In this document: in pieces, positions 1-64,000 of the stretch | How the letters are laid out: each line of letters starts with the position of its first letter | How positions within the stretch are numbered: position 1 is the first letter of the stretch | Source: Chloroflexi bacterium bin125 | GTDB lineage: Bacteria; Chloroflexota; Dehalococcoidia; Bin125 | Assembly: GCA_002239025.1 (NCBI GenBank) | Contig: MPNM01000008.1 | Coordinates: forward strand, 47,196 to 111,195 | Length of the DNA: 64,000 nt | Reading direction: 5' to 3' | Notes under the pieces: generated by a model | Databases searched by the model: none | Told to the model about the DNA's origin: nothing | Seen by the model: the letters and a program-made list of their open reading frames with translations, nothing else | Position numbers and translations under genes: made by a program

Positions 1-130
1 CGCTTTGCTACTGCGGCAGGAATTTCGCTCCGTGCAGTTCAAGGCGAGATTGCCGCGGCGGAGCGCGGCAATGACGAAAGTGGGGGAACTGGAGGCGCGC
101 GTCTACCGACCTATGCGTTCCAACTGTTGG

Positions 131-1252
131 TCAATGCACTGGACCGCGGCGCGCGTCGTCTTGCCAGGCCAGGACGCTCTGCAGCAGGCCCAGGCCGACG
201 AAGAATACCAACAGCGACGAGTTGCCCGTGCTGATGAACGGTAATGGGATGCCGGTCACGGGAATCAGACGGATGTTGATGGCGACATTGATGAAGACCT
301 GGATCGCGATGATCGCCAGTAATCCGACGGCGAGGAGCTGGCCTAATGGCTCGCCTGCTTTGTTGGCTACCCGCAGCATGCGGAAGAGTAGCAGCAGGAA
401 CAGAGCAAAGAGCGCCATGGCGCCGACGAAGCCCAACTCTTCACTGAGCACGCTGAAGATGAAGTCGGTGGTCTGGATGCGGACGAAGTCAAGTTGTGTC
501 TGTGTGCCCTCGGTCAAGCCCTGTCCCCAGAGGCCGCCCGAGCCGACCGAGGTCTCGGCCTGAATCACGTTGAATCCCGCGCCCTGTGGATCGGACTCCG
601 GATCGATGAATGCACGGATGCGGTCGCGCTGGTAGTCCTGGACGCCGGCGGCGAGCCCTACGGGTATCAGACACATGCCGATCGCGGCCAAGGTCGCGTA
701 GTGTCGGAGCCTGGCTCCTGCGAACAACGTCATCACCAACCAGAGCGCCATGAAGACGACTGCCGAGCCGGCGTCTGGCTCGATAAAGACCAGCGCCGCC
801 GGCAACACGGCGATGCCGAGGGAGAGCAGGAAGATTCTGAACTCCTGTAAGCGATCGCGATAGTCGGTGAGGAACTTCGCCAGGCCGATGATCGTCATCA
901 GCTTGCCGATCTCAGATGCCTGAACGACAGTGAAGCCGAGATCAAACCAGCGCCGGGAGCCGAACTCTTCGCTTCCGACGAACAGTACTGCGACCAGCAC
1001 GATGATCCCGAAGCCGTAGGCGAGCCAGCCGAGGGCATCGATCAACCGGTAGTCGATGCGGGTCATCGCAACCATCAACACCGCGCCGACCAGGGCGAAT
1101 ATGATGTGCCGCTGGACGGCGCTGGACAAGACGATTCCCTCCGCTCCTCGAGGCAGAGAGGCGGAATAGATCACCAGAGCCCCATAGCCGGCCAGAGCGA
1201 GGGCCGCGAGCAGGATCAGCGGATCAAAGTGTCGCCACGAATGTCCGACCAT
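131..1252 (-). CDS. rodA: SEDS-family peptidoglycan glycosyltransferase RodA (FtsW/RodA/SpoVE)
   Basis: 373 aa polytopic membrane protein with SEDS-type sequence; last gene of mreBCD-mrdA-rodA cluster. Confidence 0.85.
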   Translation of the reverse strand: MVGHSWRHFDPLILLAALALAGYGALVIYSASLPRGAEGIVLSSAVQRHIIFALVGAVLMVAMTRIDYRLIDALGWLAYGFGIIVLVAVLFVGSEEFGSRRWFDLGFTVVQASEIGKLMTIIGLAKFLTDYRDRLQEFRIFLLSLGIAVLPAALVFIEPDAGSAVVFMALWLVMTLFAGARLRHYATLAAIGMCLIPVGLAAGVQDYQRDRIRAFIDPESDPQGAGFNVIQAETSVGSGGLWGQGLTEGTQTQLDFVRIQTTDFIFSVLSEELGFVGAMALFALFLLLLFRMLRVANKAGEPLGQLLAVGLLAIIAIQVFINVAINIRLIPVTGIPLPFISTGNSSLLVFFVGLGLLQSVLAWQDDARRGPVH

Positions 1253-1295
1253 CAGCGCGACCTCACATGAATCTCACTGTGTATGACGCTTGAGT

Positions 1296-3383
1296 TCATT
1301 GCGACCGCTCGCGAATTGCTTCGTAGAGCCGTTGGTCCTCTTCCTCGGTCAACGCGATCCTGGCGTACGGTGGAGGGAGTGCTGTCGACAGTGCGCCCGT
1401 CGTTTCGGCCCAGGCTCTGAGAATCTCGCCTCCGGCGCCGGCGGCCAGGTATCCGGCTGAGAACTCGAAGAAGACGACCATCGCGATTTGCGGGTCGTCG
1501 AACGGAGCGAATGCGATGAACCAGCCGTGTGTTGGTCCTTCTTCCTCGCCCGACACCGCCGTGCCGGTCTGGTTGAACTCGGCCGTGCCGGTCTTGCCAG
1601 CGATCAGCATCTCAGGAAGTTCGACCAGTGCGTCGTGACACGTGCCGGCCAGCGTGCAGAGCGCCATGCCTTCGCGGACGATCCTGAGGATTTCAGGATC
1701 GACGTCAACCTGGTTTCGCACGACGGGCTGCCAGGGCTGCACGACCTTGCCATTGGTGTCGATCAGCTCGCGCACGACTCGTGGTTCGTAGACCGTGCCG
1801 CCATTGGCGATTGCAGCAGTGGCGACCGCCATCTGCAACGGGGTAACGGTCGTGAACCCCTGACCGATGGCCATGTTGTAGGTGTCACCGTCTCGCCAGT
1901 CTTCCCCGAATGCCTCCAGCTTTTGCCGGGCCGAAGTGATCAGCCCGGCTGCTTCACCTTCCAGATCGACCCCGGTCTGGGCGTCGAAGCCCAACTCACG
2001 AGCCCACTTCGCCAGTGCCTCGTTGCCCGCGCCATTAAACTCGACATCTCCGGCGACGATGCCTTCGTCGGCCAGAGCATCTAGTCGCTCCTGTTCGCTG
2101 GGGTGTCGGGGAGGATTCTCCGGGTTGCGGTACGGCTCGCCGCCGGCGACGTAGTAGAAGTACACGTTCGACGACTCGGCCAACGCTGTGCGAATGTTGT
2201 AGACCCCTTGCGTCGTGTCGCCGAATCGGTAAATGATGCCAGGAGAGAGCTCGTTATGAACTTCCAACACGCCAGGCGAGTAAATCTTGGTCTCGGGTGT
2301 GATCGCGCCTTCCGCCAACCCGGCGACCGCCGTCACGATCTTGAAGATTGATCCGGGTGGAAACTGGTCCTGGATCGAGTGGTTGATCAATGGTTGCCCA
2401 GGATCCTCCAGCAGTGCCTGGTACTCGGCTGTCGTGATCTCCTCGTAAATGTTGACGTCGTAGTTGGGCACGGAGACCATCGCCAGGACTTCGCCCGAGT
2501 TGACGTCAAGCACGATCGCAGAAGCGAACAATGACGCCCCCTGGTGTTCCAACAGGATCTCTTCGACCTGCCGCTGGAGGTCGATGTCAATGGTCAGCAC
2601 TGCACTCAGGCCCGGTGTTGGCGGACGATTGTCGAGGGTGCGCAGAATATTGCCGACGGCGTCGACCTCGACGAGTTGACGCCCTGCAGTGCCTCTGAGT
2701 TGGCGTTCATAGGCGGCCTCGATACCGGTTCGTCCGATCTGATCGCTGTATAGGTAGCGAGCATCGGATAGCTCTTCGTATTCCTCCTCGGAGATCTTGC
2801 CGACATAACCAAGAATGTGTCCGAGCAGCCGGCCGTGGTCGTAGCGCCGAGTTGAAACGGTCTCAACCTGCACACCGGGCAACGTGGAACGACGTGAGGT
2901 GACCTCGATGACCTGTGCCGGCGACGGATCGTCATCGATCAGCAGCGGCAGGAACGGGTCGTTCGAATACTTGCGGTCCCAAATTTGCTGCTCTATGTCC
3001 CAGGCGCGGACATCGAACATTTCGGCCAGTTCTTCCGACACATTCTTCACTTCGTAGTCGGAGACGTCGGCCGAGATCAATGTGATCCGATATGCCGGGG
3101 CGTTTTCGACCAGCAAGTTGCCGTTTGAGTCGTAGATCAACCCTCTGGAGGGTGCAATCTCAATTGTTCGTACACGGTTGCTTGCGGCTCTCGCGACGAA
3201 CTCATCGTGGCGCAGAATCTGGAGCCGGACCAGTTGTACGGTGAGGATTCCGAACAGCAACAGGATGAATCCACCCAGCACCCAGACTTTGGCGCGGACG
3301 GGAAACCCTTCGCCATGCTCGATGTGCTGCGAGTACTCGCGCGCAACGCCTTCCGACTTACCCGGCCTTGGTCGCCGTTGCAT
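1296..3383 (-). CDS. mrdA: Penicillin-binding protein 2 (elongasome transpeptidase)
   Basis: N-terminal TM then PBP dimerisation and transpeptidase domains; likely start at MQRRPRPGK (CAT 3381-3383), overlapping mreD stop by 1 nt; ORF track extends to 3452. Confidence 0.85.
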   Translation of the reverse strand: MQRRPRPGKSEGVAREYSQHIEHGEGFPVRAKVWVLGGFILLLFGILTVQLVRLQILRHDEFVARAASNRVRTIEIAPSRGLIYDSNGNLLVENAPAYRITLISADVSDYEVKNVSEELAEMFDVRAWDIEQQIWDRKYSNDPFLPLLIDDDPSPAQVIEVTSRRSTLPGVQVETVSTRRYDHGRLLGHILGYVGKISEEEYEELSDARYLYSDQIGRTGIEAAYERQLRGTAGRQLVEVDAVGNILRTLDNRPPTPGLSAVLTIDIDLQRQVEEILLEHQGASLFASAIVLDVNSGEVLAMVSVPNYDVNIYEEITTAEYQALLEDPGQPLINHSIQDQFPPGSIFKIVTAVAGLAEGAITPETKIYSPGVLEVHNELSPGIIYRFGDTTQGVYNIRTALAESSNVYFYYVAGGEPYRNPENPPRHPSEQERLDALADEGIVAGDVEFNGAGNEALAKWARELGFDAQTGVDLEGEAAGLITSARQKLEAFGEDWRDGDTYNMAIGQGFTTVTPLQMAVATAAIANGGTVYEPRVVRELIDTNGKVVQPWQPVVRNQVDVDPEILRIVREGMALCTLAGTCHDALVELPEMLIAGKTGTAEFNQTGTAVSGEEEGPTHGWFIAFAPFDDPQIAMVVFFEFSAGYLAAGAGGEILRAWAETTGALSTALPPPYARIALTEEEDQRLYEAIRERSQ

Positions 3384-3928
3384 TAGAAGCCGGCCGATCT
3401 CGATGGTACGGACACTGCAGCGGCGCCTGACGTGGGGATCCTCACAAACCAATAGACGACGGCGCCGAGCATCATGTTCCCCAGGACCCCACCCAGCATG
3501 ATCGTGCGCAACGCAGCGAGCCAGTTGACGCCGGTCGTTGTCAGCTCAACGGCGATCGCGTGCGCCGTGAAGTGCAGGATTGACGCAGCGCCGATCAGCA
3601 CAATCGTCATCGCCCATTCCAGCGCTATCGGAGCAGGGCCTCGGTCAACTGACCTGGCGCGCCAGGTCAGCGCAGCCAGGCCGATTGGAGCTAACGCTGC
3701 GACTGATTCGGGCATTCCTTGAAATGCGAGTAGTCCGAGCCCGATCCCGGCCAGCGGGATCATCACCAGGGTCTCGATCGGTGGTCGGACCATCGCCCAA
3801 CAACAGAGCACGACCAGGACCACCTGTGGCCCGACTCCAAAGATGACGAAGGAGGAACTGGTCGAGGTCTGAAAGACCACCAAAACGAACAGTCCTCCGA
3901 GCAGCAAGATCCAACGGATGACGCTCAC
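3383..3928 (-). CDS. mreD: Rod shape-determining protein MreD
   Basis: 181 aa hydrophobic multi-TM protein between mreC and mrdA. Confidence 0.7.
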   Translation of the reverse strand: MSVIRWILLLGGLFVLVVFQTSTSSSFVIFGVGPQVVLVVLCCWAMVRPPIETLVMIPLAGIGLGLLAFQGMPESVAALAPIGLAALTWRARSVDRGPAPIALEWAMTIVLIGAASILHFTAHAIAVELTTTGVNWLAALRTIMLGGVLGNMMLGAVVYWFVRIPTSGAAAVSVPSRSAGF

Positions 3929-3931
3929 TGC

Positions 3932-4807
3932 TTACCCTCCGTCAGCGTCCGTTGATTCCGGGCTGAGAATCGACAGATCGGGTGGGGGAATCGTGAGCTG
4001 GACGAGCACCTGTTCGAGTTGCTCGAGCGGTGCGATCGGATCGAGCACGACGTAGCGGAAGGCGTCCTGGACCGTGCCCTCCGCCGCTGAGACGCGGCCA
4101 ACTGGCAGACCCTGCGGCAGTTGCCCGTCAAGTCCGGAGGTGACGAAGATGTGGCCCAACTCGACCTCGGACTCCCACGGGATCCGGATTTCCAGATGAC
4201 CCAGCGTGTCGCCGGTGGCGACGACCTCGCTGCGCGATTGCTGGTGCAAGACCCGCACGGCGCTGTCGGGATCGGTGATCAGGCGGATAAACGAGGTGTG
4301 TGGACGGACATCATAGATTTGCCCGATCAGCGTGCCACCAGCAGCGAGCACGGGCAGGCCGACCCGGATTCCGTCGTTCGATCCGCGGTCGATGCCGATC
4401 ACTGTGCGCAGCCCGGTCAGGTCTCGGGTTGTGACATTCGCGGTGATGGTGACGGCGTCGGTCTCGGCCTGAACCTCCAGCAGCGCCTGCCGGGCTCGGA
4501 CCTGGATCTGTTGTTCGCGCAGACGCGAATTGTCTGCTTCGAGTTGTTCAATTCTCGAACGCAGCGCTCGATTCTCGGAGTTCAGGCGGCCGAAGTCATC
4601 GAGGTCGGACAGCAGATTGGCGATCGGCTCACCTGCCTGTCGGAACGTTCGCTGGACAGGATTGAGCGCGGACGCGGCCTGGTCCTCAATCGTCGCAGCC
4701 CAGCCAACCAGCCCCAACACGGCCAGTCCACCGACCATGAGTGTGATCACCAGCACCCAGCGAATGCGCGCTCCCAGTAGGCGAACCAGTGCGCCGATTA
4801 TTGGCAC
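3932..4807 (-). CDS. mreC: Rod shape-determining protein MreC
   Basis: N-terminal TM, coiled coil (LRSRIEQLEADNSRLREQQ), beta-rich C-term; position after mreB. Confidence 0.85.
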   Translation of the reverse strand: MPIIGALVRLLGARIRWVLVITLMVGGLAVLGLVGWAATIEDQAASALNPVQRTFRQAGEPIANLLSDLDDFGRLNSENRALRSRIEQLEADNSRLREQQIQVRARQALLEVQAETDAVTITANVTTRDLTGLRTVIGIDRGSNDGIRVGLPVLAAGGTLIGQIYDVRPHTSFIRLITDPDSAVRVLHQQSRSEVVATGDTLGHLEIRIPWESEVELGHIFVTSGLDGQLPQGLPVGRVSAAEGTVQDAFRYVVLDPIAPLEQLEQVLVQLTIPPPDLSILSPESTDADGG

Positions 4808-4834
4808 GAGAACCTGCCAATCGCATTCGCGGCG

Positions 4835-5893
4835 CTAGCGCCGCCCGGCCAGCACCTGACCGTCGGTCGCCGCAAGGGCGCGTGTCTCGGTTAGCGCCTC
4901 AGCGCAGCCGCGTACGACGCAGGTGAGGGGAGAATCCGCCTTGTAGACGGGGAACTTGGTCTCTTGCGACATGCGCCGATCAAGTCCGGGTAAGTACGCC
5001 CCGCCGCCGGCGAGCGCGATGCCCTGCTGCATGATGTCGGGAATCAACTCCGCAGGCGTGATCTCCATGGTCTTCAGCACGGCGTCCATAATCGAGGAGA
5101 CCGCCGAAGAGATTGCATCGCGTAACTCGACCGTCGTCACCGTGATCACTTTGGGCATGGAGGTCGAGAGGTCGCGGCCACTCAGGGTGACGTCGCGTTC
5201 CTCTTCCAGCGGGAAGGCCGACGCGCCAGCGATTTTGATCTTCTCGGCCGAAGCCTCGCCGATCTGAATGTTGTGGACCTGGCGCGCATAAGTGATGATC
5301 GCCTGGTCAATCTCGTCGCCGGCGACGCGGGTTGAGGTGCTGACGACCATGCCGCCCATCGAGCAGACGGCGACTTCGGTGGTGCCACCGCCGATGTCGA
5401 CAACAATGCTGCCGGTGGACTCAAAGATCGGCAGCCCGGCGCCGATCGCCGCTGCCATGGGCTCTTCAATCAGATGCACTTCGCGAGCGCCGGCCGAGCG
5501 CGTGGCTTCGAAAATGGCGCGCTTCTCAACCTCGGTCGCGCCGCCGGGGATGCCGACCATCACGCGCGGTCGTCCAATGCCGATCCCGCTGCGCTGCAGC
5601 GCCTCGTGGATGAAGTGATTGAGCATTCTCGATGTGACATCGAAGTCGGAGATGACGCCGTCCCGCAAGGGCCTGGTTGCGACGATATGAGCGGGCGTGC
5701 GCCCGACCATCGTTTTGGCCTGCTTGCCGATCGCGAGCACTGAGTTGTCGATCCGGTTGATCGCCACTACCGACGGCTCGTTGACCACGATTCCGCGACC
5801 GCGCACGGACACCAAGGTGTTGGCGGTGCCCAGGTCGATGCCCACATCGGGCGAGAATCGTCGGGCCAACCAGCCGAACGGGGACCAACCCAT
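4835..5893 (-). CDS. mreB: Actin-like rod shape-determining protein MreB
   Basis: VGIDLGTANTLV ... GGGTTEVAV actin/Hsp70-fold motifs; 352 aa. Confidence 0.95.
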   Translation of the reverse strand: MGWSPFGWLARRFSPDVGIDLGTANTLVSVRGRGIVVNEPSVVAINRIDNSVLAIGKQAKTMVGRTPAHIVATRPLRDGVISDFDVTSRMLNHFIHEALQRSGIGIGRPRVMVGIPGGATEVEKRAIFEATRSAGAREVHLIEEPMAAAIGAGLPIFESTGSIVVDIGGGTTEVAVCSMGGMVVSTSTRVAGDEIDQAIITYARQVHNIQIGEASAEKIKIAGASAFPLEEERDVTLSGRDLSTSMPKVITVTTVELRDAISSAVSSIMDAVLKTMEITPAELIPDIMQQGIALAGGGAYLPGLDRRMSQETKFPVYKADSPLTCVVRGCAEALTETRALAATDGQVLAGRR

Positions 5894-6028
5894 CAGGACT
5901 CCTCAGGATCCGGCAACGTGTGTGCCGAACGATAGGGGGCGCTCGTCAGCGATGCGCACGGCTCGCCGTGCCGAGTCGACATAGATCAGCGTACCCGTTA
6001 ACCCCTCGATACCTGTACTAGCAGAACG

Positions 6029-8200
6029 TCAAATGGCCTCGGAAGGTTCCGCTTCCGTCAACCAGACCGACACCAGTGATGGATCTTGCAGCACAGTAAC
6101 CAGACGGTCTTCATCCCAGATCGGCAGGCCCAACGCTTCCGCTTTCTTGCGCTTGGATCCGGCCGCGTCGCCGGCGAACAGCGCCGTCGTGTTCTTGCTC
6201 ACCGACGAGCCAACGCCGGCTCCCAGCGACTTCAATCGGGCTTCAGCCTCTGGGCGAGTCATCTCCGCGAACCGTCCGGTAAGGACGAAGCGATTGCCTT
6301 CCAGCGGTGTTTCGACGGGCTCCTCATCAGTGCGTTGAATCTCGTCCTCGACGCCTGCCGCTTGTAGGCGATGCACCAGCGACCAGTGCTCGCCGTCCAT
6401 GGCCCAGTCGACGATGCTCTGGGCGATGATCGGACCAACGCCGTCGACGTCGGCCAACGCTTCCCTCGGAGCGAGCAAGATCGCGTCCAGCGAGCCGAAC
6501 TCCTCGGCAAGCAGCGTCGCGTTCTCTCCGCCGACATGTCGGATACCGAGTCCCACCAGGAGGTACGCCAGTCCACGCGATTTGCTTGCCTCTATCGCAC
6601 CAAGGAGGTTTTCGATTCGCTTGCCGGCCTCGTACATCTCCTCCCCGCCCCGCTTGACCTTTTGCCCCAGCGAGGGAATTCGCCCCAGTACCTCTCGCTT
6701 GCCTGGCAAGGTGTAGATGTCGGCCGCGTCGTGGACAAGCTCAAGTTGCAAGAGCAAGGCAATCTGTCGTTCACCGAGACCGCGAATGTCCATTGCACCA
6801 CGGCTGGCGAAGTGTTCGAGACTGCGTTGCAGGATCGCAGGACAGGACCGATTCGAGCAGTAGTGCATGGCGTCGTCGGCATCGCGCACTGTGTCGAACC
6901 CGCAGACAGGACAGGTGGCTGGCATCGTCCAGGGAACCGAGGATTCGGGGCGGCGCTCGAGCACCGGTCGGACGACCTGCGGGATTACCTCGCCCGCTCG
7001 TCGGATGACGACCGTGTCGCCCTCGCGGATGTCCTTGCGGTGGATATCGTCGAGATTGTGCAGCGTCGCGTTGGTTACCTGGACGCCGCCGACTCGGACG
7101 GGTCTCAAGCGGGCGTAAGGATTGATGGTGCCGGTGCGACCGACATTGACCAGGATTCGCTCGACGACCGTCGATGCCTCCTGCGGCGGGAACTTCCAGG
7201 CGATCGCCCAGCGCGGCTCGCGTCCGACGATGCCGAGGTCGGCCTGCAGTCCCAGATCATCGACCTTGACGACCACGCCGTCCATCTCAAAGGCCTGCGT
7301 GTCCCGTCGCTCGGTCCACCGTTCGCAGGCGGTCAGCGCGTTGTCAATGTCATCATGCCGCGCTGCCTCAGGCGTGGTTAGGAAGCCGAACTCAGATAGC
7401 CAACCGAGTGTCTCCCAGTGCGTGTCGGGGGTGATGGCCTCGTCGCACCAGCCGAGTTGGTATATGCCGATGTTGAGCGGTCGGGTCGCGGTTACCGAAG
7501 CATCCTTCTGCCTGACTGAGCCGGCAGCCGCGTTGCGGGGGTTGGCGTAGAGCGTGAGCGCGGCGCGACCCTCGGCGAGGCGCTCTTCGTTGGCGAGGGC
7601 GATTTCCGCGTTCATCGCGTCGAAGCCTGCCTTGGGCATGTAGACCTCGCCGCGGACCTCGAACAAGGGTGGAGGGTCGCCCTCCAGTTCGTTAGGCACA
7701 GCCTCGATCGCTCGGAGATTGGCGGTGACATCTTCGCCGGCGCGACCGTCGCCGCGTGTGGCGGCCTGGACCAGGCGGCCTCGTTCGTAGACGAGGGCAA
7801 TGGCGAGGCCGTCGATCTTGGGCTCGGTGACGAATGCCCATTCCTCGCGGTCCAACAAATCGGCGGCTCGCTGTTGCCAGCCGCGAAGTTCCTCGGCGTC
7901 AAATGCGTTGCCCAACGAGAGCATGCGTCGGCGATGCTCCACGACGGCAAACGTGCGGCCCGGCGGAGCGCCGACTGTCTGGGTGGGGCTATCGCTCGAC
8001 GCCAGTTCGGGAAAGTCCGCTTCCAGGCGTTGCAGCTCGGCGAACAGGGCGTCGAAATCGGCGTCGCTGATCTCGGGCGAATTCTGTGCGTGGTAGAGAT
8101 GGTTGTGTCGCAGGATCTCGGCGCGCAGTTGCTCGACCCGGTCGCGGGCTGTGATCTGTTCAGCGTCGCCGGAGGCCCGTGGAGTTGACATCGAGTTCAC
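6029..8200 (-). CDS. ligA: NAD-dependent DNA ligase LigA
   Basis: 723 aa; adenylation domain, OB fold, Zn finger (CPVCG), HhH and C-terminal BRCT recognisable. Confidence 0.95.
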   Translation of the reverse strand: MNSMSTPRASGDAEQITARDRVEQLRAEILRHNHLYHAQNSPEISDADFDALFAELQRLEADFPELASSDSPTQTVGAPPGRTFAVVEHRRRMLSLGNAFDAEELRGWQQRAADLLDREEWAFVTEPKIDGLAIALVYERGRLVQAATRGDGRAGEDVTANLRAIEAVPNELEGDPPPLFEVRGEVYMPKAGFDAMNAEIALANEERLAEGRAALTLYANPRNAAAGSVRQKDASVTATRPLNIGIYQLGWCDEAITPDTHWETLGWLSEFGFLTTPEAARHDDIDNALTACERWTERRDTQAFEMDGVVVKVDDLGLQADLGIVGREPRWAIAWKFPPQEASTVVERILVNVGRTGTINPYARLRPVRVGGVQVTNATLHNLDDIHRKDIREGDTVVIRRAGEVIPQVVRPVLERRPESSVPWTMPATCPVCGFDTVRDADDAMHYCSNRSCPAILQRSLEHFASRGAMDIRGLGERQIALLLQLELVHDAADIYTLPGKREVLGRIPSLGQKVKRGGEEMYEAGKRIENLLGAIEASKSRGLAYLLVGLGIRHVGGENATLLAEEFGSLDAILLAPREALADVDGVGPIIAQSIVDWAMDGEHWSLVHRLQAAGVEDEIQRTDEEPVETPLEGNRFVLTGRFAEMTRPEAEARLKSLGAGVGSSVSKNTTALFAGDAAGSKRKKAEALGLPIWDEDRLVTVLQDPSLVSVWLTEAEPSEAI

Positions 8201-8244
8201 TATAGAAAGGGAAAGCGGGCCAATCCTACTGATACGCTCAGCCC

Positions 8245-8895
8245 GTGAGCGATCCTGAGCTGGCCGACCTTGACGTAATCATCCTCGACTATGGCGCGGG
8301 TAACCTGCGCTCGGTCGTCCGCGCCGTCGAGCGTGTTGGCGCGAAGCCTGAAGTGGCGTCTGTCGCGGCTGCAATGGACGAAGCGGATGTGGTGATTCTG
8401 CCCGGCGTGGGCGCGGCTGCGGACACGATGCACAATCTGCGCGAGTTGCGCCTGATTGAGCCAATCCGCGAATACATCGCCGCCGACCGTCCGTTCCTTG
8501 GCGTCTGCATGGGACTGCAGGCGTTGATGACCGTCTCGGAAGAGGGCGGCGAGCATCCTTGCCTCGATGTACTCGAAGGCCGCGTCGTTCGTCTGCCGGA
8601 GGGCCGCAAGATTCCGCACATGGGTTGGAATCGGGTCGATCAACGGCGTCGGACGCCGCTCTTCGACGGCATTCCCGATGGCTCGCACTTCTATTTCGTC
8701 CACTCCTACTTCTGCGACATGGCGCAGCCCGAAGATGTCGTGGCGGTCGCCGACTACGGCACCGACGTCACAGCGGTCGTGGAACGCGGGAAGCTGGCGG
8801 CGACTCAGTTCCACCCGGAGAAGAGCGGCGCTTACGGTTTGCGGATCTATCGCAACTTCCTGCTCGAGCACTCCGGAAATGGAGTATCGAGATGA
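8245..8895 (+). CDS. hisH: Imidazole glycerol phosphate synthase glutaminase subunit HisH
   Basis: class I glutamine amidotransferase; VIILDYGAGNLRSV, GVCMGLQ. Confidence 0.95.
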   Translation: MSDPELADLDVIILDYGAGNLRSVVRAVERVGAKPEVASVAAAMDEADVVILPGVGAAADTMHNLRELRLIEPIREYIAADRPFLGVCMGLQALMTVSEEGGEHPCLDVLEGRVVRLPEGRKIPHMGWNRVDQRRRTPLFDGIPDGSHFYFVHSYFCDMAQPEDVVAVADYGTDVTAVVERGKLAATQFHPEKSGAYGLRIYRNFLLEHSGNGVSR

Positions 8896-9641
8896 CGCCC
8901 AACATGATTGACGTGTTGCCCGCGATCGATATCCGCGGCGGACGCTGCGTCCGTCTGGTCCAGGGCGACTACGAACGCGAGACCGTCTTCGACGACGATC
9001 CGACTGCGCCGGCGCGGCGCTGGATCGACGAAGGCGCCGAGATGTTGCATGTGATCGATCTGGACGGCGCTCGCGAGGGTCACGCGGCTAACGCGGAGTT
9101 CGTCGAGCGGATCGCGGCTCTGGGCAAACCGCTGCAAGTTGGCGGAGGCATACGCAATCTCGACACGGTTCGCCGCTACATCGATGCGGGTGTGTCGCGG
9201 ATCATTATCGGAACGGCCGCCGTCACCGACCGTGGGTTCCTTCAAAATGCGGTCGAGCTCTGTGGCGATGCGTTGACCGTGTCAGTCGACGCCAAGGGCG
9301 GACGGGTCGCGCTCAACGGTTGGACCGAGGCATCGGAGCTACCTGCCGTCGCCCTGATTCCGCAGCTTGAAGATCTCGGTGTGCGACGATTTATCTACAC
9401 AGACATCGCCTCCGACGGGATGCTCGGCGGCCACGATGAGGCTGAGTTCGCCCGCGTAGCCGGGGTCGCCCGATCGCCGGTGATCGCCGCCGGCGGGATT
9501 GCGCATCCGATGCAAATCCGCCGCCTCGCCGCCAACGGCGCAGCCGGAGTCGTGCTGGGGCGAGCGATCTACGACGGGCGGCTGCGACTGTCCGAAGCAT
9601 TCGAGGCAGCGGAAGCGGGAATACGCGAGCGGACATGCTGA
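8892..9641 (+). CDS. hisA: ProFAR isomerase HisA
   Basis: [27 protein letters not shown]; ATG 8892 overlaps hisH stop (ATGA); ORF track shows an upstream in-frame extension to 8559 that is not coding. Confidence 0.9.
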
Positions 9642-10420
9642 CGAAACGGATCATCGCCTGCTTCGATGTGGACGCCGGCCGGGTGGTCAAGGGGATCTCA
9701 TTCGTTGAGTTGCGTGATGCGGGCGACCCGGTCGAGCTGGCGGCGCTCTATGACCACGAGGGCATTGACGAGTTGGTCTTCCTCGATATCACCGCCTCGC
9801 ATGAGGATCGCAACACGGTCGTCGACATGGTTCGTCACACGGCCGACCGCGTGTTTATCCCGTTCACCGTGGGCGGCGGACTGCGCTCCGATGATGACAT
9901 GCGCTTGATGCTTGAGTCGGGCGCGGACAAGATCACGATCAACACCGCCGCCGTTGAGCGTCCAGAGTTGATCTCCGAGGGCGCGCATCGCTTCGGTTCA
10001 CAATGCATCGTCGTCGCAATCGACGCACGGACGGAAGCCGACGGCTCGATGCAGGTTTACACCCATGGAGGCCGACGGCCGACCGGAATGGATGCGGTCG
10101 CGTGGGCCCAGGAAGTGGTCGAACGCGGTGCGGGCGAGATCATGCTGACCTCGATGAACACCGACGGTCACCAGGACGGATATGACCTTTCTTTGACTCG
10201 AGCAGTGTCGGATGCCGTCAGCGTGCCGGTGATCGCCTCGGGTGGTGCCGGGAACGCGCAACATATGATCGATGCGATCACGGATGGCAATGCAGACGCC
10301 GTACTGGCCGCCTCGATCTTTCACTTTGGCACCCACCCGATCATGGATGTCAAACGGCAAATGCAGGCCGCCGGCATCCCCATCCGAATGGAACACGCGG
10401 ACTATGACGACGTCCTCTGA
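9635..10420 (+). CDS. hisF: Imidazole glycerol phosphate synthase cyclase subunit HisF
   Basis: [20 protein letters not shown] ... typical HisF TIM barrel. Confidence 0.95.
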
Positions 10421-10754
10421 ATCTCCTATCAGCGACGTGCCCGAGCTGAAGTACGACGCTGACGGCCTGATCCCGGCCATCGTCCAGGATGACGCGAGCA
10501 ACGACATCCTGATGCTGGGTTACATGAATGCGGCGTCAGTGCAGATGACCCTGGACAAGCAGCTCGTGACGTTCTGGAGTCGCAGCCGCCAGGAGTACTG
10601 GACCAAGGGCGAGACCAGCGGCAACGTGCTCGAGTTGGTCAGCATTCGCAAGGACTGTGACGTCGATGCGCTGTTGGTCCGCGCCGTCCCGCACGGCCCG
10701 ACCTGCCACACGGGCGAGCGTTCCTGCTTCTACCGCGACCTCGCCGAGGACTGA
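10404..10754 (+). CDS. hisI: Phosphoribosyl-AMP cyclohydrolase HisI
   Basis: [10 protein letters not shown]...LMLGYMN...[11 protein letters not shown]; start ATG 10404 overlaps hisF 3' end; ORF track starts at an upstream in-frame Met 10272. Confidence 0.9.
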
Positions 10755-10785
10755 GCCCAAACTTGTTCAGCGAGAGTGTCGAGAA

Positions 10786-10828
10786 GTCAACAGATATGTT
10801 GACATCAACAGTTGTGTTGACTAAGGTG
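10786..10828 (+). promoter_or_regulatory. Putative hicAB promoter with two operator-like palindromes (GTCAACA-N4-TGTTGAC and TCAACA-N4-TGTTGA)
   Basis: Perfect 7-bp and 6-bp inverted repeats at 10786-10803 and 10805-10820; TTGACA -35-like hexamer 10799-10804 and TAAGGT -10-like 10823-10828 directly abutting the GTG start of hicA (leaderless). Confidence 0.5.
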
Positions 10829-11022
10829 TGCCTGTGAATACCTCGGAGCTTCGCCGCTGGCTCCAGAAACGGGGTTGCACCTTCCACACTCACAAGGGCG
10901 GGAGCGGCCACATGACCGTCCGACGGGGTCTTTGCACCAGTCAATTGCCCATGCACGGCGCACGCAAAGAGCTGGGTCCTGGACTGGTAGCGAAGATCAA
11001 GAAGGATTTGGATCTGAAATGA
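10828..11022 (+). CDS. hicA: Type II toxin HicA (mRNA interferase, YcfA family)
   Basis: 64 aa; GGSGHMTV and PMHGARKELGPGLVAKIKKDLDL match the HicA GSH/C-terminal motif; GTG start. Confidence 0.8.
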   Translation: MPVNTSELRRWLQKRGCTFHTHKGGSGHMTVRRGLCTSQLPMHGARKELGPGLVAKIKKDLDLK

Positions 11023-11480
11023 TGCTCTCCTATCCGCTCATCCTCGAAGAGGATGGGGACACGCTGCTCGTCACTTCGCCAGATTTTCCAGAGTTGACCA
11101 CGTTTGGTGAGGATCGCGAAGAGGCGCTCGCGCGGGCGGTGGATGCGCTTGAGGAAGCAGTCGCCGCCCGGATGCACAGCCGCCTGGACATCCCGTCACC
11201 ATCGACCGGCTCCGTCTACGCAACGTTGCCCACGTTGACGGCGGTCAAAGTGATGCTCTACCAGGGCATGCGAGATCGAGGAGTCGGCAAGGCTGAGTTG
11301 GCTCGGCGATTGGGCTGGCACCTGCCGCAAGTCGACCGTGTGCTCAATGTCCAGCACAGCTCAAGACTCGAGCAGATGGACTCCGCGCTCGGGGCGATTG
11401 GCCTGCGTCTCGACGTGACCACCCACGAAGTTCCGTCTGCGACGCCGGCGGTCGCGGAAGATACGCCACTCTATCCCTAG
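11019..11480 (+). CDS. hicB: Type II antitoxin HicB with C-terminal HTH
   Basis: MMLSYPLILEEDGDTLLVTSPDFPEL HicB N-terminal fold plus XRE-like HTH (GKAELARRLGWHLPQVDRVLN); start overlaps hicA stop (ATGA). Confidence 0.8.
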   Translation: MMLSYPLILEEDGDTLLVTSPDFPELTTFGEDREEALARAVDALEEAVAARMHSRLDIPSPSTGSVYATLPTLTAVKVMLYQGMRDRGVGKAELARRLGWHLPQVDRVLNVQHSSRLEQMDSALGAIGLRLDVTTHEVPSATPAVAEDTPLYP

Positions 11481-11524
11481 CTGAGCGGTCAAGTGAGGTT
11501 CCGGCCAGAGGCGGTCAGGGCGCG

Positions 11525-11737
11525 TTAGTTTTCTTCGTCCAGCATGCCGTAGCGGCGGCGGAATCTTTCAACGCGGCCGGCGGTGTCGACGATTCGCTGT
11601 TCGCCGGTGAAGAACGGGTGACATGTCGAACAGATCTCGATCCGGATTTCGGACTTGGTGGCGCGAGTCTCCCAGGAGTGTCCGCAGCCGCAGGTGATCG
11701 TCGCGTCGACGTATTCGGGATGGATTTCAGCCTTCAC
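11525..11737 (-). CDS. rpmE: 50S ribosomal protein L31 (Zn-ribbon type)
   Basis: MKAEIHPEY...CGCGH...[10 protein letters not shown]. Confidence 0.95.
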
Positions 11738-12012
11738 GCGCCCACCTCCTCGAGCTCGGCAGGGATCACCGAGACCTTCTTGCGTCGTCCGCGTGCGTAG
11801 GGTGCGAACTTCACTTTGCCGTCGGACAGGGCGAACAAGGTGTGATCGCGACCGACGCCGACATTGTCGCCCGCGTGGATGCGAGTGCCGCGCTGACGGA
11901 CGATGATGCCGCCGGTGCGCACGACCTCGCCGTCGAACAGTTTGACGCCGAGCCGCTTCGCATTGCTGTCGCGACCGTTACGCGACGAGCCAACGCCTTT
12001 CTTGTGAGCCAT
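11734..12012 (-). CDS. rpmA: 50S ribosomal protein L27
   Basis: [24 protein letters not shown]; start CAT 12010-12012; ORF track extends further upstream in frame. Confidence 0.95.
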
Positions 12013-12022
12013 GGCGCTCTCC

Positions 12023-12487
12023 CTACTCTTCTGAGTCTTCAGTCTCGGCGGATGCTGCCGGAACGTCGGCAGCTTCATCAGCCGTCTCGTCAGTGGCTGC
12101 AATCGCTGCCGGAGCCTCTGGTTGTACCCGTTCTGGAGCGGTCCAGCTCTGGTCGCCCAGGTTGACGGCATTGACCAGCACCGAGGTCTGCAACTGCCGA
12201 TGTCCGCGAACTCGGCGATACCGAGTCTTGTTCTTGTACTTGAAGACGGTGATCTTCCGACCGCGTCCCTGCTCAAGGATCTCGCCGGTGACACTGGCAG
12301 ACTCGACAATGGGAGAGCCGATCGCCAGTTCGCCTTCGCCGTTGACCAGCAGGACATCGTCGAACGTCACCTGATCGCCCGCATCGCCGTCGAGGCGTTC
12401 CAGCTTGATTCGCTGGCCGGGCGACACCCGGTATTGTTTTCCGCCGCTGCGAATCACGGCGTACACGTCGGACACATCAGTGGGCAT
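12023..12487 (-). CDS. rplU: 50S ribosomal protein L21 with acidic C-terminal extension
   Basis: [13 protein letters not shown]...KITVFKYK; about 45 aa Ala/Glu/Asp-rich tail. Confidence 0.9.
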
Positions 12488-12629
12488 AGCTGTCTCGCAT
12501 CGATCTCAAGGTGATCGGATCGTTATTCCTGAAGTATCTAGCCTAGCCAGCCGCTGTCAGGCGTCAAGCGACTAACGAACAAATCGCGCTGAGCTGACTC
12601 GCAGAGCTGACCCGGCGCGACTATCGCAA

Positions 12630-14639
12630 CTAATCGAGGGAGCTCCGATTCTGGTTGCCGCCCCAGGCAAGGCCCGGCTTCGGCGGCATCAGCGGCTCAC
12701 GTTCCTCGCCGGTTTCTCCGTCGGAAGAGGTAGGTGGTGGTGCGGTTGGCTCAGGCGCCGGAGGTGGAGGCGTCGGCTTGGGCACTGCCTGACCTGGTTG
12801 CCAGGCCAGGATGGCGCGCAGGTCGTCGCCCTCGAGCGTTTCGATATCCATCAGCCGCGTCGCCAGCAGATCCAATTGCTCGCGATTGCGTCTAAGGATC
12901 GTCCGTGCCCGATCACGCGCACGATCGATGATCTCGCGCAGTTCTTCATCAATCTGCTCCGCAACCATTTCGGAGTAGTCGCGCTGCTCGGAAATGTCGC
13001 GGCCGAGGAAGACCATCGATTCCTTCTTGCCGAACGTGCGAGCTCCCAGGCGTTCGGACATGCCCCACTGCGTGATCATCGCACGGGCGATCTGCGTGAC
13101 CTTGCTCAGGTCGTCGTGTGCGCCGGTCGTCATTTCGCCGAAGACGATCTCCTCGGCGGCGTGGCCGCCCAGCGCCGACGACATAAAGCCCTCGTAGTAG
13201 GACTTGCCGGCCAGCCGGTGCTCCGACTCGGGCAGGTAGCGGGTGTATCCACCGGCCATGCCGCGCGGGACGATGGTCACCTTGTGTACGGGATCGTGTC
13301 CGGGAATGTGCGAGGCAACGAGCGCGTGACCCGCTTCGTGGAACGCCACGATTTCCTTCTCGCGCCCGACCAGCAACCGGGACTTGCGCTCCGGACCGGC
13401 CATCACGCGGTCGACAGCCTCTTCGACTTCGGCCTGCGTGATGTGCTTCTTCTGCCGGCGTGCAGCGAGAATCGCCGCCTCGTTGAGCAGGTTGGCCAGT
13501 TCGGCTCCGGAGAACCCGGGAGTCTCTTTGGCGATTGTGCGCAGGTCGACCTCTTCGGCCAGCGGCTTACCGCGCACGTGGACATCGAGAATCGCTTGCC
13601 GACCCTTGACATCGGGTGCGTCCAGGACGACGCGACGGTCGAATCGGCCAGGTCGCAGCAGGGCCGGGTCGAGGATATCGGGCCGGTTGGTCGCTGCGAC
13701 AACGATCACGTTGGAGTTGGTGTCGAATCCGTCCATCTCGACCAGGATCTGGTTCAGGGTCTGTTCGCGCTCGTCATGCGAGCCGCCGACACCGGCGCCG
13801 CGCTGGCGTCCGACGGCGTCGATCTCGTCGACGAAGACAATGCAGGGCGCGTTGCGCTTGGCCTGCTCGAAGAGGTCGCGCACGCGACTGGCGCCGACGC
13901 CGACAAACATCTCAACGAACTCGGACCCGGAAATCGAGAAGAAGGGCACGCCAGCTTCGCCGGCGACGGCTCGGGCGATCAGCGTCTTGCCGGTGCCAGG
14001 AGGGCCAACCAGCAGCACGCCGCGAGGAATCCGCGCACCGAGTGAGGCGAAGCGCTCGGGGAACTGGAGGAACTCAACGACCTCTTGCAGCTCTTCCTTG
14101 GCTTCGTCGCAGCCGGCCACGTCGTTGAAGGTGACTGAGGGGCGATTGGCTGTGACCAGGCGTGCCTTGCTCTTGCCGAACGACATCGCCTGTGAGCCTT
14201 GCCCCTGCGCCTGTCGTAGGAAGAAGAAGATCAGACCGAAAATCAGCAGGAAGGGGAGCAGGTTGAAGAACACGCTAGCGATGGTCGAGCCAAAGCCGCC
14301 GCCCGACCCGACTTCAACGTCAGGGAATCCCTGTCCGCCGACATCAACACCCTCTCGGGAGAGGAACTCGAAGAAGTCGAACCCGGTCTCCGGCACGTTT
14401 GTCTGGAACGATTCGGCGCCGTCGCGATAGTCGAGTACGACCCTCGACGAGGAGACCTTGATCGTCTCGATCAGCGCGGCCTGGTTCTCGATCCGATCAA
14501 GCAACGACTCCGTGCCGCCCGCCAGCGGGATCTCATTCGAGCCGCCGCCCCGAGGGAAGACGGAAAACACCACCACGATCAACACCACGAAGATCAGGAG
14601 GTAGATCAGAAAACTGCGCTTGAATCGTGAGCCACCCAT
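12630..14639 (-). CDS. ftsH: ATP-dependent zinc metalloprotease FtsH
   Basis: AAA+ Walker [18 protein letters not shown] zinc motif; Pro-rich C-terminal tail. Confidence 0.95.
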
Positions 14640-14928
14640 CGACGCCGTCCCTCAAAAGCAGCGCAGACCATCCACCGACGGCTGCGCCGGTTACCTGTTC
14701 ATACAGTTTTGAGCATATCGCAACGCCGGATAGATCAAGGTCAGGTGTAAGTCAATTTCAGGATCGCCCGCTATATCGCCGCCCACGTCTCGAAACGTCA
14801 GGTCGACTGGTTCTCCGCACGTTGAGTCCGACCGAAGTTGCAGGTTCACGTGTCCGCGGCAGTTCAACTCCAACATCATTCCGACTTGCGAACTCGCACG
14901 ACATAACACACTGCCTTACCCTCGCGAC

Positions 14929-15585
14929 GTGACCGCACAACGTCCGACACGACGACGAGAAATGCATCACAGGCGCAACGGCGCTCGGGTCATCGTGGGT
15001 GTCGATGAGGTCGGACGCGGGCCGCTGGCCGGGCCGATCGTGACTGCTGGAGTCTCATTGCCGTTGGATAACAGACCGACGTGGTTGTCCGAGCTGCGCG
15101 ACAGTAAGCAGCTCACTGCGAAGCAACGACAGCGACTCGCTCCCTTGATTCGCGAAGAGTCCCTCTGCTGGGCAATCGGCTGGGTGCATGCGGTCGAGTT
15201 GGACAGTCTGGGACTCACCGCTGCCCTGCGCCTGGCGTTTCGGCGCACGATCGAACAGCTTGACGAGCCGCCTGATGTCGTCCTCGCGGATGGTCGCGAC
15301 GATCTACGGCTCGCATATCCGACCGAGATGATCATCAAAGGAGACGCGAAAGTGTCCTCGATTGCCGCCGCGTCGATCATCGCCAAGACCGCTCGCGACG
15401 ATTGGATGATCGAGCTAGACAGCCGATATCCCGGATACGGCTTTGCCAGGCACAAGGGATATGGCTCAGCCGAGCATTTGCGGGCGTTACAAGGCATGGG
15501 TCCCTGTCCCGAACATCGACAATCGTTCGCACCCGTTGCCGCGCTCAGTCAACCGCAATTCACCTTCGATGCCGCCGCCTCCTGA
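14929..15585 (+). CDS. rnhB: Ribonuclease HII
   Basis: VIVGVDEVGRGPLAGPIV, DSKQL motifs. Confidence 0.9.
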   Translation: MTAQRPTRRREMHHRRNGARVIVGVDEVGRGPLAGPIVTAGVSLPLDNRPTWLSELRDSKQLTAKQRQRLAPLIREESLCWAIGWVHAVELDSLGLTAALRLAFRRTIEQLDEPPDVVLADGRDDLRLAYPTEMIIKGDAKVSSIAAASIIAKTARDDWMIELDSRYPGYGFARHKGYGSAEHLRALQGMGPCPEHRQSFAPVAALSQPQFTFDAAAS

Positions 15586-15976
15586 CCGACCCCTGGATCG
15601 ACGACATGCGCTCGGCGCTGCCGGTGAGGAACTGGCCGCCGTCTACCTTGAGGCGCGTGGCTACCGAATCGTTGAGCGCAACTATCGCAGGCGCTGGGGC
15701 GAGGCGGACATCATCGCGCTGGACCCCGAAGGCACGCATGTGATCATTGAAGTGCGCAGCCGCAGCGACCGGCGCTATGTGGTTGAGGCGGCGCAATCGG
15801 TCGGTCCGCGCAAACAACAGCAGCTTCGGCGACTCGCTCACGGCCTGATGTCGGAGCAGGAGAGCGAGATCGATATCCGCGTAGATGTCATGGTCGTGGC
15901 GCCGGATCGCAAGGGCAAACTCGTCGTTGTGGCCCACATTGAGGACGCCATCGAAGATGGCCCGGTTGACGACTAA
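15569..15976 (+). CDS. yraN: YraN-family (UPF0102) predicted endonuclease
   Basis: GEELAAVYLEARGYRIVERNYRRRWGEADIIALD...VIIEVRSR; ATG 15569 overlapping rnhB 3' end; ORF track begins at 15443. Confidence 0.8.
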   Translation: MPPPPDRPLDRRHALGAAGEELAAVYLEARGYRIVERNYRRRWGEADIIALDPEGTHVIIEVRSRSDRRYVVEAAQSVGPRKQQQLRRLAHGLMSEQESEIDIRVDVMVVAPDRKGKLVVVAHIEDAIEDGPVDD

Positions 15977-16009
15977 GCTGATGACAACGCTGGAGTTGGC
16001 TAACTGATT

Positions 16010-16282
16010 ATGCCGATCTACGAGTATTACTGTTCCGATTGCGCCCGGACCGTCGAGGTCTTCCAGCGTCGCGTCCGCTCGGAGGCCGACCCGTTGCCCG
16101 GCTGTCCGGAGTGTCGCGGCGGCAACCTGCAGACCCGATTCTCGAGGTTTCGCTCGAAGACGGAGCTGACCTTCCCCGGGTTCGACACGCTCGACGACGT
16201 CGACGCCGACGACCCGGAATCGGTGGCTGCCTGGCGCGAGTCCGCCGGCGCGTCGCCGGAGCTGCCGGCCGACCTTGCCTAG
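16010..16282 (+). CDS. FmdB-family zinc-ribbon putative regulatory protein
   Basis: MPIYEYYCSDCARTVEVFQRRV...CPECRGGNL. Confidence 0.8.
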   Translation: MPIYEYYCSDCARTVEVFQRRVRSEADPLPGCPECRGGNLQTRFSRFRSKTELTFPGFDTLDDVDADDPESVAAWRESAGASPELPADLA

Positions 16283-16311
16283 TTCACTTTTCCAGTTGGA
16301 GGAGGCCTCAC

Positions 16312-16656
16312 TTGCCGATCTATGAATACCGCTGTCAGCAGTGCGGCCACATCCAGGAGCAGTTCCATCGGTCGTTGGAGCGTGCCGTTGTGCCTGCCTG
16401 TGAGTCCTGTCCATCGGACGACATGGAACGGGTGATCTCCCGGTTCGCCACACCGAAGACCGAATCGCAGGTGCTGGAACAATATGGCACACCTGGTCCC
16501 GGCGCCGGTCCCGACGCCTACCGCGATCCTCGGCAGATCGGTCGTTGGGCGGAAGAGCGATTCGACCAGATGGGCGTCGAGATGCCAGCCGAAGCCAAGC
16601 AAATGATCGATGCCGCCAGAGATGGTGACTTGCCCGATCCGGTCAAGGACTTGTAG
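16312..16656 (+). CDS. FmdB-family zinc-ribbon protein (paralog 2)
   Basis: LPIYEYRCQQCGHIQEQF...CESCPS; TTG start at 16312 preceded by GGAGG (16299-16303); ORF track frame runs from 16039. Confidence 0.65.
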   Translation: MPIYEYRCQQCGHIQEQFHRSLERAVVPACESCPSDDMERVISRFATPKTESQVLEQYGTPGPGAGPDAYRDPRQIGRWAEERFDQMGVEMPAEAKQMIDAARDGDLPDPVKDL

Positions 16657-16695
16657 GGCCCCGTCATCGTGACATCGCGCGATTGAACATCTCCG

Positions 16696-16726
16696 TCATT
16701 CCCGCGCTCCGACGCGGGAATCTCGC
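16696..16726. repeat. Family D REP-like hairpin (GTCATTCCCGCG-N-CGCGGGAATCTCG)
   Basis: Perfect CCCGCG/CGCGGG stem; related copies at 39969-39998, 40084-40114, 52066-52096. Confidence 0.7.
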
Positions 16727-16841
16727 TGCTTCCGGAACAACGGTTGTGTCTCTGGCTAAGCGCCGGCTTGGCGCTACCAGGATCTGTTCACATCAGGTAG
16801 TGAAGTGATGGCTGATTGCCTAGCGGTCTCGTCAATGGGAA

Positions 16842-16900
16842 GCGGGACCCCCTCAGCCTTCGGCAGCTCCCCCTGCAAGGGGGAGCGGGGAACGCGGGAC
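16842..16900. repeat. Family B palindromic repeat (CGGGNCCCCTCNGCCTTCGGCANCTCCCCC...GGGGGAG)
   Basis: GCCTTCGGC tetraloop-type hairpin plus CTCCCCCTGCAAGGGGGAG hairpin; second copy 21362-21407. Confidence 0.7.
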
Positions 16901-17226
16901 CGCTTGACGCAGGATTCCGGATCTAAACGAGCAGGACTGAGTCGCTCCTTGCCTTCGTGCTGGGCGCGTCGAGAGACCCCCGTTCAGGCCGGGGGCAGGC
17001 TCCGCGACGGAGCGCCGGTTTGACGGGAAGGTGATCTGTTCATGGGTGAGCTACAGCGAACGGGCGGCTGCTGGACTTCGGGCATGTAAAACACTTGAAT
17101 TGCCGTGCCATAAGGGGAGCGATAGCCTGCCGATTGGCGGGCTGTCTGTCCGCCTGTCATCATCCGGGCGTTTTGCTCGTTTGTACCGGTATCCGCATGG
17201 GCTGAGTTGCACCTGAGAGGAACTGC

Positions 17227-19320
<2,094 letters not shown>

Positions 19321-19324
19321 GAGC

Positions 19325-19490
19325 TCTTTGGAGACGGCTCAGGTTTCATTTTCTCCCCCCTCCGGGGGGGAGATGCCGCAGGCAGAGGGGGGCTCCTTGC
19401 CTGTCGCCCCTAATGGAAGTCACCCGCCGCCCCCCAGTCACTCCGTGACATCTCCCCCGCAAGGGGGGAGATGGGACTTTGGGAGTCATG
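19325..19490. repeat. Family A repeat, internal core only (no outer TIRs)
   Basis: TTCTCCCCCCTCCGGGGGGGAGATGCCGCAGGCAGAGGGGGG...TCCGTGACATCTCCCCCGCAAGGGGGGAG aligns with cores at 27850-28010 and 45340-45480. Confidence 0.75.
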
Positions 19491-19531
19491 CATCAATATT
19501 TGCGGGGGCGAGGAACGATCGTTTTGCCGCT

Positions 19532-19690
19532 CTAGTCGTTCGTTGATTCGCCACTTGAGCGGCTGGCCCGCTCTCGCTCCGATTGCTCTCGAATCTGCTC
19601 CATGAGCGCTTGACCAGCGTTCCCGGTCGCCAGGATGGTCAACACCGCGCCGAGCAGTAGTCCCAGCAACAGACCGATCAGAAACCTCAT
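19532..19690 (-). CDS. Small hypothetical membrane protein (~52 aa)
   Basis: MRFLIGLLLGLLLGAVLTILATGN...; GGGGGAGG RBS 6 nt upstream of ATG (CAT 19688-19690); ORF track gives a longer form to 19804. Confidence 0.4.
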   Translation of the reverse strand: MRFLIGLLLGLLLGAVLTILATGNAGQALMEQIREQSERERASRSSGESTND

Positions 19691-19763
19691 AAGACGCCTC
19701 CCCCATACGCTGACTTCACTATCACCATACGACCGCCGATAGCCCCTCCAGGAAGGCGCGCCC

Positions 19764-21092
19764 ATGTCCACTTCGACTGACTCAACCGACGTCTCGCTCG
19801 ACACCCTCGTCTCGCTCTGTAAGCAGCGCGGTTTTGTCTTTCCCGCTTCCGAGATCTACGGCGGATTCGGTTCGACCTACGATTACGGGCCGCTCGGCGT
19901 TGAACTGAAGCGCAATGTGAAGGACCTCTGGTGGCGCTCTACCGTGCGTGAGCGCTCCGACGTGGTTGGCCTTGACTCGGCGATCATCCAGTCGCCACGC
20001 GTCTGGGAGGCCTCAGGACACGTCCAGAACTTCCACGATCCAATGGTCGACTGCCTCGAATGTAAGGGTCGCTTCCGAGCGGACCATCTCGAAGGCCCCG
20101 ACTGCCCGACTTGTGGCGCATCCGAATCGTTCACGGAAGCCCGCGAGTTCAACCTGATGTTCCGCACCCAGGTCGGCCCGGTCGCCGAGGAAGGCTCCGA
20201 GGCTTATCTCCGACCCGAAACGGCGCAGGGCATTTTCATCAACTTCGAGAACGTCCTCACCTCGACTCGGCGGCGCTTGCCGTTTGGCATCGCGCAGCAG
20301 GGCAAGTCGTTCCGCAACGAGATTACGCTGGGCAACTTCATCTTCCGCACGCGGGAGTTCGAGCAGATGGAGATGGAGTTCTTCGTCGCGCCCGACGAGT
20401 CCGACGAGTGGTACCAGCGCTGGATCGATCTCCGCGAGCAGTGGTACACCGACTTGGGCGTCAATCCCGAGAACATCCGCCGCGATGTCCACCCGACCGA
20501 GAAGCTCTCGCACTATTCGGCCGGTACAACCGACCTGCAGTACAAGTATCCGTGGGGTTGGGACGAGCTTGAGGGCATCGCCAATCGCACCGACTTCGAC
20601 CTGACGCAGCACAGCGAGTCCTCGGGAAAGCGGCTCGAGTACTTCGATCCGCAGACCAACGAGCACATCGTCCCACACGTAATCGAGCCGGCTGCTGGCG
20701 TCGACAGAATCATGCTGGCACTGCTCTGCGACGCCTACACCGTCACACCCGACGAAAAGGGCAACGACCGCACCGTCCTTGCCTTCCATCCCAAGGTTGC
20801 GCCGGTGACCGTCGCGGTGCTGCCGCTCTCGCGCAAGGAGCCCGTGGCCAACCTCGCACACGACGTGTGGTCCAAAGTCCGCCCATTCTGGACGACGCAG
20901 TACGACGACACCCAATCAATCGGTCGTCGCTACCGCCGCCAGGACGAAATCGGCACGCCGCTCTGCGTCACGGTCGACTTCGATTCCTTGGAAGACGACT
21001 CAGTCACGATCAGGGATCGCGACACGCAGGAGCAAGTACGCGTCAGGATCGACGAGCTGGTAGATGTGCTCCGGGATCGGTTGGGGTTCTAA
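19764..21092 (+). CDS. glyQS: Glycine--tRNA ligase (dimeric GlyQS type)
   Basis: 442 aa class II aaRS; FPASEIYGGFGSTYDYGPLG. Confidence 0.95.
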   Translation: MSTSTDSTDVSLDTLVSLCKQRGFVFPASEIYGGFGSTYDYGPLGVELKRNVKDLWWRSTVRERSDVVGLDSAIIQSPRVWEASGHVQNFHDPMVDCLECKGRFRADHLEGPDCPTCGASESFTEAREFNLMFRTQVGPVAEEGSEAYLRPETAQGIFINFENVLTSTRRRLPFGIAQQGKSFRNEITLGNFIFRTREFEQMEMEFFVAPDESDEWYQRWIDLREQWYTDLGVNPENIRRDVHPTEKLSHYSAGTTDLQYKYPWGWDELEGIANRTDFDLTQHSESSGKRLEYFDPQTNEHIVPHVIEPAAGVDRIMLALLCDAYTVTPDEKGNDRTVLAFHPKVAPVTVAVLPLSRKEPVANLAHDVWSKVRPFWTTQYDDTQSIGRRYRRQDEIGTPLCVTVDFDSLEDDSVTIRDRDTQEQVRVRIDELVDVLRDRLGF

Positions 21093-21093
21093 C

Positions 21094-21114
21094 GGGCTCC
21101 CCCTTTGGGGGAGC
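21094..21114 (+). terminator. GC-rich hairpin immediately after glyQS stop (GCTCCCCCTTTGGGGGAGC)
   Basis: 9-bp stem/4-nt loop directly after TAA; resembles family B core; no clear U-tract. Confidence 0.35.
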
Positions 21115-21146
21115 TGCGTGTCAGACACCGGCCGCCTTCTTCGGGT

Positions 21147-21266
21147 CCCCTCTCCCTTTGGGAGAGGGTTAGGGTGAGGGCCGGAACCCGCAAACAGCGA
21201 CTCCCAACAGATTGATGTGACGGGGAACCCTCACCCCGGCCCTCTCCCAGAGGGAGAGGGGGTAAG
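21147..21266. repeat. Family C long palindromic element
   Basis: CCCCTCTCCCTTTGGGAGAGGGTTAGGGTGAGGGCCGG...CCGGGGAACCCTCACCCCGGCCCTCTCCCAGAGGGAGAGGGGGTAA; near-identical copy 52967-53086. Confidence 0.8.
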
Positions 21267-21361
21267 AGCCTAGTCGCACTGAGCAGACTTACGTGCGCGC
21301 CTTCTGTTGAGCAGCCGTCATGATGTCACGTCGTGAACTCCGGTGCGGACGTGCAATTGGC

Positions 21362-21407
21362 GGGCGGGCCCCCTCCGCCTTCGGCACCTCCCCCAACGGG
21401 GGAGGTC
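21362..21407. repeat. Family B palindromic repeat (copy 2)
   Basis: CGGGCCCCCTCCGCCTTCGGCACCTCCCCCAACGGGGGAGG aligns with 16842-16900. Confidence 0.65.
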
Positions 21408-21515
21408 TGTTGGCTACGGACACAACAAAACGCTGCCGCTGCAGGGATTTGGAAGCGCCATTCGTTCCGGCCCCAGCGGCAGCGTCTTGCGGCCTGATCG
21501 ACGGAATTGCCGGAG

Positions 21516-21797
21516 CTATGGGGCGAGTTCGGCCACCTTTGAGCGAGCCCCGTCCGGGTCGTCGAACCACTCGGCGTTGATCTCGGTGAAGGCCTGCCAC
21601 TCGTCCGGCACGTCGTCCTCGGAGAAGATGGCGGTCACCGGGCAGGCCGGTTCGCAGGCGCCACAGTCGATGCACTCGTCCGGCGAGATGTAGAGCATGC
21701 GGTCGTCATCATCTGCGTGAATGCAGTCCACTGGACAGACCTCGACACAGGACTGGTCCTTCACGTCGATGCATGGCTCAGCGATTACGTAGGTCAT
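21516..21797 (-). CDS. fdxA: 7Fe ([3Fe-4S][4Fe-4S]) ferredoxin
   Basis: MTYVIAEPCIDVKDQSCVEVCPVDCIH ... CIDCGACEPACP; start CAT 21795-21797; ORF track extends to 21959. Confidence 0.9.
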   Translation of the reverse strand: MTYVIAEPCIDVKDQSCVEVCPVDCIHADDDDRMLYISPDECIDCGACEPACPVTAIFSEDDVPDEWQAFTEINAEWFDDPDGARSKVAELAP

Positions 21798-21962
21798 GAA
21801 TCTATCCTCTCGTCCACTCAACCTGCGCGACGCCGCCACCGACGTTTTCGCGACTACCACACTACTTATAGGACGGCATTCCCCTCTTCGCAATAGCCAG
21901 ATGAGTTTGCTGCAAACACTGACATTTATCCGCGAGAACGGCCTCTTGACCAGAGGCAAATT

Positions 21963-24887
<2,925 letters not shown>

Positions 24888-24965
24888 TTCCGAACACTGT
24901 CAACCGCAAGCGTATCTCACGACAACCGGGAAGTTGTCTTCGCTGAGGCTTCCTATACTCGATTC

Positions 24966-27788
24966 ATGCCGACCAACACTGCCGACTCTGACCAACAATC
25001 CCAGATGACGTCGCTCTCTCAGGATGCAGGAAACGATTCTTCGACGCCTAAGCGAATCGTCATCTTTGATGCGTATGCGCTGATTTTCCGCGCATATTTC
25101 GCGATGCAGCGGGCCAATCTGCAGACCAGGGCGGGTGAACCGACAGGCGCCGTGCGTGGATTTACCGCCACGATGCTCTACATCTTCAACACGCTGAACC
25201 CAACTCACGCCGCATTCGCGTTTGACGTCGATGACACCACCGTATTCCGGCGTGAGATCGATCCCAACTACAAGGCACACCGCGATCCGATGCCGGAAGA
25301 CCTGCCGTCGCAGATCCAGCGCTGCCGCGAGATCGCCGAGGCATTCTCTGTGCCCGTCTATGAGCAGCCCGGATTCGAAGCTGATGACGTGATCGGTACG
25401 CTCGCCGACCAGGCTGTCGAGGCTGGTTTCGACACCTGGATCTGCACGTTGGACAGCGATCTCCTGCAACTGGTCAACAGGGACATCTCGGTCTACCTCT
25501 ACAACCCGTTCAAGAGCGAGTACACCGCCTACGACAGCCCCGACGCTGTTCGTGGCCGCTACGAGGTCGACCCGATTCAGATCATCGATTTCAAGGCGCT
25601 CGTCGGCGACAAGTCGGACAACATCCCGGGGGTCAAGGGCGTCGGCAAGGTCGGCGCGGTCAAACTGCTGAGCGAGTTCGGCACGGTGGAGGGCATCTAC
25701 GACCACATCGACGATGTCAAGCCGGCTGGCACCCAGAAGAAGCTGATCGCCGACCGCGACAACGCCTTCATGAGCAAGGACCTCGCCACGATTCGCCACG
25801 ATGCGCCGGTGGCGCTTGATGTCGCCGCGGCCGATGTGACCGATTTCAGCCACGACGCCGTCCTGGCAAAGTTCGAGGAGCTTGAATTCCGCACGCTCGT
25901 CGACCAGATCCCGGGCGATGAAGGCGCTGCGGCTCCCAGTGTGCAGCAGCCGCCGTTCGACGACTACGACCTGGTGGCCGATGAAACCGCGCTGAGCGAG
26001 TGGGTCGTTCGCGCGATGAACGCAGAACTGCTCGCCGTCGACCTGGAGACCTCGTCCATTGACACGATCGATTGCGACATTGCGGGCTACGCGCTCTCCG
26101 ACAAGGCAGGCGCCGGTTGCTACATTCCGGTGGGCCATCAGACGGACGAGGCTCAGCTTGACCACGAAGTGGTCAAAGCGGCGTTGCGGCCGGTGCTTGA
26201 GAACTCGGCCGTACCCAAGTTGCTACATAACGCCAAGTTCGACATCAAAGTCCTGCGCCGCCATGGGATCTCCTTGCGCGGACTCCGCGACGACACCATG
26301 GTCGCCGCATTCCTGCTCAACAAGTCGCCGATCGGTCTGAAAGCGATGGCCCTCAACGAGCTGGGTATCGAAATGACGCCGATCGAGGACCTGATCGGCA
26401 AGGGACGCAAGCAAGTCTCGATGGTCGATGTGTCGGCCGCGGACGCAGGCAAGTATGCAGCCTCCGACGCTGATATCACGCTGCGGCTCGCCAATCTGCT
26501 GCTCCCACAGCTCGCAGAAAACGAGACCATGGAGAAGCTCTATCGAGAGCTTGAGTTGCCGCTAATCCCGATCCTCGTAGACATGGAACTGGCCGGCGTC
26601 ACGCTCGACACCGACATCCTGCTCGAACTCGATCAGCAGCTCAATAGCGAGATCGAGACGGTCACAACGCAAATCTTTGAGGATGCCCAGCACGAGTTCA
26701 ATATTGGCTCGCCCAAGCAACTCAGCGGCGTGCTCTTCGATCAACTCGGGTTGCCCAAGACTCGCAAGACCTCGCAGGGCTATTCGACCGACGCCCAGCA
26801 GATAGAGCGGCTCGTCGACGCGCATCCAATCGTCAATCACGTCCTGCAGTGGCGAGAACTGACCAAGCTGCGCAGCACATACGTGGAGTCCCTGCCCGAT
26901 GAAGTGCATGCGTCGACGGGACGTATTCACACCGACTACAACCAGACCGTCGCCGCCACCGGCAGGCTCTCATCCGAGTCGCCCAACCTGCAGAACATCC
27001 CCGTCCGCACCGAGCAAGGACGACAGATTCGTGCTGCATTCGTCGCGCGACCGTGGGACGAGTTGTCGGACACTGACAATGTCTGCTTCGTCTCGGCTGA
27101 CTATTCGCAAATCGAGCTGCGGGTGCTTGCCCATCTCTCCGAGGACGAGGGCCTGATTACGGCCTTCCGCGACGGCGAGGATATCCACGCAGCGACCGCG
27201 TCTGGCGCGTACGGAGTGTCGATTGATGATGTCCAGCCGGAAATGCGTCGCGTCGCCAAAATGATGAACTTCGGCGTGATCTACGGTCTGTCGGCGCATG
27301 GTCTGTCGCAACGGAGCGGGATGGAGCGTCGGGACGCCCAGGCCTTCATCGACGCGTACTTTGGCCGCTTCGAGCGCGTGCAAACGTGGATCGAAGAGAC
27401 CAAGGAGTCGACCAAGGAACTGGGCTACGCCGAAACCCTGCTGGGACGCCGCCGCTACTTGCCGGAAATCCGCTCGAACAACTTCCAACGGCGCAACGCC
27501 GCCGAGCGCATGGCCGTCAACATGCCCGTCCAGGGCACCGCCGCCGACGTGATGAAGCGGGCGATGATCGAAGTCGACGAGGCGCTCAGAGACCGAGAGT
27601 TGCAGTCGCGAATGCTGCTCCAGGTACACGATGAGTTGATCTTCGAAGTCCCGCAAGAAGAAGTCGACCAGTTGGCACAACTGCTGCGAGAAATCATGCC
27701 GGCGTCGCTCAACCTCATCGTGCCGTTGCAAATTGAAGTAAAGAGCGCCCTCAACTGGCGCGACCTGGAACCTATTGAAGTTGCCTGA
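24966..27788 (+). CDS. polA: DNA polymerase I
   Basis: 5'-3' exonuclease N-term ([16 protein letters not shown]), 3'-5' exo region, family A polymerase motifs ([28 protein letters not shown]); ATG 24966; ORF track frame open from 23739. Confidence 0.95.
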
Positions 27789-27815
27789 AAAGTGAAAGTC
27801 ATTTGCGACGTGCCC

Positions 27816-28050
27816 GTTCCCAAGATTTCCAGTCCCCGCTCTACGGAGACCTTTGAAAGCTCCCCTTCTCCCCCCTTGCGGGGGAGATGCCGAAGGCAGA
27901 GGGGGGTCCGCTGTTTCGGGATCCCTATCTGGCCATCAACCGCCGCCCCCCCTCTGTCACTCCGTGACATCTCCCCCCGCAAGGGGGGGAGAGGGGATTC
28001 GGGAGTTCTTCGAGGGTCTTTGTATAGCGGGGACTGGGGAATGCGGTGTC
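27816..28050. mobile_element. Family A MITE-like element, full copy with ~40-bp terminal inverted repeats
   Basis: Left end GTTCCCAAGATTTCCAGTCCCCGCTCTACGGAGACCTTTGAA, right end its reverse complement (TTCGAGGGTCTTTGTATAGCGGGGACTGGGGAATGCG); core shared with 19325-19490 and 45308-45527. Confidence 0.8.
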
Positions 28051-28101
28051 AGGTAAGCCTGCCGTGGGCAGGGACGGATAACTGAACGGAAGGTCCGCTT
28101 C

Positions 28102-28953
28102 ATGTTTCGCACCATCGGTAACACCTGGCAGATCACAAAGCTCTCCTGGAAGGTGCTGCAACTCGACCGCGAACTGATCTTCTTTCCGATCATGGGCACG
28201 ATTGGCGCTCTCATCGTTGGAGTGATTGCCGCCGGAGTGTTCGCCGGGACCGGCACCTTCGACCGCCTTGGCGGCGGTGAGGCCGAGTTCAACATCGTCG
28301 ATCTGATCATCACCCTGGCCGCCTACTTCGGCGGTCTGTACATGGTCATCTTTTGCAACGCAGCGCTGATTGCGGCTGCTCGCGAGCGGCTTGAAGGTGG
28401 CGATCCTAACGTCATGTCCGGCATCCGTGCGGTGCGCGGGATGTGGCTGGCGATTCTTGGCTGGACGATCATCACCGGAACCGTCGGACTCATTCTGCAG
28501 GCGTTGCAGAGCATGGCTCGCGAGAACAGCCATGGGGTCATGCGCATCGTCGCGATCATTCTGGTTGCCCTGCTACAGACCGCCTGGGCCTACCTCACCT
28601 TCTTCGTGATTCCCATTCTCGTGGTGGAACGGGTCGGACCAATCACCGCCATCCGCCATTCCGGCAGTCTGCTGCGACGCACCTGGGGCGAGCAACTGAC
28701 GGCCAGCTTCTCGTTCTTCATCATCTATCTGATCGCGGCGCTGATCGTTGCCATTCCGGTGGTAATCCTCGTCTTCATCGCGCCGGTGGCAGCGATCATC
28801 GTCGGTGTAATCCTCGGCGGGATCGCGCTGGCCTCGGTCGCGGCAATGGAGGGCATCTTCAAGGCGGCGCTCTACGAATGGATCTCCGAGGGCAAGGGCA
28901 GCGAGTGGTTCGACCGACAGCTCCTGACCGACGCCTACATGCATCGCAACTAG
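28102..28953 (+). CDS. Hypothetical polytopic membrane protein (about 6 TM, DUF-like)
   Basis: 283 aa, alternating hydrophobic segments; no catalytic motif recognised. Confidence 0.6.
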   Translation: MFRTIGNTWQITKLSWKVLQLDRELIFFPIMGTIGALIVGVIAAGVFAGTGTFDRLGGGEAEFNIVDLIITLAAYFGGLYMVIFCNAALIAAARERLEGGDPNVMSGIRAVRGMWLAILGWTIITGTVGLILQALQSMARENSHGVMRIVAIILVALLQTAWAYLTFFVIPILVVERVGPITAIRHSGSLLRRTWGEQLTASFSFFIIYLIAALIVAIPVVILVFIAPVAAIIVGVILGGIALASVAAMEGIFKAALYEWISEGKGSEWFDRQLLTDAYMHRN

Positions 28954-28962
28954 CGCCCAGCC

Positions 28963-29826
28963 ATGCCCGAGCTGCCAGAGGTCGAAACCGTCCGGCGTCA
29001 GCTTCAACCGCTGATCGCCGGGCGGCGTATCACGCGATTCACTGTGATGCCCGGCGCCGAGCGACTGCTGCGGGGACGTTCCACCTCGGAGATCAATGCG
29101 CAGCTCATCGGCTGCGCATTCACGACGGTCGGCCGCCGAGGCAAGTACCTCGCACTTCACCTCGATAACGACCAGGTCGTCGTCGTGCATCTGCGCATGA
29201 CCGGATCATTGCGCTTCCGGACATCGGACCACGAAGAGGAATCATTCACCCGCGCGGTCTTCGATCTCGATGGTGGCGATCAGCTCCGATTCGTCGACGT
29301 ACGCAAGTTCGGCACCATCGATTTCGTCGACCAACTCTCCGAGGCGCTGCCCGAACTTGGTCCGGAGCCACTCTCTGACCACTTCACACCTGAAGCGCTC
29401 TGGTACGCGCTGCGAGGCAGGCAGCAACCGCTCAAGGCCGCGTTGCTCGACCAGCGCAACATCGCCGGAATCGGCAACATCTACGCCGACGAGGCGCTGT
29501 TCCTGGCTCGGTTGAATCCCGAAGCGCCAGCCGGCTCGCTGCGTCCCCCAGAGCGCCGATTGCTACACGCGACAATCAGGCAAGTGCTTGAGGACGGAGT
29601 CCGTCACGGCGGAGCATCCTTCCGCGATTACACCGATGTCGACGGCTCCGAAGGCGAGCAACAGTACTTCGTCCGGGTCTTCCGACGAACCGACGAGCCA
29701 TGCGACGAATGCGGTACGACGATTCGCCGCATCGTGGTGGGCGGACGAGCCACGCACTTCTGTCCAAAGTGCCAACCGGTGCGTCAACGGACGCGAATGG
29801 TCAAGTCGACTCGGCCGAAGCAATAG
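28963..29826 (+). CDS. mutM: Formamidopyrimidine-DNA glycosylase
   Basis: MPELPEVETVRRQL N-terminal catalytic Pro; C-terminal zinc finger CDECGTTIRRIVVGGRATHFCPKCQ. Confidence 0.95.
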   Translation: MPELPEVETVRRQLQPLIAGRRITRFTVMPGAERLLRGRSTSEINAQLIGCAFTTVGRRGKYLALHLDNDQVVVVHLRMTGSLRFRTSDHEEESFTRAVFDLDGGDQLRFVDVRKFGTIDFVDQLSEALPELGPEPLSDHFTPEALWYALRGRQQPLKAALLDQRNIAGIGNIYADEALFLARLNPEAPAGSLRPPERRLLHATIRQVLEDGVRHGGASFRDYTDVDGSEGEQQYFVRVFRRTDEPCDECGTTIRRIVVGGRATHFCPKCQPVRQRTRMVKSTRPKQ

Positions 29827-29850
29827 AATGAACCACAGAGGATTCAGCGC

Positions 29851-30219
29851 ATGGTGACCGAAACGCAAACCGACCCTCCCGTTCCGGAATCGGCATACAC
29901 GGACTACGAGCAGGATCTGGTGAACGAGGGTGTACCGCCGCCGCAGGCCCGAGCTACCCGTCGAGCACTTGAGCGCATTGTCGATCGCCTCATGCTCTCC
30001 TTGGCAACCAAGTCTGACCTGCGCGAACTCAGGACCGAACTCAGGACCGAGTTACGCGAGCTGAGAACCGACCACGGAGGGCAGCTCCGGCAACTGCTAC
30101 AGGACGTAGCGGCGCTGAAGGCGGAAATGAAGCTTCTGAAGTGGATGTTCGCGCTGGGCGGTTCAGCCGTCATCGGTCTGATGAGCGCTGTGCTGGTCGT
30201 GCTGTTGACCAGGCTTTAG
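29851..30219 (+). CDS. Hypothetical coiled-coil protein with C-terminal TM anchor
   Basis: LRELRTELRTELRELRTD heptad-like repeats then hydrophobic MFALGGSAVIGLMSAVLVVLL. Confidence 0.5.
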   Translation: MVTETQTDPPVPESAYTDYEQDLVNEGVPPPQARATRRALERIVDRLMLSLATKSDLRELRTELRTELRELRTDHGGQLRQLLQDVAALKAEMKLLKWMFALGGSAVIGLMSAVLVVLLTRL

Positions 30220-30268
30220 GGCGTCGTCACCTTCCATCCTTCGTGGGGAGCGGTACCCTCAAGCGGAC

Positions 30269-31213
30269 ATGACCTCGCGACAACCCTCCGAACCACATCC
30301 GCGCCAGCCCTATCAGGCTGACGCCGACGACCGACATGACGTCGCGATCGCGACCTGCGAGGACTGCGGCGACAACTTTGATCTCGCCAACTCCGACCCG
30401 CGCACCCGAGTCTGTGCTCCATGTTGGGATCGCTCGCTCGAAGCGGTTGAGACCGCTTTCCTCGACAACTACGCCAAGTTCGGCGCCAAGGCGCATCGCA
30501 CCGTTGCTGAAGCGCTGTTCCGTTCACAGGCGCTCGCCGATCCCGACGACCGCAAGGTGATCGGTATGCGCATCGTTGAGGAGTACCTCAACGCAGCGCA
30601 GGAACTGATGGCACTTTACGTCGCCCTGCGACGACGACACGAGCAGCCCCTGCTGACCACATTCACCAACTTCGAGCTCAACGCGCCTTCCGTCGCGGCA
30701 TTCCGCATCCTGACCACTGGCCGTACCTCCGACGAGCTGATGCGCGACCTCCAGTTGCCAACCCTGGCCGATGTCGAAGCCGCCCGCGGCGAAATCCCGC
30801 GCAAGGACTGGCGACAGTTCGCGGGAGCCGTGACCGCCGTCGCCGATGGCATTGGACGTGTACAGAAGGTCGACCAGGGCGTGTTGCTCGAACTCGCCGA
30901 CGGACTGCGTCAATCCTCGGCACTGACGCACAAGCTTGAGTGGTTGCCCGATCGCGTTATGAATCCCGATCAGGTGGCGCTCGTAGTGCTCAACCAACGC
31001 CGGCGAGTGCTAATGACGCACGCGCTGGCCATCCATGAGCCCCAGCTTGAGGTCTTCATTGACGCGATCGACAAGATTACGGCTGCATCCCGCGACCTGA
31101 TCTGGTTGTATCTTCACGTCCGCGACACTCTCGCATTGGAAGAGCAGCAAACCGATACCGCTTCGGGCCCACAACGAGGCCCACAGCAAGGTCAGAAATG
31201 GGGCAGAGCATGA
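30269..31213 (+). CDS. Hypothetical protein with N-terminal CxxC-N-CxxC zinc-ribbon-like motif
   Basis: CEDCGDNFDLANSDPRTRVCAPCWD followed by about 270 aa predicted helical region; no family recognised. Confidence 0.5.
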   Translation: MTSRQPSEPHPRQPYQADADDRHDVAIATCEDCGDNFDLANSDPRTRVCAPCWDRSLEAVETAFLDNYAKFGAKAHRTVAEALFRSQALADPDDRKVIGMRIVEEYLNAAQELMALYVALRRRHEQPLLTTFTNFELNAPSVAAFRILTTGRTSDELMRDLQLPTLADVEAARGEIPRKDWRQFAGAVTAVADGIGRVQKVDQGVLLELADGLRQSSALTHKLEWLPDRVMNPDQVALVVLNQRRRVLMTHALAIHEPQLEVFIDAIDKITAASRDLIWLYLHVRDTLALEEQQTDTASGPQRGPQQGQKWGRA

Positions 31214-31998
31214 GCCATTCTCCGTTTTCTCTCGATGGTCAGGTGGTGTTGGTTTCAGGCGCAGGACGAGGCATCGGTCGAGCAGCTGCCGAACTAATTG
31301 CCCAGATGGGCGCCAAGGTCGCGATCACGTCCAGAACCATGACGCAAGTGGAAGAAGTCGCGGAAGGCATTCGCAACGACGGCGGAAAAGCCTGGGCATT
31401 CAGAGCCGATGTCGCCGCGATCGAGGATCACGAATCCTTGCTGGACGACGTCGAAGACACCATTGGTCCCTTGACCGGCCTGGTCAACGTGGCTGGCATC
31501 TCACCGATCCTGCAGCGCGGCGAACGGATCACGCCCGAGGACTACGACCAGATCCAGAACATCAACCAGCGCGGCACCTTCTTTCTCACCCGCAACTTCG
31601 CAGCGCGGCTGATCGACGCCGAGCGCGGAGGCTCGGTGGTCACCATCTCCAGCGTCGGCGCAGAGTACGGACTGCCGCGACAATCCGCCTACGCGATGAC
31701 CCGCGCTGCGGTCGAAGCCATGACTCGCACATTCGCCGCCGAATGGGCCCATTCGCTGCAGGAGCCAATTCGCGCCAATTGCGTCGCGCCGGCATTTATC
31801 GACACGCCGCTGACCGAGCCGATGCCCGGCTGGTACCGGCAGCGCGTCGAATCCCACACCGCGATGCGTCGTCTGGGAGCAGACGACGAGGTCGCCGGCG
31901 CGGTCGCCTTCCTGCTCTCCGACGCAGCCAGTTACATCACGGGGACGGTCGTACCGGTCACCGGCGGCTACGGACTCTGGTCGCTCGATCCACGCTGA
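31198..31998 (+). CDS. SDR-family NAD(P)-dependent oxidoreductase
   Basis: VVLVSGAGRGIGRAAA Rossmann motif, NVAGI, downstream YxxxK; alternative start ATG 31210 forms an ATGA overlap with upstream stop. Confidence 0.85.
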   Translation: MGQSMSHSPFSLDGQVVLVSGAGRGIGRAAAELIAQMGAKVAITSRTMTQVEEVAEGIRNDGGKAWAFRADVAAIEDHESLLDDVEDTIGPLTGLVNVAGISPILQRGERITPEDYDQIQNINQRGTFFLTRNFAARLIDAERGGSVVTISSVGAEYGLPRQSAYAMTRAAVEAMTRTFAAEWAHSLQEPIRANCVAPAFIDTPLTEPMPGWYRQRVESHTAMRRLGADDEVAGAVAFLLSDAASYITGTVVPVTGGYGLWSLDPR

Positions 31999-32030
31999 CA
32001 GACACCTTGGAAGGCTGGAAGGCCAACGTC

Positions 32031-32951
32031 ATGTCGTACCTCGCTGCCGCTGTCCAACGCGCGCCCGGACTGACACTGGAGCACGGCGTCGAGAAGGCCA
32101 TTGCTTCGATTGAAGAAGCAGCGAGAGAGGGCGCAAGCCTGATCGTCTTTCCCGAGACCTGGATCCCCTCTTACCCCTATTACCACTCACGCGCCGCCGA
32201 CCGACAGGCCTTCGCCGCCAGCTATCAACACACGTTCCAGAACAGCATTGCCATCCCTGGACCTGAGTGGGATCAGATTGCTCAAGCTGCAGCCGTTGCC
32301 GAGGCGCATGTCGTAATCGGCGTGAACGAGCGCGAACCTCACGCCGGAACGATTTACAACACGCTGGCCTACATCGGTCCCGACGGTGCGCTGCTGGGCA
32401 AACACCGCAAGCTGGTCCCGACCCTGTCCGAGCGACTGGTCTGGGGCTACGGCGACGGCTCCGACCTCGACGTCTACGACACATCGGTGGGACGCCTTGG
32501 CGGTCTGATCTGCTACGAGCACCAGATGGCGCCGGCTCGCTACGCGCTCTCAACGCTCGGCATCCAGGTCCATGCGTCGGTCTGGCCGGGCTGGGATCAA
32601 CTGCATCCCGTGATCGACGCTGCGACGCGTCATCTCGCTTACGAGAACGCCTGCTACGTGGTCGTCGCACGCGAGACGATGTCGCCCGACCTCCTGCCGA
32701 CCGGCACGCCGTTCGGAGAGGAACCCTTCTGGCACGCATCGGGCGGTTCCGCGATCATCGCACCGGGCGGCAAGTACCTCGTCGAACCGGTGACGGACAC
32801 GGAAACGATCATCTACGCAGAGATCGACCTCGAAGACACGATCGAATCCAAACGCTGGGTCGATTCGGCTGGACACTACGCGCGTCCGGATGTGTTCCAA
32901 CTGCACTGGAATCGCAAGCCCAAGCCGCCGCTTGTGATCGACGATGAGTAG
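32031..32951 (+). CDS. Carbon-nitrogen hydrolase (nitrilase/amidase superfamily)
   Basis: IVFPETWIPSYPYY, GGLICYEH (catalytic Cys context), E-K-C triad region; ATG 32031; ORF track frame open from 31743. Confidence 0.8.
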   Translation: MSYLAAAVQRAPGLTLEHGVEKAIASIEEAAREGASLIVFPETWIPSYPYYHSRAADRQAFAASYQHTFQNSIAIPGPEWDQIAQAAAVAEAHVVIGVNEREPHAGTIYNTLAYIGPDGALLGKHRKLVPTLSERLVWGYGDGSDLDVYDTSVGRLGGLICYEHQMAPARYALSTLGIQVHASVWPGWDQLHPVIDAATRHLAYENACYVVVARETMSPDLLPTGTPFGEEPFWHASGGSAIIAPGGKYLVEPVTDTETIIYAEIDLEDTIESKRWVDSAGHYARPDVFQLHWNRKPKPPLVIDDE

Positions 32952-32957
32952 ATTCCG

Positions 32958-34007
32958 ATGACATCGGCTGGTCCTCACGACGCCATCACGGATGTGCCGG
33001 GGATCGAGGTTGGCCACTTCACCGACCGCGACAACGCCACCGGCTGCACCGTCGTGATTGCCCGTGACGGCGCGCGCCCAGGCGTCTTTCAGCCCGGCGG
33101 AGCGCCGGGAACGCTCGACACCGATCTCGCCGTCGCCGAGAACGCCATCCAGGATGTCCACGCGGTGCTGCTGACCGGCGGAAGTGTGTTCGGACTTGAA
33201 GCGGCAGCGGGTATTCGCCGCTACCTCCAGGAACAGGACGTCGGACTGCCGCTGATGCCCGACAATCCGCCGCTGCCGATCGTCATGGGGGCCGTCGTCT
33301 TCGATCTCCCGATCGGGAACTACTCCCACCCCACGATTGACAGCGGCTACGAAGCCGCAGCCAACGCTACAAGCGAGGCAGTCGCACAAGGAACAGTTGG
33401 CGTCGGGACCGGTTGTACCGTCGCCAAGTGCGGCCAACCAAACACGTCGCTCAAGGGAGGCGTCGGAACCGCATCGCTGGTCCACGAGTCCGGCCTCGCC
33501 GTCGGAGCGTTGGTCGCGACGAATTCCGTCGGCGACATCGTCGATCCAAACACCGGAGCGCTCGTCGCCGGTCCTCGAGGCGAACAACAAGGCGAGATGC
33601 AACGCTCGTCGCAGGCTCTGCTCAACAGATCCACGGAAGAGTTTGAAGCGCTCCTCCAGGTCCGCGCGCCCGCGCCCAGCGAAGACGCCGGGGCGAACAC
33701 CACGCTCTGCGTGATCGCAACGAACGCCAGGCTGCACAAGGGCACCGCCAGGCGCATCTCGATCATGGGCTCAGCCGGCCTCGCCCGGACAATCAGCCCC
33801 GTCTTCACCCCAGGAGACGGCGACACGGTCTTCACTCTGTCTACCGGCGACATCGATGTAACCAGTATCCCCACCCTGCTCACACTCACTGGAACCATGG
33901 CCGCCGAGGCGGTCGCTCGAGCAACGCTGCGCAGCGTTGCTGAAGCGACATCACTTGCCGATGTCCCCTCAGCCGCTGAGTGGCAGAGTCCGTCGCCTGC
34001 CTGCTGA
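32958..34007 (+). CDS. DmpA/S58-family (P1) L-aminopeptidase/D-esterase
   Basis: ITDVPGIEVGHFTD...TGCTVVI...NSVGDIV pattern typical of DmpA/ArgJ-like Ntn hydrolases. Confidence 0.7.
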   Translation: MTSAGPHDAITDVPGIEVGHFTDRDNATGCTVVIARDGARPGVFQPGGAPGTLDTDLAVAENAIQDVHAVLLTGGSVFGLEAAAGIRRYLQEQDVGLPLMPDNPPLPIVMGAVVFDLPIGNYSHPTIDSGYEAAANATSEAVAQGTVGVGTGCTVAKCGQPNTSLKGGVGTASLVHESGLAVGALVATNSVGDIVDPNTGALVAGPRGEQQGEMQRSSQALLNRSTEEFEALLQVRAPAPSEDAGANTTLCVIATNARLHKGTARRISIMGSAGLARTISPVFTPGDGDTVFTLSTGDIDVTSIPTLLTLTGTMAAEAVARATLRSVAEATSLADVPSAAEWQSPSPAC

Positions 34008-34019
34008 TACGCTCCCGCC

Positions 34020-34832
34020 ATGACTCAACGACCTCTGATTCTGGCAACCAACGACGACGGCATTGAAGCTCCCGGCCTCTGGCATCTGGCCGAGGCGGTG
34101 TCGCACTTCGCCGATGTGATCATCGTCGCGCCCGCATTCAACCAATCCGCCATGTCAGCCGCGGTCACGCTCAGGCGCGACCTCGAGTCCGAGCGAGCCT
34201 ATTCGCGACTGCCCGGCGTTGACGCCTGGCAGGTCAACGGCACGCCGACCGACGCCGTTGTCCATGGACTCCGTCACTTCGCTCCTCGCCACGTCGACAT
34301 GGTCGTCTCCGGCGTCAATCCCGGACCGAATGTCGGGCGCGAGATCCTGCACTCCGGTACGGTCATGGCCGCGATGCAGGGATACCTGCGCGGCTTGCCC
34401 AGTGTCGCCGCATCATTGTCGTCGTTCGATGATGATCACTTGCTCGATGCGGCCATCGTTGCCGGACGCATCGCCGAACGATTGCTAGCTAGCGGACAAC
34501 ATCACTTGCTCAACGTGAACGTGCCAGACTTGGATATCTCCGAGTATCAGGGCGTTCGTGTAGCAGCGATGGCGGACATGGCCGTGTCGCGAGTCGTCGA
34601 CATCACCGGCGAGCACGGCTCCACCCGCCGTAAACTGGAGTTTCTGCCCGACGTCGACGTGGTCCCCGATACCGATGTCGCCGCGATCATGGACGGCGCC
34701 GTCGCTGTCACGCCGCTGCACAACGATTTCACCTTGTACAGCGCACTCTCCGACACCTCGACGCTGATCGGCGATCGCGATTCCCTGACCACCGAACGTG
34801 CGGATGCCCGCGCTGACAGCGATGTAAACTGA
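34020..34832 (+). CDS. surE: 5'/3'-nucleotidase SurE
   Basis: ILATNDDGIEAPGL ... GVNPGPNVG motifs. Confidence 0.9.
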   Translation: MTQRPLILATNDDGIEAPGLWHLAEAVSHFADVIIVAPAFNQSAMSAAVTLRRDLESERAYSRLPGVDAWQVNGTPTDAVVHGLRHFAPRHVDMVVSGVNPGPNVGREILHSGTVMAAMQGYLRGLPSVAASLSSFDDDHLLDAAIVAGRIAERLLASGQHHLLNVNVPDLDISEYQGVRVAAMADMAVSRVVDITGEHGSTRRKLEFLPDVDVVPDTDVAAIMDGAVAVTPLHNDFTLYSALSDTSTLIGDRDSLTTERADARADSDVN

Positions 34833-34873
34833 GTGCTCCGACCTCAGCCACTTGACCGCACAGGAGTTCGAGT

Positions 34874-35620
34874 ATGGCCGGCCATTCCAAATGGGCGCAA
34901 ATCAAGCGCAAGAAAGGCGTCACTGACGCCAAGCGCGGCCAGCTCTTCACCAAGCTCGGACGCGAAATCTCCGTCGCCGCGCGCGCTGGCGGGCCGAAGC
35001 TGGAAGAAAACTCGGCCTTGCGACTGGCAGTCGAGCGCGCTCGCGGCTCGAACATGCCCAATGTCAACATCCAACGCGCCATCGACCGCGCGACCGGAGG
35101 CGCCGACGGCGCGCAGCTTGAGGAGATCCGCTACGAAGCCTATGGACCGGGCGGTGCGGCTCTGCTGATTGACTCATTGACTGACAACCGTAATCGCACC
35201 GTCTCCGAGGTTCGTGCCACGCTAACCCGCGCCGGCACGAGCATGGCCGAGGCCGGTGCGGTCGCTTGGCTGTTCGAACAGAAGGGCGTAATCGCCGTCG
35301 ACGTTGAGCAATCCGGAGACGCCGACGACATCATGCTGGCTGCTATCGACGGCGGCGCGGAGGATGTCGAGATCGACGAGGGCCTGGTCGAAGTGATTAC
35401 TGCGCCGTCTGATCTCGAATCTGCACGCAATGCCGTCGAGGAGGCTGGCGCGCCGATTGCATCGGCGGAGGTCGTTATGCGCGCCACCAACATGGTGCCG
35501 GTCGACACCGATCAAGCAGCCAGGCTGCTTCGGCTGATTGACTCGCTCGAAGACCTGGACGATGTCCAACGCGTGTTTACGAACGCTGACTTCCCCGACG
35601 CAGCCCTGGTTGAGGCGTAG
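34874..35620 (+). CDS. yebC: YebC/PmpR-family transcriptional regulator
   Basis: MAGHSKWAQIKRKKGVTDAKRGQLFTKL. Confidence 0.95.
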   Translation: MAGHSKWAQIKRKKGVTDAKRGQLFTKLGREISVAARAGGPKLEENSALRLAVERARGSNMPNVNIQRAIDRATGGADGAQLEEIRYEAYGPGGAALLIDSLTDNRNRTVSEVRATLTRAGTSMAEAGAVAWLFEQKGVIAVDVEQSGDADDIMLAAIDGGAEDVEIDEGLVEVITAPSDLESARNAVEEAGAPIASAEVVMRATNMVPVDTDQAARLLRLIDSLEDLDDVQRVFTNADFPDAALVEA

Positions 35621-35629
35621 ACTCCACAC

Positions 35630-36124
35630 ATGGCTCGCATCCTCGGCGTTGATCCAGGCCTCACAGCCACAGGATGGGGCCTCCTTGAAATCGCTTCTGA
35701 TGGCACCGCCAGGTTGCGCTGGAACACGATTCAGGCGCCCGACGGACCTCTCTCGGATCGTCTCACCTACATCAACCGACAAATCCAGGATGTCATCAAT
35801 CGTCACCAACCTGACGAGTTCGCCATCGAGCGCCCGTTTGTCCACAAAAACGTCCGTACGGCGGTCATGCTTGGACAGGCGCAGGCCGCAGCGATGATCG
35901 CGGCAGCATCGGCAGGCATGACGGTCCACGAGTATCCGCCGCGTCAGGTCAAGGAAGCGGTGACCGGACTGGGATCTGCGGAGAAGACTGCCGTCAAGGA
36001 TGCGCTAGTCGCGAGACTCGGGCTGAGCGAGATCGACGCCTCGGCCGACGCCGCCGACGCGCTCGCCGTCGCCTACTGTCACTACCTCATGACCGGCGCC
36101 AACGCTGCGCTGGAGCTGACATGA
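35630..36124 (+). CDS. ruvC: Holliday junction resolvase RuvC
   Basis: ILGVDPGLTATGWGLLE; catalytic D/E context; C-terminal DAADALAVAYCH. Confidence 0.9.
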   Translation: MARILGVDPGLTATGWGLLEIASDGTARLRWNTIQAPDGPLSDRLTYINRQIQDVINRHQPDEFAIERPFVHKNVRTAVMLGQAQAAAMIAAASAGMTVHEYPPRQVKEAVTGLGSAEKTAVKDALVARLGLSEIDASADAADALAVAYCHYLMTGANAALELT

Positions 36125-36774
36125 TCTCCCGCATCCGCGGACGCGCGCTGGACTGGCACGATGACACGCAGAGCGTCGAGATCGACACCGGCTCCGAGGC
36201 CGGGGGGCTCGTCTACGAAGTGCGGCTGCCGACCGCCGTCTGGATGGCCCTGGAGGACCACCGACCCGAAGCGCTCGACCTCTATACCCATTACCACGTT
36301 CCTGATCGAGCTCCGGTGCCGGTGCTGATCGGATTTCTGCGGCCGATCGAGCGCGACTTCTTCCGCAAACTGATTGGCGTGCCGCAGATGGGCGTGGGCA
36401 AGGCGCAACAGGCGCTGGCTGCTTCCGTCTCGACGATTGCACAGGCGATCGAAGCCGAAGACCGACGCACGCTGACCCAACTCCCGGGCATCGGCCCGAG
36501 GCAGGCGGACCGGATCATCGCCGACCTCAAGGGCAAGGTCGTCGAAGAAGCCTTGCTGGTCGATGAAGGCTTCGACGCTAAAGCACAACGACCCGTCCGG
36601 CCGACGGACCAGGTCGCAGCCGATGCACTCGAGGCCCTTGTTGGTCTCGGCTACACGCGCCGAGATGCGGATCGCTGGATCGCCGCCGTGCTCAGCGCCC
36701 CTGATCTGACCGCCCCGCAGACAACCGAAGATCTGCTGCGCGCCGTGCTCGAACACATCGGCACCGGGCCGTAG
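36121..36774 (+). CDS. ruvA: Holliday junction branch-migration protein RuvA
   Basis: MISRIRGRAL...VYEVRLP, HhH region LTQLPGIGPRQADRII; ATGA overlap with ruvC. Confidence 0.85.
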   Translation: MISRIRGRALDWHDDTQSVEIDTGSEAGGLVYEVRLPTAVWMALEDHRPEALDLYTHYHVPDRAPVPVLIGFLRPIERDFFRKLIGVPQMGVGKAQQALAASVSTIAQAIEAEDRRTLTQLPGIGPRQADRIIADLKGKVVEEALLVDEGFDAKAQRPVRPTDQVAADALEALVGLGYTRRDADRWIAAVLSAPDLTAPQTTEDLLRAVLEHIGTGP

Positions 36775-36827
36775 TTTGAATCCCCGAACAAGCCCATTAG
36801 TGCTGAAATCCCGCTAAGCTCTTTGCC

Positions 36828-38969
36828 ATGACTACTGTCTCAGCCCCGATCCGCAACGCAAAGCCGTTCGAACTCAGCGCCGACTATCAACCGACCGGCG
36901 ACCAGCCATTCGCCATCGAGAAGCTGATTGAAGGCATCGAGGCCGGACACCGAGCCCAGACGCTGCTCGGTGTGACCGGTTCGGGCAAAACCTTCACCAT
37001 GGCCAACGTCGTCGCCCAGCTCAACCGGCCGACTCTCGTCCTGGCTCACAACAAGACGCTGGCCGCGCAGCTCTGCACCGAGTTCCGCGATTTTTTCCCC
37101 AACAACTCGGTCGAGTACTTCGTGTCCTACTACGACTACTACCAGCCCGAGGCGTACATTCCCCGCTCCGACACCTACATCGCCAAGGAGTCGGACATCA
37201 ACCAGGAGATCGACAAGCTCCGCCACGCGGCAACCCGGGCGCTGTTCGAGCGTCGCGACGTATTGATCGTCGCTTCCGTCTCCTGCATCTACGGTCTAGG
37301 CGAGCCCGACGACTATCAGGGCATGGTCCTGAGCATGGAGCAGGGCAAGTCGTACTCGCGAAACCTGATCCTCCGTCGTCTCGTCGACCAGCAGTACGAG
37401 CGCGACGAGATGACGCTCAGTCGTGGCAAGTTCCGCATTCGCGGAGACACACTTACGATTCATCCCTCGTATGAAGATCTCGCTGTGCGCGTGCAGTTCT
37501 GGGACGACGAGGTCGAGCGGATCGTCGAGCTCGACCCGCTGACCGGCGAGATCCTGGCCGAGCGCGACCGTGTCGACATCTATCCGGCCAAGCACTTCGT
37601 CACCACCGACGACCGCATGGCGGCCGCCGTCGAAGACATTCAGGCCGAACTGCATCAGCGATTGGAAGAGCTGCGACGCGACGACCGCATCCTCGAAGCG
37701 GCGCGACTGGAAGAGCGAACCCGCTACGACCTTGAGACCTTGCGCGAGACCGGTTATTGCCCCGGCATCGAGAACTACTCACGACACCTGGCACGCCGCG
37801 CCGCTGGATCAACGCCCTGGACGCTGCTGGACTACTTCCCCGACGACTGGCTGCTCTTCATCGACGAGTCGCACATGACCATCCCGCAGGTCCGAGGCAT
37901 GTACGGCGGTGACACCTCGCGCAAGCAAACCCTGGTCGATTTCGGCTTCCGGCTACCTTCCGCGATTGACAACCGCCCGCTCAATATCGACGAGTTTGAG
38001 CGACACATCAATCAGGTCGTGTTTGTCTCCGCGACACCGGCTGTCTACGAGCAAAACCACTCGCAACAGGTCGTCGAACAGCTCATTCGCCCGACCGGAC
38101 TGCTCGATCCTGATGTCGAAGTTCGGTCTACCGACGGGCAGATTGACGACCTTGTCAGCGAAATCAGGACCCGCGCCGAGCGCGGTGAGCGCACGCTGGT
38201 CACGACGCTGACCAAGAAAATGGCCGAGGACCTCGCCGACTATCTGCGCGAGGTCGGCATTCGCACCTACTACCTGCATTCTGAGCAGGACGCGTTCCAG
38301 CGTGTCGAAGTCCTGCGCGACCTGAGGCTCGGTGTCTTCGACTGTCTGGTCGGAATCAACCTGCTGCGCGAGGGTCTCGACCTGCCCGAAGTCTCTCTCG
38401 TCGCAGTCCTTGACGCCGACAAGGAAGGCTTCCTGCGCAACGAGGGGTCGATGGTGCAGACCATCGGCCGCGCCGCCCGACACGTCAATTCGCATGCCAT
38501 TCTCTACGCCGACCGTGTCACCGACTCGATGCGCCGAGCCATGGACGAGACCCACCGCCGGCGCACCGCGCAGCACGAGTACAACCTCAAGCACAACATC
38601 ACGCCGGTCGGCATCACCAAGGAAATCCGCGATATCGCAGCAGACGTCGCCGACCAGGTCCGCGACGAGTTCGAGATGCGTGCGGTCGCTGAAGATGCGC
38701 CAGGCTACGAGGCGGGATTGGGCGCGACGATCCCCGAGAACATGACGCCCGATCAGATTGCCCGGATGATCAGCGAGCTCGAGAGCCGGATGAAGCAGGC
38801 CGCCCGAGACCTCGAGTTCGAGAAAGCCGCCGCGCTCCGCGACCAGATTGTCGAGTTGCGCCGCGATCAGGCGGCTCTCGGCGAAGATCTCCAGGAATGG
38901 AGCGACCAGGCCTACGGCCGGCGTCGCCGACCGCTCAAACGAAAAGAGCCAGTGTCACGCCAGCGTTAA
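36828..38969 (+). CDS. uvrB: Excinuclease ABC subunit B
   Basis: [14 protein letters not shown] helicase motif I, beta-hairpin region, C-terminal UVR domain ([17 protein letters not shown]). Confidence 0.95.
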
Positions 38970-39098
38970 CCCGTGGATCGAGTGGTCTCATTCTTTGCCG
39001 CGTTAGGCGCAGCTTGGTACCGTCAAACCGACGCTTCCACGCTCGCGCTGTTATGATCTGCGCGCCTGCTGTGGCAGGTGTTGTGAGAGTGTGATCTG

Positions 39099-39929
39099 GT
39101 GGCTGACGGACCCGAGCACGAACGCTGGCGGCGCTCAAACGTTGATGCGCCGCCATCCTGGCTGGGCGGTGGCGCCGAGGGGGAAGAGGTTCGTGCATGC
39201 GCATTTTGCGGCCAGGTGCCCCCACCCGCCTCCTCCTTCTGTCCAAACTGCGGACGAGCCGTCACGGCCTCGCTGATGCCTCAGCAGGGTGAGGCTGCCA
39301 CGGTCCTGTTCACCGACATTGAAGACTCGACCCACCTGACCGAGCGACTCGGCGACTTCCAGTGGGAGTCGATCATCGATGAACACAATGACATCGTGCG
39401 CGAGGAGCTGCATCGTCACGCCGGATTCGAGGTCAAGCTAACCGGGGATGGATTCCTGATCGTCTTCGCCGACCCAATGCAGGCGTTGCGCTGCGCAGCC
39501 CGGATCCAGGCGCAGGTCACCATCCGCGCCGATCGCCTCGGCGCCGACTGGCCCGTCAGAGTCCGGATGGGTGTGCATCGTGGCGATGTCATCCTGCGAC
39601 CTGGGGGCGACATCCTGGGACGAACCGTCAACATGGCGGCGCGAATCATGGCCAAGGGGCGCGGCGGCTCGGTCGTCGTCTCACAGGCCCTCCGCGACAA
39701 CGTCGGTCGGCGGATCACTCCGGACTTCTGGGTCGATATGGGGGCTCGGCGAGTCCGCGGACTCAATCGCCGAGAGCGCATGTACCTGTTCAAGTGGCCC
39801 GAATACCTTCGTCACGAAGCCAGCCAGCAGCACTCCGGCTCCGATCACATGATCTTCCTCCCCGACGACGCCGTCGATCCCTTCGATCCAATCCTGATCG
39901 AAACCGGAGCCACTACCGTCGAGGGCTAG
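39099..39929 (+). CDS. Class III adenylate/guanylate cyclase (CHD) with N-terminal zinc ribbon
   Basis: CAFCGQ...CPNCG then VLFTDIEDST...GDGFLIVF...RMGVHRGDV...NMAARI cyclase homology domain. Confidence 0.8.
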   Translation: MADGPEHERWRRSNVDAPPSWLGGGAEGEEVRACAFCGQVPPPASSFCPNCGRAVTASLMPQQGEAATVLFTDIEDSTHLTERLGDFQWESIIDEHNDIVREELHRHAGFEVKLTGDGFLIVFADPMQALRCAARIQAQVTIRADRLGADWPVRVRMGVHRGDVILRPGGDILGRTVNMAARIMAKGRGGSVVVSQALRDNVGRRITPDFWVDMGARRVRGLNRRERMYLFKWPEYLRHEASQQHSGSDHMIFLPDDAVDPFDPILIETGATTVEG

Positions 39930-39968
39930 AACCTGTTCACACGGAGGAGTCTCGCTCCAACGTGGATC

Positions 39969-40114
39969 GTCATACCCGCGCTTGACGCGGGTATCTCGCG
40001 GCGGCCCCTACAACGGCGCAACAACTGAGACTGCACGCAGACCTGGGCAACAGTGAAGAATGCTGCGAATGTGCAGCTTCTGTCGAGATTCCCGCGTCAA
40101 GCGCGGGAATGACG
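39969..40114. repeat. Composite family D element: two inverted REP-like hairpins flanking about 85 bp
   Basis: GTCATACCCGCGCTTGACGCGGGTATCTCG (39969-39998) and CGAGATTCCCGCGTCAAGCGCGGGAATGACG (40084-40114) are reverse complements of each other; internal CTGCACGCAG...CTGCGAATGTGCAG hairpin. Confidence 0.7.
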
Positions 40115-40154
40115 AGGTCAATTCAGGCGCAACAGCACCGATGAGCCCAAGTCA

Positions 40155-42755
40155 CTACTTCGACCGAGCAAGTACCCGACGAGACCGCCCACCATCTGAC
40201 TGCTCGATCACGCCCGCATCCGCCAACTGATCGATGAGTCGCTCTGCTCGAGGACGACCGATCCGCATCCTGCGCTGCAGCAGCGTCGCCGATACGCGCT
40301 CATAATCGCGGGCCAACTCGGTTGCCTCACCGAGTCTCGTGTCCAGATCGGTTGCCGCTACAACCCTCGGTGGCGGCTCTAGGACAATGTCGGGCTCTTC
40401 CTCATCGTCGGTTGCATCCAGTGCGGTCTCCAACGTCGATGTCAACGTCCGCAGGTCTGCCTGCGCCGCTCGAGCCTCAACTTCTGTCACAGCCGCTGTC
40501 GAGTCCTCAGCCAACTCCTCCAGCACTTCATCCAGTGACCCGCGCTCCGTCTGCCCCTGAATTGGTGCAGCCCACGACTCGATCAGGCGCTCAATCTCAG
40601 CGTCCGAGACGTATGCGCCCTGCACCCGACGCGGCTTGATCGAGTCCGACGACATGTACAGCATGTCGCCCCGCCCCATCAGCTTCTCCGCCCCGGCTCG
40701 ATCCATAATCACCCGGGCGTCTGTCTGTGAGGTTGTCGCAAAGGCGATTCGCGTGGGGAAGTTTGCCTTGATCAATCCGGTGACCACATCGACTGACGGT
40801 CGTTGCGTGGCGACCACGAGGTGAATCCCAACCGCTCTGGCAAGCTGTGCCAGCCGGACTAACTGCCCCTCGACCTCAGCCGCCGCCGCCATCATCATGT
40901 CGGCCAACTCGTCCAGCACCACGACCCAGTAGGGCAGTCGCTTGTCCACGGACGGCAATGAGTTGTAGGCGACGATGTTGCGCGCCTTGTACTCCTCCAA
41001 GCGTCGGTAGCGGCGATCCATCTCCGCGACGACAACGCCCAGCACCGAGACCACTTCATCCGGCTCGGTCACCACGTGCGAGAACGCCAGGTGCGGCGCG
41101 GAGCCATAGTTGGTCAGCTCGACCCGCTTGGGGTCGACCAGGATCAGGCGGACTTCCTCGGGCGATTTCTGCATCAGCAGCGACGAGATGATCGTGTTGA
41201 TGCATACCGACTTACCCGATCCCGTCGCCCCTGCGATCAGCACATGTGGCATACGCGTAAGGTCTGCGATCACCGGATTGCCGGTCACGTCACGACCCAA
41301 AGCGATCGGCAGCCCGCCTGTGGCGGCCATCTGGTTGAACGCCTCTGATTCGATCAATCCTCGCAACGCGACAATCCGGGTGTCGGCGTTCGGTACCTCG
41401 ACCCCGACGATCGGTTGACCCGGTACCGGTGCCTCGATCCGAATCGACGGCGCAGCCAGCGCCAGGGCCAGATCGTCGGCCAGGCGCGTGATCCGATTGA
41501 CCCGCACGCGAGTCCGCGAGACCTCTTCGCTCTGGGTCAGCGTTCGGCCGTGTTCATCCAGCACGGCGGCGCCCGACACATCCTTGACCTGCACCTCGCG
41601 CGTCTTGACTTCCCAGCCCGGCTCGACGCCGAACTGTGTGATCGCCGGACCCTCGTTGATCTGCGTCACCGTGGCATCGACACCGAACGATGCCAACGTC
41701 TCCACGATGATTCGAGCCTGATCCTCTGCGCCTGAGCGCAGCGTCGTTGCCGGGTCCTCGTCCAACAGGTCAATCGGAGGCAAGCGCCAACCATCGGACG
41801 CCGTCCGGTCAAGCGTGCGCAGCGTCGAGGGAGGCGGATCGCTCGCCTTTGGTTCGGCTTTGGACGATTTCTGCGGCTCAGGTTCTGGAGATGCTGGATC
41901 CGAACCAACAACGGGATCCGCCATCGGCGGCCATGCAGCCTCCGGTTGATTGAGCGTGGCGGCTGTTGCAGGTTGCTGCGCTGCTGGTGCCGGAGCAGGC
42001 GCAGGGGCGGGACGCTCCAGGATCGGCTGGTTGCGCGTCGTTTCTTTCAACTGGGTACCGACCACGCCAAACGCCAACCACAACTCTCGCCCTGACCACT
42101 TCGTCAGTTTCCACAGGCCGTGCAACAGTGCCAGAATTCCGTGTCCAATCGAGCGAGCGAGCGCAGCCAGCACACCGGGTCCTCGTGCTTTGGTCTCGCG
42201 GCCCAGATAACGCATGCCGTCCTGCATGGAGCGTCCGGCTGCACTGATCAACGATTGCGCAGCCGAAGGAGCGATCAACACAAACGACGTCACCAGACCC
42301 AGAAGAATCACTCCCCAGCCGATCGGCGAGTCCAACCAACCGCCCACCTGTCCACCTGCGCCGTAGCGCGCCAACGAGACGCCGCCAAGCGACGCATCGG
42401 GAGTGATTGCCCCGGCGACACCCCACAGGGCCAGCAGCGCCAGGCCGACGCCAGCCCCCACGCGTATCACTCGACGGTCCTGGCGAACCGTCGTTCGCAC
42501 TCGCTGAATTCCGGTCAACACACCCAGCGCTGCAACGAACGCCGCGAGTAGGTAGGCGCCTCCTCCGAACAGTTGAACCACCGTGGTCCGCTGGTCGCCA
42601 AACGGCAGCGACGCCATCGTCACCCATATGGAGAAGGCCACCGCGACCGCGACAATCAGACTGCCCATCGCCACATGGCGATGCTCTGCCACCCACATTG
42701 AAATGCGGTCGGGCAACGCCCGCCGAGTCCTGGTCGAGGCTCTGCTACTCGCCAT
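40155..42755 (-). CDS. ftsK: DNA translocase FtsK/SpoIIIE
   Basis: N-terminal TMs, Pro/Ala-rich linker, motor GATGSGKSVCIN, C-terminal gamma wHTH domain. Confidence 0.95.
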   Translation of the reverse strand: MASSRASTRTRRALPDRISMWVAEHRHVAMGSLIVAVAVAFSIWVTMASLPFGDQRTTVVQLFGGGAYLLAAFVAALGVLTGIQRVRTTVRQDRRVIRVGAGVGLALLALWGVAGAITPDASLGGVSLARYGAGGQVGGWLDSPIGWGVILLGLVTSFVLIAPSAAQSLISAAGRSMQDGMRYLGRETKARGPGVLAALARSIGHGILALLHGLWKLTKWSGRELWLAFGVVGTQLKETTRNQPILERPAPAPAPAPAAQQPATAATLNQPEAAWPPMADPVVGSDPASPEPEPQKSSKAEPKASDPPPSTLRTLDRTASDGWRLPPIDLLDEDPATTLRSGAEDQARIIVETLASFGVDATVTQINEGPAITQFGVEPGWEVKTREVQVKDVSGAAVLDEHGRTLTQSEEVSRTRVRVNRITRLADDLALALAAPSIRIEAPVPGQPIVGVEVPNADTRIVALRGLIESEAFNQMAATGGLPIALGRDVTGNPVIADLTRMPHVLIAGATGSGKSVCINTIISSLLMQKSPEEVRLILVDPKRVELTNYGSAPHLAFSHVVTEPDEVVSVLGVVVAEMDRRYRRLEEYKARNIVAYNSLPSVDKRLPYWVVVLDELADMMMAAAAEVEGQLVRLAQLARAVGIHLVVATQRPSVDVVTGLIKANFPTRIAFATTSQTDARVIMDRAGAEKLMGRGDMLYMSSDSIKPRRVQGAYVSDAEIERLIESWAAPIQGQTERGSLDEVLEELAEDSTAAVTEVEARAAQADLRTLTSTLETALDATDDEEEPDIVLEPPPRVVAATDLDTRLGEATELARDYERVSATLLQRRMRIGRPRAERLIDQLADAGVIEQSDGGRSRRVLARSK

Positions 42756-42796
42756 ACTTCAGTTCAACCGCCCGCGAACAAGTCTGACGCTGCCAA

Positions 42797-44482
42797 TCAG
42801 ACCTGCACCGCCACCACTACCACCATAGGACGTTGTCGGGTCTCGCGTCGAAGGTAGGCCGAGACTTCCTGCTGCACCTGACGCTCGCGCTTCTCCCAGG
42901 CCACCGGTCGATTCGAATTCGCGCGCGCCTTGAGCACGTCGCGGGCGACCTGCGCCGCTCCGGCCTTCAACGTCTCCGTGGCGCGAATCTCCGCAAATCC
43001 GCGCGCGGTCACCTCAATCTTGCCTGAGAGCTGGCCGCTCTCGCCTTCGACGGGAATCGCAACGAGCAGGAATCCATCGCCCGCCAGCTTCTGCCGATCA
43101 CGGATGATCGATCGATCCACGCCGCCGACATTCATCCCATCGACGTAGACATACTCTGCCGACACCTGGTCCACGACCGCCGACTGGTCCGCCGTCAGCT
43201 CCAACACATCGCCGTCGAGCAGGATATGCCGGGCGTCCTCGGCCACACCCATGGACGCCGCCAGATTCGAGTGCATCACGAGATGTCGATACTCGCCGTG
43301 GATCGGCACGAACGCCTGGGGATCGGTCAACGAGATGACCGTCTTCAACTCTTCCTGCGCGGCGTGACCGCGCACGTGCACGTGCTCGTGTCCCGATCCG
43401 ACCGACACCACATCAACGCCCCGCTTGTACAGGTTGTTGATCGTGTTGTTGACCGCCGATTCGTTGCCCGGAATCGGCGACGACGACAAGACAACTGTGT
43501 CGCCCGGCTTGAGATTCACGTCCCGGTGCGAACCGGTCGCCATTCTCGACAATGCCGCCATCGGCTCGCCCTGCGCGCCCGTACAGATGACAACCGTGTT
43601 CTCGTCGTGTGCCGAGCCCAGATCGGTGATCGGTCGCAAGCGCCGGTCATCCGTCTGCACATAACCGAGGTCGCGCGACATGTCGATGTTCTTCTCCATC
43701 GATCGTCCCGTTGCAAACACGATCCGGCCCGACTCATCCGCGGCATCAATGATCTGTTGGATCCGCGCAATCTGCGATGCGAACGTGGCGATGATTACCC
43801 GACCCGGCGCCGTCAGCAGAATCTGCTCCAGCGCATCGCCGACCAACGTCTCCGAAGGTGTCACGCCGGACTTGTCGGCATAGGTCGAGTCCGAGCACAA
43901 CAGCCGCACACCTTCTTGCCCATACGCAGCGAGTTGCTGCAAATCCGTCGGCTCCGACATCACGGGCGTGTGATCAATCTTGAAATCACCGGTATGGACA
44001 ACCAATCCCGCAGGTGTACGCAAGGCTATGCCGAATGCGTCAGGAATCGAGTGTGCCACCGGGAAGAACTCGGCCGTGATGCTGCCAAAGTCGAACGACG
44101 ATCCAGTCGTTACTTCGATCATCTTGGCATCGAGAATGCCCGTTTCCTCCAGCCGCCAGCGAATCAACCCGAGCGCCAGCGGCGAGGCATAAATCGGCGC
44201 CTGCAACTGCGGAATCAGGAAGCGCAACGCACCGATATGGTCCTCATGTCCGTGCGTGATCAGATAGCCGCGCAGCTTGTCCCGACGCTCCAGGACATAA
44301 GACGCATCGGGAATGATGTAGTCGACGCCGTGCATGTCGTCGGATGGAAACAGCAGGCCGGCGTCAACGATCAGCAAGTCATCGGCGGTCTCGTAGACCA
44401 TCATGTTGCGGCCGATTTCCCCCAGACCTCCCAACGGCACGACTCGTAAGACACCCTCCGCCACATCGGACAGCTCTGCCAC
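42797..44482 (-). CDS. rnj: Ribonuclease J (metallo-beta-lactamase/beta-CASP)
   Basis: LRVVPLGGLGEIGRNM...HGHEDHIGAL; 561 aa. Confidence 0.9.
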   Translation of the reverse strand: MAELSDVAEGVLRVVPLGGLGEIGRNMMVYETADDLLIVDAGLLFPSDDMHGVDYIIPDASYVLERRDKLRGYLITHGHEDHIGALRFLIPQLQAPIYASPLALGLIRWRLEETGILDAKMIEVTTGSSFDFGSITAEFFPVAHSIPDAFGIALRTPAGLVVHTGDFKIDHTPVMSEPTDLQQLAAYGQEGVRLLCSDSTYADKSGVTPSETLVGDALEQILLTAPGRVIIATFASQIARIQQIIDAADESGRIVFATGRSMEKNIDMSRDLGYVQTDDRRLRPITDLGSAHDENTVVICTGAQGEPMAALSRMATGSHRDVNLKPGDTVVLSSSPIPGNESAVNNTINNLYKRGVDVVSVGSGHEHVHVRGHAAQEELKTVISLTDPQAFVPIHGEYRHLVMHSNLAASMGVAEDARHILLDGDVLELTADQSAVVDQVSAEYVYVDGMNVGGVDRSIIRDRQKLAGDGFLLVAIPVEGESGQLSGKIEVTARGFAEIRATETLKAGAAQVARDVLKARANSNRPVAWEKRERQVQQEVSAYLRRETRQRPMVVVVAVQV

Positions 44483-44508
44483 GGTTACCTCATTCTGTGT
44501 CTCGGTCG

Positions 44509-45162
44509 CTAGAGCAGCGACCGCTGAGAATCATCATCTTGCGCCGGTTCCCCCGAGCTCGAATCGCCGTGTGAGTGTCCCACCTGCAGGGCGGCTATCT
44601 CAGGACGTTCGGAATAAGCCAGCAACGGCGGAATGATCGCGAAGTCGTCCCGCATGGTTTGCATCAGATTTGAGTTCCGCAGCGCCGCCGACGGATGGTA
44701 AACCGGCAAGATCAGCCACGGACCAGCCTGAAATGGCTGCCCGCGCGACTCGCCCATCTTCGCGTCCGGCAGAAAATACTGAGTCGCAAACCGACCCAGC
44801 AGCACGATCAGCTTCGGCCGAATCCCCTCAATCTGCTCACGCAGATAGACCTCGCAGCAGCCAATCTCGTCCGGTTGAGGATCGCGATTCCCTGGAGGTC
44901 GACACTTGACCACATTGGCCACAAACACCTCAGGACGGCTCAAGCCAATCTCGCCCAGCAACTCATCCAACAACTGCCCCGCCCGACCGACAAACGGCCG
45001 TCCCTGCTTGTCCTCATTCGCCCCCGGACCCTCGCCAATGAACATCAACTCAGCATCGGGATCGCCATCGCCAGGAACTGTCAACGTCCGTGTCTCATGC
45101 AGACGGCAAGCCGTGCAACCAGCAATCCGGGCATTCAAAGAGGTAAGCGTCTGAGCATCCAC
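44509..45162 (-). CDS. udg: Family 4 uracil-DNA glycosylase
   Basis: [11 protein letters not shown] (Fe-S Cys), [23 protein letters not shown]. Confidence 0.9.
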
Positions 45163-45307
45163 GAAATCAGTCTACGACCAAGCAGCACAATCTCATCGCA
45201 CACTCTGTACTCCCTTGTTCCGCCACGCCCGCGCTCCTCCACTCCGTCATACCCGCTCTCCGCTCCGGAGCCTGCCTCCGGCTTGAGGGGATGTCTCAGA
45301 AGTCAAT

Positions 45308-45527
45308 GTTCCCAGTCCCCGCTTTACGGAGACCTCTGAAAAGTCCCCTTCTCCCCCTTGCGGGGGAGATGCCGAAGGCACAGGGGGGGTCCGCTGTTCG
45401 GGAGCCTATCTGGTCATCATGCGCCGCCCCCCTGTCACTTCGTGACATCTCCCCCGCAAAGGGGGGGAGAGGGGATTCGGCAGTTGTTCAAAGGTCTCCG
45501 TAAAGCGGGGACTGGAATCGTGGGAAC
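45308..45527. mobile_element. Family A MITE-like element, full copy with TIRs
   Basis: GTTCCCAGTCCCCGCTTTACGGAGACCTCTGAAAAG ... CAGTTGTTCAAAGGTCTCCGTAAAGCGGGGACTGGAATCGTGGGAAC; >90% identical to 27816-28050. Confidence 0.8.
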
Positions 45528-45549
45528 TGAGCCGGACTTCTGTAGTGAC

Positions 45550-46500
45550 TTACGCCGGCTGACCGTCAGGCTCGTCGTCGTCCAAGTCCGACTCGATCAC
45601 CGGGATCACCGTCCGGTTCTCCACCAGTCTCACCAGCACGATGCCCAGGATGTACAGCCCCATCGTCGGCACCGCGACAAACGTCTGCGTGACCGGGTCA
45701 ATCGAGGGCGTAATCAACGCGGCCAACAGGAACGAACCGATGATCGCCCAGCGCCACATGCCCATGAGTTTCTTCGAGGTCACGATCCCGATCGCACCCA
45801 GTCCCATCAGGAACAACGGCAGCTCAAACACGATCCCCGTCCAGATCACGAATCGCGTGAGCATGTCGATGTAGTTGTTGATCCGCACCTGAGGATCGGC
45901 GATCTCCTGGCCGAAGTTCAACAGGAACGTCAGCGCCGGTGGCCAGGCGATGAAGAACGCGAACGCGCCGCCACAGGCAAACGCAACCGTCGCCAGACCC
46001 ACGATCGGCATCACCCATTTCTGTTCAGCCCGCGTCAGTCCGGGGTGGATGAAGGCGTAAATCTGGTACACGATCACCGGCATCGCGCCGGCCAAGCCGA
46101 GCATCAGCGAAATCTTGATGTACGCGCCGATGAAGCCGAGCAGCTCGGTGTAGATCGGGCGGAACTCGGGCAGCGCCACACGGCCGGGTTCGAGCAGATA
46201 GTCCAGGATCGTTGATGCAAAGATCAACGCGACGACCGTCGTCAGCACCATGGTTAGCACGGCAACCGTCAGCCGCTGACGAATCTCGTTCAGGTGCTCG
46301 CCGAGCGTGAGCTCGGCTTCGTCCGGCTCATAGGGCGGAGCGCCCGGTGGACCATTGAGCGGACCATCAGGTGGACCATCGGGCTGCATGCCCGGTGGCA
46401 GACCGTCGTCGATTTCGTCTGCGACCACGTCCAACTCCGAGAGCTCTGGCGGCTCCGGCAAGTCGGACGGCGAGGGGACCGGTCGTGAGGCCATCAACAA
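45550..46500 (-). CDS. tatC: Twin-arginine translocase subunit TatC with Pro-rich N-terminal extension
   Basis: 6-TM TatC core (HLNEIRQRL..., YIDMLTRFV) preceded by about 65 aa P/D/E-rich segment. Confidence 0.9.
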   Translation of the reverse strand: MLMASRPVPSPSDLPEPPELSELDVVADEIDDGLPPGMQPDGPPDGPLNGPPGAPPYEPDEAELTLGEHLNEIRQRLTVAVLTMVLTTVVALIFASTILDYLLEPGRVALPEFRPIYTELLGFIGAYIKISLMLGLAGAMPVIVYQIYAFIHPGLTRAEQKWVMPIVGLATVAFACGGAFAFFIAWPPALTFLLNFGQEIADPQVRINNYIDMLTRFVIWTGIVFELPLFLMGLGAIGIVTSKKLMGMWRWAIIGSFLLAALITPSIDPVTQTFVAVPTMGLYILGIVLVRLVENRTVIPVIESDLDDDEPDGQPA

Positions 46501-46539
46501 CTCACCAAGCGCTCAATGTGTACGAACATGGCGACGCCG

Positions 46540-47106
46540 CTACTGCGCATCGCGATCAAGATCGCGGCGTCTGCGGTTCAACGAGATCACATTCGACGGT
46601 CGCGCCGGCTCAGCAGCCTCCGACCCATCCGCATCGCCCGTGCCTGCTGCCGCTGCGACTCGGCGTGGACGTACCACCGGTCGCCGCCGCCGGACTCGTC
46701 GCGTCTGGCGTTCGTCAGACTCGGCCGTCGACTGCTCCGCCGTCTGCGTTGCCGTGCTGCCCGATTCAGCCGATACGTCGCCGTCCTTCGCCGCCTCAAT
46801 CGCCTCTTCCGTCATTGTCTCGGCGTCCCGCACGGCGCCACGCACGTCGGCTTGCGCCTGCTCCAGATCGGCGCGGATGTCTTCGTCGATTTGCTGCAAT
46901 TCGAATCGCTGCTCGATGAATTCCTCGCGGACCTCTTCAAAATCGGTCAGGTACTCGTCACGGAAGTCGCGCGCATACTCACGCAACTCGCGGATCGCAC
47001 GACCAAACTGACCCGCGATCTCCGGTAACTTGCCCGGGCCGAAGATCACCGCCGCAAGCAGCAGCACGACAAGGATTTCAGGAATGCCAACGCCAAAGAT
47101 GTTCAT
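46540..47106 (-). CDS. tatA: Twin-arginine translocase TatA/TatB-family protein
   Basis: MNIFGVGIPEILVVLLLAAVIFGPGKLPE then amphipathic helix and long acidic tail (TatB-like length). Confidence 0.85.
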   Translation of the reverse strand: MNIFGVGIPEILVVLLLAAVIFGPGKLPEIAGQFGRAIRELREYARDFRDEYLTDFEEVREEFIEQRFELQQIDEDIRADLEQAQADVRGAVRDAETMTEEAIEAAKDGDVSAESGSTATQTAEQSTAESDERQTRRVRRRRPVVRPRRVAAAAGTGDADGSEAAEPARPSNVISLNRRRRDLDRDAQ

Positions 47107-47211
47107 CGGCAGTCAGCGTACCCGATTACACCACATCCGCCGCCCAATGCCGGAGGTCAAACGACCCGGATACGGGCCGCTCCCATAACGCGGCTTCGAG
47201 CTGAATCGTGG

Positions 47212-47469
47212 CTATTCGTCGGAAACGCCCTTCGAGACCAGGAAATCGATCGCGTCCTGCACCGTGCCGATGCCCTCTGCATCCTCGTCCGAGATCTCCA
47301 GGTCCGGCACTTCGTCGCGAAACTCATCTTCAAACGACATGATCAACTCGACCAGATCGAGCGAGTCCGCGCCCAGATCATCGACGAACGACGCCGCCGG
47401 CGCAACATCGTCCGGGTCCGCCGACAATTGGTCAACGATGATGTCCTTGATTCGATCAAACAGGGCCAT
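47212..47469 (-). CDS. acpP: Acyl carrier protein
   Basis: [13 protein letters not shown] phosphopantetheine attachment motif. Confidence 0.95.
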
Positions 47470-47484
47470 TCTGCCAACCTCCAG

Positions 47485-47952
47485 CTACTCCGCAGTCCCA
47501 GCCTGCAGACGGTTCCGTGTGACCGCGCCCAGCACGCCGCTCACGAATCGGCGACTACCGTCGTCGCCAAATCGCTTGGCCAACGACACCGCATGCCGAA
47601 CCGCGGTGTTCGGGCGTACCGAGCCATTATCGAAGAGCATCTCATACAGCGCAATCCGCAGCACGGTCAGGTCGACCAACGCCATCTGATCCATCGGCAA
47701 TCGGTCGGCCAGTTCTGCAATCAAAGCGTCAATCTCATCGCGTCGGCTGATGACTCCGCCGACCAGCGTCGAGGCTCGCTCCGCCTTTTCGCCCGACATC
47801 GGCACAACTTCATGCGAGCGCAGCAACGCCGTCGTTGCCGGCATCACTCCAAACTCTGCCTCAAACAGCGCGCAAAAGGCTCTCACCCGTGCGTTGTCTT
47901 CCGCGTCCGGACGAATTCGCAGCCTTGGATTCTGGCGTTCGCTATCCGCCAA
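47485..47952 (-). CDS. nusB: Transcription antitermination factor NusB
   Basis: ARVRAFCALFE...DRLPMDQMALVDLTVLRIALYEML...RFVSGVLGAV. Confidence 0.85.
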   Translation of the reverse strand: MADSERQNPRLRIRPDAEDNARVRAFCALFEAEFGVMPATTALLRSHEVVPMSGEKAERASTLVGGVISRRDEIDALIAELADRLPMDQMALVDLTVLRIALYEMLFDNGSVRPNTAVRHAVSLAKRFGDDGSRRFVSGVLGAVTRNRLQAGTAE

Positions 47953-48907
47953 CGCTCTCCCGATCGCTGATATTGACCAGGGTCGGCGAGGTCGCCAGCT
48001 TGAGCGGTCGCAATGTCGTGCGCACCAGTCCCGTCAGCACCTTGCCCGGTCCCATTTCGACGTACTGCTCAACACCCATTTCATGCATCCGCAGTACCGT
48101 GTCGCGCCAGCGCACCGGACGGCGAATCTGCGCTGTCAGGTCCGCTCGCACGTCATCGGCCGTGGTCAATGACTCGGCTGCGACATTGCCAATCACGGGA
48201 GTCGAAGGATCCGACACGTCTGCGGCGGCGATGATCGGCGCCATCGCCTCAGCGGCGGGCGACATCAGCGACGTATGAAACGCGCCACCGACATTCAGCA
48301 TCACGACGCGACGAGCCCCAGCTTCTTCGGCCAGCTTGACCGCGCGCTCGACTGCGGGCACCTGGCCACCGATTACGATCTGTCCGGTCGCGTTCAGATT
48401 GCAAACTTCTGCGCCCGCTTCAGCACAGACTTGCTCGACCTCCGCCTCTTCCATGCCTAGCACGGCTGCCAGGGTCCCGGGATTCTGTTCACCTGCGGCC
48501 TGCATCAACTCGCCGCGCCTGGCGACTAAGCGCACGGCCTCCGAGACCGTCAGCGATCCCGCAGCGACCAGCGCTGAGTATTCACCCATGCTGTGACCGG
48601 CGGTACATGCCGGTTCAGCGTCCAAGGCCTCGTGTCCGGCCACCGTCGCGGCGCGCCAGGCAGCGAGCGAGGTCACCAGGATCGCCGGTTGTGTATTCAC
48701 CGTCTCACGCAGGACCTCATCGGGTCCCTCGAAGATCACGCTTGAGAGCGATCGGCCCAGCGCCTCGTCGGCTTCCTTGAAGATCTCTCGCGCCTCGGGA
48801 AACGCATCGTGCAGGTCGCGTCCCATGCCGACCTCCTGCGCGCCCTGGCCGGGAAACAGCCATGCGGTCGGTGGGGCGGTCGATGGAGAGGCCGGGGAAG
48901 CGGACAC
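47942..48907 (-). CDS. fabD: Malonyl-CoA:ACP transacylase
   Basis: FPGQGAQEVGM, GHSMGEYSALV active-site Ser; GTG start at 48905-48907, 2 nt downstream of rpmF stop (ORF track Met at 48964 would overlap rpmF). Confidence 0.9.
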   Translation of the reverse strand: MSASPASPSTAPPTAWLFPGQGAQEVGMGRDLHDAFPEAREIFKEADEALGRSLSSVIFEGPDEVLRETVNTQPAILVTSLAAWRAATVAGHEALDAEPACTAGHSMGEYSALVAAGSLTVSEAVRLVARRGELMQAAGEQNPGTLAAVLGMEEAEVEQVCAEAGAEVCNLNATGQIVIGGQVPAVERAVKLAEEAGARRVVMLNVGGAFHTSLMSPAAEAMAPIIAAADVSDPSTPVIGNVAAESLTTADDVRADLTAQIRRPVRWRDTVLRMHEMGVEQYVEMGPGKVLTGLVRTTLRPLKLATSPTLVNISDRESVGG

Positions 48908-48909
48908 CG

Positions 48910-49092
48910 CTAGTCCTCCAGCTCGATCACGGTGCGTCCGCGATACATGCCGCAAGCCCAGCAAATCCGGTGGGCCTGGTGCGATTCATAGCACTCGGGA
49001 CACATGACCAGCTTCGGACGCTGGATCTTGTGATGCTGTCGTCGCAGCCGCTGTCGGGTCTTGGCATACTTTCGCTTTGGAAGCGGGGGCAT
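48910..49092 (-). CDS. rpmF: 50S ribosomal protein L32 (C4 zinc-ribbon form)
   Basis: MPPLPKRKYAKTRQRLRRQHHK...CPECYESHQAHRICWACG. Confidence 0.9.
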   Translation of the reverse strand: MPPLPKRKYAKTRQRLRRQHHKIQRPKLVMCPECYESHQAHRICWACGMYRGRTVIELED

Positions 49093-49096
49093 AGTC

Positions 49097-49654
49097 TCAG
49101 TCTCCCTCAGTCTCAATCTTCAACGCCGACAGCGCCGACCAGCGGTCATCCACTGGTGCTTCTGTCGATGTGCTGGATTCCAGTCCCGGACAATCCGGCC
49201 CGCAGCGCGGACTCATCGGTCGTCCCATATCAACATATTGTCGCACGGCCTCCGACAAGTCGATCTGACCGTCAATCACGGCGAAGCCCACGCGCTCCGG
49301 CGGAGGCTCGATCGGCACGCCCAGGATCGCATCTGATGCGGGCCAGAACTCCTCGTCGAACGACACGTCCAGGGGTAGCTCCACGTCCTCAAGGCAGTTG
49401 CCGCAGACATCGGCATACGTTGTCGCCAGGCTCGCCGTTGCCAGTATCGACTGGTCGGTGCGCAACAGGCGCAGTGCCCCGCTCACAGCACCGTCAAGTC
49501 CGGCCGCACGCGCACCATCAATCTCGTACCGCCGCAGAGCACCGATCGGCTCCTGCAGTAGTGTCGAGACATTGATAATCAAGGAAGTGGTCCGTCGGAC
49601 CTGCGCAGGTCCGACATGTTGTCCGACCGGTGCGGTCCCGCCCTCAGCAGTCAT
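49097..49654 (-). CDS. yceD: YceD/DUF177-family protein (large-subunit assembly factor usually upstream of rpmF)
   Basis: Conserved position and CGNCLEDVE...PRCGPDCPGL Cys pairs. Confidence 0.75.
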   Translation of the reverse strand: MTAEGGTAPVGQHVGPAQVRRTTSLIINVSTLLQEPIGALRRYEIDGARAAGLDGAVSGALRLLRTDQSILATASLATTYADVCGNCLEDVELPLDVSFDEEFWPASDAILGVPIEPPPERVGFAVIDGQIDLSEAVRQYVDMGRPMSPRCGPDCPGLESSTSTEAPVDDRWSALSALKIETEGD

Positions 49655-49806
49655 GGTCAGGTCAGCCTATCAGCGCAACACATTCATCAATCTTTCCATG
49701 CCGCTCTGTATTGGCTATCGCAGTTGTCGGGCATACACTCAATCAATCGAACCAACCGACCCCTCCATTCTCTCCCAACCACCAGTAACGAAAACGAGCC
49801 GCCCCC

Positions 49807-50502
49807 ATGGACCTTGAAGGGTTGCAGCAGCTCCAGGAGATCGACATCCAGCGAGACCAGGCCAAGCGCGACCTGCAGGCCGTTCTCGACCAAATCTCCG
49901 ATCCGCCATTCATCAACCAGCTCGAAGCGGAAATCGCCGCTCAGGAAGACGACGCTCGCCAGGCCGAACAAGCTGTCCGAGAAGCGAACGCCATCGTTCA
50001 GACTGCACAACGCCGTATTGAAGTGACCGACAAGCGTCTCTACTCCGGCTCGATCACCGATCACCGGACACTGGAAGAGCTCCAGCGGGACCTCTACAGC
50101 CAGCGCCAGCAACTGCCGCCCCTCTCAGAGGCACAGACACGCGCCGAGTACGAAGCTCAACTCGCGCAGGAAGCCACCACCTGGTTGCAAAACCTGAAAA
50201 CCGGTGCGCTCGATGTCTGGAATGCCCACCAGTCCCAGCTTGAGGTCGAACGCGTCGACGCACAGGAGCGCGTCGATGAGTTCTCCCGCCAGGTCGAAAT
50301 CCTGCGCGAGAAGCTGTCCCAGGATGATCTGGCAACCTACGACCAGTATCGCCGCCGCCGGCCGCGCGTCGTCTCGACCGTCGCCGGCGGAGTCTGCGCC
50401 GAGTGCCGACTCACCCTGCCGACCATCGTCATCACCCGAGCCAGGCGCGGTACTCGCACCGTCGAATGTCCATCATGTGGATGCTTGCTGCGCGTGACCT
50501 AG
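49807..50502 (+). CDS. COG1579 zinc-ribbon domain protein (coiled coil + C4 ribbon)
   Basis: Long coiled coil then CAECRLTLP...ECPSCGCLL. Confidence 0.75.
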   Translation: MDLEGLQQLQEIDIQRDQAKRDLQAVLDQISDPPFINQLEAEIAAQEDDARQAEQAVREANAIVQTAQRRIEVTDKRLYSGSITDHRTLEELQRDLYSQRQQLPPLSEAQTRAEYEAQLAQEATTWLQNLKTGALDVWNAHQSQLEVERVDAQERVDEFSRQVEILREKLSQDDLATYDQYRRRRPRVVSTVAGGVCAECRLTLPTIVITRARRGTRTVECPSCGCLLRVT

Positions 50503-50534
50503 TCCTGCCGCAGCCAGACGCATAGCATCAATCT

Positions 50535-51977
50535 GTGCGTGCCATCGGATATCTCAGTCAGCGCAGTGAACACCCGCCGCGGACCGACCACGCCGGCGAC
50601 GATCCCACGTTGGTCGTCCAGAACGCCAACTTCCTCGAGTATTGCCACGAGCACGGTTTCGAGCCCACCGCTACATTCCTCGATGCCGACACCGCGCACG
50701 ACAGCGAGCGCCCCGGACTCACCCAACTGCTGCGCCACCTGAGTGAAGAGGCGCGCGGCTTCACCTTCGTTATCACCCAGAGCTTTATCAATCTCGGCCA
50801 CGACGCCACGCATGCCGTCAGAACCGTGCTCCAACTCCGCGCTCGAGGCGTCCAACTCGTCTCTCTCGAGGACGGACCGATCGACGAGTCATCGCTGATC
50901 GATCTCTGGCGTCTACACAGCGATCCCGACCCCGATGCCAACCGCCGCAGGGAACGGTTGCAAGAGCGTGCCCGACTCGGCCAGGCCATCGGCCGTCCGC
51001 CATACGGCTACGGCGTCGGCGACGATGGCCGCTACGAGATCGACGAAGAGGAAGCGGCCGTGGTTCGGCGCATCTTCAACCTCTGTTTGCACGACGGACT
51101 CGGCATCCGCCGAATCGCGCAGCGCCTCAACGAAGAAGGCTTTCAAACTCGCCGCGGACGCAACTGGAGCATGGTCAGTATTCGCGACATGCTGCGTAAC
51201 CCCGTCTACATCGGCCGCTACGACAAGCTCGGGGTCAGCGTGCCGGGCAACCATCACGCCATTGTTTCCGAACCTGACTTCGAGGCCGTCGCGCAACAGA
51301 TGTCCCAGCGACGCACCGCGCCCGGCGTCAGTCATCCCTCCGACTTCTTACTCGCGGGACTGGTCTGGTGCGGCGAGGATCAGACACGCATGATCGGCGT
51401 GACCCGTCGTCAGCAGTGGCGCAAAGCCAGTGGCGACACTGCCGCGGCGACCTATCGCTACTACCAGTCCGAGGCACGCACCAACCAGTCGGTCGGCGGA
51501 TATCACACACGTCGTGCCGACGACCTTGAGGCCGAGGTTCTTTCGCACATCCGCGGAGAGCGGCAAGGCGGAGAGATTGCGGTGCTCAACATCGGCAGCA
51601 ACGACACCGCACTCGCCGCCGAGACCGCCGTCGCCGTCTCTACCGCCGAAGCGCGGCTCCGCGCCATCGACCGCAAGCTCAGCCAACTACTCGATGACGC
51701 ATCCGCCGGAGATCCACCGCCCGCGAGCCTGCAAGAGGCCGGAGCCGACATAATCGCCGAGTGGGAAACAGCCAGCGCCGATCTCGCCCAGATCAAAAGT
51801 CGAGCCCAGGCCCAGGAACGAGAAGCCGACCGCCGCCGCCGCAGAGATCAGCGTCTGCAACGAGTTCGAGAACACTGGGACTCCCTCGCATTCCCTCAAC
51901 AACGAGACCTGATCGAACACCTCGTCGACCGAGTCATCGTCTTCGACAACTCCGTCACCACCCAGCTCAAGGCCTAA
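50535..51977 (+). CDS. Large serine recombinase-like protein (resolvase N-domain + recombinase domain + degenerate Zn-ribbon/coiled coil)
   Basis: MRAIGYLSQRS..., DSERPGLTQLL, GRPPYGYGVGDDGRYEIDEEEAAVVRRIF, LNEEGFQTRRGRNWSMVSIRDMLRNPVYIG; several canonical catalytic residues appear substituted. Confidence 0.75.
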   Translation: MRAIGYLSQRSEHPPRTDHAGDDPTLVVQNANFLEYCHEHGFEPTATFLDADTAHDSERPGLTQLLRHLSEEARGFTFVITQSFINLGHDATHAVRTVLQLRARGVQLVSLEDGPIDESSLIDLWRLHSDPDPDANRRRERLQERARLGQAIGRPPYGYGVGDDGRYEIDEEEAAVVRRIFNLCLHDGLGIRRIAQRLNEEGFQTRRGRNWSMVSIRDMLRNPVYIGRYDKLGVSVPGNHHAIVSEPDFEAVAQQMSQRRTAPGVSHPSDFLLAGLVWCGEDQTRMIGVTRRQQWRKASGDTAAATYRYYQSEARTNQSVGGYHTRRADDLEAEVLSHIRGERQGGEIAVLNIGSNDTALAAETAVAVSTAEARLRAIDRKLSQLLDDASAGDPPPASLQEAGADIIAEWETASADLAQIKSRAQAQEREADRRRRRDQRLQRVREHWDSLAFPQQRDLIEHLVDRVIVFDNSVTTQLKA

Positions 51978-51984
51978 CCGCCCT

Positions 51985-52096
51985 CGCTTCCTCCGCTTCC
52001 CCCCTTGCGGGGGAAGCTGCCGAAGGCTGAAGGGGGGTTCCCGGCTTCAAGCGCAAACGTCCGTTCTGTCCTCTGCGAGATTCCCTCGGCAAGCGC
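51985..52096. repeat. Composite repeat: family A left-arm fragment plus degenerate family D hairpin
   Basis: CTTCCCCCCTTGCGGGGGAAGCTGCCGAAGGCTGAAGGGGGGTTCC then CGAGATTCCCTCGGCAAGCGCGCGAATGACG. Confidence 0.6.
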
Positions 52097-52135
52097 GCGA
52101 ATGACGCAGTCCGAACCAGCGCTAAGCTCACCGAC

Positions 52136-52534
52136 ATGCACCTCATCGCCTACGCCGACGGCGCGTCTCGTGGCAATCCCGGTCCTGCCGCTTATGGCGC
52201 AGTCCTCTGCTCCCCCGACGGCCAGGAACTCGACGCCTGGGGCAATCCCATCGGACGAGCCACAAACAACGTCGCCGAATACCAGGGCGCAATTGCCGCC
52301 GTCGAAGCAGCGCTCGAAATGGGCGCAACAAACCTCGAGCTGCGCCTGGATTCCGAACTCATCGTGCGACAACTCGAGGGCCGCTATCGAGTCAAGAACA
52401 AGCAACTCAAACCGCTCTTCGAGCAACTCAAAGCCCTGATCGACCAACTCGACACCTTCCAACCCACACACGTCCGACGCCACCTCAATCAACGAGCCGA
52501 CGCGATGGCCAACGAGGCGCTGGATCGCCGTTAA
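52136..52534 (+). CDS. rnhA: Ribonuclease HI-like protein
   Basis: MHLIAYADGASRGNPGPAAYGAV...NNVAEYQG...HVRRHLNQRADAMAN (DEDD RNase H fold). Confidence 0.85.
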   Translation: MHLIAYADGASRGNPGPAAYGAVLCSPDGQELDAWGNPIGRATNNVAEYQGAIAAVEAALEMGATNLELRLDSELIVRQLEGRYRVKNKQLKPLFEQLKALIDQLDTFQPTHVRRHLNQRADAMANEALDRR

Positions 52535-52552
52535 CCGCGCTAAAGTAAACCT

Positions 52553-52950
52553 CGCCAGGCCGCCGGGCGGCCGCGGCGCACGTCTCGTACGCGCGTCGAG
52601 GAAAGTCCGGGCTCCGCGGGACAGGGCGCTGGGTAACTCCCAGGCAGGGTGACTTGACGGATAGTGCACAGAAACACACCGCCTACCCGGTCGACCACGC
52701 TCTTTCTGTGGCGACCGGCGGTAAGGGTGAGATGGTGCGGTAAGAGCGCACCAGCGGTCGGGTGACCGGCCGGCTGAGCAAACCCCGCCCGGAGCAAGAC
52801 CAAATAGGGAGACTGAGGCTTGTCCCGGGCCGTCTCCGGGTAGGTCGCTCGAGGCGGCGGGTAACCGTCGTCCCAGATGGATGGTCGCCAACCGATGCCC
52901 CGAGCAATCGGAGCATCGCGAACAGAACCCGGCTTACAGGCGGCCTGGCA
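52553..52950 (+). ncRNA. rnpB: RNase P RNA (bacterial type A)
   Basis: GAGGAAAGTCCGGGCTCC (P4), GGGTAACTCCCAGGC, AGGGTGA...GGTGCGGTAAGAGCGCACCAG, ACAGAACCCGGCTTA near the 3' end; P1 pairing GCCAGGCCGCC/GGCGGCCTGGC. Confidence 0.9.
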
Positions 52951-52966
52951 AAACGCCTACCTCCGA

Positions 52967-53086
52967 TCCCCTCTCCCCGTGGGAGAGGGTTAGGGTGAGG
53001 GCTGGGCCTGGACAAAGAACGATTCCCACGAGACAGATAGGCCGGGGAACCCTCACCCCAGCCCTCTCCCAGAGGGAGAGGGGGTA
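52967..53086. repeat. Family C long palindromic element (copy 2)
   Basis: CCCCTCTCCCCGTGGGAGAGGGTTAGGGTGAGGGCTGG...CCGGGGAACCCTCACCCCAGCCCTCTCCCAGAGGGAGAGGGGGTAA. Confidence 0.8.
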
Positions 53087-53205
53087 ATCGCCTCGCCGCA
53101 TCAAACTCACTTATGCCTACTTTTCCTAATGGAGATGGAGCGACACCTGAACCGCAAGAGACGATGTTCTGACCGGAGGAGAAACACAGAGGAGAGCGAG
53201 CACCA

Positions 53206-54798
53206 ATGTTGAACAAGTCACTCCGCGATCTCGTCGATCTGCCTACAAGTTCCGAAGACCCATCATCATTGGCCACGGTCATCACGGGAGTCACCCAGGA
53301 CTCCCGAGCCGTCCGACCCGGCGACCTCTTCGTCGCCATCCCAGGATTCTCCGTCGACGGCCACTTGTACATCGGCGACGCCATCACCAACGGGGCGGCA
53401 GCCCTCGTCGTCCAGTCCGACCGTCGCGACATCTGGCAACCAATCGCCGACAGCAATCCCGACATCGCCGTCATCAGCGTTGGCGACACGCGTGCCGCGT
53501 TGCCGGAGATCGCCGCAGCCTTCCACGACTTCCCGGCCCAAAAGCTCACAGTTGTCGGAGTCACGGGCACCGACGGCAAGTCGACCACGACATACCTCAC
53601 CCACGCCATGTTGACCGCCGCGGGACACCAGACTGGGCTGCTCAACGGCGTCGAGTTTCACATCGGAGGCGAGTGGACTCGCAACGAAACCGGCGAGACC
53701 ACGCCCGAGGCCGACATCATCCAGGCCAGACTCGCTGAAATGGTCGCCGCCGGCGACACACACGCCGTCCTCGAAGTCAGCTCCCATGGCCTCGACCTCC
53801 ATCGAGCCGACCAGATCAACGTACAGGTCGCCGTCTTCACCGGCCTCTCCGACGACCACCTCGACTTCCACCAGACGCGAGAGCAATACCTCGCCGCCAA
53901 GCTGAAACTGTTTCAGTCCCTGGAGGATCACGTGCCTCCTTTCTCCCCCCGCTCCGCGGGGGGAGATGTCCCGAAGGAACAGAGGGGGGATCTCGAGTCG
54001 GCCACCGCCGTCGTCAGAGCCGAGGATCCGCTCAGCGAAACCATCGCAGCCGCTCACAGTCGGCAGACGTTGGTGGCCACCGCCATCGCTGACACAAAGG
54101 CCGACCTCAGTATCCTCCCAGCCTCTCAGGACGCCACCGGTTCCGATGTCCGAGTCGTCACGCCCGCCGGAGCCCTCGCCGCCCGAGTCCCACTCCCTGG
54201 CGACTACAACCTGGGCAACGCAGCCCTCGCCGCCGGCGCAGCCTGGTCGCTCGGAGTCGGACCGATCGCGATGCAGGCCGCACTCAACAATCTCCGACCC
54301 GTCCCCGGACGAATGGAGTCGATCGACGTTGGACAACCCTTCACCGTCATGGTCGACGCCGCCGCCACCGGACCTGCGCTCGACCTGGCCCTGCAAACGC
54401 TCAAACCGCACACAGTCGGAAGACTGATACTCGTCTTCGGCGTCGCTGGAGAGCGTGACCCCGTGCGCAAATCCAGCATGGCGAAAGCCGCAGCTCTCTA
54501 TGCCGACCACACCGTAATCACGAACGAGAATCCACGCTCAGAAGATCCTGTCGAAATGGTCGATGAAATCGCACAACATCTCGTTGCCGCAGGCGGTCAA
54601 TACTTCGACAAAGAATCCGATCGCCGCCAGGCAATCGAGCGCGCGATCTCACTCGCCAAACCCGGCGACCTGGTCTTGATCGCCGGAAAAGGCGCTGAGC
54701 CCACGATGATCTACGCAGATCGCATTGAACCGTGGGACGATCGGGTTGTCGCCCGTGATCTGCTGCGAGGACTGATGTCTGAGCGCCTACCGCACTAA
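53206..54798 (+). CDS. murE: UDP-N-acetylmuramoyl-L-alanyl-D-glutamate--2,6-diaminopimelate ligase carrying an in-frame repeat insertion
   Basis: VVGVTGTDGKSTTTYL P-loop, DYNLGNAALAAGAA, PVPGRME; about 20 extra aa (PPFSPRSAGGDVPKEQRGDL) encoded by a family A fragment. Confidence 0.9.
   Translation: MLNKSLRDLVDLPTSSEDPSSLATVITGVTQDSRAVRPGDLFVAIPGFSVDGHLYIGDAITNGAAALVVQSDRRDIWQPIADSNPDIAVISVGDTRAALPEIAAAFHDFPAQKLTVVGVTGTDGKSTTTYLTHAMLTAAGHQTGLLNGVEFHIGGEWTRNETGETTPEADIIQARLAEMVAAGDTHAVLEVSSHGLDLHRADQINVQVAVFTGLSDDHLDFHQTREQYLAAKLKLFQSLEDHVPPFSPRSAGGDVPKEQRGDLESATAVVRAEDPLSETIAAAHSRQTLVATAIADTKADLSILPASQDATGSDVRVVTPAGALAARVPLPGDYNLGNAALAAGAAWSLGVGPIAMQAALNNLRPVPGRMESIDVGQPFTVMVDAAATGPALDLALQTLKPHTVGRLILVFGVAGERDPVRKSSMAKAAALYADHTVITNENPRSEDPVEMVDEIAQHLVAAGGQYFDKESDRRQAIERAISLAKPGDLVLIAGKGAEPTMIYADRIEPWDDRVVARDLLRGLMSERLPH
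53935..53995. repeat. Family A fragment inserted in-frame within murE
   Basis: CCTTTCTCCCCCCGCTCCGCGGGGGGAGATGTCCCGAAGGAACAGAGGGGGGATC aligns with the left core of family A (CTTCTCCCCCCTTGCGGGGGAGATGCCGAAGGCAGAGGGGGGTCC). Confidence 0.75.
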
Positions 54799-54853
54799 CA
54801 ATCGAGCGCATACCCTTCGCCTAAAGCCGCGCTCAACCACTCGGAGCCCACCA

Positions 54854-56197
54854 ATGGACAACGCCCAATACCGCGCTCTCGTCGAGGATGACCTCAATCA
54901 CTGGGTGCACCCGCTCTTCCACCCCGACTTCCACCAGGAGCCGGTGATGTTCGAGCGCGGAGAGGGCGTCTATATCTACGGCACTGACGGCCGGCAGTAC
55001 ATCGATGGCCTCGCCGCCCTCTGGAACGTCGCGGTCGGCCACGGACGCTCGGAACTCGGCGAAGCGGCCAAAGAGCAAATGTCCAAGCTAGGCTTCTCCA
55101 ACTCCTACGAGGGCTACACCAACGAACCAGCCATTCGCCTGGCCAAGAAGGTCATCGATCTCGCCTACGACAACATGCAGGCGGTCTACTTCACCAACTC
55201 CGGCTCCGAGTCGAACGAGACAAACGTCAAAGCCGCCCGCTTCTACTGGATCCAGAAGGGTCGCCCCGAGAAGCAGAAGATCATCACCCGCGTCGAGGCA
55301 TATCACGGCAACACCGTCGCGATGACCGCCGCAACCGGCATGCAGGTCTTCAAGCCGCAGTTCGGCCGACCCGTGCCCGACATCATCAACGCCACCACCC
55401 CCGACGCCACCCCCACCGGCGGCGGCCGGATCGACAGCGGAAACCTGCTAATCGACAACATTGTCGCCACGATCGAAATGGAAGGCCCCGACACCGTCGC
55501 AGCCGTGATCGCCGAGCCCGTACAGGGCGCCGGCGGCGTTTACCCGCCGCCCGAGGACTATTTCCCCCGATTGCGTGAAGTCTGCGACCGCTATGAAGTC
55601 CTGTTGATCGCCGACGAAGTGATTACCGGCTTCGGTCGCACCGGCAAGTGGTTCGCGCTGGAGCACTTCGATGTGCAGCCCGACATGATGTCGATCGCCA
55701 AGGCGATTACATCCGGCTACGTCCCCATGGGCGCTGCGGTTTGGTCGCAGGAAGTCCACGAGACCATCACACAGGGTCCCGGCAAGTTCATGCACGCCTA
55801 TACCAACGCCGGTCATCCGACCGCCGCCGCCGTCGGTCTGCGCAACCTGCAAATCTTCGAGGACGAAGGTCTGGTCGACAACGCCGCTGCGCGGGGCGAG
55901 CAACTGCTCTCCGGTCTGCAACGCCTGACCGAGAACCCACACATCGGCAACGTCCGAGGTCTCGGATTCATGTGCGGCTTCGACATCCTCAAGGATCCCG
56001 AAACCGACGAAGCCTTCCCCGCCTCGGACGGCATGGGAGCCAAGCTGCTCAAGGCCTGCCAGCGCCGAGGCCTCATCAGCCGAGTTCGCAACGACGGCTA
56101 CCTCCTCGCCCCACCACTGGTCGCCACCGAAGAACAGGTAGACGAAATCCTCAACATCGTCGAGGACTCCGTCCGCGAAGTGACCGCCTCGCTGTAA
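54854..56197 (+). CDS. Class III (omega) PLP-dependent aminotransferase
   Basis: 447 aa aspartate-aminotransferase-fold class III pattern (GSESNE, DEVITGFGRTG, SIAK Lys). Confidence 0.85.
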   Translation: MDNAQYRALVEDDLNHWVHPLFHPDFHQEPVMFERGEGVYIYGTDGRQYIDGLAALWNVAVGHGRSELGEAAKEQMSKLGFSNSYEGYTNEPAIRLAKKVIDLAYDNMQAVYFTNSGSESNETNVKAARFYWIQKGRPEKQKIITRVEAYHGNTVAMTAATGMQVFKPQFGRPVPDIINATTPDATPTGGGRIDSGNLLIDNIVATIEMEGPDTVAAVIAEPVQGAGGVYPPPEDYFPRLREVCDRYEVLLIADEVITGFGRTGKWFALEHFDVQPDMMSIAKAITSGYVPMGAAVWSQEVHETITQGPGKFMHAYTNAGHPTAAAVGLRNLQIFEDEGLVDNAAARGEQLLSGLQRLTENPHIGNVRGLGFMCGFDILKDPETDEAFPASDGMGAKLLKACQRRGLISRVRNDGYLLAPPLVATEEQVDEILNIVEDSVREVTASL

Positions 56198-56477
56198 CAG
56201 TTGTCGTCATAGCGATTGACTGCCACGAGATCAGCTGACCGACAGGCGCTCGGACTTGACGACCATCCTCGGTTGGGCGCCTCATCGACCGCTGACGGCG
56301 ATTCTTCGGCTTGGCGCTAGACACCGTTGCCGACTCTCGCTACCCTTCGGGGCAGGAAAGGAGGTGATGCAACTTGGGACATAGTCAACTTTCGCCCAGG
56401 TATCGACGACGCAGCGTAGTGGAGGTGGGCGCCTCCTAAGCGCAATCAGAACCGTCGCCCGATCCCTGGGCGAACAA

Positions 56478-56517
56478 CGACGACCCCGGGCCGCCCAGCT
56501 CGGGGTCGTGCCGTTTA
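56478..56517 (+). terminator. Putative intrinsic terminator downstream of aminotransferase
   Basis: 10-bp stem ACGACGACCCCG...CGGGGTCGTG followed by CCGTTTAA. Confidence 0.4.
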
Positions 56518-56535
56518 ACCCGCTAGCCTTCCGCT

Positions 56536-57357
56536 ATGTCAGACCACGACCTCCTGCCGCCCGACCAACGCCTCGACATCAACCTCGTCCGCTCGCTCCT
56601 CAACACTTCTGAGTTCGGCAACAACCTTCACTATCTGGTCCAGACCACCTCCACCATGGACGACGCGCGCCGCCTCGCCGAGGACGGTGCGCGGCACGGC
56701 ACAGTGGTCGTCGCCGACGAGCAGACTGCTGGTCGCGGGACCAAGGGACGCATCTGGGTCTCGCCGCCAGGTCAGAGCATTCACACCACGCTGATCGTTC
56801 GCCCGACCATCGAGCAACTCAAGCGACTCAGCATTGTCAGCCCCGTTGCCACGACCGACGCCGTTCGCGAGACTACGCCGCTGCAACCAACGATCAAGTG
56901 GCCCAATGACATCCAGATGGAACATCGGAAAATGGGCGGCATCCTGATCGAAGCCGACTGGGGAGCCGGTCAACCGCACTACGCGCTGGTCGGCATCGGC
57001 CTCAACGTCAACTTTGACCCCGCACCCTGGGCCACCGAGATTGACCGCCCGGCCACCAGTCTGATGATCGAACTCGGTGCCCGCCAGCAGCGAGAGCCGG
57101 TGTTCGCAGCATTGCTCAATGCCTTCGAGCAGCGCTTCAATCAGGCGGAATCATCCGAGTTGCACGAGGCCTGGACGTCTCGACTGGACACGCTGGGCCA
57201 GGCAGTCACGGTCACGCTCGCAAGCGGAGAAGCGATTCGAGGAACAGCCGTCGCGGTCGATGAAGCAGGAGCGCTAATCCTCGAAACCGAAGAGGGGCAG
57301 CAACGCACGTTTATCGCCGGGGAAGTCACCTTACGAGCGGCCACAACTCCGCAGTAG
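56536..57357 (+). CDS. birA: Biotin--[acetyl-CoA-carboxylase] ligase
   Basis: TTSTMDDARRLAEDG...ADEQTAGRGTKGRIW...KWPNDI BPL motifs. Confidence 0.85.
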   Translation: MSDHDLLPPDQRLDINLVRSLLNTSEFGNNLHYLVQTTSTMDDARRLAEDGARHGTVVVADEQTAGRGTKGRIWVSPPGQSIHTTLIVRPTIEQLKRLSIVSPVATTDAVRETTPLQPTIKWPNDIQMEHRKMGGILIEADWGAGQPHYALVGIGLNVNFDPAPWATEIDRPATSLMIELGARQQREPVFAALLNAFEQRFNQAESSELHEAWTSRLDTLGQAVTVTLASGEAIRGTAVAVDEAGALILETEEGQQRTFIAGEVTLRAATTPQ

Positions 57358-60300
57358 GCCGCAATCGGAGGTCCCGTTGCACGATCAGTGACGGCCCGAC
57401 GATTGGGTCACCAGGTCTCATGATCCGCCACTGACCTGAGATCAGGTCCAGCACGCAGTGCGACGTCCAGAGACCGCCAACATCTTCGCCCGAGAGCACA
57501 ATTCTCGTCTCAACGTCGGTCGGGACACCTTCAAGGTCCGTGAATCCAACCCACCAGACCTTCGCGTCTGGCTCGTCGACGCCATGCAAGCAGGAGGCGG
57601 GAACCGAAGCAATCTGCTCGAGCACATCCGCAGTGTGCTCGACTCGATGCGTGTGAAGGCGGATGGTCCCGTCACCCAGCGATTTGGCATCAATCGAGAG
57701 GTGTAAGCCTCCCCGGACGACCGTTGTCCACCCTTCGCCAGCCAGCACAACTGCATCGACACCCTCTGTTGAAGCGAATCCTCGAGCCAACTCACGAGCA
57801 AACGTAGTCTCGCCATTCGACGATCGCAACGCCGCGTCTTCGATCCGCTGCTTGGTCGACCTCGGTCGAGCGGTTTCGTTGATCGCTTGCGTACGGAATG
57901 CTGCTAGTTCGATGGCGGAAAGATCACGGACCGGACCTTGCTCGCCTGCCGAGTAAGACAGTGTTACCGAGTCGAGCGATGTCACACGCTCTGCCAGCGT
58001 GAGAGTCACATTACTCGCTGACCAGTCCAGTGAACTGACTTCGATTGGGCGACGGCCCGCCGTCACTGTGAAGTCCGATGGCAGCGCGAAGCTCCCGTCG
58101 ACTCGCTGATTGAACATCACTTCGATTTCGCGGGCGTTGGCCACGACGCCACTGACCATCGGTGCCGTCTCGGTAAAGTTGCGAACCACGAAGACAGTGT
58201 CCGGCGCCCTCACTCCGGTCAATCCGGCAATCCCGCCTCGCTGGCGTGACCAATAGACGAGACCGAACGCCTCCAGGTCGTCGGGCAAATCTCTGGATAA
58301 CTCCAGGTAGAGCGAGGTACCACTTACGTCGACGCTGCGCGTCGTTGCCTCAACGTCTGCCCCGACCAGCTCAAACCGCGACGCAGGAATGTGCCGTTCG
58401 AGCAGAGGCTGGTCAAACGTGAGGAACACCGACGACCTCAACGCAAAGGCGGACGCGATCTTCGGCGGCGCGGTGACATCGATCACATCGATCCCGAAAG
58501 AGGCGATTGTCAAGCCAGTCCCACGCAAGGATTCGCCCGAATAACTCACTCGCGCGGGCTGTTCCGCACGAAGACCGGGCGCAACCAACTGCAATCGGAG
58601 CGTGTTGTTGTCGATGGCTGTCACCGCTGCCACCGATGCGTCACCGTTGATCGTGAACTGATTCGGCTCAGGAAGATCTGGTTCCAACGCCTGGTCGAAC
58701 GTCAGCGTCAGCGACACCCCATTAGCTTCAGCGCTCACAACGCATGGAGCTGCTTGAAGCAACTCGCGTTGGAACATCTGTGACTGCGATTCACTTGATT
58801 TGTAACGTCGAACCGTCACGAGATCACCAACGCAGATGGCCAAGTCAGGACTGAGCGCCACTACCGACCCTTGAGTCGAGAACTCAGCGGCACGTTCTGC
58901 TTCGTCGATCAGCAGAGACCACTCGTAGTCCGCGAGCGGAGTGGTCTGCAGTTCTGCCAGGAAGGTCAGTGTGAGACCGCCGAAGTCTGAAGTGACGCAT
59001 TGCAGACCCCAGGCAGGATCGATCAGGTTGGGCACATCGAGATCAAACGCCGAGATCTCCAGGCCCGACGCATCACGCAGTGCATGCTCCGCCGGTGCAT
59101 GCGCCACCGACAACGATGCGCATTCGGGGATTGGGTCGGTCAAATGAATCATCAGGCTTCTGTCCCGTGTTGAGGCCTGCTCAATTGCTTGCAAGTCGTC
59201 GTCAGCCGCGACGCGGAGCGAGCTCGCCTCGAGCTGCATGGCCGTCCCCATCTCAGCATCGAATTCAACAACGATGCGCTCAGGTTCCTTGCGGTCCAGC
59301 GCGCTGGCCACCGGCGCCGCCGCAGTCAAGTTGGCGACCGGCATTGGGTCAATACTCTCTACGTCGTGGGGCGGCATCGAGGTGTCGCGAAGGTTGAATC
59401 GGCCATCGAAGATCGATTCAGGGCTGTAAGTCACCCTCAATTGCTCCCCTGGGACAACTCGCTCGGCCAGGTCGAGAAACACAGTTGAGTCGCTAATCGC
59501 GACCGACTCGATCGCCACGACCTCGTCGTTGTTCCGTAGAACATCAAACCACTGCACTTCTGGATGTTCGTCGCAGTCGAAGTCGGGAATCTGCTCTTCG
59601 AGAGCTTCGCAGTTTGGAGGAGGCATAGAGCTCGGGTCGAGCGGCTGATCGAATTCAATCGCCAGCTTCCGGTCATTTGCCGTCGCCTGGACAAGTAACG
59701 GCGCCACATCGACGCGATTGATCACTGGCATCGTAAAACCCGATACGGCATTTGGAGCATCGTCATCTCGCAGGCCGCCGGACTCTGGTAGCGAATACGT
59801 CAACAAAAGCGCAGCCCCTTCAGGTACCGATTCACCTGCTTCAAGCGAGATGTTCAGACGACGCCGTTGTTCCGACGAGGGATCGAAGACCACCGAATCG
59901 ATCGGTTGCGCCGGTTCGAACGAAAACCAGGAATGATCAACGGTGTTCAGTGCATCCAGCGTTTGATCGAAACTCAGAGTGACGACTTGCCCACTCTCGT
60001 CGGTGATCACCTCGACTGGATACGGCGCGTAGTCCGTCTGATTGTCAACTTCTTGAACAAACTCCTCGATTCTGTTGCCATGAGTATCCAGCAACGCATG
60101 GGTCGCAGGGGGCGTATAGCTGAGTGAGATCGACTCATCTTCGACAGCCCCGACAGCGAGCCTCAACGTCAAGCTGGAACCCATCAAGGCGACCGACTCA
60201 ATCCCGATTCCGTTCGACAGCGAAAACGCGGTCATTAGAGGCTGCGTGTCCTCGTCCAGATCGTCACTGAACCGCAGCAGCAGCACGGCACCGTCAACTT

Positions 60301-63300
60301 CAGCGGACTCGACCTCAGCCGTTCTTGGCGTCAGGTTCGTCAGAAGAAGATTGCTAATCTGGGCTCGATGTTGCCCGACATCGTCATCGCGGATTCGGAT
60401 TGTCCCCGAAACAGGGAAGTACTTGATGGTCAGGGATTCATCCGCTCCAACCGACTCTGAAAGCGTCAACACCACCTTTCCAACGCCATCTGGTCCGTCG
60501 TTGGAGACTTCGACAAAGGTGATTGAGGCGTCAGTTCCCTCGACCTTGAAATGATCGGTCGGATATCCGTCATCGCCGCCGAATCGAGGGTCGTCGTATA
60601 TCTCCTGATCGAGAATGACGGTGATCGTCTCGTCCTCAACCACTCCCGACACAGGAACAGGTGCGGTATCGGTCCGATTGTCGATGGCCAGCGAAAACGA
60701 CTCGACGCGGTTACCACTTGGGTCTGCGACTCCGGCCTCAGTCGGTATCAGATAATCGATCGATGCAGTTTCGTCCTCTACGAGCGCTCGCGAGAGCGTC
60801 AAGTCCAGCGAATCGTCGTCGATGGCAACGGTAGTCACGCTCACCGCCGACTCCGCCGACTCCGCCGTGATGCTGAACAGATTGGCTGGGACCGCCGAAG
60901 CCGAGTCGAGCGACTGGTCAAACTCGATCAAGACCGCGTCGCCGTCACCCGTCGCCGATGCGGCAGTCGGCGCGACATCGGTGTTGTTGGTCACGGCTTC
61001 GGAGAAGTCCGCAATCATCGTGCCATCGGACTGCTGCAAGGGTGAGTGCATCGGTGCGGTGTACGTCAGTGTGTAGTTCGCCCCCTCAACAAGCGGGTCA
61101 GCCAACGTCACTGTGACCGCCATGTCCGAGACGGTGACGCTCGAGACGGATTGTTCCCCCGAACCGAGGGAGAATGCCGATGCGTCCGGCGTTGAGTTGG
61201 TGTCCAGATTCACCGAGAAGCTGATGACGATCTCCGCGCCGTCTCCCACGACCGATCGCACCAGCGGTTCCGGCGTCATGTTGACCACGGCGAATCCCGT
61301 GAACATTGCGACGACGACTTCTTTGCCTGCACGTTTGAGTTTGTTGGAGTCTCCTGCGGAATAGGACACGGTGACCGTGTCGTCGTGCTCGACGACTGTC
61401 GACAGCGCGAGGGTCACCGACGCGCCGTCGATAGCCACGCCGGTGACTGAGATATCTGCCGGCATGAGACTGAAGTTGGTAGCTGGCGGCTTGCTGTCTT
61501 CATCCAGCGCGCGATCGAATGTAAGTACTAATGAGTCGCCGTTGACTGTAGCCTCGGTCGGCCGTGGCGCACCGTCTGCGTTGTTGGTCACTGACGCGGA
61601 GGTCCAGGCTGAGGTCTTCCACATCGCATCGACACTCTGCAGCGCGGGCGACGTGGTGTCCGTCGGCGGTTGATAGCTGATCGTCACCGACTCGTTGACA
61701 TCGGCCGCGGGATCGAGGCTGAGCACGACGTTGGAGCCGCTGACGGACACGGCATCGATGGTACCCGCAGCGCTGCCGGCCATGGTGAAGGTGGACTTGT
61801 CGGGCACTCCGCCGGCTGTGGCGAGTAGCGAGTGGGACATGACGATCGTAAGCGTGCGGCCTGCCGGAGCAACAGACGCTGAGTCAAACGTCGGCGTTGG
61901 ATCTCCCGCCAGGTTGGTTACAGGCAGCGAGACGAAGGAGTCGACGCCGATCTCCTTGCCGTCTCGCTTCAGCGGCGATTCCATCGGAGCGGTGTAAGAG
62001 ACGCTGATGCGCTCGGTGTGATTAATGGCTGAACTGAGAGTCAGGATCAGGTCGTTCCCATCGATCGATAGGTTCGTCACTGCTGCCGATGTGCCAGCCA
62101 CCGAGACGGCGATCCCAGCCGGAATTGAGCTGGGATCCAGAAGTCGATCGAATGAGAGGGTCAGACGGTCACCGTCAACCTCCGCCAAGATCGGACGAGG
62201 TTTGCCATCGGCGCTGTTGGTCACCGGTTGGCCGGTGAACGCCAGCACCGGCTGGGCGTCTGCAGCCGACTGCAATCGCGCTGCCATCAAGTCGGTCGGC
62301 GGCGCGTAGCCGACTGTGACCGTTTCGTCGACATCGGCCCGCGGGCTGAGCGATAGAGAGACGGTCGAGTCGTCAATCGCGACTGAGTCAACCGATGCGG
62401 AGGTTCCCGTGAGCGAGAACGTCGAGCCCGCAGGCATATGCTCAGCGTCCTCATCGAGGGCGAGCGAGAAGGTGATGGTCAGGGTCGATCCCTCGGCCGA
62501 AACCGCTGCGCTGCTGAACTCCGGTACAGGCGCAACGGTGTTGTTGGTAACTGACCGATCCGTGAACGAATCGGCATCTACGATGTTCCGGCCCTCAATT
62601 CTTGGTGGTTGGTCGGGCTTCGCATAGGAAACGGTGATCGCGGCCCCGGCGCTCACCGCCGATGTAAGGGTGAGTGTCACGGTGGACTCAGTCAGCGATG
62701 TGTTGGCGAATGAAATCTTGCTGATCGTGACTCCATCCTCACCGTCAATCGAGAATGCTGAGGCAGGCGCGACCGCCTTGAGTGGAAGATTGAATGTGAT
62801 CTCCAATACTGCGCCGTTAACTACTGCCTTCGTCACAATGGGCTTCGCCGTCGGTGTACTGCTCTGAAAGGTGAAGGAGTAAATGTCCGCCACATTGTGC
62901 GCTGCGTCTGACTGACGAAGCGGCGTCTGGTTGGGTTCGATGTATTCGAGGGTGTATGTCGTCGAGTCGCGATTGTGCAGGATTCCGCTCAGCGAGAGCG
63001 TGACAACTGCCCTCGACACCGAAACCCCCTCCACACTCGGAGCGTGTTGAATGCCTCCAATCGTGAACGCATCGGCAGCAGGAACGCTGTCCTCGTCGAG
63101 CTCCTCACTGAAATTCAGCGTGACGAGGTCATACAGGGCCGTAACGGAGTTGAGGGTTGGAGGGCTGTCGACGCGATTCACAACCGCACGCTCCGACCAG
63201 CTCTCGATCTGCTTGTTGCCCTGATTCGCGTCTTGCGGCGGATCGCCGTCATCGGCGTCGTCCCTGTCATAATCCAACGCGATGTCATCGCCTTCGTCAA

Positions 63301-63925
63301 TGCTGCCCTCGCGTCCCAGGTCGATATCGAGCCTGGACGATGTGGCGGATTGGATCTGGACATCGTTAACCGGCACGGATCGCCCATTGACCTCGACTGC
63401 GAAGGCGGCAATCGTCAGATATCCGTTCTCTCCAGTTGAAATGGCTTCGCAAAATGTGACGTAGATGTATCTCCCCGCCGAGTCCGTTACCAGACTGACG
63501 ATCTCAGGAGGAGCGTCCGTGTTGTTGGTTACGGCCTTGTCGTTGAACGCCGCCACCGGCGTTCCGTCGCCATCTGTGAGGGATGAGTTGGCCGCCGAGT
63601 AACTCAGTGTGACGGCCTCCGAGGTGCATTCGACATCCGGCACCGAGGATTCAAGCGTGAGCACCAAGTCGTTGTCGACCGTGGCGGACTGGACTGCGAG
63701 TGTGGAGTCGCCGAGTCGAACCGTGAAATCTGAGGCCGAAGCCGTGCTATCAGCGTTGAGTGCGGTGGTGAAGGAGATCGTGAGTTGCGCGCCCTCCACA
63801 CTGGCTGCAGTGACCGCCGGCGGAGACTGTGTGTAGGTCGTCAGCGTCGTGAGTCCAACAAACGTTGCGAACGCTAGCGCTGCAAACAGTAGAAGCGAGG
63901 GCCGGCGACCGTGCAGCGCCAGCAC
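57326..63925 (-). CDS. Giant (2,199 aa) secreted protein composed of ~20 tandem Ig-like (SbsA/Big_5-type) repeats plus unique C-terminal domain
   Basis: N-terminal signal peptide; repeating ~95-100 aa units (V.N..D.AP....A.V.G..L.L.F...LD..S.P....F.V...........V.L.L...V.....V.VSY..P......D..GN.V..F) throughout. Confidence 0.6.
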   Translation of the reverse strand: MLALHGRRPSLLLFAALAFATFVGLTTLTTYTQSPPAVTAASVEGAQLTISFTTALNADSTASASDFTVRLGDSTLAVQSATVDNDLVLTLESSVPDVECTSEAVTLSYSAANSSLTDGDGTPVAAFNDKAVTNNTDAPPEIVSLVTDSAGRYIYVTFCEAISTGENGYLTIAAFAVEVNGRSVPVNDVQIQSATSSRLDIDLGREGSIDEGDDIALDYDRDDADDGDPPQDANQGNKQIESWSERAVVNRVDSPPTLNSVTALYDLVTLNFSEELDEDSVPAADAFTIGGIQHAPSVEGVSVSRAVVTLSLSGILHNRDSTTYTLEYIEPNQTPLRQSDAAHNVADIYSFTFQSSTPTAKPIVTKAVVNGAVLEITFNLPLKAVAPASAFSIDGEDGVTISKISFANTSLTESTVTLTLTSAVSAGAAITVSYAKPDQPPRIEGRNIVDADSFTDRSVTNNTVAPVPEFSSAAVSAEGSTLTITFSLALDEDAEHMPAGSTFSLTGTSASVDSVAIDDSTVSLSLSPRADVDETVTVGYAPPTDLMAARLQSAADAQPVLAFTGQPVTNSADGKPRPILAEVDGDRLTLSFDRLLDPSSIPAGIAVSVAGTSAAVTNLSIDGNDLILTLSSAINHTERISVSYTAPMESPLKRDGKEIGVDSFVSLPVTNLAGDPTPTFDSASVAPAGRTLTIVMSHSLLATAGGVPDKSTFTMAGSAAGTIDAVSVSGSNVVLSLDPAADVNESVTISYQPPTDTTSPALQSVDAMWKTSAWTSASVTNNADGAPRPTEATVNGDSLVLTFDRALDEDSKPPATNFSLMPADISVTGVAIDGASVTLALSTVVEHDDTVTVSYSAGDSNKLKRAGKEVVVAMFTGFAVVNMTPEPLVRSVVGDGAEIVISFSVNLDTNSTPDASAFSLGSGEQSVSSVTVSDMAVTVTLADPLVEGANYTLTYTAPMHSPLQQSDGTMIADFSEAVTNNTDVAPTAASATGDGDAVLIEFDQSLDSASAVPANLFSITAESAESAVSVTTVAIDDDSLDLTLSRALVEDETASIDYLIPTEAGVADPSGNRVESFSLAIDNRTDTAPVPVSGVVEDETITVILDQEIYDDPRFGGDDGYPTDHFKVEGTDASITFVEVSNDGPDGVGKVVLTLSESVGADESLTIKYFPVSGTIRIRDDDVGQHRAQISNLLLTNLTPRTAEVESAEVDGAVLLLRFSDDLDEDTQPLMTAFSLSNGIGIESVALMGSSLTLRLAVGAVEDESISLSYTPPATHALLDTHGNRIEEFVQEVDNQTDYAPYPVEVITDESGQVVTLSFDQTLDALNTVDHSWFSFEPAQPIDSVVFDPSSEQRRRLNISLEAGESVPEGAALLLTYSLPESGGLRDDDAPNAVSGFTMPVINRVDVAPLLVQATANDRKLAIEFDQPLDPSSMPPPNCEALEEQIPDFDCDEHPEVQWFDVLRNNDEVVAIESVAISDSTVFLDLAERVVPGEQLRVTYSPESIFDGRFNLRDTSMPPHDVESIDPMPVANLTAAAPVASALDRKEPERIVVEFDAEMGTAMQLEASSLRVAADDDLQAIEQASTRDRSLMIHLTDPIPECASLSVAHAPAEHALRDASGLEISAFDLDVPNLIDPAWGLQCVTSDFGGLTLTFLAELQTTPLADYEWSLLIDEAERAAEFSTQGSVVALSPDLAICVGDLVTVRRYKSSESQSQMFQRELLQAAPCVVSAEANGVSLTLTFDQALEPDLPEPNQFTINGDASVAAVTAIDNNTLRLQLVAPGLRAEQPARVSYSGESLRGTGLTIASFGIDVIDVTAPPKIASAFALRSSVFLTFDQPLLERHIPASRFELVGADVEATTRSVDVSGTSLYLELSRDLPDDLEAFGLVYWSRQRGGIAGLTGVRAPDTVFVVRNFTETAPMVSGVVANAREIEVMFNQRVDGSFALPSDFTVTAGRRPIEVSSLDWSASNVTLTLAERVTSLDSVTLSYSAGEQGPVRDLSAIELAAFRTQAINETARPRSTKQRIEDAALRSSNGETTFARELARGFASTEGVDAVVLAGEGWTTVVRGGLHLSIDAKSLGDGTIRLHTHRVEHTADVLEQIASVPASCLHGVDEPDAKVWWVGFTDLEGVPTDVETRIVLSGEDVGGLWTSHCVLDLISGQWRIMRPGDPIVGPSLIVQRDLRLRPTAELWPLVR

Positions 63926-64000
63926 GGCGTCACGACGCTCAACACGCCCAACTCTCGGCTAGCGAGCAGACCAATTCGGTGGTCGCTTCTCGACAAATGC

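What the first reader, a model, noticed from the sequence alone, without database searches (positions are those of the whole stretch)
27816..28050. A MITE-like element family (A) with ~40-bp terminal inverted repeats: two near-identical full copies plus internal fragments
Copies at 27816-28050 and 45308-45527 share >90% identity over about 220 bp. They are bounded by nearly perfect inverted termini (GTTCCCA..CCAGTCCCCGCT(C/T)TACGGAGACCTTTGAA and its reverse complement). Inside sit two G/C-homopolymer hairpins (CTCCCCCTTGCGGGGGAG and CTCCCCCGCAAGGGGGGAG). Truncated cores occur at 19325-19490, 51985-52045 and 53935-53995. TIRs without an encoded transposase are the hallmark of non-autonomous transposable elements. 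Five copies or fragments in 64 kb implies a genome-wide expansion. I do not recognise this as a named family (REP, Correia, RPE, ERIC, BOX).
Basis: seen in the sequence. Interest (0 to 1): 0.55.

Follow-up and report, generated by a model that had tools for sequence, protein, structure and literature searches.

The report
Nested palindromic repeat mosaic in Chloroflexota
The two "MITE-like" copies are real, but they are one layer of a REP/BIME-type system of stacked hairpin repeats that a group of Chloroflexota genomes keeps swapping at the same intergenic spots, and even in one loop of the essential enzyme MurE. The inner hairpin module is also a high-copy repeat of rhizobia.

Summary
Two about 210-bp non-coding elements (27827-28040, 45310-45517) have 27-33-bp inverted termini (TCCCAGTCCCCGCTTTACGGAGACCTTTG). 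They are 86% identical, not over 90%.

The "fragments" are not truncated copies. They are independent "C5" modules. Each has hairpin H1 (CTCCCCC-TTGC-GGGGGAG), a small GNA-loop hairpin H2 and a G-run. At least 10 lie in the window. One sits in frame inside murE.

Each full element is an inverted C5 pair wrapped in an outer hairpin pair, the "TIR".

- Related Dehalococcoidia MAGs and metagenome contigs carry the same termini around at least three different interiors.
- At orthologous sites the occupant differs between species: empty, single hairpin, CGTC-tagged REP dimer, other doublets, or family A.
- No target-site duplication is visible.
- No autonomous partner and no RAYT were found in the DNA I could reach.

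The C5 module matches a high-copy repeat of Rhizobiaceae replicons at 80-93% identity, with the same architecture.

Best reading: a mosaic REP/REPIN/BIME-like palindromic element, mobile as a unit, probably handled as single-stranded hairpin DNA. It is not a classical cut-and-paste MITE. The enzyme is unidentified. This is a new variant of a known kind.

The parts
27827..28040 (.). Family A copy 1, core element from terminus to terminus. It lies between the polA stop (27788) and the DUF6159 start (28102).
   Evidence: Folds as one long hairpin (RNA -147 kcal/mol, z -10).
27827..27858 (+). Copy 1 left terminus (TTCCAGTCCCCGCTCTACGGAGACCTTTGAAA). It contains its own small imperfect hairpin, GTCCCCG/CGGAGAC.
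27860..27906 (+). Copy 1 left C5 module: H1 CTCCCCCC-TTGC-GGGGGAG, H2 TGCC-GAA-GGCA, then a G-run.
27946..27997 (-). Copy 1 right C5 module, inverted, with the other H2 type (TGTCAC-GGA-GTGACA).
28009..28040 (-). Copy 1 right terminus, degraded (5 of 27 positions differ from the consensus).
45310..45517 (.). Family A copy 2, core element, between tatC (45550-46500, minus strand) and a UDG-family gene (44509-45162, minus strand).
   Evidence: DNA fold -80 kcal/mol, z -11.6. The ortholog in L021 is 96% identical.
45310..45342 (+). Copy 2 left terminus.
45343..45389 (+). Copy 2 left C5 module.
45427..45475 (-). Copy 2 right C5 module (H2 TGTCAC-GAA-GTGAC).
45487..45517 (-). Copy 2 right terminus.
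45290..45309 (+). Extra outer inverted layer of copy 2 (GATGTCTCAGAAGTCAATGT). Its partner GGACTTCTGTAG lies at 45534-45545. The same layer flanks copies L007, L035, L037 and L038.
45245..45262 (+). Remnant of the left arm of a CGTC-tagged REP (CCGTCATACCCGC) next to copy 2. Orthologs L022-L024 carry a full CGTC-REP dimer here instead of family A.
19353..19470 (.). C5 doublet without the family A termini and with a different spacer, downstream of the H+-pyrophosphatase gene.
16848..16885 (-). Solo C5 module.
21369..21404 (-). Solo C5 module. An H1-only hairpin lies at 21097-21113, and the two bracket a family B doublet.
51997..52037 (+). C5 module directly after the serine-recombinase stop codon. 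It forms a hybrid dimer with a degenerate CGTC REP at 52078-52110. In L022, L023 and L025 the same position holds a CGTC REP.
53943..53989 (+). C5 module in frame inside murE (53206-54798). It encodes ...SPRSAGGDVPKEQRG... and splits the Mur_ligase_M domain.

Best explanation
Family A is a composite palindromic repeat of the REP/REPIN/BIME kind in a Dehalococcoidia-class Chloroflexota genome.

Anatomy (shown):
- The inner unit is an inverted pair of C5 modules. Each module is a G5/C5 hairpin, then a mini-hairpin closed on a GAA or GGA triloop, then a G-run. The pair is separated by a spacer of about 38 nt.
- This pair is wrapped in a second inverted pair of a different small hairpin, GTCCCCGC-TTTA-CGGAGAC.
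- Some copies carry a third outer layer.

Behaviour (shown):
- The whole 210-bp composite has been copied as a unit to many loci.
- It carries no gene, shows no target-site duplication and has no visible autonomous parent.
- Palindromic modules of several families occupy the same short intergenic slots in related species. They replace one another cassette-like while the flanks, the spacer or the partner module stay in place.
- They also flip by inversion and collapse by deletion.

Mechanism (inferred):
- The modules are handled as folded single-stranded DNA hairpins, most likely at replication forks.
- The agent would be a hairpin-recognising enzyme of the HUH tyrosine-transposase type (RAYT or TIRYT-like) encoded elsewhere in the genome.
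- Homologous recombination or gene conversion between the many 30-50-nt repeats would account for interior swapping, inversion and deletion.
- Once inserted, a copy decays neutrally.
- Any effect on the host, such as a very stable hairpin inside operon transcripts, would be a by-product.
For: Anatomy and excess over chance.

Spread as a unit:
- 11 copies from the window, 5 MAGs and metagenome contigs align from terminus to terminus, including the spacer. Conservation stops at TCCCAGT/ACTGGGA.
- Paralogs are 74-90% identical.

One set of termini, several interiors: C5 doublets, GTAG-tagged REP dimers and GTCCCCGCC-type doublets all sit between the same termini.

Same flanks, same termini, different interior in different species: L007 against L014, L002 against L012, and L004/L010 against L011.

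Slot turnover:
- The polA-DUF6159 spacer is empty (17 nt) in L029. It holds a single hairpin in L030, a type-3 doublet in L028, a CGTC-REP dimer in L027 and family A in the window.
- The UDG-tatC spacer holds family A in the window and L021, and CGTC dimers in L022-L024.
- In the recombinase-RNase H spacer, the left CGTC REP is precisely replaced by a C5 module while the spacer and the right partner are retained.

Rearrangements typical of palindromes:
- The spacer is inverted between L022 and L024 (91% identity as reverse complement, 44% on the same strand).
- L031 differs from L009 by a 102-nt central deletion between TCTCCCCC repeats.

Hairpin-level constraint:
- 58 of 82 C5 modules have an H2 stem of at least 4 bp, against 4.7% of shuffles.
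- At least 5 different stem sequences occur.
- 58 of 82 loops are GAA or GGA.

No selection on the long hairpin: 0 of 73 pairs are compensatory, and many changes on one side break a pair.

No TSD. No transposase nearby.

REP context:
- The co-resident family C is a CGTC-tagged REP. Its in-frame peptide VIPAQAGI is nearly that of the Rickettsia CGTC-1 element, VIPAKAGI.
- One interior type is a GTAG-tagged REP dimer.
- A Chloroflexota plasmid carries a RAYT flanked by GTAG REP dimers.
- REP dimers sitting inside longer palindromes are described in PMC3733652.
Against: - No RAYT or other candidate enzyme was found. tblastn with E. coli RayT and with a Chloroflexota RAYT found nothing in about 520 kb of held DNA.
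- The RAYT homolog search returned no protein on the MAG contigs of interest. The complete genomes could not be searched.
- The C5 module carries neither the GTAG nor the CGTC tag that marks REPs linked to RAYTs.
- PMC3733652 reports no dedicated transposase for CGTC REPs.
- No RAYT hit fell on any Rhizobiaceae plasmid or chromid, although C5 modules are abundant there. Rhizobial chromosomes were not searched.
- Paralog divergence of 10-25% means no recent movement is documented.
- Interior swapping could equally be independent insertion into the same site.
Confidence: 0.55

Rival explanations
1. Classical MITE. The element is a deletion derivative of an insertion sequence. A DDE transposase (for example IS630 or IS5-like) binds the 27-33-bp termini and moves it by cut-and-paste.
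For: - The termini are conserved across at least three element families with unrelated interiors, as expected if only the ends are recognised.
- Size is uniform at about 200-225 bp.
- Copies lie at many loci and in several species.
Against: - No target-site duplication appears in 10 copies.
- No locus has a transposase-sized interior among 27 exact-match loci from two large collections.
- No match to the termini exists in 72,556 plasmids or in IMG/VR.
- The interiors are REP doublets, not IS remnants.
- The terminus is itself a REP-like hairpin related to the type-3 module (GTCCCCGC core).
Confidence: 0.15
2. Transposase-independent spread. The hairpin modules are copied between sites by template switching or gene conversion at stalled forks, primed by microhomology between G/C-rich hairpin arms. 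No dedicated enzyme is involved.
For: - Modules are replaced precisely at fixed sites while the neighbouring spacer or partner is retained.
- Within murE, the window (C5 module) and L023 (CGTC REP) share the tail GG(G/A)ATCTCG...CCACC at the insertion site.
- Interiors are swapped within fixed termini.
- Half-site tandem duplications occur (CGTCATxCCCGCGC repeated).
- No TSD and no transposase were found.
- CGTC REPs are reported to lack a dedicated transposase (PMC3733652).
Against: - First colonisation of a previously empty, non-homologous site is hard to explain by conversion alone. L029 is empty where four other species are occupied.
- The same C5 module occurs in Rhizobiaceae and Chloroflexota. 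This argues for a transferable agent or for strong convergence.
Confidence: 0.15
3. Host-selected RNA or DNA structure. The hairpins are kept because a strong stem-loop after stop codons, inside operons or after RNase P RNA stabilises or processes transcripts. Which family supplies the hairpin would be interchangeable.
For: - Modules sit directly after stop codons and between co-directional genes.
- In the related genomes that carry these repeats, the same slots hold some hairpin element.
- Hairpins are very stable.
- REP and BIME elements are known to stabilise upstream mRNA (established knowledge, cited in PMC3733652).
Against: - Closely related genomes have empty slots. L029 has a 17-nt spacer, and L026 and L030 carry few modules.
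- There is no compensatory change in the long hairpin, and pair-breaking substitutions are frequent.
- No terminator-like T-run and no promoter consensus is present.
- A module is tolerated inside a coding region.
Confidence: 0.1

Closest known systems
REPINs (REP doublets forming hairpins) with RAYT transposases (Bertels & Rainey 2011, PMC3116915)
   Same: - Two inverted short palindromes are separated by a spacer, and the whole folds into a long hairpin.
- The elements are non-coding, intergenic and multi-copy.
- There is no TSD.
- Both solo and doublet forms occur.
   Different: - The C5 unit is bipartite (two hairpins plus a G-run), heterodimeric, and lacks the GTAG tag.
- The doublet is wrapped in a further inverted hairpin pair.
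- No cognate RAYT was found.
BIMEs of E. coli and REP dimers embedded in longer palindromes (Di Nocera et al. 2013, PMC3733652: Anabaena GTAG-15, Halothiobacillus CGTC-1, Thermomicrobium GTAG-23)
   Same: - REP-type hairpins are combined in mosaics with other motifs.
- Dimers sit inside an outer palindrome.
- Hybrid dimers of different families occur.
- Empty outer palindromes are not found.
   Different: - Here one outer palindrome frames at least three unrelated interiors.
- The interiors differ at orthologous sites between species.
GTAG- and CGTC-tagged REP superfamilies, including Neisseria dRS3 and Rickettsia RPE-6 (PMC3733652)
   Same: - The window's family C (16694-16725, 39967-40115 and others) has the CGTC tag, an 8-9-bp stem starting with AT and a 4-5-nt loop.
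- It encodes VIPAQAGI in frame, like the R. conorii CGTC-1 element (VIPAKAGI).
- One interior type in related loci is a GTAG-tagged REP dimer.
   Different: - The C5 module and the family A terminus carry neither tag.
- The 2013 survey did not list Chloroflexi among the phyla with CGTC REPs.
Rickettsia palindromic elements (RPE) inserted in frame in genes
   Same: A hairpin repeat is inserted in frame in a surface loop of a conserved enzyme, and the reading frame stays open.
   Different: Here one site of one essential gene (murE) carries different repeat families, stacks of them, or nothing, in different related species.
Intergenic palindromic repeats of Rhizobiaceae (literature names: RIMEs, Sm-repeats, AB/C palindromes; PMC2573895)
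   Same: - The C5 module matches 845 places in 167 Rhizobiales replicons at 80-93% identity.
- H1, H2 and the G-run are in the same order.
- In Neorhizobium galegae the heterodimeric doublet is the same.
   Different: - The rhizobial copies lack the family A termini and have unrelated spacers.
- I could not check which named rhizobial family they belong to.
Bacterial MITEs such as Correia/NEMIS, ERIC, Nezha and RUP
   Same: - Size of 100-300 bp, terminal inverted repeats, no coding capacity and an intergenic position.
- The element folds into a long hairpin if transcribed.
   Different: - No TSD and no related IS.
- The interior is built from independently occurring REP-like modules.

Membership tests
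MITE (IS-derived miniature inverted-repeat transposable element) | Terminal inverted repeats of about 15-40 bp on a non-coding element of 70-300 bp | tested here: met
MITE | Target-site duplication flanking the copies | tested here: not met
   The flanks of 10 copies show no direct repeat. The only empty site available (L029) is too diverged in its flanks to define the junction exactly.
MITE | An autonomous IS with matching ends and a transposase | tested here: inconclusive
   All 27 exact-match loci in GTDB species genomes and JGI metagenomes are short elements. There is no match in plasmids or viral contigs. Only exact 23-mers were scanned, and whole genomes could not be searched.
REPIN / REP | Two short palindromes in inverted orientation with a spacer, which also occur as singletons | tested here: met
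   C5 doublets at 27860-27997, 45343-45475 and 19353-19470. Singletons at 16848, 21369, 51997 and 53943.
REPIN / REP | GTAG (or CGTC) tetranucleotide tag at the foot of the hairpin | tested here: not met
   C5 modules and the family A terminus lack both tags. The tags are present in co-resident family C and in the type-2 interior of related loci.
REPIN / REP | A RAYT gene flanked by the same repeats in the same genome | not testable with these tools
   There is no RAYT in about 520 kb of held DNA, and none on the relevant contigs among the 120 listed homologs.
BIME-like mosaic | REP-type units combined with other conserved motifs in variable arrangements | tested here: met
   Termini with C5, GTAG or type-3 interiors. 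A C5 plus CGTC hybrid dimer. Stacks inside murE.
RPE-like in-frame genic insertion | The repeat lies inside a conserved ORF, the frame is kept, and orthologs lack the insert | tested here: met
   In murE the window carries the C5 module while L025 and L026 are empty. Solved MurE structures have a short loop at this position.
Structured RNA family | Covariation supporting the fold, or membership in Rfam | tested here: not met
   0 of 73 pairs are compensatory. There are no Rfam matches apart from noise.
Rhizobial intergenic repeat carrying the C5 module | Sequence and architecture match to the repeat in Rhizobiaceae replicons | tested here: met
   Identity with the named RIME or Sm-repeat families was not tested because the 1995 paper is not held.

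The most novel reading that the evidence does not exclude
The hairpin modules behave as exchangeable cassettes. An as yet unknown agent replaces one palindromic module by another at fixed genomic addresses, including one loop of the essential gene murE. The agent could be an unrecognised hairpin-specific enzyme or an enzyme-free template-switch process. The same C5 module is shared between Chloroflexota, Rhizobiaceae and some phage contigs, which would reflect cross-phylum transfer of that agent rather than convergence.
Probability: 0.15. Interest if true: 0.8.

Novelty: new variant of a known kind. Interest (0 to 1): 0.5.

Why it matters
How REP-type repeats without a GTAG tag spread is an open question. 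[quoted passage not shown]

This lineage offers an unusually clean natural experiment:
- There are many closed long-read MAGs of related species with conserved synteny.
- The same 17-nt intergenic slot is empty in one species and filled by four different palindromic families in four others.
- Single modules are swapped while their partners stay in place.
- An essential gene's loop accumulates in-frame stacks of them.

This makes insertion, replacement, inversion and deletion junctions directly readable. The shared C5 module gives a handle for asking whether such hairpins move between phyla.

For annotation, the finding also explains length variation of MurE (500-622 aa) among the close relatives compared here, and spurious low-complexity peptides.

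Tried and rejected
- **Known RNA family.** Rfam at gathering threshold found only RNase P. The E-value mode gave only sub-threshold miRNA-model noise on the hairpin. Rejected.
- **Intrinsic terminator or promoter.** No consensus sites at either copy.
- **RAYT in held DNA.** tblastn with E. coli RayT, which matches annotated rayT at 100%, and with a Chloroflexota RAYT gave no hits.
- **Homolog search for a RAYT on the MAG contigs.** I seeded the last homolog search with the Chloroflexota RAYT. The top 120 hits were other lineages. This led nowhere.
- **C5 as one of the CGTC families.** The CGTC-3 peptides in the paper's supplement do not match C5 translations. Rejected.
- **Window source among the fetched MAG loci.** BLAST matched only at the repeats. 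The window's genome is a different, related genome. NCBI names its MurE as from 'MAG: Chloroflexi bacterium'.
- **Literature search by sequence strings and by repeat peptides.** Nothing relevant. The RIME paper is not held.
- **IS630/Tc1-like ends.** These begin CAGT with a TA duplication. The bases outside CAGT here are a conserved CC/GG, not TA. This rests on recalled knowledge of that family only.

Full report

- The terminal motif CCAGTCCCCGCTYTACGGAGACC occurs four times in the window with up to 3 mismatches. These are the two ends of the two copies. None is expected in shuffles.
- The G/C hairpin CTCCCCC-N3-9-GGGGGAG occurs ten times against none expected.
- The longer string GGGGGAGATGCCGAAGGCAGAGGGGGG occurs five times with up to 3 mismatches.

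Three corrections are needed.
- The two copies are 86% identical, not over 90%.
- The termini of copy 1 are visibly degraded, with 5 of 27 positions changed.
- An alignment of eleven copies from several genomes places the conserved ends at TCCCAGT...ACTGGGA. The core elements are therefore 27827-28040 and 45310-45517.

**2. Anatomy.**

The interior is made of two inverted copies of a bipartite "C5" module. Each module has three parts:
- hairpin H1, CTCCCCC-TTGC-GGGGGAG;
- a mini-hairpin H2;
- a G-run.

The left module carries H2 = TGCC-GAA-GGCA. The right module carries H2 = TGTCAC-GGA-GTGACA.

The terminus is itself a small imperfect hairpin, GTCCCCG-CTTTA-CGGAGAC, followed by CTTTGAAA.

The whole element folds into one long hairpin. 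As DNA the energy is -80 kcal/mol (z -11.6). As RNA it is -147 kcal/mol (z -10).

Some copies, including copy 2, have a further outer inverted layer, GTCTCAGAAGT....

They are free C5 modules or a C5 doublet without the termini. There are more of them than listed: 16848, 19353/19430, 21097, 21369, 51997 and 53943.

**3. Context.**

The window is a housekeeping stretch of a Chloroflexota MAG.
- Genes identified include rodA, a PBP, mreBC, ligA, ftsH, the H+-pyrophosphatase, hisS, uvrA, polA, fpg, ruvABC, uvrB, tatC, murE and RNase P RNA (gene tables).
- No transposase is present.
- Copy 1 lies between polA and a DUF6159 gene. Copy 2 lies between tatC and a UDG-family gene.
- In both cases the flanking genes are co-directional and probably co-transcribed.
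- No promoter or terminator consensus is associated with either copy.
- Rfam has no family for the element.

**4. Relatives elsewhere.**

An exact-pattern scan for the terminus gave 19 loci in six Dehalococcoidia MAGs among 185,579 species genomes. It gave 8 loci in JGI metagenome contigs.

All of these are short elements of about 200-480 bp. None has room for a transposase.

The same termini enclose at least three unrelated interiors:
- C5 doublets, in two subfamilies;
- a dimer of a GTAG-tagged REP (GTAGGGGCGACC-CTTGT-GGTCGCCC);
- a doublet of GTCCCCGCC-type hairpins.

Window-like C5 copies share even the spacer between the modules, so this composite spread as a unit.

Paralogs are 74-90% identical. 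The one orthologous pair (window copy 2 and L021) is 96% identical. The family is therefore old, and no recent burst is visible.

No target-site duplication is visible at ten copies.

**5. Orthologous sites show turnover.**

I fetched syntenic loci through MurE and DUF6159 homologs.

The polA-DUF6159 spacer:
- L029: 17 nt, empty.
- L030: one small hairpin.
- L028: a type-3 doublet.
- L027: a CGTC-REP dimer.
- Window: family A, next to what looks like a remnant of the type-3 right arm.

The UDG-tatC spacer:
- Window and L021: family A.
- L022, L023 and L024: CGTC-REP dimers.
- L025: a mixture.
- L026: none of these.

The recombinase-RNase H spacer:
- L022, L023 and L025 have a CGTC-REP dimer.
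- In the window, L021 and L024, only the left REP has been replaced by a C5 module.
- The spacer and the right CGTC partner remain homologous.

Three sets of orthologous loci have identical flanks and identical termini but different interiors: L007 against L014, L002 against L012, and L004/L010 against L011.

Two further rearrangements were confirmed.
- The spacer of the CGTC dimer is inverted between L022 and L024. It is 91% identical as reverse complement and 44% identical on the same strand.
- L031/L032 differ from L009 by a 102-nt central deletion between TCTCCCCC repeats.

**6. The murE hotspot.**

The module at 53943-53989 lies in frame inside murE and splits the Mur_ligase_M match.

I aligned 120 homologs of 55-100% identity. 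The stretch between KLKLFQSLDxH and AVVRAEDP holds one of the following:
- nothing;
- a C5 peptide (PFSPRSAGGDVPKEQRG, PLSPREAGGDVAERQRGAP or PLSPREAGGDAEGRGGLPT);
- a CGTC-REP peptide (VIPAQAGISP);
- other small hairpin peptides (SPLHSGTR);
- stacks of several units, giving proteins of up to 622 aa.

At the DNA level the inserts are the repeat modules themselves. The empty alleles have a small palindrome at the site (ACGGCCAGGCCGT in L025).

Solved MurE structures have a short loop at this position.

**7. What constrains the sequence.**
- Across 82 C5 modules in about 520 kb of held DNA, H2 keeps a perfect stem of at least 4 bp in 58 cases. Only 4.7% of shuffles do so.
- At least five different stem sequences are used.
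- 58 of the 82 loops are GAA or GGA.
- From my own knowledge, not tested here: C-GAA-G is the core of an exceptionally stable DNA mini-hairpin. This points to single-stranded DNA rather than RNA as the relevant form.
- The long hairpin of family A shows no compensatory change in 73 pairs and many pair-breaking substitutions. After insertion it simply decays.

**8. Comparison with what is known.**

Family C of the window (41-76, 16694-16725, 39967-40115, 52078-52110) fits the CGTC-tagged REPs of Di Nocera et al. 2013.
- It has the tag, an 8-9-bp stem starting with AT and a 4-5-nt loop.
- Its in-frame translation VIPAQAGI is nearly that of R. conorii CGTC-1, VIPAKAGI.
- That survey did not list Chloroflexi among the phyla with CGTC REPs.

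The same paper describes several matching features:
- REP dimers embedded in longer palindromes;
- hybrid dimers;
- intragenic REPs;
- RAYT-like genes flanked by long TIRs that form repeat families.

The C5 module has neither tag and does not match the CGTC-3 peptides.

Unexpectedly, the 53-nt C5 module matches 845 places in 167 Rhizobiales plasmid or chromid records at 80-93% identity.
- In Neorhizobium galegae the doublet has the same H1/H2/G-run order and the same heterodimer arrangement. It lacks the family A termini.
- Sinorhizobium meliloti shows the module as well.
- Rhizobial intergenic repeats are known in the literature as RIMEs, Sm-repeats and AB/C palindromes. I could not check which name applies.
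- A looser version of the motif occurs in seven viral contigs of 43-62% GC.

**9. Mechanism.**

Shown:
- the composite, palindromic, modular anatomy;
- spread as a unit;
- no TSD and no nearby or matching transposase;
- replacement, inversion and deletion at fixed sites;
- constraint on the small hairpins but not on the long one.

Inferred:
- The modules are recognised as folded single-stranded hairpins by an enzyme encoded elsewhere.
- A HUH Y1 transposase of the RAYT/TIRYT type is the precedent.
- A Chloroflexota plasmid does carry a RAYT flanked by GTAG REP dimers.
- Recombination among the repeats produces the swaps.

I could not find the enzyme. The C5 and CGTC families are exactly those for which no enzyme is known. 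A transposase-independent template-switch route therefore remains a live rival, and a classical DDE-mobilised MITE is not excluded.

**10. Verdict.**

- It is a non-autonomous repeat with inverted termini that has spread.
- Its kind is REP/REPIN/BIME-like rather than an IS-derived MITE.
- It is a new variant of a known kind, and interest is moderate.

The most interesting aspects lie beyond the original coordinates:
- the cassette-like turnover at orthologous slots;
- the murE hotspot;
- the module shared with rhizobia.

Noticed in passing
window 53206-54798 (murE), insert at about 53935-54000; homologs P0001-P0120: One loop of MurE is a hotspot. In related species it carries nothing, a C5 module, a CGTC-REP (VIPAQAGISP), other small hairpins, or in-frame stacks of up to about 5 units. 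Protein length ranges from 500 to 622 aa.
   Followed up: yes
window 21133-21291 and 52954-53113; also L026 about 8860-8960: There is a third repeat family (B): an inverted pair of CCCCTCTCCC-NNN-GGGAGAGGGTTAGGGTGAGGG. One copy starts 2 nt after the 3' end of the RNase P RNA gene (52555-52952). In L026 a B doublet fills the recombinase-RNase H slot.
   Followed up: partly
window 41-76, 16694-16725, 39967-39998 with 40084-40115, 52078-52110: These are CGTC-tagged REPs (CGTCATxCCCGCG...CGCGGGxATCTCG), solo and as a head-to-head dimer. They belong to the same superfamily as Neisseria dRS3 and Rickettsia RPE-6. The 2013 survey did not list this phylum for CGTC REPs.
   Followed up: partly
window 50535-51977; L020-L026: A large serine recombinase (Resolvase, Recombinase and Zn_ribbon_recom domains; 480 aa) sits in the same syntenic position in all seven related loci examined. 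It lies next to an RNase H/RVT_3 gene. It looks like a conserved chromosomal gene rather than part of a mobile element. Its role is unknown, and no link to the repeats was tested.
   Followed up: no
L022 2193-2277 against L024 2019-2101: The spacer between the two arms of an orthologous CGTC-REP dimer is inverted between two species (91% identity as reverse complement).
   Followed up: yes
L031 about 1528-1640 and L032 against L009 1500-1722: At an orthologous site the family A element has lost 102 central nt between two TCTCCCCC repeats. The two C5 hairpins have collapsed into one.
   Followed up: yes
L039 (Neorhizobium galegae pNg7g1) 295-425; L040 (S. meliloti pMl9) 140-180 and 300-345; 167 PLSDB records: The C5 module is a high-copy intergenic repeat of Rhizobiaceae replicons, with up to 40 or more places per record. 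The architecture is the same as in this Chloroflexota window.
   Followed up: partly
L042-L048 (IMG/VR contigs): The motif GGGGGAG(A/G)TGCCG(A/C)AGGC(A/G)GAGGGGG also occurs between genes in seven viral contigs of 43-62% GC. H1 loops there are longer and different. Hosts are unknown.
   Followed up: partly
L041 (Chloroflexota bacterium ZRK35 plasmid CP069395.1) 1390-2300: A RAYT-type transposase (41.5% identical to E. coli RayT) is flanked on both sides by GTAG-tagged REP dimers. This is a classical REPtron in another Chloroflexota lineage.
   Followed up: partly
window 34-45 kb region and L022-L024 intergenic and murE sequences: Left half-sites of the CGTC REP (CGTCATxCCCGCGC) are tandemly repeated upstream of complete REPs. 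This occurs both in the UDG-tatC spacer and inside murE, where the half-sites encode TITPAPTT repeats.
   Followed up: no
window 57326-63925: There is a 2199-aa ORF on the minus strand with Big_5/SWM_repeat-type domains. It is conserved in synteny but varies in length (2147-2479 aa) among relatives.
   Followed up: no

Follow-up and report, generated by a model that had tools for sequence, protein, structure and literature searches.

The question raised by this locus is why a gene with the domain architecture of a phage integrase is surrounded by housekeeping genes, and what its product does there. In the 64,000-nt stretch of DNA analysed here (the window), the gene occupies positions 50535–51977 of the plus strand, starts with a GTG located four codons past an in-frame TAG and encodes a protein of 480 aa. 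The neighbours of the locus are ftsK, RNase J, tatAC, acpP, nusB, fabD, rpmF, yceD, murE and birA, which agrees with the original prediction that neither phage nor ICE cargo is adjacent. The architecture of a large serine recombinase, also recognised in that prediction, was confirmed by Pfam, PHROG, AF2 and Foldseek.

Four modules can be distinguished, all encoded on the plus strand. The N-terminal resolvase-fold domain (residues 1–135; 50535–50939) is matched by Pfam Resolvase (PF00239, 1e-8, 35.8 bits at a cut-off of 23.3); since this match spans profile positions 13–106 only, the nucleophile segment is skipped. It is followed by the Recombinase domain, or RD (residues 136–270; 50940–51344), for which PF07508 scored 79.9 bits (1.8e-22, cut-off 21.1) and which is rich in invariant residues, such as GRPPYGY and WSM..RD.L.N..Y.G.Y. 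The zinc-ribbon domain (residues 271–345; 51345–51569) is matched by Zn_ribbon_recom (PF13408, 7.7e-7, 29.8 bits), and residues 346–480 with the stop codon (51570–51977) encode a coiled-coil motif and a C-terminal beta tail. This last module was recognised from the AF2 model, in which residues 357–390 and 397–450 form helices and 464–478 strands, and from an HMM alignment with the C-terminus of the A118 integrase, including the W..L.F....L...v.rv.V tail. The AF2 model (mean pLDDT 82.7) has the SPbeta, Bxb1, PhiC31 and A118 integrases as its top Foldseek matches over the whole length (E from 2e-21 to 1e-14), and together they confirm the resolvase-type N-terminal fold; the PHROG integrase phrog_95 matches residues 138–476 with 220 bits. 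The protein therefore has the N-terminal fold, the RD, the coiled-coil motif inserted in the zinc ribbon and the C-terminal tail of a large serine recombinase, but not the Ser nucleophile, the Arg/Asp set, the four-Cys zinc ribbon or the association with a mobile element.

Specifically, the N-terminal domain lacks R8, S10, D67, R68 and R71. Relative to gamma-delta resolvase, the replacements are R8->S, S10->R, D67->I, R68->N and R71->H, and the position of the nucleophilic Ser holds Arg while that of R8 holds Ser (Y6-L-S-Q-R10). The two motifs that had drawn attention to this gene, GYLSQRSEH in the nucleophile region (G5–H13) and FINLGHD in the D-R-L-x-R region (F84–D90), were read from the translation exactly as claimed. 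A profile alignment with the SPbeta integrase reveals the same loss (GYLRRSRQD opposite GYlseakee, RLSR opposite arLge), and the assertion that the catalytic motifs are degenerate is borne out by both alignments, in which the Ser and the Arg/Asp set are missing.

As far as the sequences can tell, this loss is family-wide and is not a private decay of the window gene. The complete set of R8, S10, D67, R68 and R71 was found in 0/181 unique sequences of the window's subfamily, 158 of which keep one or none of the five residues, with differing residues or gaps at the Ser position. A distant subfamily (63 unique sequences) keeps 0–2 of the five, with the full set again in 0/63, while five true integrases placed in its alignment have 5/5; true integrases in this type of alignment read R-S-D-R-R. 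Among 108 full-length cluster representatives obtained in an exhaustive profile search, the family members keep 0–3 catalytic residues; six lower-scoring representatives, the first of them at 212 bits, have all five, and two more low-scoring ones with four residues resemble true integrases. A few members retain more of the set, namely those at the loci L047, L064, L066 and L075, in which R8 and S10 are kept (YFRES), and L082, which keeps R8, D67, R68 and R71. In the zinc ribbon of the window protein, three of the four Cys ligands are gone and C279 is left (ligand pattern CDSG). Single-Cys ribbons occur in 117/181 sequences of the window's subfamily and four-Cys ribbons (CCCC) in 63/181, and in the distant subfamily four Cys are present in 63/63.

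One can suggest that the protein nevertheless remains an active recombinase which uses a non-canonical active site, for example with another Ser, Thr or Tyr, and performs an inversion or excision programmed by the host. The modules for DNA binding and synapsis are all present, Y6 is invariant, and some deep members retain Y-F-R-E-S/T. However, Y6 is the only conserved candidate for a nucleophile, and in canonical enzymes it is conserved without being the nucleophile. The Arg residues for phosphoryl transfer are missing family-wide, and the former nucleophile loop (residues 13–21) is a linker of variable length and low confidence (pLDDT < 50). Family-specific invariant residues do occur in the N-domain (C37, Q29, D50, Q64, R96, and W125), with no obvious catalytic constellation of a new active site among them. 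In addition, the gene order around the locus is static across 80 genomes (the best 80 of 266 matches), and att-type inverted or direct repeats are absent from it: the search for attL/attR-like repeats that had been proposed with the original prediction returned, over 49.6–53.3 kb, short imperfect repeats at chance level, none of which brackets the gene. We consider continued recombinase activity very improbable.

The distribution of the gene does not agree with the original view of a lone insertion in this genome. In the GTDB species-genome collection, 266 matches to the protein were confirmed by tblastn, the best 80 of which each come from a different record. Orthologues at the same locus in all relatives had been named beforehand as the observation that would speak against the insertion, and this is what the synteny comparison revealed, since a full-length orthologue is located there in 80/80 species-level genomes (best 80 of 266), down to 37% identity. 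Hundreds of lineages carry the frame intact and at full length, at identities as low as about 30%. The identities of fabD, rpmF, yceD, cog1579, rnhA and murE rise and fall with that of the dead recombinase (r = 0.92–0.98), no anomaly of GC or composition was detected, and a search of 2.9 million viral contigs yielded no relatives. The family is a vertically inherited core chromosomal gene of Dehalococcoidia-type Chloroflexota, and any insertion into the COG1579/RNase HI pair would have to be very ancient.

The dN/dS values are 0.07–0.17 for the gene, the N-terminal domain included, and 0.06–0.12 for the RD, indicating purifying selection as strong as on the housekeeping neighbours; the zinc-ribbon domain is the most constrained part (0–0.06) despite its lost ligands. 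The degenerate catalytic motifs, the loss of zinc ligands and the dispersed repeat in the downstream spacer could be accounted for if the gene were the decaying remnant of an integrase that had arrived recently with a prophage or ICE since lost. Such a pseudogene would hardly keep a full-length frame in hundreds of lineages at these dN/dS values, with conserved synteny, no viral relatives and the strongest constraint on a zinc-less ribbon; this reading, to which we assign a negligible probability, was ruled out by the conservation data. The original wording, “inactivated or repurposed”, can be narrowed to repurposed rather than simply active, given the family-wide residue loss and the purifying selection. 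Judged on sequence grounds, the protein is very probably dead as a recombinase and selected for a non-recombinase role. A role in defence finds no counterpart in the PADLOC models, in which no family matched the protein at E <= 0.01.

The closest companion of the dead recombinase is the gene directly upstream (49807–50502, plus strand), which profile matches assign to the CT398/HP0958/MSMEG_4306 family (COG1579, DUF164) and whose product combines an N-terminal coiled-coil hairpin with a C-terminal C4 zinc ribbon of the CxxC...CxxC type. The family profile matched CT398 (4ILO, 3e-23), MSMEG_4306 (5Y05, 6e-22) and HP0958 (3NA7, 2e-16) in PDB over the full length. The window protein itself is below the threshold for Zn_ribbon_9 (23 vs 29.1), and its orthologues exceed the cut-offs for both CT398_CC and Zn_ribbon_9; C197, C200, C221 and C224 are invariant in the family. 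The dead recombinase is directly preceded by a COG1579 gene in 145/145 informative loci, comprising 80 loci (78 recognised by tblastn and 2 by Pfam), 3 distant genome contexts and 62 metagenome loci. In the three distant contexts this adjacency is kept (3/3) though the other neighbours differ. The pair is also found in the cultivable Tepidiforma (L071/L077). Most loci have a gap of -1 to 12 nt between the two genes, and stop and start codons often overlap; in the deeper clades the gap is -1 to 4 nt, and TAATG and TGATG are examples of the overlaps. In the window, the two genes are separated by a 32-nt spacer (50503–50534, plus strand) that carries CATAGCATC right before the GTG start and is conserved in the close clade; a CATAGCAT box might allow the recombinase-like gene to be transcribed without a leader. 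Two COG1579 loci, L084 and L085, do not contain the recombinase-like gene and have no rnpB close by, a number (n=2) too small to define an “empty site”.

The COG1579 family is widespread and is essential in M. tuberculosis. Its member MSMEG_4306 co-purifies with the beta subunit of RNA polymerase and with DNA (PMC7092591), and binding to the beta' subunit has been predicted for ML1638 and CT398 (bioRxiv 10.64898/2026.07.15.738315). These RNA polymerase contacts come from prediction and a cross-linking pull-down, in another phylum. The invariable gene pairing suggests that the dead recombinase probably works in physical contact with the COG1579 protein.

On the other side, the dead recombinase is followed in the window by an RNase HI gene (52136–52534, plus strand), matched by Pfam RVT_3 and RNase_H (PF00075 45 bits, PF13456 77.7 bits). 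In NCBIfam, the profile that fits it best describes the RNase H domain of bifunctional RNase H/acid phosphatase proteins (PRK07238), and the D-E-D-D set of RNase H can be read off its translation as D8, E48, D72 and D122, the presumed catalytic residues. An RNase HI gene comes next after the dead recombinase in 68/77 loci, and in L064, L066, L075 and L079 the same position is occupied by RNase HIII (TIGR00716, 190 bits, above the cut-off). In the distant subfamily the gene order is COG1579, recombinase, rnpB, without RNase H, and the RNase H link may therefore belong to COG1579 and not to the dead recombinase. The original prediction had pointed to a linkage of COG1579 and RNase HI in other bacteria, and such a linkage exists in M. 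tuberculosis, where both are co-operonic in Rv2231c-Rv2230c-Rv2229c-Rv2228c (PMC7466739). The Rv2229c-Rv2228c operon, MSMEG_4306 and ML1638 represent the same COG1579 family, and the RNase HI domain is of the same type as in the window; unlike the window, the mycobacterial operon has NIF3 upstream and contains no recombinase-like gene.

The next gene in the window is rnpB, encoding RNase P RNA of bacterial type A (52555–52952, plus strand; Rfam RF00010, 281.7 bits). This downstream, same-strand position recurs in 72/83 genome loci; in the distant subfamily, 51/60 metagenome loci have rnpB 11–240 nt past the recombinase stop codon, most of them with 30–90 nt between the stop and the rnpB 5' end; an adjacent rnpB is missing in about 10–15% of loci. 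It could be proposed on this basis that the former integrase acts with COG1579 at the RNA level: it would bind RNase P RNA, mature or as a precursor, and serve the RNase P ribonucleoprotein as an additional subunit, a chaperone or a modulator. The rnpB adjacency in both subfamilies (51/60 and 72/83 loci), its persistence where all other neighbours differ and the lack of a nearby rnpB at the two COG1579 loci without the recombinase (n=2) are in line with this proposal. A protein gene kept beside its RNA partner is known from smpB-ssrA, and additional RNase P modulators have a precedent in RnpM (PMC10853771). Nevertheless, recombinase and zinc-ribbon domains are known only as binders of duplex DNA, Pfam and NCBIfam-type profile searches detected no RNA-binding domain in the protein, and the rnpB genes are ordinary type A, matching the full Rfam model at 230–310 bits. 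Together with the 10–15% of loci that lack an adjacent rnpB, this makes an RNA-level factor unlikely.

The arrangement of promoters is also relevant here. A -10-like box, TAAAGT (52541–52546, plus strand), is located 8 nt before the rnpB 5' end, and the 17 loci examined have a TAnnnT at that distance. An alignment of 45 + 69 loci leaves this box as the sole conserved feature upstream of rnpB, with no further conserved or dyad-symmetric motif; in the distant subfamily the rnpB promoters are of the -10/extended -10 type and have no conserved -35. The conserved -10 box indicates that rnpB has its own promoter, and its adjacency could thus be inherited synteny rather than function. The assumption that rnpB is necessarily co-transcribed with the operon was dropped for the same reason; read-through from the operon may occur, and no plus-strand terminator was found. 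Upstream of the operon, the block TTGGCT-17 nt-TACACT (49711–49739, plus strand) is the only strongly conserved non-coding block of the yceD/cog1579 spacer among 22 relatives, and in deeper clades TTGCAA-17-TATAAT occupies the same spot. This promoter-like block was recognised by conservation and falls below the threshold of a strict sigma-70 consensus scan, which gave zero matches. Operator- or att-like motifs were not found in the yceD/cog1579 spacer, whose conserved blocks are a promoter and an RBS only.

Integrase genes usually adjoin an att site, and one can imagine that the dead integrase, left over from a decayed integrative element, still occupies a relic of such a site beside its gene, at the operon or rnpB promoter, acting as a locus-specific transcription factor for rnpB and/or its own operon while COG1579 contacts RNA polymerase. 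The short distance of 30–90 nt between the stop codon and the rnpB 5' end in most distant-subfamily loci and the predicted RNA polymerase binding of a COG1579 homologue would fit this idea, and the lack of a conserved -35 at the rnpB promoters leaves room for an activator. However, the 45 + 69 loci have no motif beyond the -10 box upstream of rnpB, none is present at the operon promoter, and at the loci of the window's subfamily an entire RNase H gene lies between the recombinase and rnpB. We regard a factor of this kind as improbable. It is a specific version of the explanation that we prefer.

According to the preferred explanation, to which we give a probability of roughly 0.55, the protein is a large serine recombinase that was domesticated long ago, is catalytically dead and serves as a non-cutting, nucleic-acid-binding partner of the COG1579 protein and is tied to rnpB/RNase H. 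It would no longer cut or rejoin DNA, and its recombinase and zinc-ribbon domains would hold nucleic acid, most likely duplex DNA, while the coiled coil and/or the N-terminal domain would bind the COG1579 partner. Since this partner is RNA-polymerase-associated in other phyla, the two proteins may form a non-catalytic adaptor between DNA and RNA polymerase. The adaptor would act on transcription or on the handling of RNA:DNA hybrids at rnpB or in connection with it, and RNase H would supply the enzymatic activity at those loci that have it. The strong conservation of the DNA-binding domains leads one to expect a conserved target, and none was found at the operon promoter or upstream of rnpB. 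A connection of the function with rnpB, RNase P RNA or RNA:DNA hybrids is put forward tentatively, at slightly less than even chances. Less likely than not, though conceivable, is a new two-protein module for the rnpB gene or its RNA, in which the former integrase would provide nucleic-acid recognition to the CT398-like protein as a coiled-coil factor bound to RNA polymerase, with RNase H-dependent hybrid removal added in one subfamily. All functional statements about the dead recombinase are drawn from its context.

Serine integrases have been studied almost solely as DNA cutters of mobile elements and as tools for genome engineering. The integrases of A118 (LI Int), SPbeta (SprA), Bxb1 and PhiC31 have the same four-module architecture and fold as the window protein. 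In contrast to such phage and ICE integrases, the window protein has neither the Ser nucleophile and R8/D67/R68/R71 nor an att site or mobile cargo, and its family occupies a single conserved chromosomal locus, is inherited vertically and is absent from viral contigs. XisF, SpoIVCA, SprA-type developmental excisionases and Ccr are likewise integrase-family proteins kept by the host, XisF and CcrA/B/C being the closest by NCBIfam similarity, with scores that stay far from the cut-offs (XisF 68.8 vs 375, CcrC 59.2 vs 900, CcrB 54.5 vs 900, CcrA 45.2 vs 700). These enzymes keep the catalytic Ser and excise a defined element, whereas the window protein has no catalytic residues. To our knowledge, including the literature searched, all host-domesticated serine integrases are still active enzymes. 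No paper describing a dead or exapted serine recombinase family was found in the open-access literature, and the available portion of a 2022 review on the exaptation of prokaryotic mobile elements presents serine recombinases as catalytically active uses only (PMC8987985).

For other enzyme classes, the reuse of nuclease-dead mobile-element proteins as DNA-binding regulators is known, for example, TnpB-derived TldR and domesticated transposases. Derivatives of the TldR type combine catalytic loss with retained recognition modules, purifying selection and a fixed host context, as the window family does; the window protein differs from them in belonging to another enzyme superfamily and in having no guide RNA. 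The family has kept the DNA-binding and synapsis modules under strong selection and has dropped the chemistry. If the two-protein module exists, it would provide the first demonstrated case of a large serine recombinase that lost catalysis and was exapted for a core housekeeping role, and a functional handle on the COG1579 family would be obtained. The COG1579 pairing and the tie to rnpB/RNase H provide a testable lead on the role of COG1579 and on the possible existence, in these bacteria, of factors dedicated to RNase P RNA expression or to R-loop handling. The host class is large and environmentally dominant and includes marine and sponge-associated Chloroflexota. Genes of this family are annotated as “recombinase family protein” and would mislead the mining of genomes for prophages, ICEs or integrases.

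A minor element of the locus is a REP-like palindromic dispersed repeat of about 38 nt (51998–52036, no strand assigned), overlapped by the inverted repeat I9 (51987–52025) and not part of the system. It corresponds to the “MITE fragment” of the original prediction, which was correct in that the dispersed repeat is real but wrong in connecting it with the recombinase, since among the loci searched it occurs in this spacer only in L004, a near-identical relative. The spacer between the recombinase and RNase H varies among relatives from about 2 to about 1750 nt, and other copies of the palindrome are located in the window at 16848–16883, 27869–27906 and 19453–19469.

The recombinase-like gene (50535–51977, plus strand) encodes a protein of 480 aa, and its GTG start lies four codons past an in-frame TAG. 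The product matches the Pfam Recombinase (1.8e-22) and Zn_ribbon_recom (7.7e-7) profiles; the Resolvase match is weaker (1e-8) and starts at profile position 13, past the nucleophile segment. Residues 138–476 match a PHROGs integrase family at 220 bits. An AlphaFold2 model built with 31 homologues has a mean pLDDT of 82.7, and its closest structures in Foldseek over the whole length are the large serine integrases of SPbeta, Bxb1, PhiC31, and A118 (E 2e-21 to 1e-14). By fold and domain order, the protein is a large serine recombinase homologue. Family members are publicly annotated as “recombinase family protein” or “hypothetical protein”, and no PADLOC defence model matched the window protein.

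The original prediction of degenerate catalytic motifs was borne out. Its readings GYLSQRSEH (residues 5–13) and FINLGHD (residues 84–90) are correct, and in the alignment to gamma-delta resolvase, R8, S10, D67, R68, and R71 are replaced by S, R, I, N, and H. The reference sequence and the roles of these five residues are those of established knowledge. In the profile alignment, GYLRRSRQD and RLSR of the SPbeta integrase are opposed to GYlseakee and arLge of the family, and the former nucleophile loop is a linker of variable length modelled with low confidence. None of the 181 unique sequences of the window’s subfamily has all five catalytic residues: 84 keep none, 74 one, 20 two, two three, and one four, the last (locus L082) with D replacing S10. 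A few deep members retain Y-F-R-E-S/T yet are devoid of D67, R68, and R71. We consider non-canonical catalysis by the recombinase-like protein very improbable.

The same picture emerged when 1.84 billion cluster representatives were searched exhaustively with a profile, with 961 hits at E <= 1e-30. Among the 108 full-length sequences scored from the top 150 of these hits, family members keep 0–3 of the five residues. All five are present in six representatives, the first of them at 212 bits, which are a positive control for the alignment; two more low-scoring ones, resembling true integrases, have four. The dead proteins form a single connected similarity cluster of 94 representatives, apart from the active ones. 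In the distant subfamily (about 440–452 aa; 24–38% identity among the diverse representatives aligned), 63 unique sequences have 0–2 of the residues, and five true integrases aligned along with them have 5/5. Clustered at 90% identity, this subfamily comprises no fewer than 1200 clusters, the named ones being again Chloroflexi or Dehalococcoidia. Judged by these residues, the catalytic loss is family-wide, the distant subfamily being equally dead.

The gene had also been supposed to be a lone insertion, which the synteny comparison contradicts: the order fabD-rpmF-yceD (minus strand), cog1579, recombinase-like gene, rnhA, murE is kept in 80 related loci. A protein search returned an unbroken run of full-length homologues from 100% to 38% identity, and scanning one genome per GTDB species gave 266 confirmed matches, the best 80 of which are nearly all labelled as Dehalococcoidia or Chloroflexota MAGs; two of them are Tepidiforma assemblies, and many are closed chromosomes. 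The genomes used are mostly MAGs, many of them closed long-read chromosomes. Identity values for the recombinase-like protein and for the neighbouring genes are correlated (r = 0.92–0.98), which is a signature of vertical inheritance. Its dN/dS (Nei–Gojobori, nine relatives) is 0.07–0.17, in the same range as for cog1579, rnhA, yceD, and murE, although dS is close to saturation in the more distant pairs. Every domain is constrained, and the DNA-binding and coiled-coil modules are under strong selection. The homologue series, conserved synteny, identity correlation, and low dN/dS rule out that the gene is a pseudogene in decay or was inserted recently; the view of it as a decaying remnant has next to no probability. 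The surroundings in the window are housekeeping genes (ftsK, RNase J, UDG, tatCA, acpP, nusB, fabD, rpmF, yceD, murE, an aminotransferase gene, and birA), base composition at the locus shows no anomaly, and no relatives of the family were found among 2.9 million viral contigs.

The zinc ribbon (51345–51569; ligand positions 279, 282, 312, and 321) has lost three of its four cysteines in the window protein. All four ligands are present in 63/181 sequences of the window’s subfamily and in 63/63 of the distant one; in the former, 117 sequences, a large subclade in which the three ligands were lost jointly, keep only the first, and one keeps none. The cysteine-less ribbon has the lowest dN/dS of any domain (0–0.06), and in the window’s subclade it evidently functions without zinc. 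Cys37 (50643–50645), within the F..YC motif of N-domain helix A, is invariant in both dead subfamilies and has no counterpart in the gamma-delta resolvase reference sequence.

The full integrase scaffold is kept without its chemistry. In contrast to large serine recombinases, the window protein lacks the defining catalytic features, its clade lacks the zinc ligands, and the dead family lacks an association with mobile elements; for these reasons, the protein ought not to be classed among the recombinases. We consider it dead and exapted, with a probability of about 0.9.

The gene upstream (cog1579; 49807–50502, plus strand) is a member of COG1579, the CT398/HP0958/MSMEG_4306 family. In the Pfam search, the window protein by itself stays below the threshold, while its orthologues exceed the CT398_CC and Zn_ribbon_9 cut-offs, and the family profile matches three solved structures (3e-23, 6e-22, and 2e-16). 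By tblastn, this gene directly precedes the dead recombinase in 78/80 genome loci; Pfam places it there in the remaining two. It has the same position in three distant contexts with otherwise different neighbours and in 62/62 metagenome loci with enough sequence, which gives 145/145 loci. “Empty-site” comparison, with COG1579 loci devoid of the recombinase-like gene, covered two loci. In the deep clades, the two genes are -1 to 4 nt apart, with stop/start overlaps such as TAATG and TGATG; in the distant subfamily, the gap is mostly 0–12 nt. The pairing is obligate-looking and translationally coupled, and a physical partnership of the two proteins is rather probable. In the window’s clade, the gap is 32 nt with a conserved CATAGCATC box; the CATAGCAT box (50520–50537), 6 nt before the GTG start and conserved in the close clade only, resembles a -10 element and could yield a leaderless transcript of the recombinase-like gene.

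HP0958 and CT398 are linked to sigma-54 and to secretion or flagella. MSMEG_4306/Rv2229c represents the family in mycobacteria, and some screens in M. tuberculosis found Rv2229c to be essential (PMC5947703); MSMEG_4306 was recovered in a pull-down of RNA polymerase beta and is DNA-associated after cross-linking (PMC7092591). For ML1638 and CT398, binding to RNA polymerase beta' is predicted, in which the coiled coil would extend to the sigma site (bioRxiv 10.64898/2026.07.15.738315, 2026 preprint). The M. tuberculosis operon that contains Rv2229c also includes Rv2228c, for RNase HI/CobC, and Rv2230c, for NIF3 (PMC7466739). COG1579 is the top co-occurring COG of NIF3 operons, in which sigma-70 ranks third, primase fourth, and COG0328 within the top 20 (PMC8469502). 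No link between COG1579 and rnpB was found in open-access papers.

Downstream, rnhA (52136–52534, plus strand) is followed by rnpB (52555–52952, plus strand; Rfam, 281.7 bits). The rnpB link is tight: in 72/83 genome loci, the gene lies downstream of the recombinase-like gene, in the same orientation and no more than 3.5 kb away, and in 51/60 loci of the distant subfamily it begins 11–240 nt past the recombinase-like stop. The RNase H link is subfamily-specific, an RNase HI gene intervening in 68/77 loci of the window’s subfamily. Four loci (L064, L066, L075, and L079) have in this position, at about 7410–8390 in each, a gene for RNase HIII of about 313 aa (TIGR00716, 190.5 bits vs. the cut-off of 161.2), which we read as a non-orthologous displacement preserving RNA:DNA-hybrid cleavage at that operon position. 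These four genomes are among the few in which the N-terminus of the dead recombinase retains Y-F-R-E-S/T. In the Tepidiforma loci (L071, 7452–8318; L077, 7453–8325), the next gene encodes a 290-aa protein without a Pfam or NCBIfam match, and there is no adjacent RNase H gene or rnpB. In one distant genome (L089, 6841–11078), a tRNA gene comes after rnpB, together with a fragment of a tyrosine integrase and two genes for DDE transposases, and the region adjoining the conserved triad resembles an integration hotspot.

Across about 114 loci, rnpB has its own -10 box, often TG-extended, 7–10 nt before the mature 5' end (52541–52546 in the window); beyond it, with the frequent TG, nothing upstream is conserved, including a -35. 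The absence of a conserved upstream motif weakens the explanation that the protein is a transcription factor for rnpB or the operon acting at a relic att site, which is unlikely. An RNA-level role, with the dead recombinase as a partner of the RNase P RNA whose gene so often follows, is rather unlikely. We tentatively suggest that the function of the exapted protein concerns rnpB or RNA:DNA hybrids. All functional statements are based on sequence, predicted structure, and gene context. The protein may bind nucleic acid without cutting, via its recombinase and zinc-ribbon domains, in a complex with the COG1579 protein, which would contact RNA polymerase; this module may act on transcription or on RNA:DNA-hybrid handling connected with rnpB.

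We rate the family as an undescribed, widespread pseudo-enzyme branch of large serine recombinases, and its three-part context (CT398-like gene, dead integrase, and rnpB) as fixed. No description of a catalytically dead or exapted serine recombinase was found in the open-access literature, and the available sections of a 2022 review of mobile-element exaptation present serine recombinases in active uses only (PMC8987985). Dead mobile-element enzymes reused as binding proteins are the closest functional analogues, conceptually only. A dead integrase as a core gene of a bacterial class is unexpected to a recombination specialist, and the family offers a testable lead on COG1579.

The spacer after the recombinase-like gene is a hotspot, which in close relatives can be as short as about 2 nt or as long as about 1750 nt; in the window it contains a short REP-like palindromic dispersed repeat (51998–52036), with copies at 16848–16883 (minus strand), 27869–27906, and 19453–19469. 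Between rnpB and murE (52968–53083) there is a MITE-like element, the terminal inverted repeats of which (CCCCTCTCCCCGTGGGAGAGGGTTAGGGTGAGGG) are 34 nt long; it has a second copy at 21146–21265 and related copies in five relatives’ loci (L010, L015, L016, L017, and L086). Downstream of birA, a Big_5/SWM_repeat surface-protein gene (>2199 aa) extends on the minus strand from about 57.3 kb to at least 62 kb (16792–21443 in the relative’s locus L001).

Follow-up and report, generated by a model that had tools for sequence, protein, structure and literature searches.

The murE gene in the window, the 64-kb stretch of DNA analysed here, carries in frame one copy of a dispersed hairpin repeat. The reading that we favor, and consider likely, is that this copy is a solo repeat resembling the Rickettsia palindromic elements (RPEs) and the intragenic REPs, that it occupies a permissive loop of the enzyme where repeat families have turned over repeatedly, and that the hairpins are kept up at the level of DNA.

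The murE gene and its insert

The host gene is an unbroken reading frame (53206-54798, + strand) encoding 530 residues, and its product is assigned, from sequence and predicted structure, as UDP-MurNAc-L-Ala-D-Glu:2,6-diaminopimelate ligase. The three-domain N/M/C architecture of the Mur ligases is present, with Pfam matches to Mur_ligase (PF01225), Mur_ligase_M (PF08245) and Mur_ligase_C (PF02875), all above cut-off. MurE entries in the PDB match the protein with a best E of 8e-77, and the AF2 model, with a pLDDT of 91.3, is aligned by Foldseek with 8g6p and 2xja at TM 0.84-0.85. Both the P-loop GxxGKT/S and the conserved Lys of the DHLDFH...AK helix are found; P-loop residues T120, G121, T122, D123, G124, K125, T127 and T128 are invariant across 87 sequences, as are D217, H218, L219, D220, F221 and K232. 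K232 is aligned with K262 of M. tuberculosis MurE. We take the conserved Lys of this helix to be the one that is carbamylated in solved MurE structures, and by alignment Lys232 would be carbamylated too. The DNPR motif is a mark of the meso-DAP-adding MurE enzymes; here the position reads ENPR (E441 N442 P443 R444), and this is kept throughout the clade.

Between LKLFQSLEDH and AVVRAEDP the protein carries an extra segment, VPPFSPRSAGGDVPKEQRGDLESAT (residues 243-267; 53932-54006, + strand), which was delimited by the alignment of 120 orthologues and the pLDDT profile. The gap from H242 to A268 spans 25 residues, versus 4 in insert-free orthologues (HPNGQ-AVV in close ones), and the net extra length in murE is 63 nt. 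An earlier note on this DNA described a continuous murE frame with about 20 extra residues at a place where MurE usually has a short linker; both points hold, and the linkers of solved MurE structures are indeed short at this position. The same note expected the insert between the N-terminal and central domains. Instead it splits the central domain: the Pfam match to Mur_ligase_M comes in two stretches, the first of which covers profile positions 1-115 of 200 and ends at residue 241, and in the AF2 model the insert is located between helix 225-241 and strand 267-271. The insert occupies the loop following the Lys232-bearing helix, within the central Mur-ligase domain.

The segment is predicted to be disordered. 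Mean pLDDT over blocks of 10 residues is 72 (241-250), 51 (251-260) and 80 (261-270); residues 250-254 are the sole segment of MurE with pLDDT below 50, and within the interior of the model the poorly predicted part is mainly the insert. Among the 120 MurE sequences this is the only internal site with a repeat-derived indel.

The repeat module in murE

The insert DNA contains a solo copy of a two-hairpin module of about 50 nt, the A module (53939-53994, + strand), recognized by nhmmer, by copy alignment and by repeat search. A profile made from intergenic copies alone matches exactly this interval (E=9.7e-8, 27.8 bits), the copy is 81% identical over 47 nt to the inner arm of a family A element (27947-27993), and it can be aligned with 20 other copies of the module. 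The homology with family A proposed earlier is thus borne out. The 52-mer quoted in that proposal (53941-53992) has a single occurrence in the window.

Hairpin 1, TCTCCCCCCGC-TCC-GCGGGGGGAGA (53942-53966, + strand), seen in the sequence, in computed folds and in a hairpin scan, is 25 nt long with an 11-bp stem, and its 3-nt loop coincides exactly with codon 250 (Ser). Hairpin 2, GTCCC-GAA-GGAAC (53968-53980, + strand), has one broken pair in the window (C70:A78); in the closest relative, L067, it is intact, GTCCC-CAA-GGGAC. The module ends in a 3' G-run, AGAGGGGGG (53981-53989, + strand), which stands in conserved alignment columns and in computed folds is able to pair with the 5' CCTCCTTTCT (53935-53944), closing a Y-shaped fold; CCTCCTTTCT shares three bases with hairpin 1. 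Folding z-scores of the insert region are unremarkable (-1.33 as RNA, -2.12 as DNA) and uninformative, because shuffled C/G-runs fold equally well, and covariation among copies was therefore used as the test of structure. Over 21 copies, 98.7% of hairpin 2 cells are paired, versus 16-41% in slid controls, the sole unpaired cell being that of the window murE copy, and compensatory changes are found at two pairs (GCC/GGC, GTCGC/GCGAC, GTCAC/GTGAC, GTCCC/GGGAC). Hairpin 1 was left out of this test, as its C/G-run stems are invariant and its alignment register differs between subtypes.

Did the murE copy come recently from the local family A, as the earlier note suggested? Its hairpin 1 is of the CCCCCCGC...GCGGGGGG subtype, as in relatives, and CCCCC(C)TTGCGGGGG is the form of every intergenic copy in the window; furthermore, the insert is shared with L067, a relative at 92% nucleotide identity. 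Both findings speak against a recent local origin. In murE there is just one arm module, without terminal inverted repeats (TIRs), and TIR pairs are seen only in the intergenic full elements. Neither a GTAG nor a CGTC tag is present in the module consensus. By eye, inserts are flanked by direct repeats of 3-5 nt, which are doubtful as target-site duplications, the boundaries being blurred by divergence of the original 4-residue linker.

Family A in the window

There are nine strong copies of the A module and one weaker match in the 64 kb, and all family A copies other than the one in murE are intergenic. Likewise, a hairpin scan of the window places 21 repeat-family hairpins in intergenic DNA and 1 within murE. 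Repeat search identified two full-length intergenic elements that serve as reference copies (27821-28038 and 45304-45517), of which the former has two inverted A modules between CCAGTCCCCGC... outer arms, and a shorter intergenic element (19343-19480) with two inverted A modules without outer arms, so that inverted pairs occur in three elements. Solo intergenic modules, found by repeat and profile searches, are located at 16831-16895 (- strand) and, upstream of an RNase H gene, at 51988-52052 (+ strand). Each arm of a family A element is made up of a C-like outer hairpin plus the A module. The elements are small and multi-copy, with no transposase gene inside, and in the window the 10-mer CCAGYCCCCG is confined to the ends, four in all, of the two full elements. 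No standalone C-type hairpins were found in the window; CGTC-bearing hairpins of the B type, described below, are also present at 39967-40115. Among 11 window proteins scanned against Pfam there was no Y1 transposase, and no transposase of the RAYT, IS200/IS605 or IS110 type was identified.

Turnover at the site among orthologues

The state of the site was scored in 116 full-length orthologues from Dehalococcoidia MAGs: 60 have no insert, 27 are of type A, 17 of type B, 8 of type C and 4 of other types. An insertion specific to one lineage, as had been expected, is not what the alignment gave, since about half of the orthologues are occupied, by three hairpin families. B-type DNA is a CGTC-tagged REP hairpin, CGTC-ATTCCCGC-GCAG-GCGGGAAT, which in L003 and L019 continues as CGTC-ATTCCCGC-GCAG-GCGGGAAT-CTC. 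C-type DNA, CCAGTCCCCG...CGGGGACCCGCTCGG, is a 32-nt hairpin and itself a dispersed repeat. Whichever type occupies the site, it is a hairpin. The sequence CCAG is found at the left junction of A- and C-type inserts and is also present inside the empty site. From L043 and L044 we considered the C type as a deletion derivative of A; this was rejected on finding that the C hairpin, 3' tail included, is dispersed as a repeat in its own right.

Fitch parsimony gives 23 state changes on the NJ tree (19-27 over 200 bootstraps), at least 9 of which fall in well-supported clades. The tree was built by NJ alone and resolves its deep nodes poorly (bootstrap values of 0.01-0.2), and the inferred number of events could be raised artificially by homologous recombination from one lineage to another. 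In the whole-gene tree the state differs between sister taxa or within small clades of 0.93-1.0 support; the window sequence and P0002, of type A, have as their sister group (100% support) 11 sequences, every one of type B. Close relatives may carry unrelated replacement peptides, VIPAQAGIS and SPIHSGTR. More elaborate arrangements are also seen. The L012 site has three tandem units, and the same composite is found again, identical, 70 nt upstream of murE; in L005 a 24-nt C-like hairpin is nested within the A module. Subtypes of A differ by a compensated +4/-4 nt indel around hairpin 2. We note that ATCTCG follows the window module, which, by comparison with the sister clade, might be a remnant of a B element; an ATCTCG tail also follows an intergenic A copy (L006:2027).

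Some features are shared widely. The A-type alleles are all alike in position, orientation and 5' reading frame, the insert-free alleles across the tree have a common HPxG(Q/R) motif, and an A-type insert is still present in a MurE as low as 68% identical (P0087). The A-type murE copies of six genomes all have GAA as the hairpin 1 loop, and the intergenic copies of those genomes mostly differ, which speaks for at least some of the A inserts having been inherited vertically. If these inserts are vertically descended, their extreme nucleotide conservation is unexplained unless selection or biased repair is at work.

Conservation of the module and its other hosts

The module is 52/53 nt identical between L004 and L012, and at four-fold sites the two genes agree at 12/12 positions in the module versus 145/246 elsewhere (Fisher p=0.002). 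Stems are perfect across genomes with four-fold sites only 52-73% identical; the synonymous sites of murE are near saturation, and the module stems are invariant. In 26 A-type orthologues the only variable position between an invariant S-P-R and A-G-G-D is the loop codon. That the variable residue is the one encoded by the hairpin loop points to constraint on nucleic acid rather than protein. Intergenic copies across species are conserved to an equal degree, so the conservation belongs to the repeat family and not to murE. Read by hand, the module consensus is open in each of its six frames, three of which (f1, f2 and r1) are found in real genes. The stop-free state is thus no evidence of selection.

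A DNA pattern scan of metagenome contigs found 22 loci with the A module, and copies are also present in relatives. Pfam-validated hosts that carry it in frame in the metagenomes are DnaE, Aminotran_3 (a BioA-like aminotransferase), three CoA_transf_3 fusions and Terminase_3. A search of a 5.8-billion protein set with a concatenated 41-aa query returned no candidate sharing words. As a separate matter, the A module serves as an in-frame linker between CoA-transferase domains, which hints at repeat-mediated gene fusion.

Discussion

How might a selfish hairpin come to reside in MurE? We envisage a GC-rich, non-coding palindromic unit, in which two small hairpins would be closed by an outer stem of C-run and G-run. 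Inverted pairs of this A unit, together with a second small hairpin, make up the family A elements of about 215 nt, in the manner of REPs and REPINs or of BIMEs and NIMEs. In murE a unit is present, in frame and stop-free, in the loop joining the Lys232 helix to the next β-strand of the central ATP-binding domain. There it is presumably translated as a disordered surface loop of about 21 residues, rich in Pro, Gly and charged residues, that MurE would tolerate. The site appears permissive and is probably preferred, and in related Dehalococcoidia three different dispersed hairpin families have been gained, lost and exchanged there time and again, with tandem duplication and nesting besides. Intactness of the hairpin would be owed to repeat-family dynamics, such as re-insertion, gene conversion or hairpin-biased repair, and not to selection on the peptide. 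One may go further and suppose that the loop is an actively targeted landing pad, at which hairpin elements recognise an existing hairpin or local sequence and replace it in frame, conversion or repair keeping the stems; this more specific proposal we consider unlikely.

Could the patchy distribution instead go back to a few old insertions, with homologous recombination shuffling murE alleles between related lineages? The weak bootstrap values at the deep MurE nodes are as expected of a mosaic gene, and the GAA loop common to six genomes and the HPxG(Q/R) motif common to insert-free alleles are in keeping with such exchange. Shuffling is possible, if on the unlikely side: the states differ within strongly supported clades that were computed from the whole gene, the indel subtypes and the lineage-specific tandem and nested forms need local events, and the same site is held by three unrelated families. 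A single ancient insertion followed by vertical decay only, with no ongoing activity at the site, would likewise account for the common GAA loop, and for the agreement of A-type alleles in position, orientation and 5' reading frame. One would think, however, that decay would erode the stems, which are perfect where four-fold sites have diverged. B and C are different dispersed families rather than decay products, and the composite copy upstream of the L012 gene and the nested insertion in L005 also count against this account, which we regard as highly improbable.

Might the hairpin be kept for what it does? A nucleic-acid role, in mRNA stability or processing, as a translational pause between sub-domains or as a protein-binding DNA site, would be in accord with the invariant stems and the identical four-fold sites in a gene with near-saturated synonymous sites, with the compensatory changes of hairpin 2, and with the hairpin nature of each occupied state. 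It is nevertheless quite unlikely, as 60 of the 116 orthologues do without an insert, the window copy itself has a broken pair in hairpin 2, and the equal conservation of intergenic copies makes this a property of the family. RNase P RNA was the sole Rfam match in the whole window, with none at the insert or the repeats, and neither an intrinsic terminator nor a promoter was found at the insert. The earlier note raised exaptation at the protein level, in which the loop adds a function to MurE, for example a surface for partner binding or regulation. In-frame persistence over long divergence, as far as P0087, and the invariably stop-free insert might be cited in its favor. We found no sign of exaptation of the MurE insert, and hold it to be extremely improbable: every frame of the module is open, about half of the relatives have no insert and close ones may have unrelated peptides, peptide variation tracks the DNA loop, two of the three differences between the window and its closest relative are non-synonymous, and the segment is predicted with low pLDDT. 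Finally, repeats can mis-join short-read contigs, and the earlier note named a sequencing or assembly artefact as a finding that would overturn its view; a repeat-induced chimera would be one example. We give this practically no weight. An identical protein is encoded on 9 contigs (NCBI, JGI, ENA, Logan), the insert is in frame with collinear murE sequence on both sides, and the same codon is the site of inserts in relatives, among them single-contig chromosomes or chromosome-level MAG assemblies of >3 Mb.

If the insert is indeed a solo repeat in a permissive loop, then selfish DNA inside proteins, known from the RPEs of Rickettsia and the REPs of proteobacteria and Opitutus, extends to uncultured Dehalococcoidia (Chloroflexota), to an untagged two-hairpin repeat that is new, and to MurE, an enzyme that is a drug target. 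With orthologues sampled so densely, turnover at one loop can be followed unusually clearly, with nucleotide conservation decoupled from the peptide. In practice, inserts of this kind make the genes and proteins in MAG catalogues look more diverse than they are, can throw off alignments and domain calls, and mark a MurE loop that tolerates roughly 20-95 extra residues. Should the landing-pad proposal be true, the site would offer a natural time-series of structured selfish DNA entering, staying in and leaving an essential protein, and might show how REP-like hairpins can move without a transposase.

Comparison with known repeat systems

The GTAG and CGTC REPs are short stem-loops that for the most part lie outside genes, frequently as inverted dimers (Di Nocera et al. 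2013, PMC3733652). A minority are inside known genes, where they encode 20-30 extra residues, DnaE and DnaE2 being among the hosts, and in recB of X. campestris and X. oryzae different REPs are found at about the same site (PMC3733652). Against this recB example the murE turnover is far denser, amounting to at least 9 well-supported changes of state at a single codon position. No CGTC repeats were reported from Chloroflexi in that survey, and MurE is not among its hosts (PMC3733652). RPE-6 of R. conorii and dRS3 are assigned there to the CGTC-1 type of REP, which has a CGTC tag, an 8-bp stem starting with AT, a 4-nt loop and a 3-nt tail with the consensus CCA (PMC3733652). The B-type inserts of the sister lineages fit this description, with a tail of CTC, not CCA. 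The insert of the window murE, an A module, is outside the CGTC-1 family and, unlike the REPs of that survey, has neither of the two tags.

Family A nonetheless recalls REPs and REPINs in that hairpin 1 is a short imperfect palindrome in high copy number, mostly extragenic and found in inverted dimers. Bertels and Rainey reportedly proposed in 2011 that the mobile unit of REPINs is an inverted pair of short palindromes. REPIN singlets are common, and the consensus is conserved within a genome. The A-family pairs differ in their length of about 215 nt and their extra outer hairpins, and the murE copy is an intragenic singlet. The BIMEs of E. coli and the NIMEs and dRS3 of Neisseria are intergenic mosaics of a few small hairpin modules. 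Family A is similarly built from small hairpin modules, although here, unlike in those systems, single modules would be read as protein. Cyanobacterial SDRs, said to have been described by Elhai and colleagues in 2008, are reportedly hairpin units of about 20-30 nt inserted in genes and in other repeats, and we know of no mechanism for them. The C-like hairpin nested in the A module of L005 is SDR-like; phylum and sequence differ. The QMITEs of Coxiella burnetii are reported as MITEs that bear on the evolution of proteins by inserting in frame (PMC5896051). They are classical MITEs with TIRs, and the murE insert differs as a sub-module without a TIR pair.

The RPEs are dispersed palindromic repeats found in frame within unrelated housekeeping genes, whose products gain a peptide and keep their fold (PMC10969869), and together with the intragenic REPs they provide the precedent for repeats within known proteins (PMC3733652; PMC10969869). 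The parallel with RPEs drawn in the earlier note has gained from the other hosts. The window repeat is likewise dispersed, in many copies, and in frame in unrelated genes (those of murE, DnaE, the aminotransferase, the CoA-transferases and the terminase), and its murE copy is in a loop predicted with low confidence in an otherwise confident model. The host of the RPEs is an AT-rich, obligate intracellular α-proteobacterium, and here we have free-living or symbiotic Chloroflexota of high GC. The A module, at about 50 nt with a two-hairpin Y shape and no CGTC or GTAG tag, is set against about 100-150 bp for RPE-1. GC-rich, short and untagged, it is set apart from the RPEs by description, and homology between the two is unlikely. 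Unlike the RPEs, moreover, the murE site alternates between three families.

The insert in MurE

The murE ORF (53206-54798, + strand) is called unbroken and encodes a 530-aa protein with three Mur-ligase Pfam domains, and a PDB sequence search matches this protein to solved MurE enzymes (best E=8e-77). Its AlphaFold2 model, for which the input alignment held 87 orthologues, has a mean pLDDT of 91.3; superposed on MurE from mycobacteria, it scores TM 0.84-0.85. Across the 87 orthologues neither the P-loop nor the DHLDFH motif nor Lys232 varies; the last of these corresponds in the alignment to Lys262 of M. tuberculosis MurE, the carbamylated lysine. At residues 441-444 (54526-54537) the clade's MurE reads ENPR, with E441, N442 and R444 invariant in the 87 sequences, at the position where meso-DAP-adding MurE enzymes have a DNPR motif.

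Where does the extra in-frame segment reported in the earlier note lie? It comprises 25 residues, VPPFSPRSAGGDVPKEQRGDLESAT, between H242 and A268 (nt 53932-54006), and the observation was correct, since insert-free close orthologues have four residues (HPNGQ) at the site and the solved MurE structures have short linkers there. The position first proposed, between the N-terminal and central domains, does not hold: the Pfam central-domain profile is split in two, its first stretch stopping at residue 241 (profile 1-115 of 200), and in the model the segment bridges helix 225-241 and strand 267-271. As modeled, the insert is a loop inside the central ATP-binding domain that begins 11 residues past Lys232, and not an inter-domain linker. 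It is the main internal stretch of poor prediction (block-mean pLDDT 72, 51, 80), and residues 250-254 are the sole segment with pLDDT below 50. The segment is probably translated, giving MurE a disordered loop at its surface which it tolerates.

The 52-mer originally singled out occurs once in the window, yet it represents a divergent copy of a repeated unit, the A module, and its proposed homology to the family A repeat is borne out. A profile HMM built from intergenic copies alone finds 53939-53994 at E=9.7e-8, and the repeat search matches 53943-53989 to the inner arm of family A element 27821-28038 (47 nt, 81%; I2), with 45427-45455 as a second partner (I19). The murE copy and 20 others from the window and relatives have a common plan: TCCCCTTCT, a C-run, a loop, a G-run, AGATG, a small hairpin 2, and CAGAGGGGGG. 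The predicted fold is Y-shaped, an outer C/G stem with two hairpins.

Every other A-module copy in the window is intergenic, and a perfect-hairpin scan of the window places 21 repeat-family hairpins between genes and one, that of murE, within a gene. Two full family A elements of about 215 nt (27821-28038 and 45304-45517) have two inverted A modules within outer arms starting CCAGTCCCCGC; a shorter element with two inverted modules (19343-19480) lacks the outer arms, and solo modules lie at 16831-16895 and 51988-52052. Family A was first called a MITE. Because its outer arms (27829-27851, 28015-28037, 45312-45334, 45493-45515) share homology with a 32-34-nt hairpin that is dispersed in its own right, CCAGTCCCCGCTTCACGCGGGGACCCGCTCGG, it is better described as a mosaic of small hairpin modules than as a classical MITE.

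Several other features were seen in the window. A bacterial class A RNase P RNA (52555-52952, +; 281.7 bits, full-length model match) lies between an RNase H gene and murE, with a hairpin-repeat element directly after it. This element, upstream of murE, is a copy of a second repeat family, CCCCTCTCCC-loop-GGGAGAGGG TTAGGGTGAGGG, which occurs as inverted pairs at 52954-53113 and 21133-21291, 79-87% identical to each other. A large serine recombinase gene (Resolvase, Recombinase and Zn ribbon; 50535-51977, +) adjoins the RNase H / RVT_3 gene (52136-52534, +), an arrangement upstream of murE that is kept in the closest relative (locus L067). CGTC-tagged REP-like hairpins, TCGTCATACCCGCG...CGCGGGTATCTCG, lie at 39967-39998 / 40084-40115, 16698-16721 and 49-72; they include an inverted dimer beside ftsK, and the same type is found as an insert in sister-lineage murE. 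A 2199-aa protein (57326-63925, -) with at least eight SWM_repeat units and Big_5 domains has internal repeats that explain the repeat-search families D1 and D19.

Turnover at the insert site

We collected 120 MurE orthologues at 55-100% identity; wherever a source is named, it is a Chloroflexota/Dehalococcoidia MAG. The 116 full-length ones were assigned to site classes. Sixty have no insert. The A module, read as SPREAGGD(AEGRGGLP / VAERQRGAP / VPKGQRG), is present in 27; 17 have a B insert, (T)VIPAQAGIS; 8 have a C insert, SP(I/L/R)(H/Q)(S/A)GTR; and 4 are of other kinds. With the site occupied in about half of the 116, the earlier supposition of a lineage-specific insert is not supported. 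Among the 120 sequences, repeat-derived internal indels occur at this one site only. Other variation in length comes from N-terminal start calls that run into upstream intergenic repeats: in P0002, P0049 and L012:2800-4683 the ORF is called too far upstream through stop-free repeat, giving spurious extensions in protein databases, e.g. ...SPLQGELPKAEG..., ...SLSPREAGGDAEGRGGLP...

Insert DNA types were read from 29 loci. B DNA is CGTC-ATTCCCGC-GCAG-GCGGGAAT-CTC, which fits the CGTC-1 type among the REPs classified by Di Nocera et al. (a tag, an 8-bp stem starting AT and a 4-nt loop; PMC3733652). C DNA is CCAGTCCCCG-loop-CGGGGACCCGCTCGG, and this hairpin is also a dispersed repeat (L009:6206-6228, L054:7369-7391, L063:8954-8976); its first 10 nt have 4 matches in the window, against 0.47 expected, only at the termini of full family A elements. 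More elaborate forms exist. Besides the module, the 622-aa MurE of L012 (OZ242948) contains an additional three 48-nt partial repeat units in tandem (L012:3691-3927), the murE genes of L003 and L019 have tandem B half-units, and in L005 a C-like hairpin is nested within hairpin 2 of the A module.

On a neighbor-joining tree of MurE protein with the insert site masked (200 bootstraps), Fitch parsimony gives 23 state changes (19-27 across bootstrap replicates). Since deep nodes are poorly supported, we also counted only clades with support of at least 0.93 and more than one site state. Six such clades together require at least nine changes: P0087 / P0091 / P0095, the P0044-P0058 group, P0015 / P0038, P0017 / P0042, the P0023-P0040 group, and the window plus P0002 (A) versus P0003-P0013 (all B; support 1.0). 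Recombination between lineages could lie behind part of this patchy distribution, but the lineage-specific tandem and nested forms are beyond its reach, as are A subtypes in which 4 nt gained in hairpin 2 are offset by 4 nt lost downstream. Hairpins of three families recur in this MurE loop.

Contrary to one earlier suggestion, the window's own insert is not recent. It is shared by P0002/L067, the closest relative, whose murE has 92% nt identity; the two inserts differ at 3 of 75 nt, and at one of these the relative's base restores full pairing in hairpin 2. Hairpin 1 is CCCCC(C)-TTGC-GGGGG in all intergenic copies of the window; in murE it is the longer stem CCCCCCGC-nnn-GCGGGGGG typical of copies in the clade's other genomes, so the insert is not a fresh jump from local family A.

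How is occupancy of the site renewed? The repeat family itself may do so, by insertion near or into existing hairpins and by gene conversion with other copies as donors; slippage would yield tandem units and deletions. In L012 a composite copy identical to the intragenic one lies 70 nt upstream of the murE start (L012:2921-2985), which suggests conversion between them. A Pfam scan of 11 window proteins identified no transposase, and the inserts have no evident target-site duplications. We hypothesize some target preference beyond mere tolerance, because one loop among many is reused repeatedly, new hairpins nest within old ones, and CCAG stands at the left junction of A and C inserts alike.

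Hairpins, not peptides, are conserved

When A-type genomes are compared, their murE genes agree at 52-73% of four-fold degenerate sites. Between L004 and L012, however, the module is identical at 52/53 nt and 12/12 four-fold sites, versus 145/246 in the rest of the gene (Fisher p=0.002); for L006 and L012 the figures are 12/12 and 154/249 (p=0.004), and L010, L042 and L044 have an identical 48-nt module core. Hairpin 2 takes the forms GCC-GAA-GGC, GTCGC-GGA-GCGAC, GTCAC-GGA-GTGAC and GTCCC-GAA-GGGAC with pairing kept throughout: 98.7% of cells are paired, versus 16-41% with the partner slid, with both-sided changes at two pairs, and the sole unpaired cell belongs to the copy in the window's murE. 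Across the 26 A-type peptides compared, S-P-R and A-G-G-D show little or no variation, a test made partly circular by the selection regex, which fixed part of the pattern; the residue between them varies (E, S, Q, F, T, Y), and its codon coincides exactly with the 3-nt loop of the hairpin. The constraint tracks the nucleic-acid hairpin, not the protein.

Might the hairpin act at the RNA level in murE? Its conservation across species is equally present in intergenic copies and so belongs to the repeat family as a whole. Such a role is unlikely, given the 60 insert-free orthologues, the broken pair in the window's copy, and the finding of neither a terminator-like site nor an Rfam family when both were sought at the insert. 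Nor does anything favor the suggested exaptation of the peptide, which is dispensable in relatives. Translated by hand, the module has no stop codon in any of its six reading frames, and three of these are used in other genes, so its stop-free state needs no selection. What remains is a REP-like module embedded in frame in a MurE loop, with its hairpins conserved as nucleic acid.

Other host genes and known systems

When metagenome contigs were scanned at the DNA level for hairpin 1 together with AGATG, 22 loci were recovered, among them six distinct genes with the module deep within a long ORF whose protein Pfam confirms. The DNA polymerase III alpha gene (DnaE; L049:8759-12238, -) has it in a repeat-derived insert of about 120 aa with finger/HhH domains on either side; a class-III (BioA-like) aminotransferase (L052:6895-8451, +; = L062, L064) has it within the domain, on contigs that may come from another environment or phylum; and a phage terminase large subunit (L051:3678-5546, -; = L053) has a multi-module insert. 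In L048:5674-7914 (-), L061:5574-7937 (+) and L063:2627-5125 (-) it links two CoA-transferase-III domains, in three different frames/orientations. These pairs may be adjacent paralogues fused via a stop-free intergenic repeat.

With the module in frame within these six distinct genes as well, the analogy drawn earlier with Rickettsia palindromic elements is apt; 44 RPE insertions occur in R. conorii genes (PMC10969869). Intragenic palindromic repeats are already known as a kind. The GTAG/CGTC REPs offer a further likeness in their in-gene repeats, their hosts, which include DnaE and DnaE2, and varied repeats at one site, as in recB of two Xanthomonas species, where different REPs lie at nearly the same place; CGTC-1 has been equated with Neisseria dRS3 and R. 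conorii RPE-6 (PMC3733652). MurE is absent from the intragenic-REP hosts given there, and that 2013 survey reported no CGTC repeats from Chloroflexi (PMC3733652). New here are the phylum, the untagged two-hairpin module, MurE as the host enzyme, and an unusually well resolved record of turnover at a single codon position.

Follow-up and report, generated by a model that had tools for sequence, protein, structure and literature searches.

A giant SWM_repeat protein from a sponge-associated Dehalococcoidia bacterium is a recombination mosaic and ends in an unannotated C-terminal domain

Introduction

SwmB is a giant surface protein of about 10,800 aa that is required for the non-flagellar swimming of Synechococcus. 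Its defining features are a length of more than 10,000 aa, a cyanobacterial host, and joint function with the SwmA S-layer and dedicated transporters. Tandem modules of this general kind also build other giant surface proteins. Within the Chloroflexota, GhlA of Litorilinea aerophila consists of 49 Ig-like DUF11 domains and forms surface filaments of ~180 nm; this 'grappling-hook' fiber measures ~3.7 nm per Ig-like domain and is made without a classical signal peptide (PMC13319060). The adhesin of Mobiluncus mulieris, with 7,651 residues, is a sortase-anchored protein of tandem Ig-like domains (PMC10619420). Giant surface proteins can also be highly variable, and a report on Haloquadratum walsbyi describes a cell-wall genomic island as a hypervariable giant-protein locus in natural populations (PMC4535781).

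Here, we compare with these references a giant protein of a monoderm, sponge-associated Dehalococcoidia bacterium, encoded in the 64,000-nt stretch of contig MPNM01000008.1 that we refer to as the window. With SwmB of Synechococcus sp. WH8102 it shares the same ~100-aa module, the 'cyanobacterial long protein repeat' (TIGR02059), as well as its giant size, its acidity and an expected extracellular or surface location. Unlike SwmB, it has 19 modules in 2,199 aa, a Sec-type signal peptide, a Chloroflexota host and a unique C-terminal domain, and it has no motility-gene neighborhood. Given its length, its Dehalococcoidia host and its housekeeping neighbors, the protein falls outside the SwmB-type motility proteins. 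It resembles the Big_5 (PF13205) S-layer and adhesin proteins in its tandem beta-rich modules and in the boundary motif V-T-N-x-T-D-x-P, but its match to Big_5 is weaker than that to SWM_repeat and overlaps with it, and it carries neither SLH nor another S-layer anchor.

Like the sortase-anchored adhesins (Mobiluncus mulieris, Ebh, SasG), the protein has a Sec signal ahead of an extended series of Ig-like beads and a monoderm host, but it ends in a globular 185-aa domain instead of an LPXTG motif, a C-terminal transmembrane helix and a basic tail. With GhlA and Aureispira GhpA it shares the principle of a single, very long chain of tandem Ig-like domains, and with GhlA also the phylum. GhlA, in contrast, belongs to the DUF11 family and is three times larger (PMC13319060). 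The Haloquadratum walsbyi island and the present gene both involve a surface-protein gene that varies drastically among otherwise near-identical genomes; there, gene content varies, whereas here the variation is a mosaic of blocks within one syntenic gene of fixed module order (PMC4535781).

Results

The gene is a single, intact open reading frame on the minus strand (Table 1), as the earlier note had proposed, and encodes a protein with a predicted mass of 232 kDa and a very acidic pI of 4.1. It begins with a GTG codon and contains no internal stop. Two observations make this start codon credible: the reading frame is closed by a stop 12 codons further upstream, and orthologs have a conserved N-terminus. 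The protein is identical to NCBI MCY4617562.1, which carries the database name "SwmB domain-containing protein". At least 10 contigs, assembled independently, contain the identical 2,199-aa frame, and one of them stems from an Aplysina aerophoba sponge metagenome (SRR6214543); this argues against several smaller genes joined by sequencing errors. Six of eight related MAG chromosomes carry an intact ortholog of 2,196-2,482 aa, and the frameshift or in-frame stop found in the other two may reflect either long-read errors or real inactivation. A full-length search combined with a local hmmsearch yielded ~60 ortholog clusters of 2,150-3,120 aa with the same architecture, including the terminal position of the C-terminal domain.

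Table 1. Coordinates of the giant gene, its parts and the convergent birA gene, counted from the first nucleotide of the window.
Feature	Position (nt)	Strand	Residues (aa)	Basis or remark
Giant-protein gene	57326..63925	(-)	2,199 aa in total	Complete; stop codon 57326-57328
N-terminal Sec-type signal peptide (predicted)	63827..63925	(-)	1 to ~33	Hydrophobicity, ortholog pattern
Array of 19 SWM_repeat/Big_5 modules	57881..63847	(-)	27-2015	Pfam, TIGR02059, self-HMM
Module starts 1-10			27, 131, 247, 354, 458, 567, 668, 778, 879, 977	
Module starts 11-19			1080, 1194, 1292, 1400, 1529, 1625, 1715, 1810, 1913	
Recombinant block, modules R05-R09	60971..62546	(-)	~460-985	Nucleotide comparison with the allele on contig L016 (P0014)
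C-terminal domain	57329..57880	(-)	2016-2199	Ortholog alignments, AlphaFold2 model
Convergent overlap of the 3' ends of the giant gene and birA	57326..57357	(.)		32 nt
birA	56536..57357	(+)		

The neighbors are housekeeping genes for an enoyl-CoA hydratase, an SDR, BirA and an aminotransferase, and neither in the window nor at the syntenic loci did we find secretion, sortase or glycosylation genes beside the giant gene. The overlap with birA, previously estimated at about 30 nt, measures 32 nt and is retained at related loci with lengths of 29-32 nt. RodA, PBP2, MreB and a Mur ligase are encoded within the window as well. The base composition of the gene had been described as uniform, which does not hold: its GC content is 59.3%, compared with 62.5% for the remaining window, and its GC3 is 0.68 versus 0.72-0.82 in the neighboring genes, with values of 0.57-0.80 across the modules. 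This GC3 does not suggest very high expression.

The bulk of the protein is built from tandem modules. An iterated self-HMM identified 18 strong modules and one weak module (aa 1631-1705), with units of 90-129 aa, which agrees with the previous count of about 20; the weak one corresponds to unit 16 (aa 1625-1714), which is degenerate. The motifs named in the earlier note recur in the unit consensus, namely V-t-N-x-t-D-x-a-P at the boundary, t-l-s-Y-x-x-P, and a terminal d..g..v..f pattern. The repeats are also diverged, as had been noted, with a mean pairwise identity of 23% (12-44%) among units, and at the DNA level no tandem repeats beyond trivial 9-nt runs were present in the gene. The primary family is the SwmB-type SWM_repeat/TIGR02059 rather than the SbsA type suggested before. 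More specifically, Pfam SWM_repeat (PF13753) matches with 396.5 bits over 14 stretches (cutoff 27, E 2.7e-121), and TIGR02059 (swm_rep_I) with 251.1 bits over 13 stretches (cutoff 40.1, E 6e-76). The suspected likeness to the Big_5 'Bacterial Ig-like domain' is real, since this family matches above its gathering cutoff (77.1 bits, cutoff 23.6, E 2e-21) in four stretches that overlap SWM_repeat units. The module family is thus already curated in Pfam and TIGRFAMs and is not a new kind. A PDB search with a profile of the 19 units found no solved structure (best E 0.6), and the Ig-like fold of the modules is predicted from Pfam membership. A six-frame HMM scan of the window for silent module cassettes matched the giant gene and nothing else.

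The N-terminus has the organization of a Sec-type signal peptide, with a basic n-region (HGRR) followed by a 15-residue hydrophobic core (LLLFAALAFATFVGL). This is the sole strongly hydrophobic segment of the protein (KD19 > 1.6 at aa 9-12). More than 50 orthologs share the n-region and h-region followed by small-x-small-Q-[ST]-[AP]-P, which upholds the earlier claim of secretion, and cleavage probably occurs just before the conserved Gln33 (TYT|QSPP). Anchoring signals were searched for in the whole protein. The Pfam scan gave no SLH match at E <= 1, LP.T[GAS] had zero matches, and the C-terminal region, which ends in ...LWPLVR, contains no hydrophobic segment, transmembrane helix or basic tail. 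RTX or type 1-secreted adhesins are recognized by C-terminal RTX nonapeptide repeats and a T1SS signal, without an N-terminal Sec signal; here, Pfam gave no RTX (HemolysinCabind) match, and a Sec-type N-terminus is present instead. As no recognized wall or membrane anchor was found, the protein could be released and not cell-bound.

The array is followed by a C-terminal domain that is unique, as previously described, although it comprises ~185 aa and not ~250 aa. That it has no recognizable relative was likewise borne out by the lack of any sequence match in Pfam, NCBIfam or the PDB. An exhaustive HMMER search of 1.84 billion sequences returned 24 representatives, and the domain is confined to the terminus of such giant proteins within a single Dehalococcoidia clade. 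An AlphaFold2 model, computed from a 42-row ortholog alignment, reached a pLDDT of 84.1 and a pTM of 0.79 and places a beta-sandwich of ~11 strands after two N-terminal helices. Two conserved motifs, RSSxGxTTFxRELARGFA and C-V-L-D-L-I-S-G-x-W, characterize the domain. Cys2112 and Cys2157 are invariant in all 38 close relatives compared, and both are jointly replaced by hydrophobic residues in a distant 3,070-aa family. This pattern is consistent with a disulfide and with extracytoplasmic folding. All 10 cysteines of the giant protein sit in nearby pairs.

Several interpretations of this domain were considered. A degenerate SWM module was rejected, with an hhalign probability of 0.9% and only a 15-residue boundary motif aligning. 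Autoproteolysis of the GAIN/FIIND kind was rejected as well, as the column-by-column conservation table contains no conserved H-[LF]-[ST] motif. Foldseek returned nothing significant (best E 0.05, TM <= 0.30), the viral structure library BFVD gave no match to the model, and sequence identity to ZU5, GAIN subdomain B and FIIND amounts to 8-13%. Due to this low identity, the Foldseek E-value and the missing cleavage motif, homology to ZU5/GAIN/FIIND is not established. We consider this compact, confidently modeled and unannotated family a candidate for description as a new domain.

The giant gene varies far more among relatives than its surroundings. Between relatives, the flanking genes share ~95-96% DNA identity and 93-99% protein identity, while protein identity of the modules ranges from 27 to 94% across all relatives compared. 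Even where the flanking aminotransferase (99%) and BirA (93-96%) are nearly the same at the protein level, module identity spans 31-91%. The allele on contig L016 illustrates this most directly. Its flanks match the window at 95.5% (birA) and 96.3% (aminotransferase) nucleotide identity, and the recombinant block of modules R05-R09 reaches 87-97% over most of its length and ~60-80% in R06/R07, whereas the remaining allele is only 42-59% identical. In divergent blocks, dS exceeds 1.7 or is saturated, compared with 0.1-0.25 in the flanks. In almost every module dN/dS lies between 0.15 and 0.5, indicating a functional gene. Module blocks are swapped between closely related bacteria, and this mosaic hotspot is new here. 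The description of the protein as long-standing therefore stands with respect to the conserved module order, but has to be complemented, as the gene is also a recombination mosaic whose evolution far outpaces that of its neighbors. Among the nearest relatives, conservation is higher in the C-terminal domain than in the modules; in some comparisons the domain is itself mosaic (46-85% identity).

Discussion

The cell-surface or adhesin-like role suggested by the earlier note remains the best reading of these results. We consider it probable that the protein is an exposed, adhesin-like fiber or coat of the cell surface, whose module blocks recombine under diversifying selection. The Sec pathway would export the 232-kDa protein, and the signal peptide would be removed before the Gln near residue 33. 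The 19 SWM_repeat/Big_5 beta-sandwich modules would then form a beads-on-a-string stalk of roughly 70 nm, a length scaled from the spacing per Ig-like domain in GhlA, which would end in the putatively disulfide-bonded helix-plus-beta-sandwich domain. With the stalk modules facing the outside of the cell, the gene would come under diversifying selection, for which phage, sponge phagocytes or the host matrix may be the agent. Related lineages would exchange module blocks by homologous recombination, with breakpoints that often fall at module boundaries, and purifying selection would preserve the folding of each module. Showing stronger conservation in the nearest relatives, the C-terminal domain most likely forms the constant functional end and serves either as attachment to the cell's own envelope or as an oligomerizing or ligand-binding tip. 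Because it is mosaic in some comparisons, it is a 'constant end' only in a relative sense.

Other explanations were weighed against this fiber. The protein might be a self-assembling S-layer subunit or a lattice-integrated component, with the C-terminal domain docking on peptidoglycan or a secondary wall polymer. Cultured Dehalococcoidia (Tepidiforma) have an S-layer over peptidoglycan, a two-dimensional paracrystalline coat, and the source genome encodes a peptidoglycan elongasome. Furthermore, the acidity of the protein, its few cysteines and its Sec export fit such a role, its Big_5 matches resemble the Ig-like domains of S-layer proteins, and S-layer genes typically show allelic hypervariability. 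In a modeling study, the SbsC S-layer fragment 2ra1_A was the best, if weak, template for SWM_repeat (GMQE 0.21, 21% identity; PMC8078820), which also points in this direction. We nevertheless regard an S-layer role as unlikely. The Pfam scan found neither SLH nor another known S-layer anchoring domain, leaving the former label of surface-layer component without specific support; a 232-kDa chain of 19 tandem modules looks more like a fiber than like a lattice protomer; and the GC3 of the gene is low relative to its neighbors. In the namesake system, McCarren and Brahamsha reportedly assigned the S-layer to SwmA and not to the SWM-repeat protein SwmB. A released protein, shed into the sponge mesohyl to bind the host matrix or to decoy phage or host receptors, would agree with a signal peptide that looks cleavable and with the lack of both an anchoring motif and a second transmembrane segment. 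The cost of shedding a 232-kDa protein speaks against release, and a conserved, presumably disulfide-bonded C-terminal domain restricted to these giants better fits a docking module; neither point is decisive, and we give this explanation only a small chance.

A functional counterpart of Synechococcus SwmB would be expected from the common repeat family (PF13753/TIGR02059) and from the NCBI name of the protein. This relationship is very improbable, as the protein is five times smaller than SwmB, its neighbors are housekeeping genes with no swmA-like or transporter genes among them, it belongs to a monoderm sponge symbiont whose envelope differs, and many unrelated giants, such as those of Verminephrobacter and Palauibacter, carry SWM repeats. 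A more far-reaching combination, which we put forward as speculative and rather doubtful, holds that the C-terminal domain is an unrecognized prokaryotic ZU5/GAIN relative acting in docking or as a tip, and that the gene encodes a trans-species polymorphic module-cassette fiber that decides recognition by phage or sponge cells. We found no literature linking SwmB-type proteins with sponge Chloroflexota, and the one metaproteome study of A. aerophoba consulted does not mention the giant protein.

That a bacterium secretes a giant protein of Ig-like repeats is in itself ordinary; the repeat family is curated and the exact protein has already been deposited and named. The modest added value lies in the undescribed C-terminal domain family and in a variability far above that of the conserved housekeeping neighborhood. 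Block exchange together with saturated synonymous divergence marks the probable surface fiber as an exposed recognition surface. The giant gene is a concrete candidate for marking strain-level variation, phage susceptibility or host recognition in abundant uncultured sponge symbionts. If the module-cassette combination were true, the protein would be a strain-level recognition determinant in the symbiosis between sponges and Chloroflexota.

Gene structure and repeat array

As the earlier note had described, the giant gene is a single minus-strand ORF of 2,199 codons; its start codon is GTG. The identical ORF and protein are found on at least ten independently assembled contigs (ENA, NCBI GCA_026713765.1, JGI and Logan), which confirms one gene rather than several smaller ones; one of these contigs derives from run SRR6214543, an Aplysina aerophoba sponge metagenome according to a preprint's listing. 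From its sequence context, the GTG is credible as the true start, since an in-frame stop lies 12 codons 5' of it, the next possible start is codon 43, within the first module, and the N-terminus of orthologs is kept from this GTG onward.

Features of the giant locus and other genes in the window
Feature	Coordinates	Strand	Description
RodA, PBP2, MreB and Mur ligase genes	131-5893; 53206-54798	-; +	
421-aa ORF	24900-26165	-	adjoins uvrA; no Pfam match at E <= 1e-5
Large serine recombinase	50535-51977	+	Resolvase + Recombinase + Zn_ribbon_recom
Giant gene	57326-63925	-	module array and C-terminal domain
Giant gene/birA overlap	57326-57357		
Boundary sequons	57881-63535		within giant gene
Enoyl-CoA hydratase side of giant GTG	63926-64000 (related locus L013: 5191-5967)	-	
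Interrupted orthologs	L008 ~4622-4658; L009 ~7750		MAG loci

An HMM started from one repeat and iterated against the giant protein itself to convergence gave 18 strong matches and one weak match, and the array was cut into 19 units of 90-129 aa (R01-R19 from the N-terminus) spanning aa 27-2015. This agrees with the roughly 20 tandem repeats counted previously, whose motifs reappear in the unit consensus (V-t-N-x-t-D-x-a-P at the boundary, t-l-s-Y-x-x-P, and ...d..g..v..f). Identity between units averages 23% (range 12-44%) and Tandem Repeats Finder detected no DNA-level tandem array in the gene; the module duplications are therefore old, and the repeats are indeed diverged, not recent copies. 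The closest pairs, R05/R07 and R06/R08, hint at an ancient two-unit duplication. The supposedly uniform GC did not hold: the gene has 59.3% against 62.5% elsewhere in the window, with GC3 ranging from 0.57 to 0.80 between units. An N-x-[ST] sequon lies inside the conserved V-T-N-x-T-D motif at 10 of the 19 module boundaries, and the whole protein holds 23 sequons; those at the boundaries could be purely structural or candidate glycosylation sites.

Pfam SWM_repeat (PF13753) matches the array in 14 stretches (E 2.7e-121), as does NCBIfam TIGR02059, 'cyanobacterial long protein repeat' (E 6e-76). The Ig-like reading of the repeats stands in part: Big_5 matches more weakly (E 2e-21) and overlaps SWM_repeat, which is the main Pfam assignment. 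Cadherin and FN3, also named in the earlier note, gave no passing Pfam or NCBIfam match in the giant protein, nor did SLH, RTX or any further family. A profile of the 19 units found no solved structure, and the putative Ig-like fold of the modules rests on Big_5 membership. The exact sequence is public as MCY4617562.1, 'MAG: SwmB domain-containing protein [Chloroflexi bacterium]'; neither the repeat family nor the annotation of the protein is therefore new. The finding of a giant repeat protein is real, and the protein is largely an ordinary, publicly named member of a curated family.

Termini of the giant protein

At the N-terminus, a basic n-region precedes a hydrophobic core of 15 residues, and no other part of the protein is strongly hydrophobic. 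This layout, closing with small-x-small-Q-[ST]-[AP]-P, is the same in more than 50 orthologs and bears out the signal peptide proposed before; it is probably a Sec signal that is cleaved off, so that the conserved Gln would be the first residue of the mature protein. A search for anchoring signals found no SLH domain, LPXTG motif or C-terminal hydrophobic segment.

The C-terminal domain spans about 185 aa (aa 2016-2199), not the 250 first estimated, and proved as unique as described, with no sequence relative in Pfam, NCBIfam or PDB. A profile comparison rejected it as a degenerate SWM module. When 1.84 billion representatives were scanned exhaustively with HMMER, only 24 proteins had the domain, which word-index searches had under-reported; in the full-length proteins among them, it is always the C-terminal part of a giant. 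In the close family Cys2112 and Cys2157 never vary, and in the distant family hydrophobic residues take the place of both together; such a pattern suggests a disulfide bond, which would put the domain outside the cytoplasm. All ten cysteines of the giant protein lie in nearby pairs. The AlphaFold2 model of the domain (42-row alignment; pLDDT 84, pTM 0.79) predicts a pair of helices and then a sandwich with about 11 strands, for which Foldseek gave no significant match in PDB or BFVD. The family shows no conservation of an H-[LF]-[ST] autoproteolysis motif, and the likeness of the model to ZU5/GAIN is a lead, not membership.

Distribution and genomic context

A scan for the C-terminal domain among GTDB species representatives identified eight 'Dehalococcoidia bacterium' MAG chromosomes. 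Six carry an intact ortholog (2,196-2,482 aa), and two an interrupted one, the first by a frameshift and the second by an in-frame stop; either errors in long-read assembly or genuine loss of the gene's function in some lineages could explain this. Module positions are nearly superimposable across species. The orthologs of two species (L004 and L005; 2,482 and 2,479 aa) contain a 283-aa insertion of three extra modules after the site equivalent to window residue 1682, which shows that module number varies within the genus. A full-length search returned about 60 clusters of orthologs 2,150-3,120 aa long, SWM-repeat giants in unrelated bacteria, and a second, distant SWM-repeat giant family (P0071-P0083; about 3,070 aa, about 30% identical), whose distantly related form of the C-terminal domain lacks both cysteines and precedes a further ~110-aa beta-rich extension.

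Synteny is strict among related loci. AAA-ATPase, SDR and enoyl-CoA hydratase genes lie upstream; birA and the genes for a class-III aminotransferase and a Mur ligase lie downstream and run the other way. The giant gene has no neighbor for secretion, a sortase or glycosylation. Just 33 nt separate the end of the enoyl-CoA hydratase gene, which is on the same strand, from the giant GTG, so the giant gene may be co-transcribed with this metabolic cluster. The convergent overlap with birA, previously put at about 30 nt, measures 32 nt; the last ~10 codons are common to both genes, leaving no space for an intergenic terminator. Every related locus keeps an overlap of 29-32 nt, so the birA C-terminus may partly limit change in the conserved ...LWPLV[GR] ending of the giant protein.

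An RNase H/RVT_3 gene adjoins the serine recombinase, and the pair occupies the same syntenic place in every related locus (L001, L012, L013, L014 and L016) across several species, a fixed position unusual for a mobile-element integrase that suggests a domesticated or fixed element. The RodA, PBP2, MreB and Mur ligase genes imply that the organism makes peptidoglycan. Sponge SAR202 genomes are reported to lack peptidoglycan synthesis genes (PMC6306507); the window host, a sponge-associated Dehalococcoidia, by contrast has a predicted peptidoglycan elongasome.

Mosaic divergence of the giant gene

The window was compared with orthologs whose flanking proteins are nearly identical (aminotransferase 99%, BirA 93-96%). 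Per-module identity ranged from 31% to 91%, in a pattern that varied by partner. In Nei-Gojobori estimates, divergent blocks reached dS >1.7 or saturation against 0.1-0.25 in flanking genes, with dN/dS of 0.15-0.5 throughout the giant gene, which by these ratios is still under purifying selection. High dS together with low dN/dS argues for old sequence imported block-wise, not merely fast amino-acid change. Contig L016 gives the clearest example: the flanks are 95.5% and 96.3% identical to the window in nucleotides, and the giant allele (P0014) mostly 42-59%; its modules R05-R09 (aa ~460-985) reach 87-97% over most of their length, with R08 94% identical in protein, and the identity steps fall close to module boundaries. 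The window contains no silent module cassettes, so the unexpected recombination mosaic of the giant gene is put down to between-lineage exchange and not to local shuffling.

Function of the giant protein

An exposed cell-surface fiber under diversifying selection fits better than every alternative, given export by the Sec route, cysteines in pairs, a strongly acidic pI of 4.1, the long beta-rich array, conservation of the terminal domain, and an exchange of allelic blocks that far exceeds the local background. A role as a lattice component appears improbable, and we similarly doubt that the protein is shed from the cell. SwmB-like motility, which the family name might evoke, is very unlikely in view of protein size, host and gene neighborhood.

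The proposed surface fiber has a precedent in the same phylum, GhlA of Litorilinea, whose 49 Ig-like domains form ~180-nm filaments (PMC13319060); scaled from GhlA, the stalk would measure about 70 nm. The C-terminal domain would possibly dock the fiber to the envelope or form its distal tip. What is new here is a C-terminal domain family not described before, together with the hypervariable, mosaic makeup of the giant gene, and the selective agent may be phage, sponge phagocytes or host matrix.
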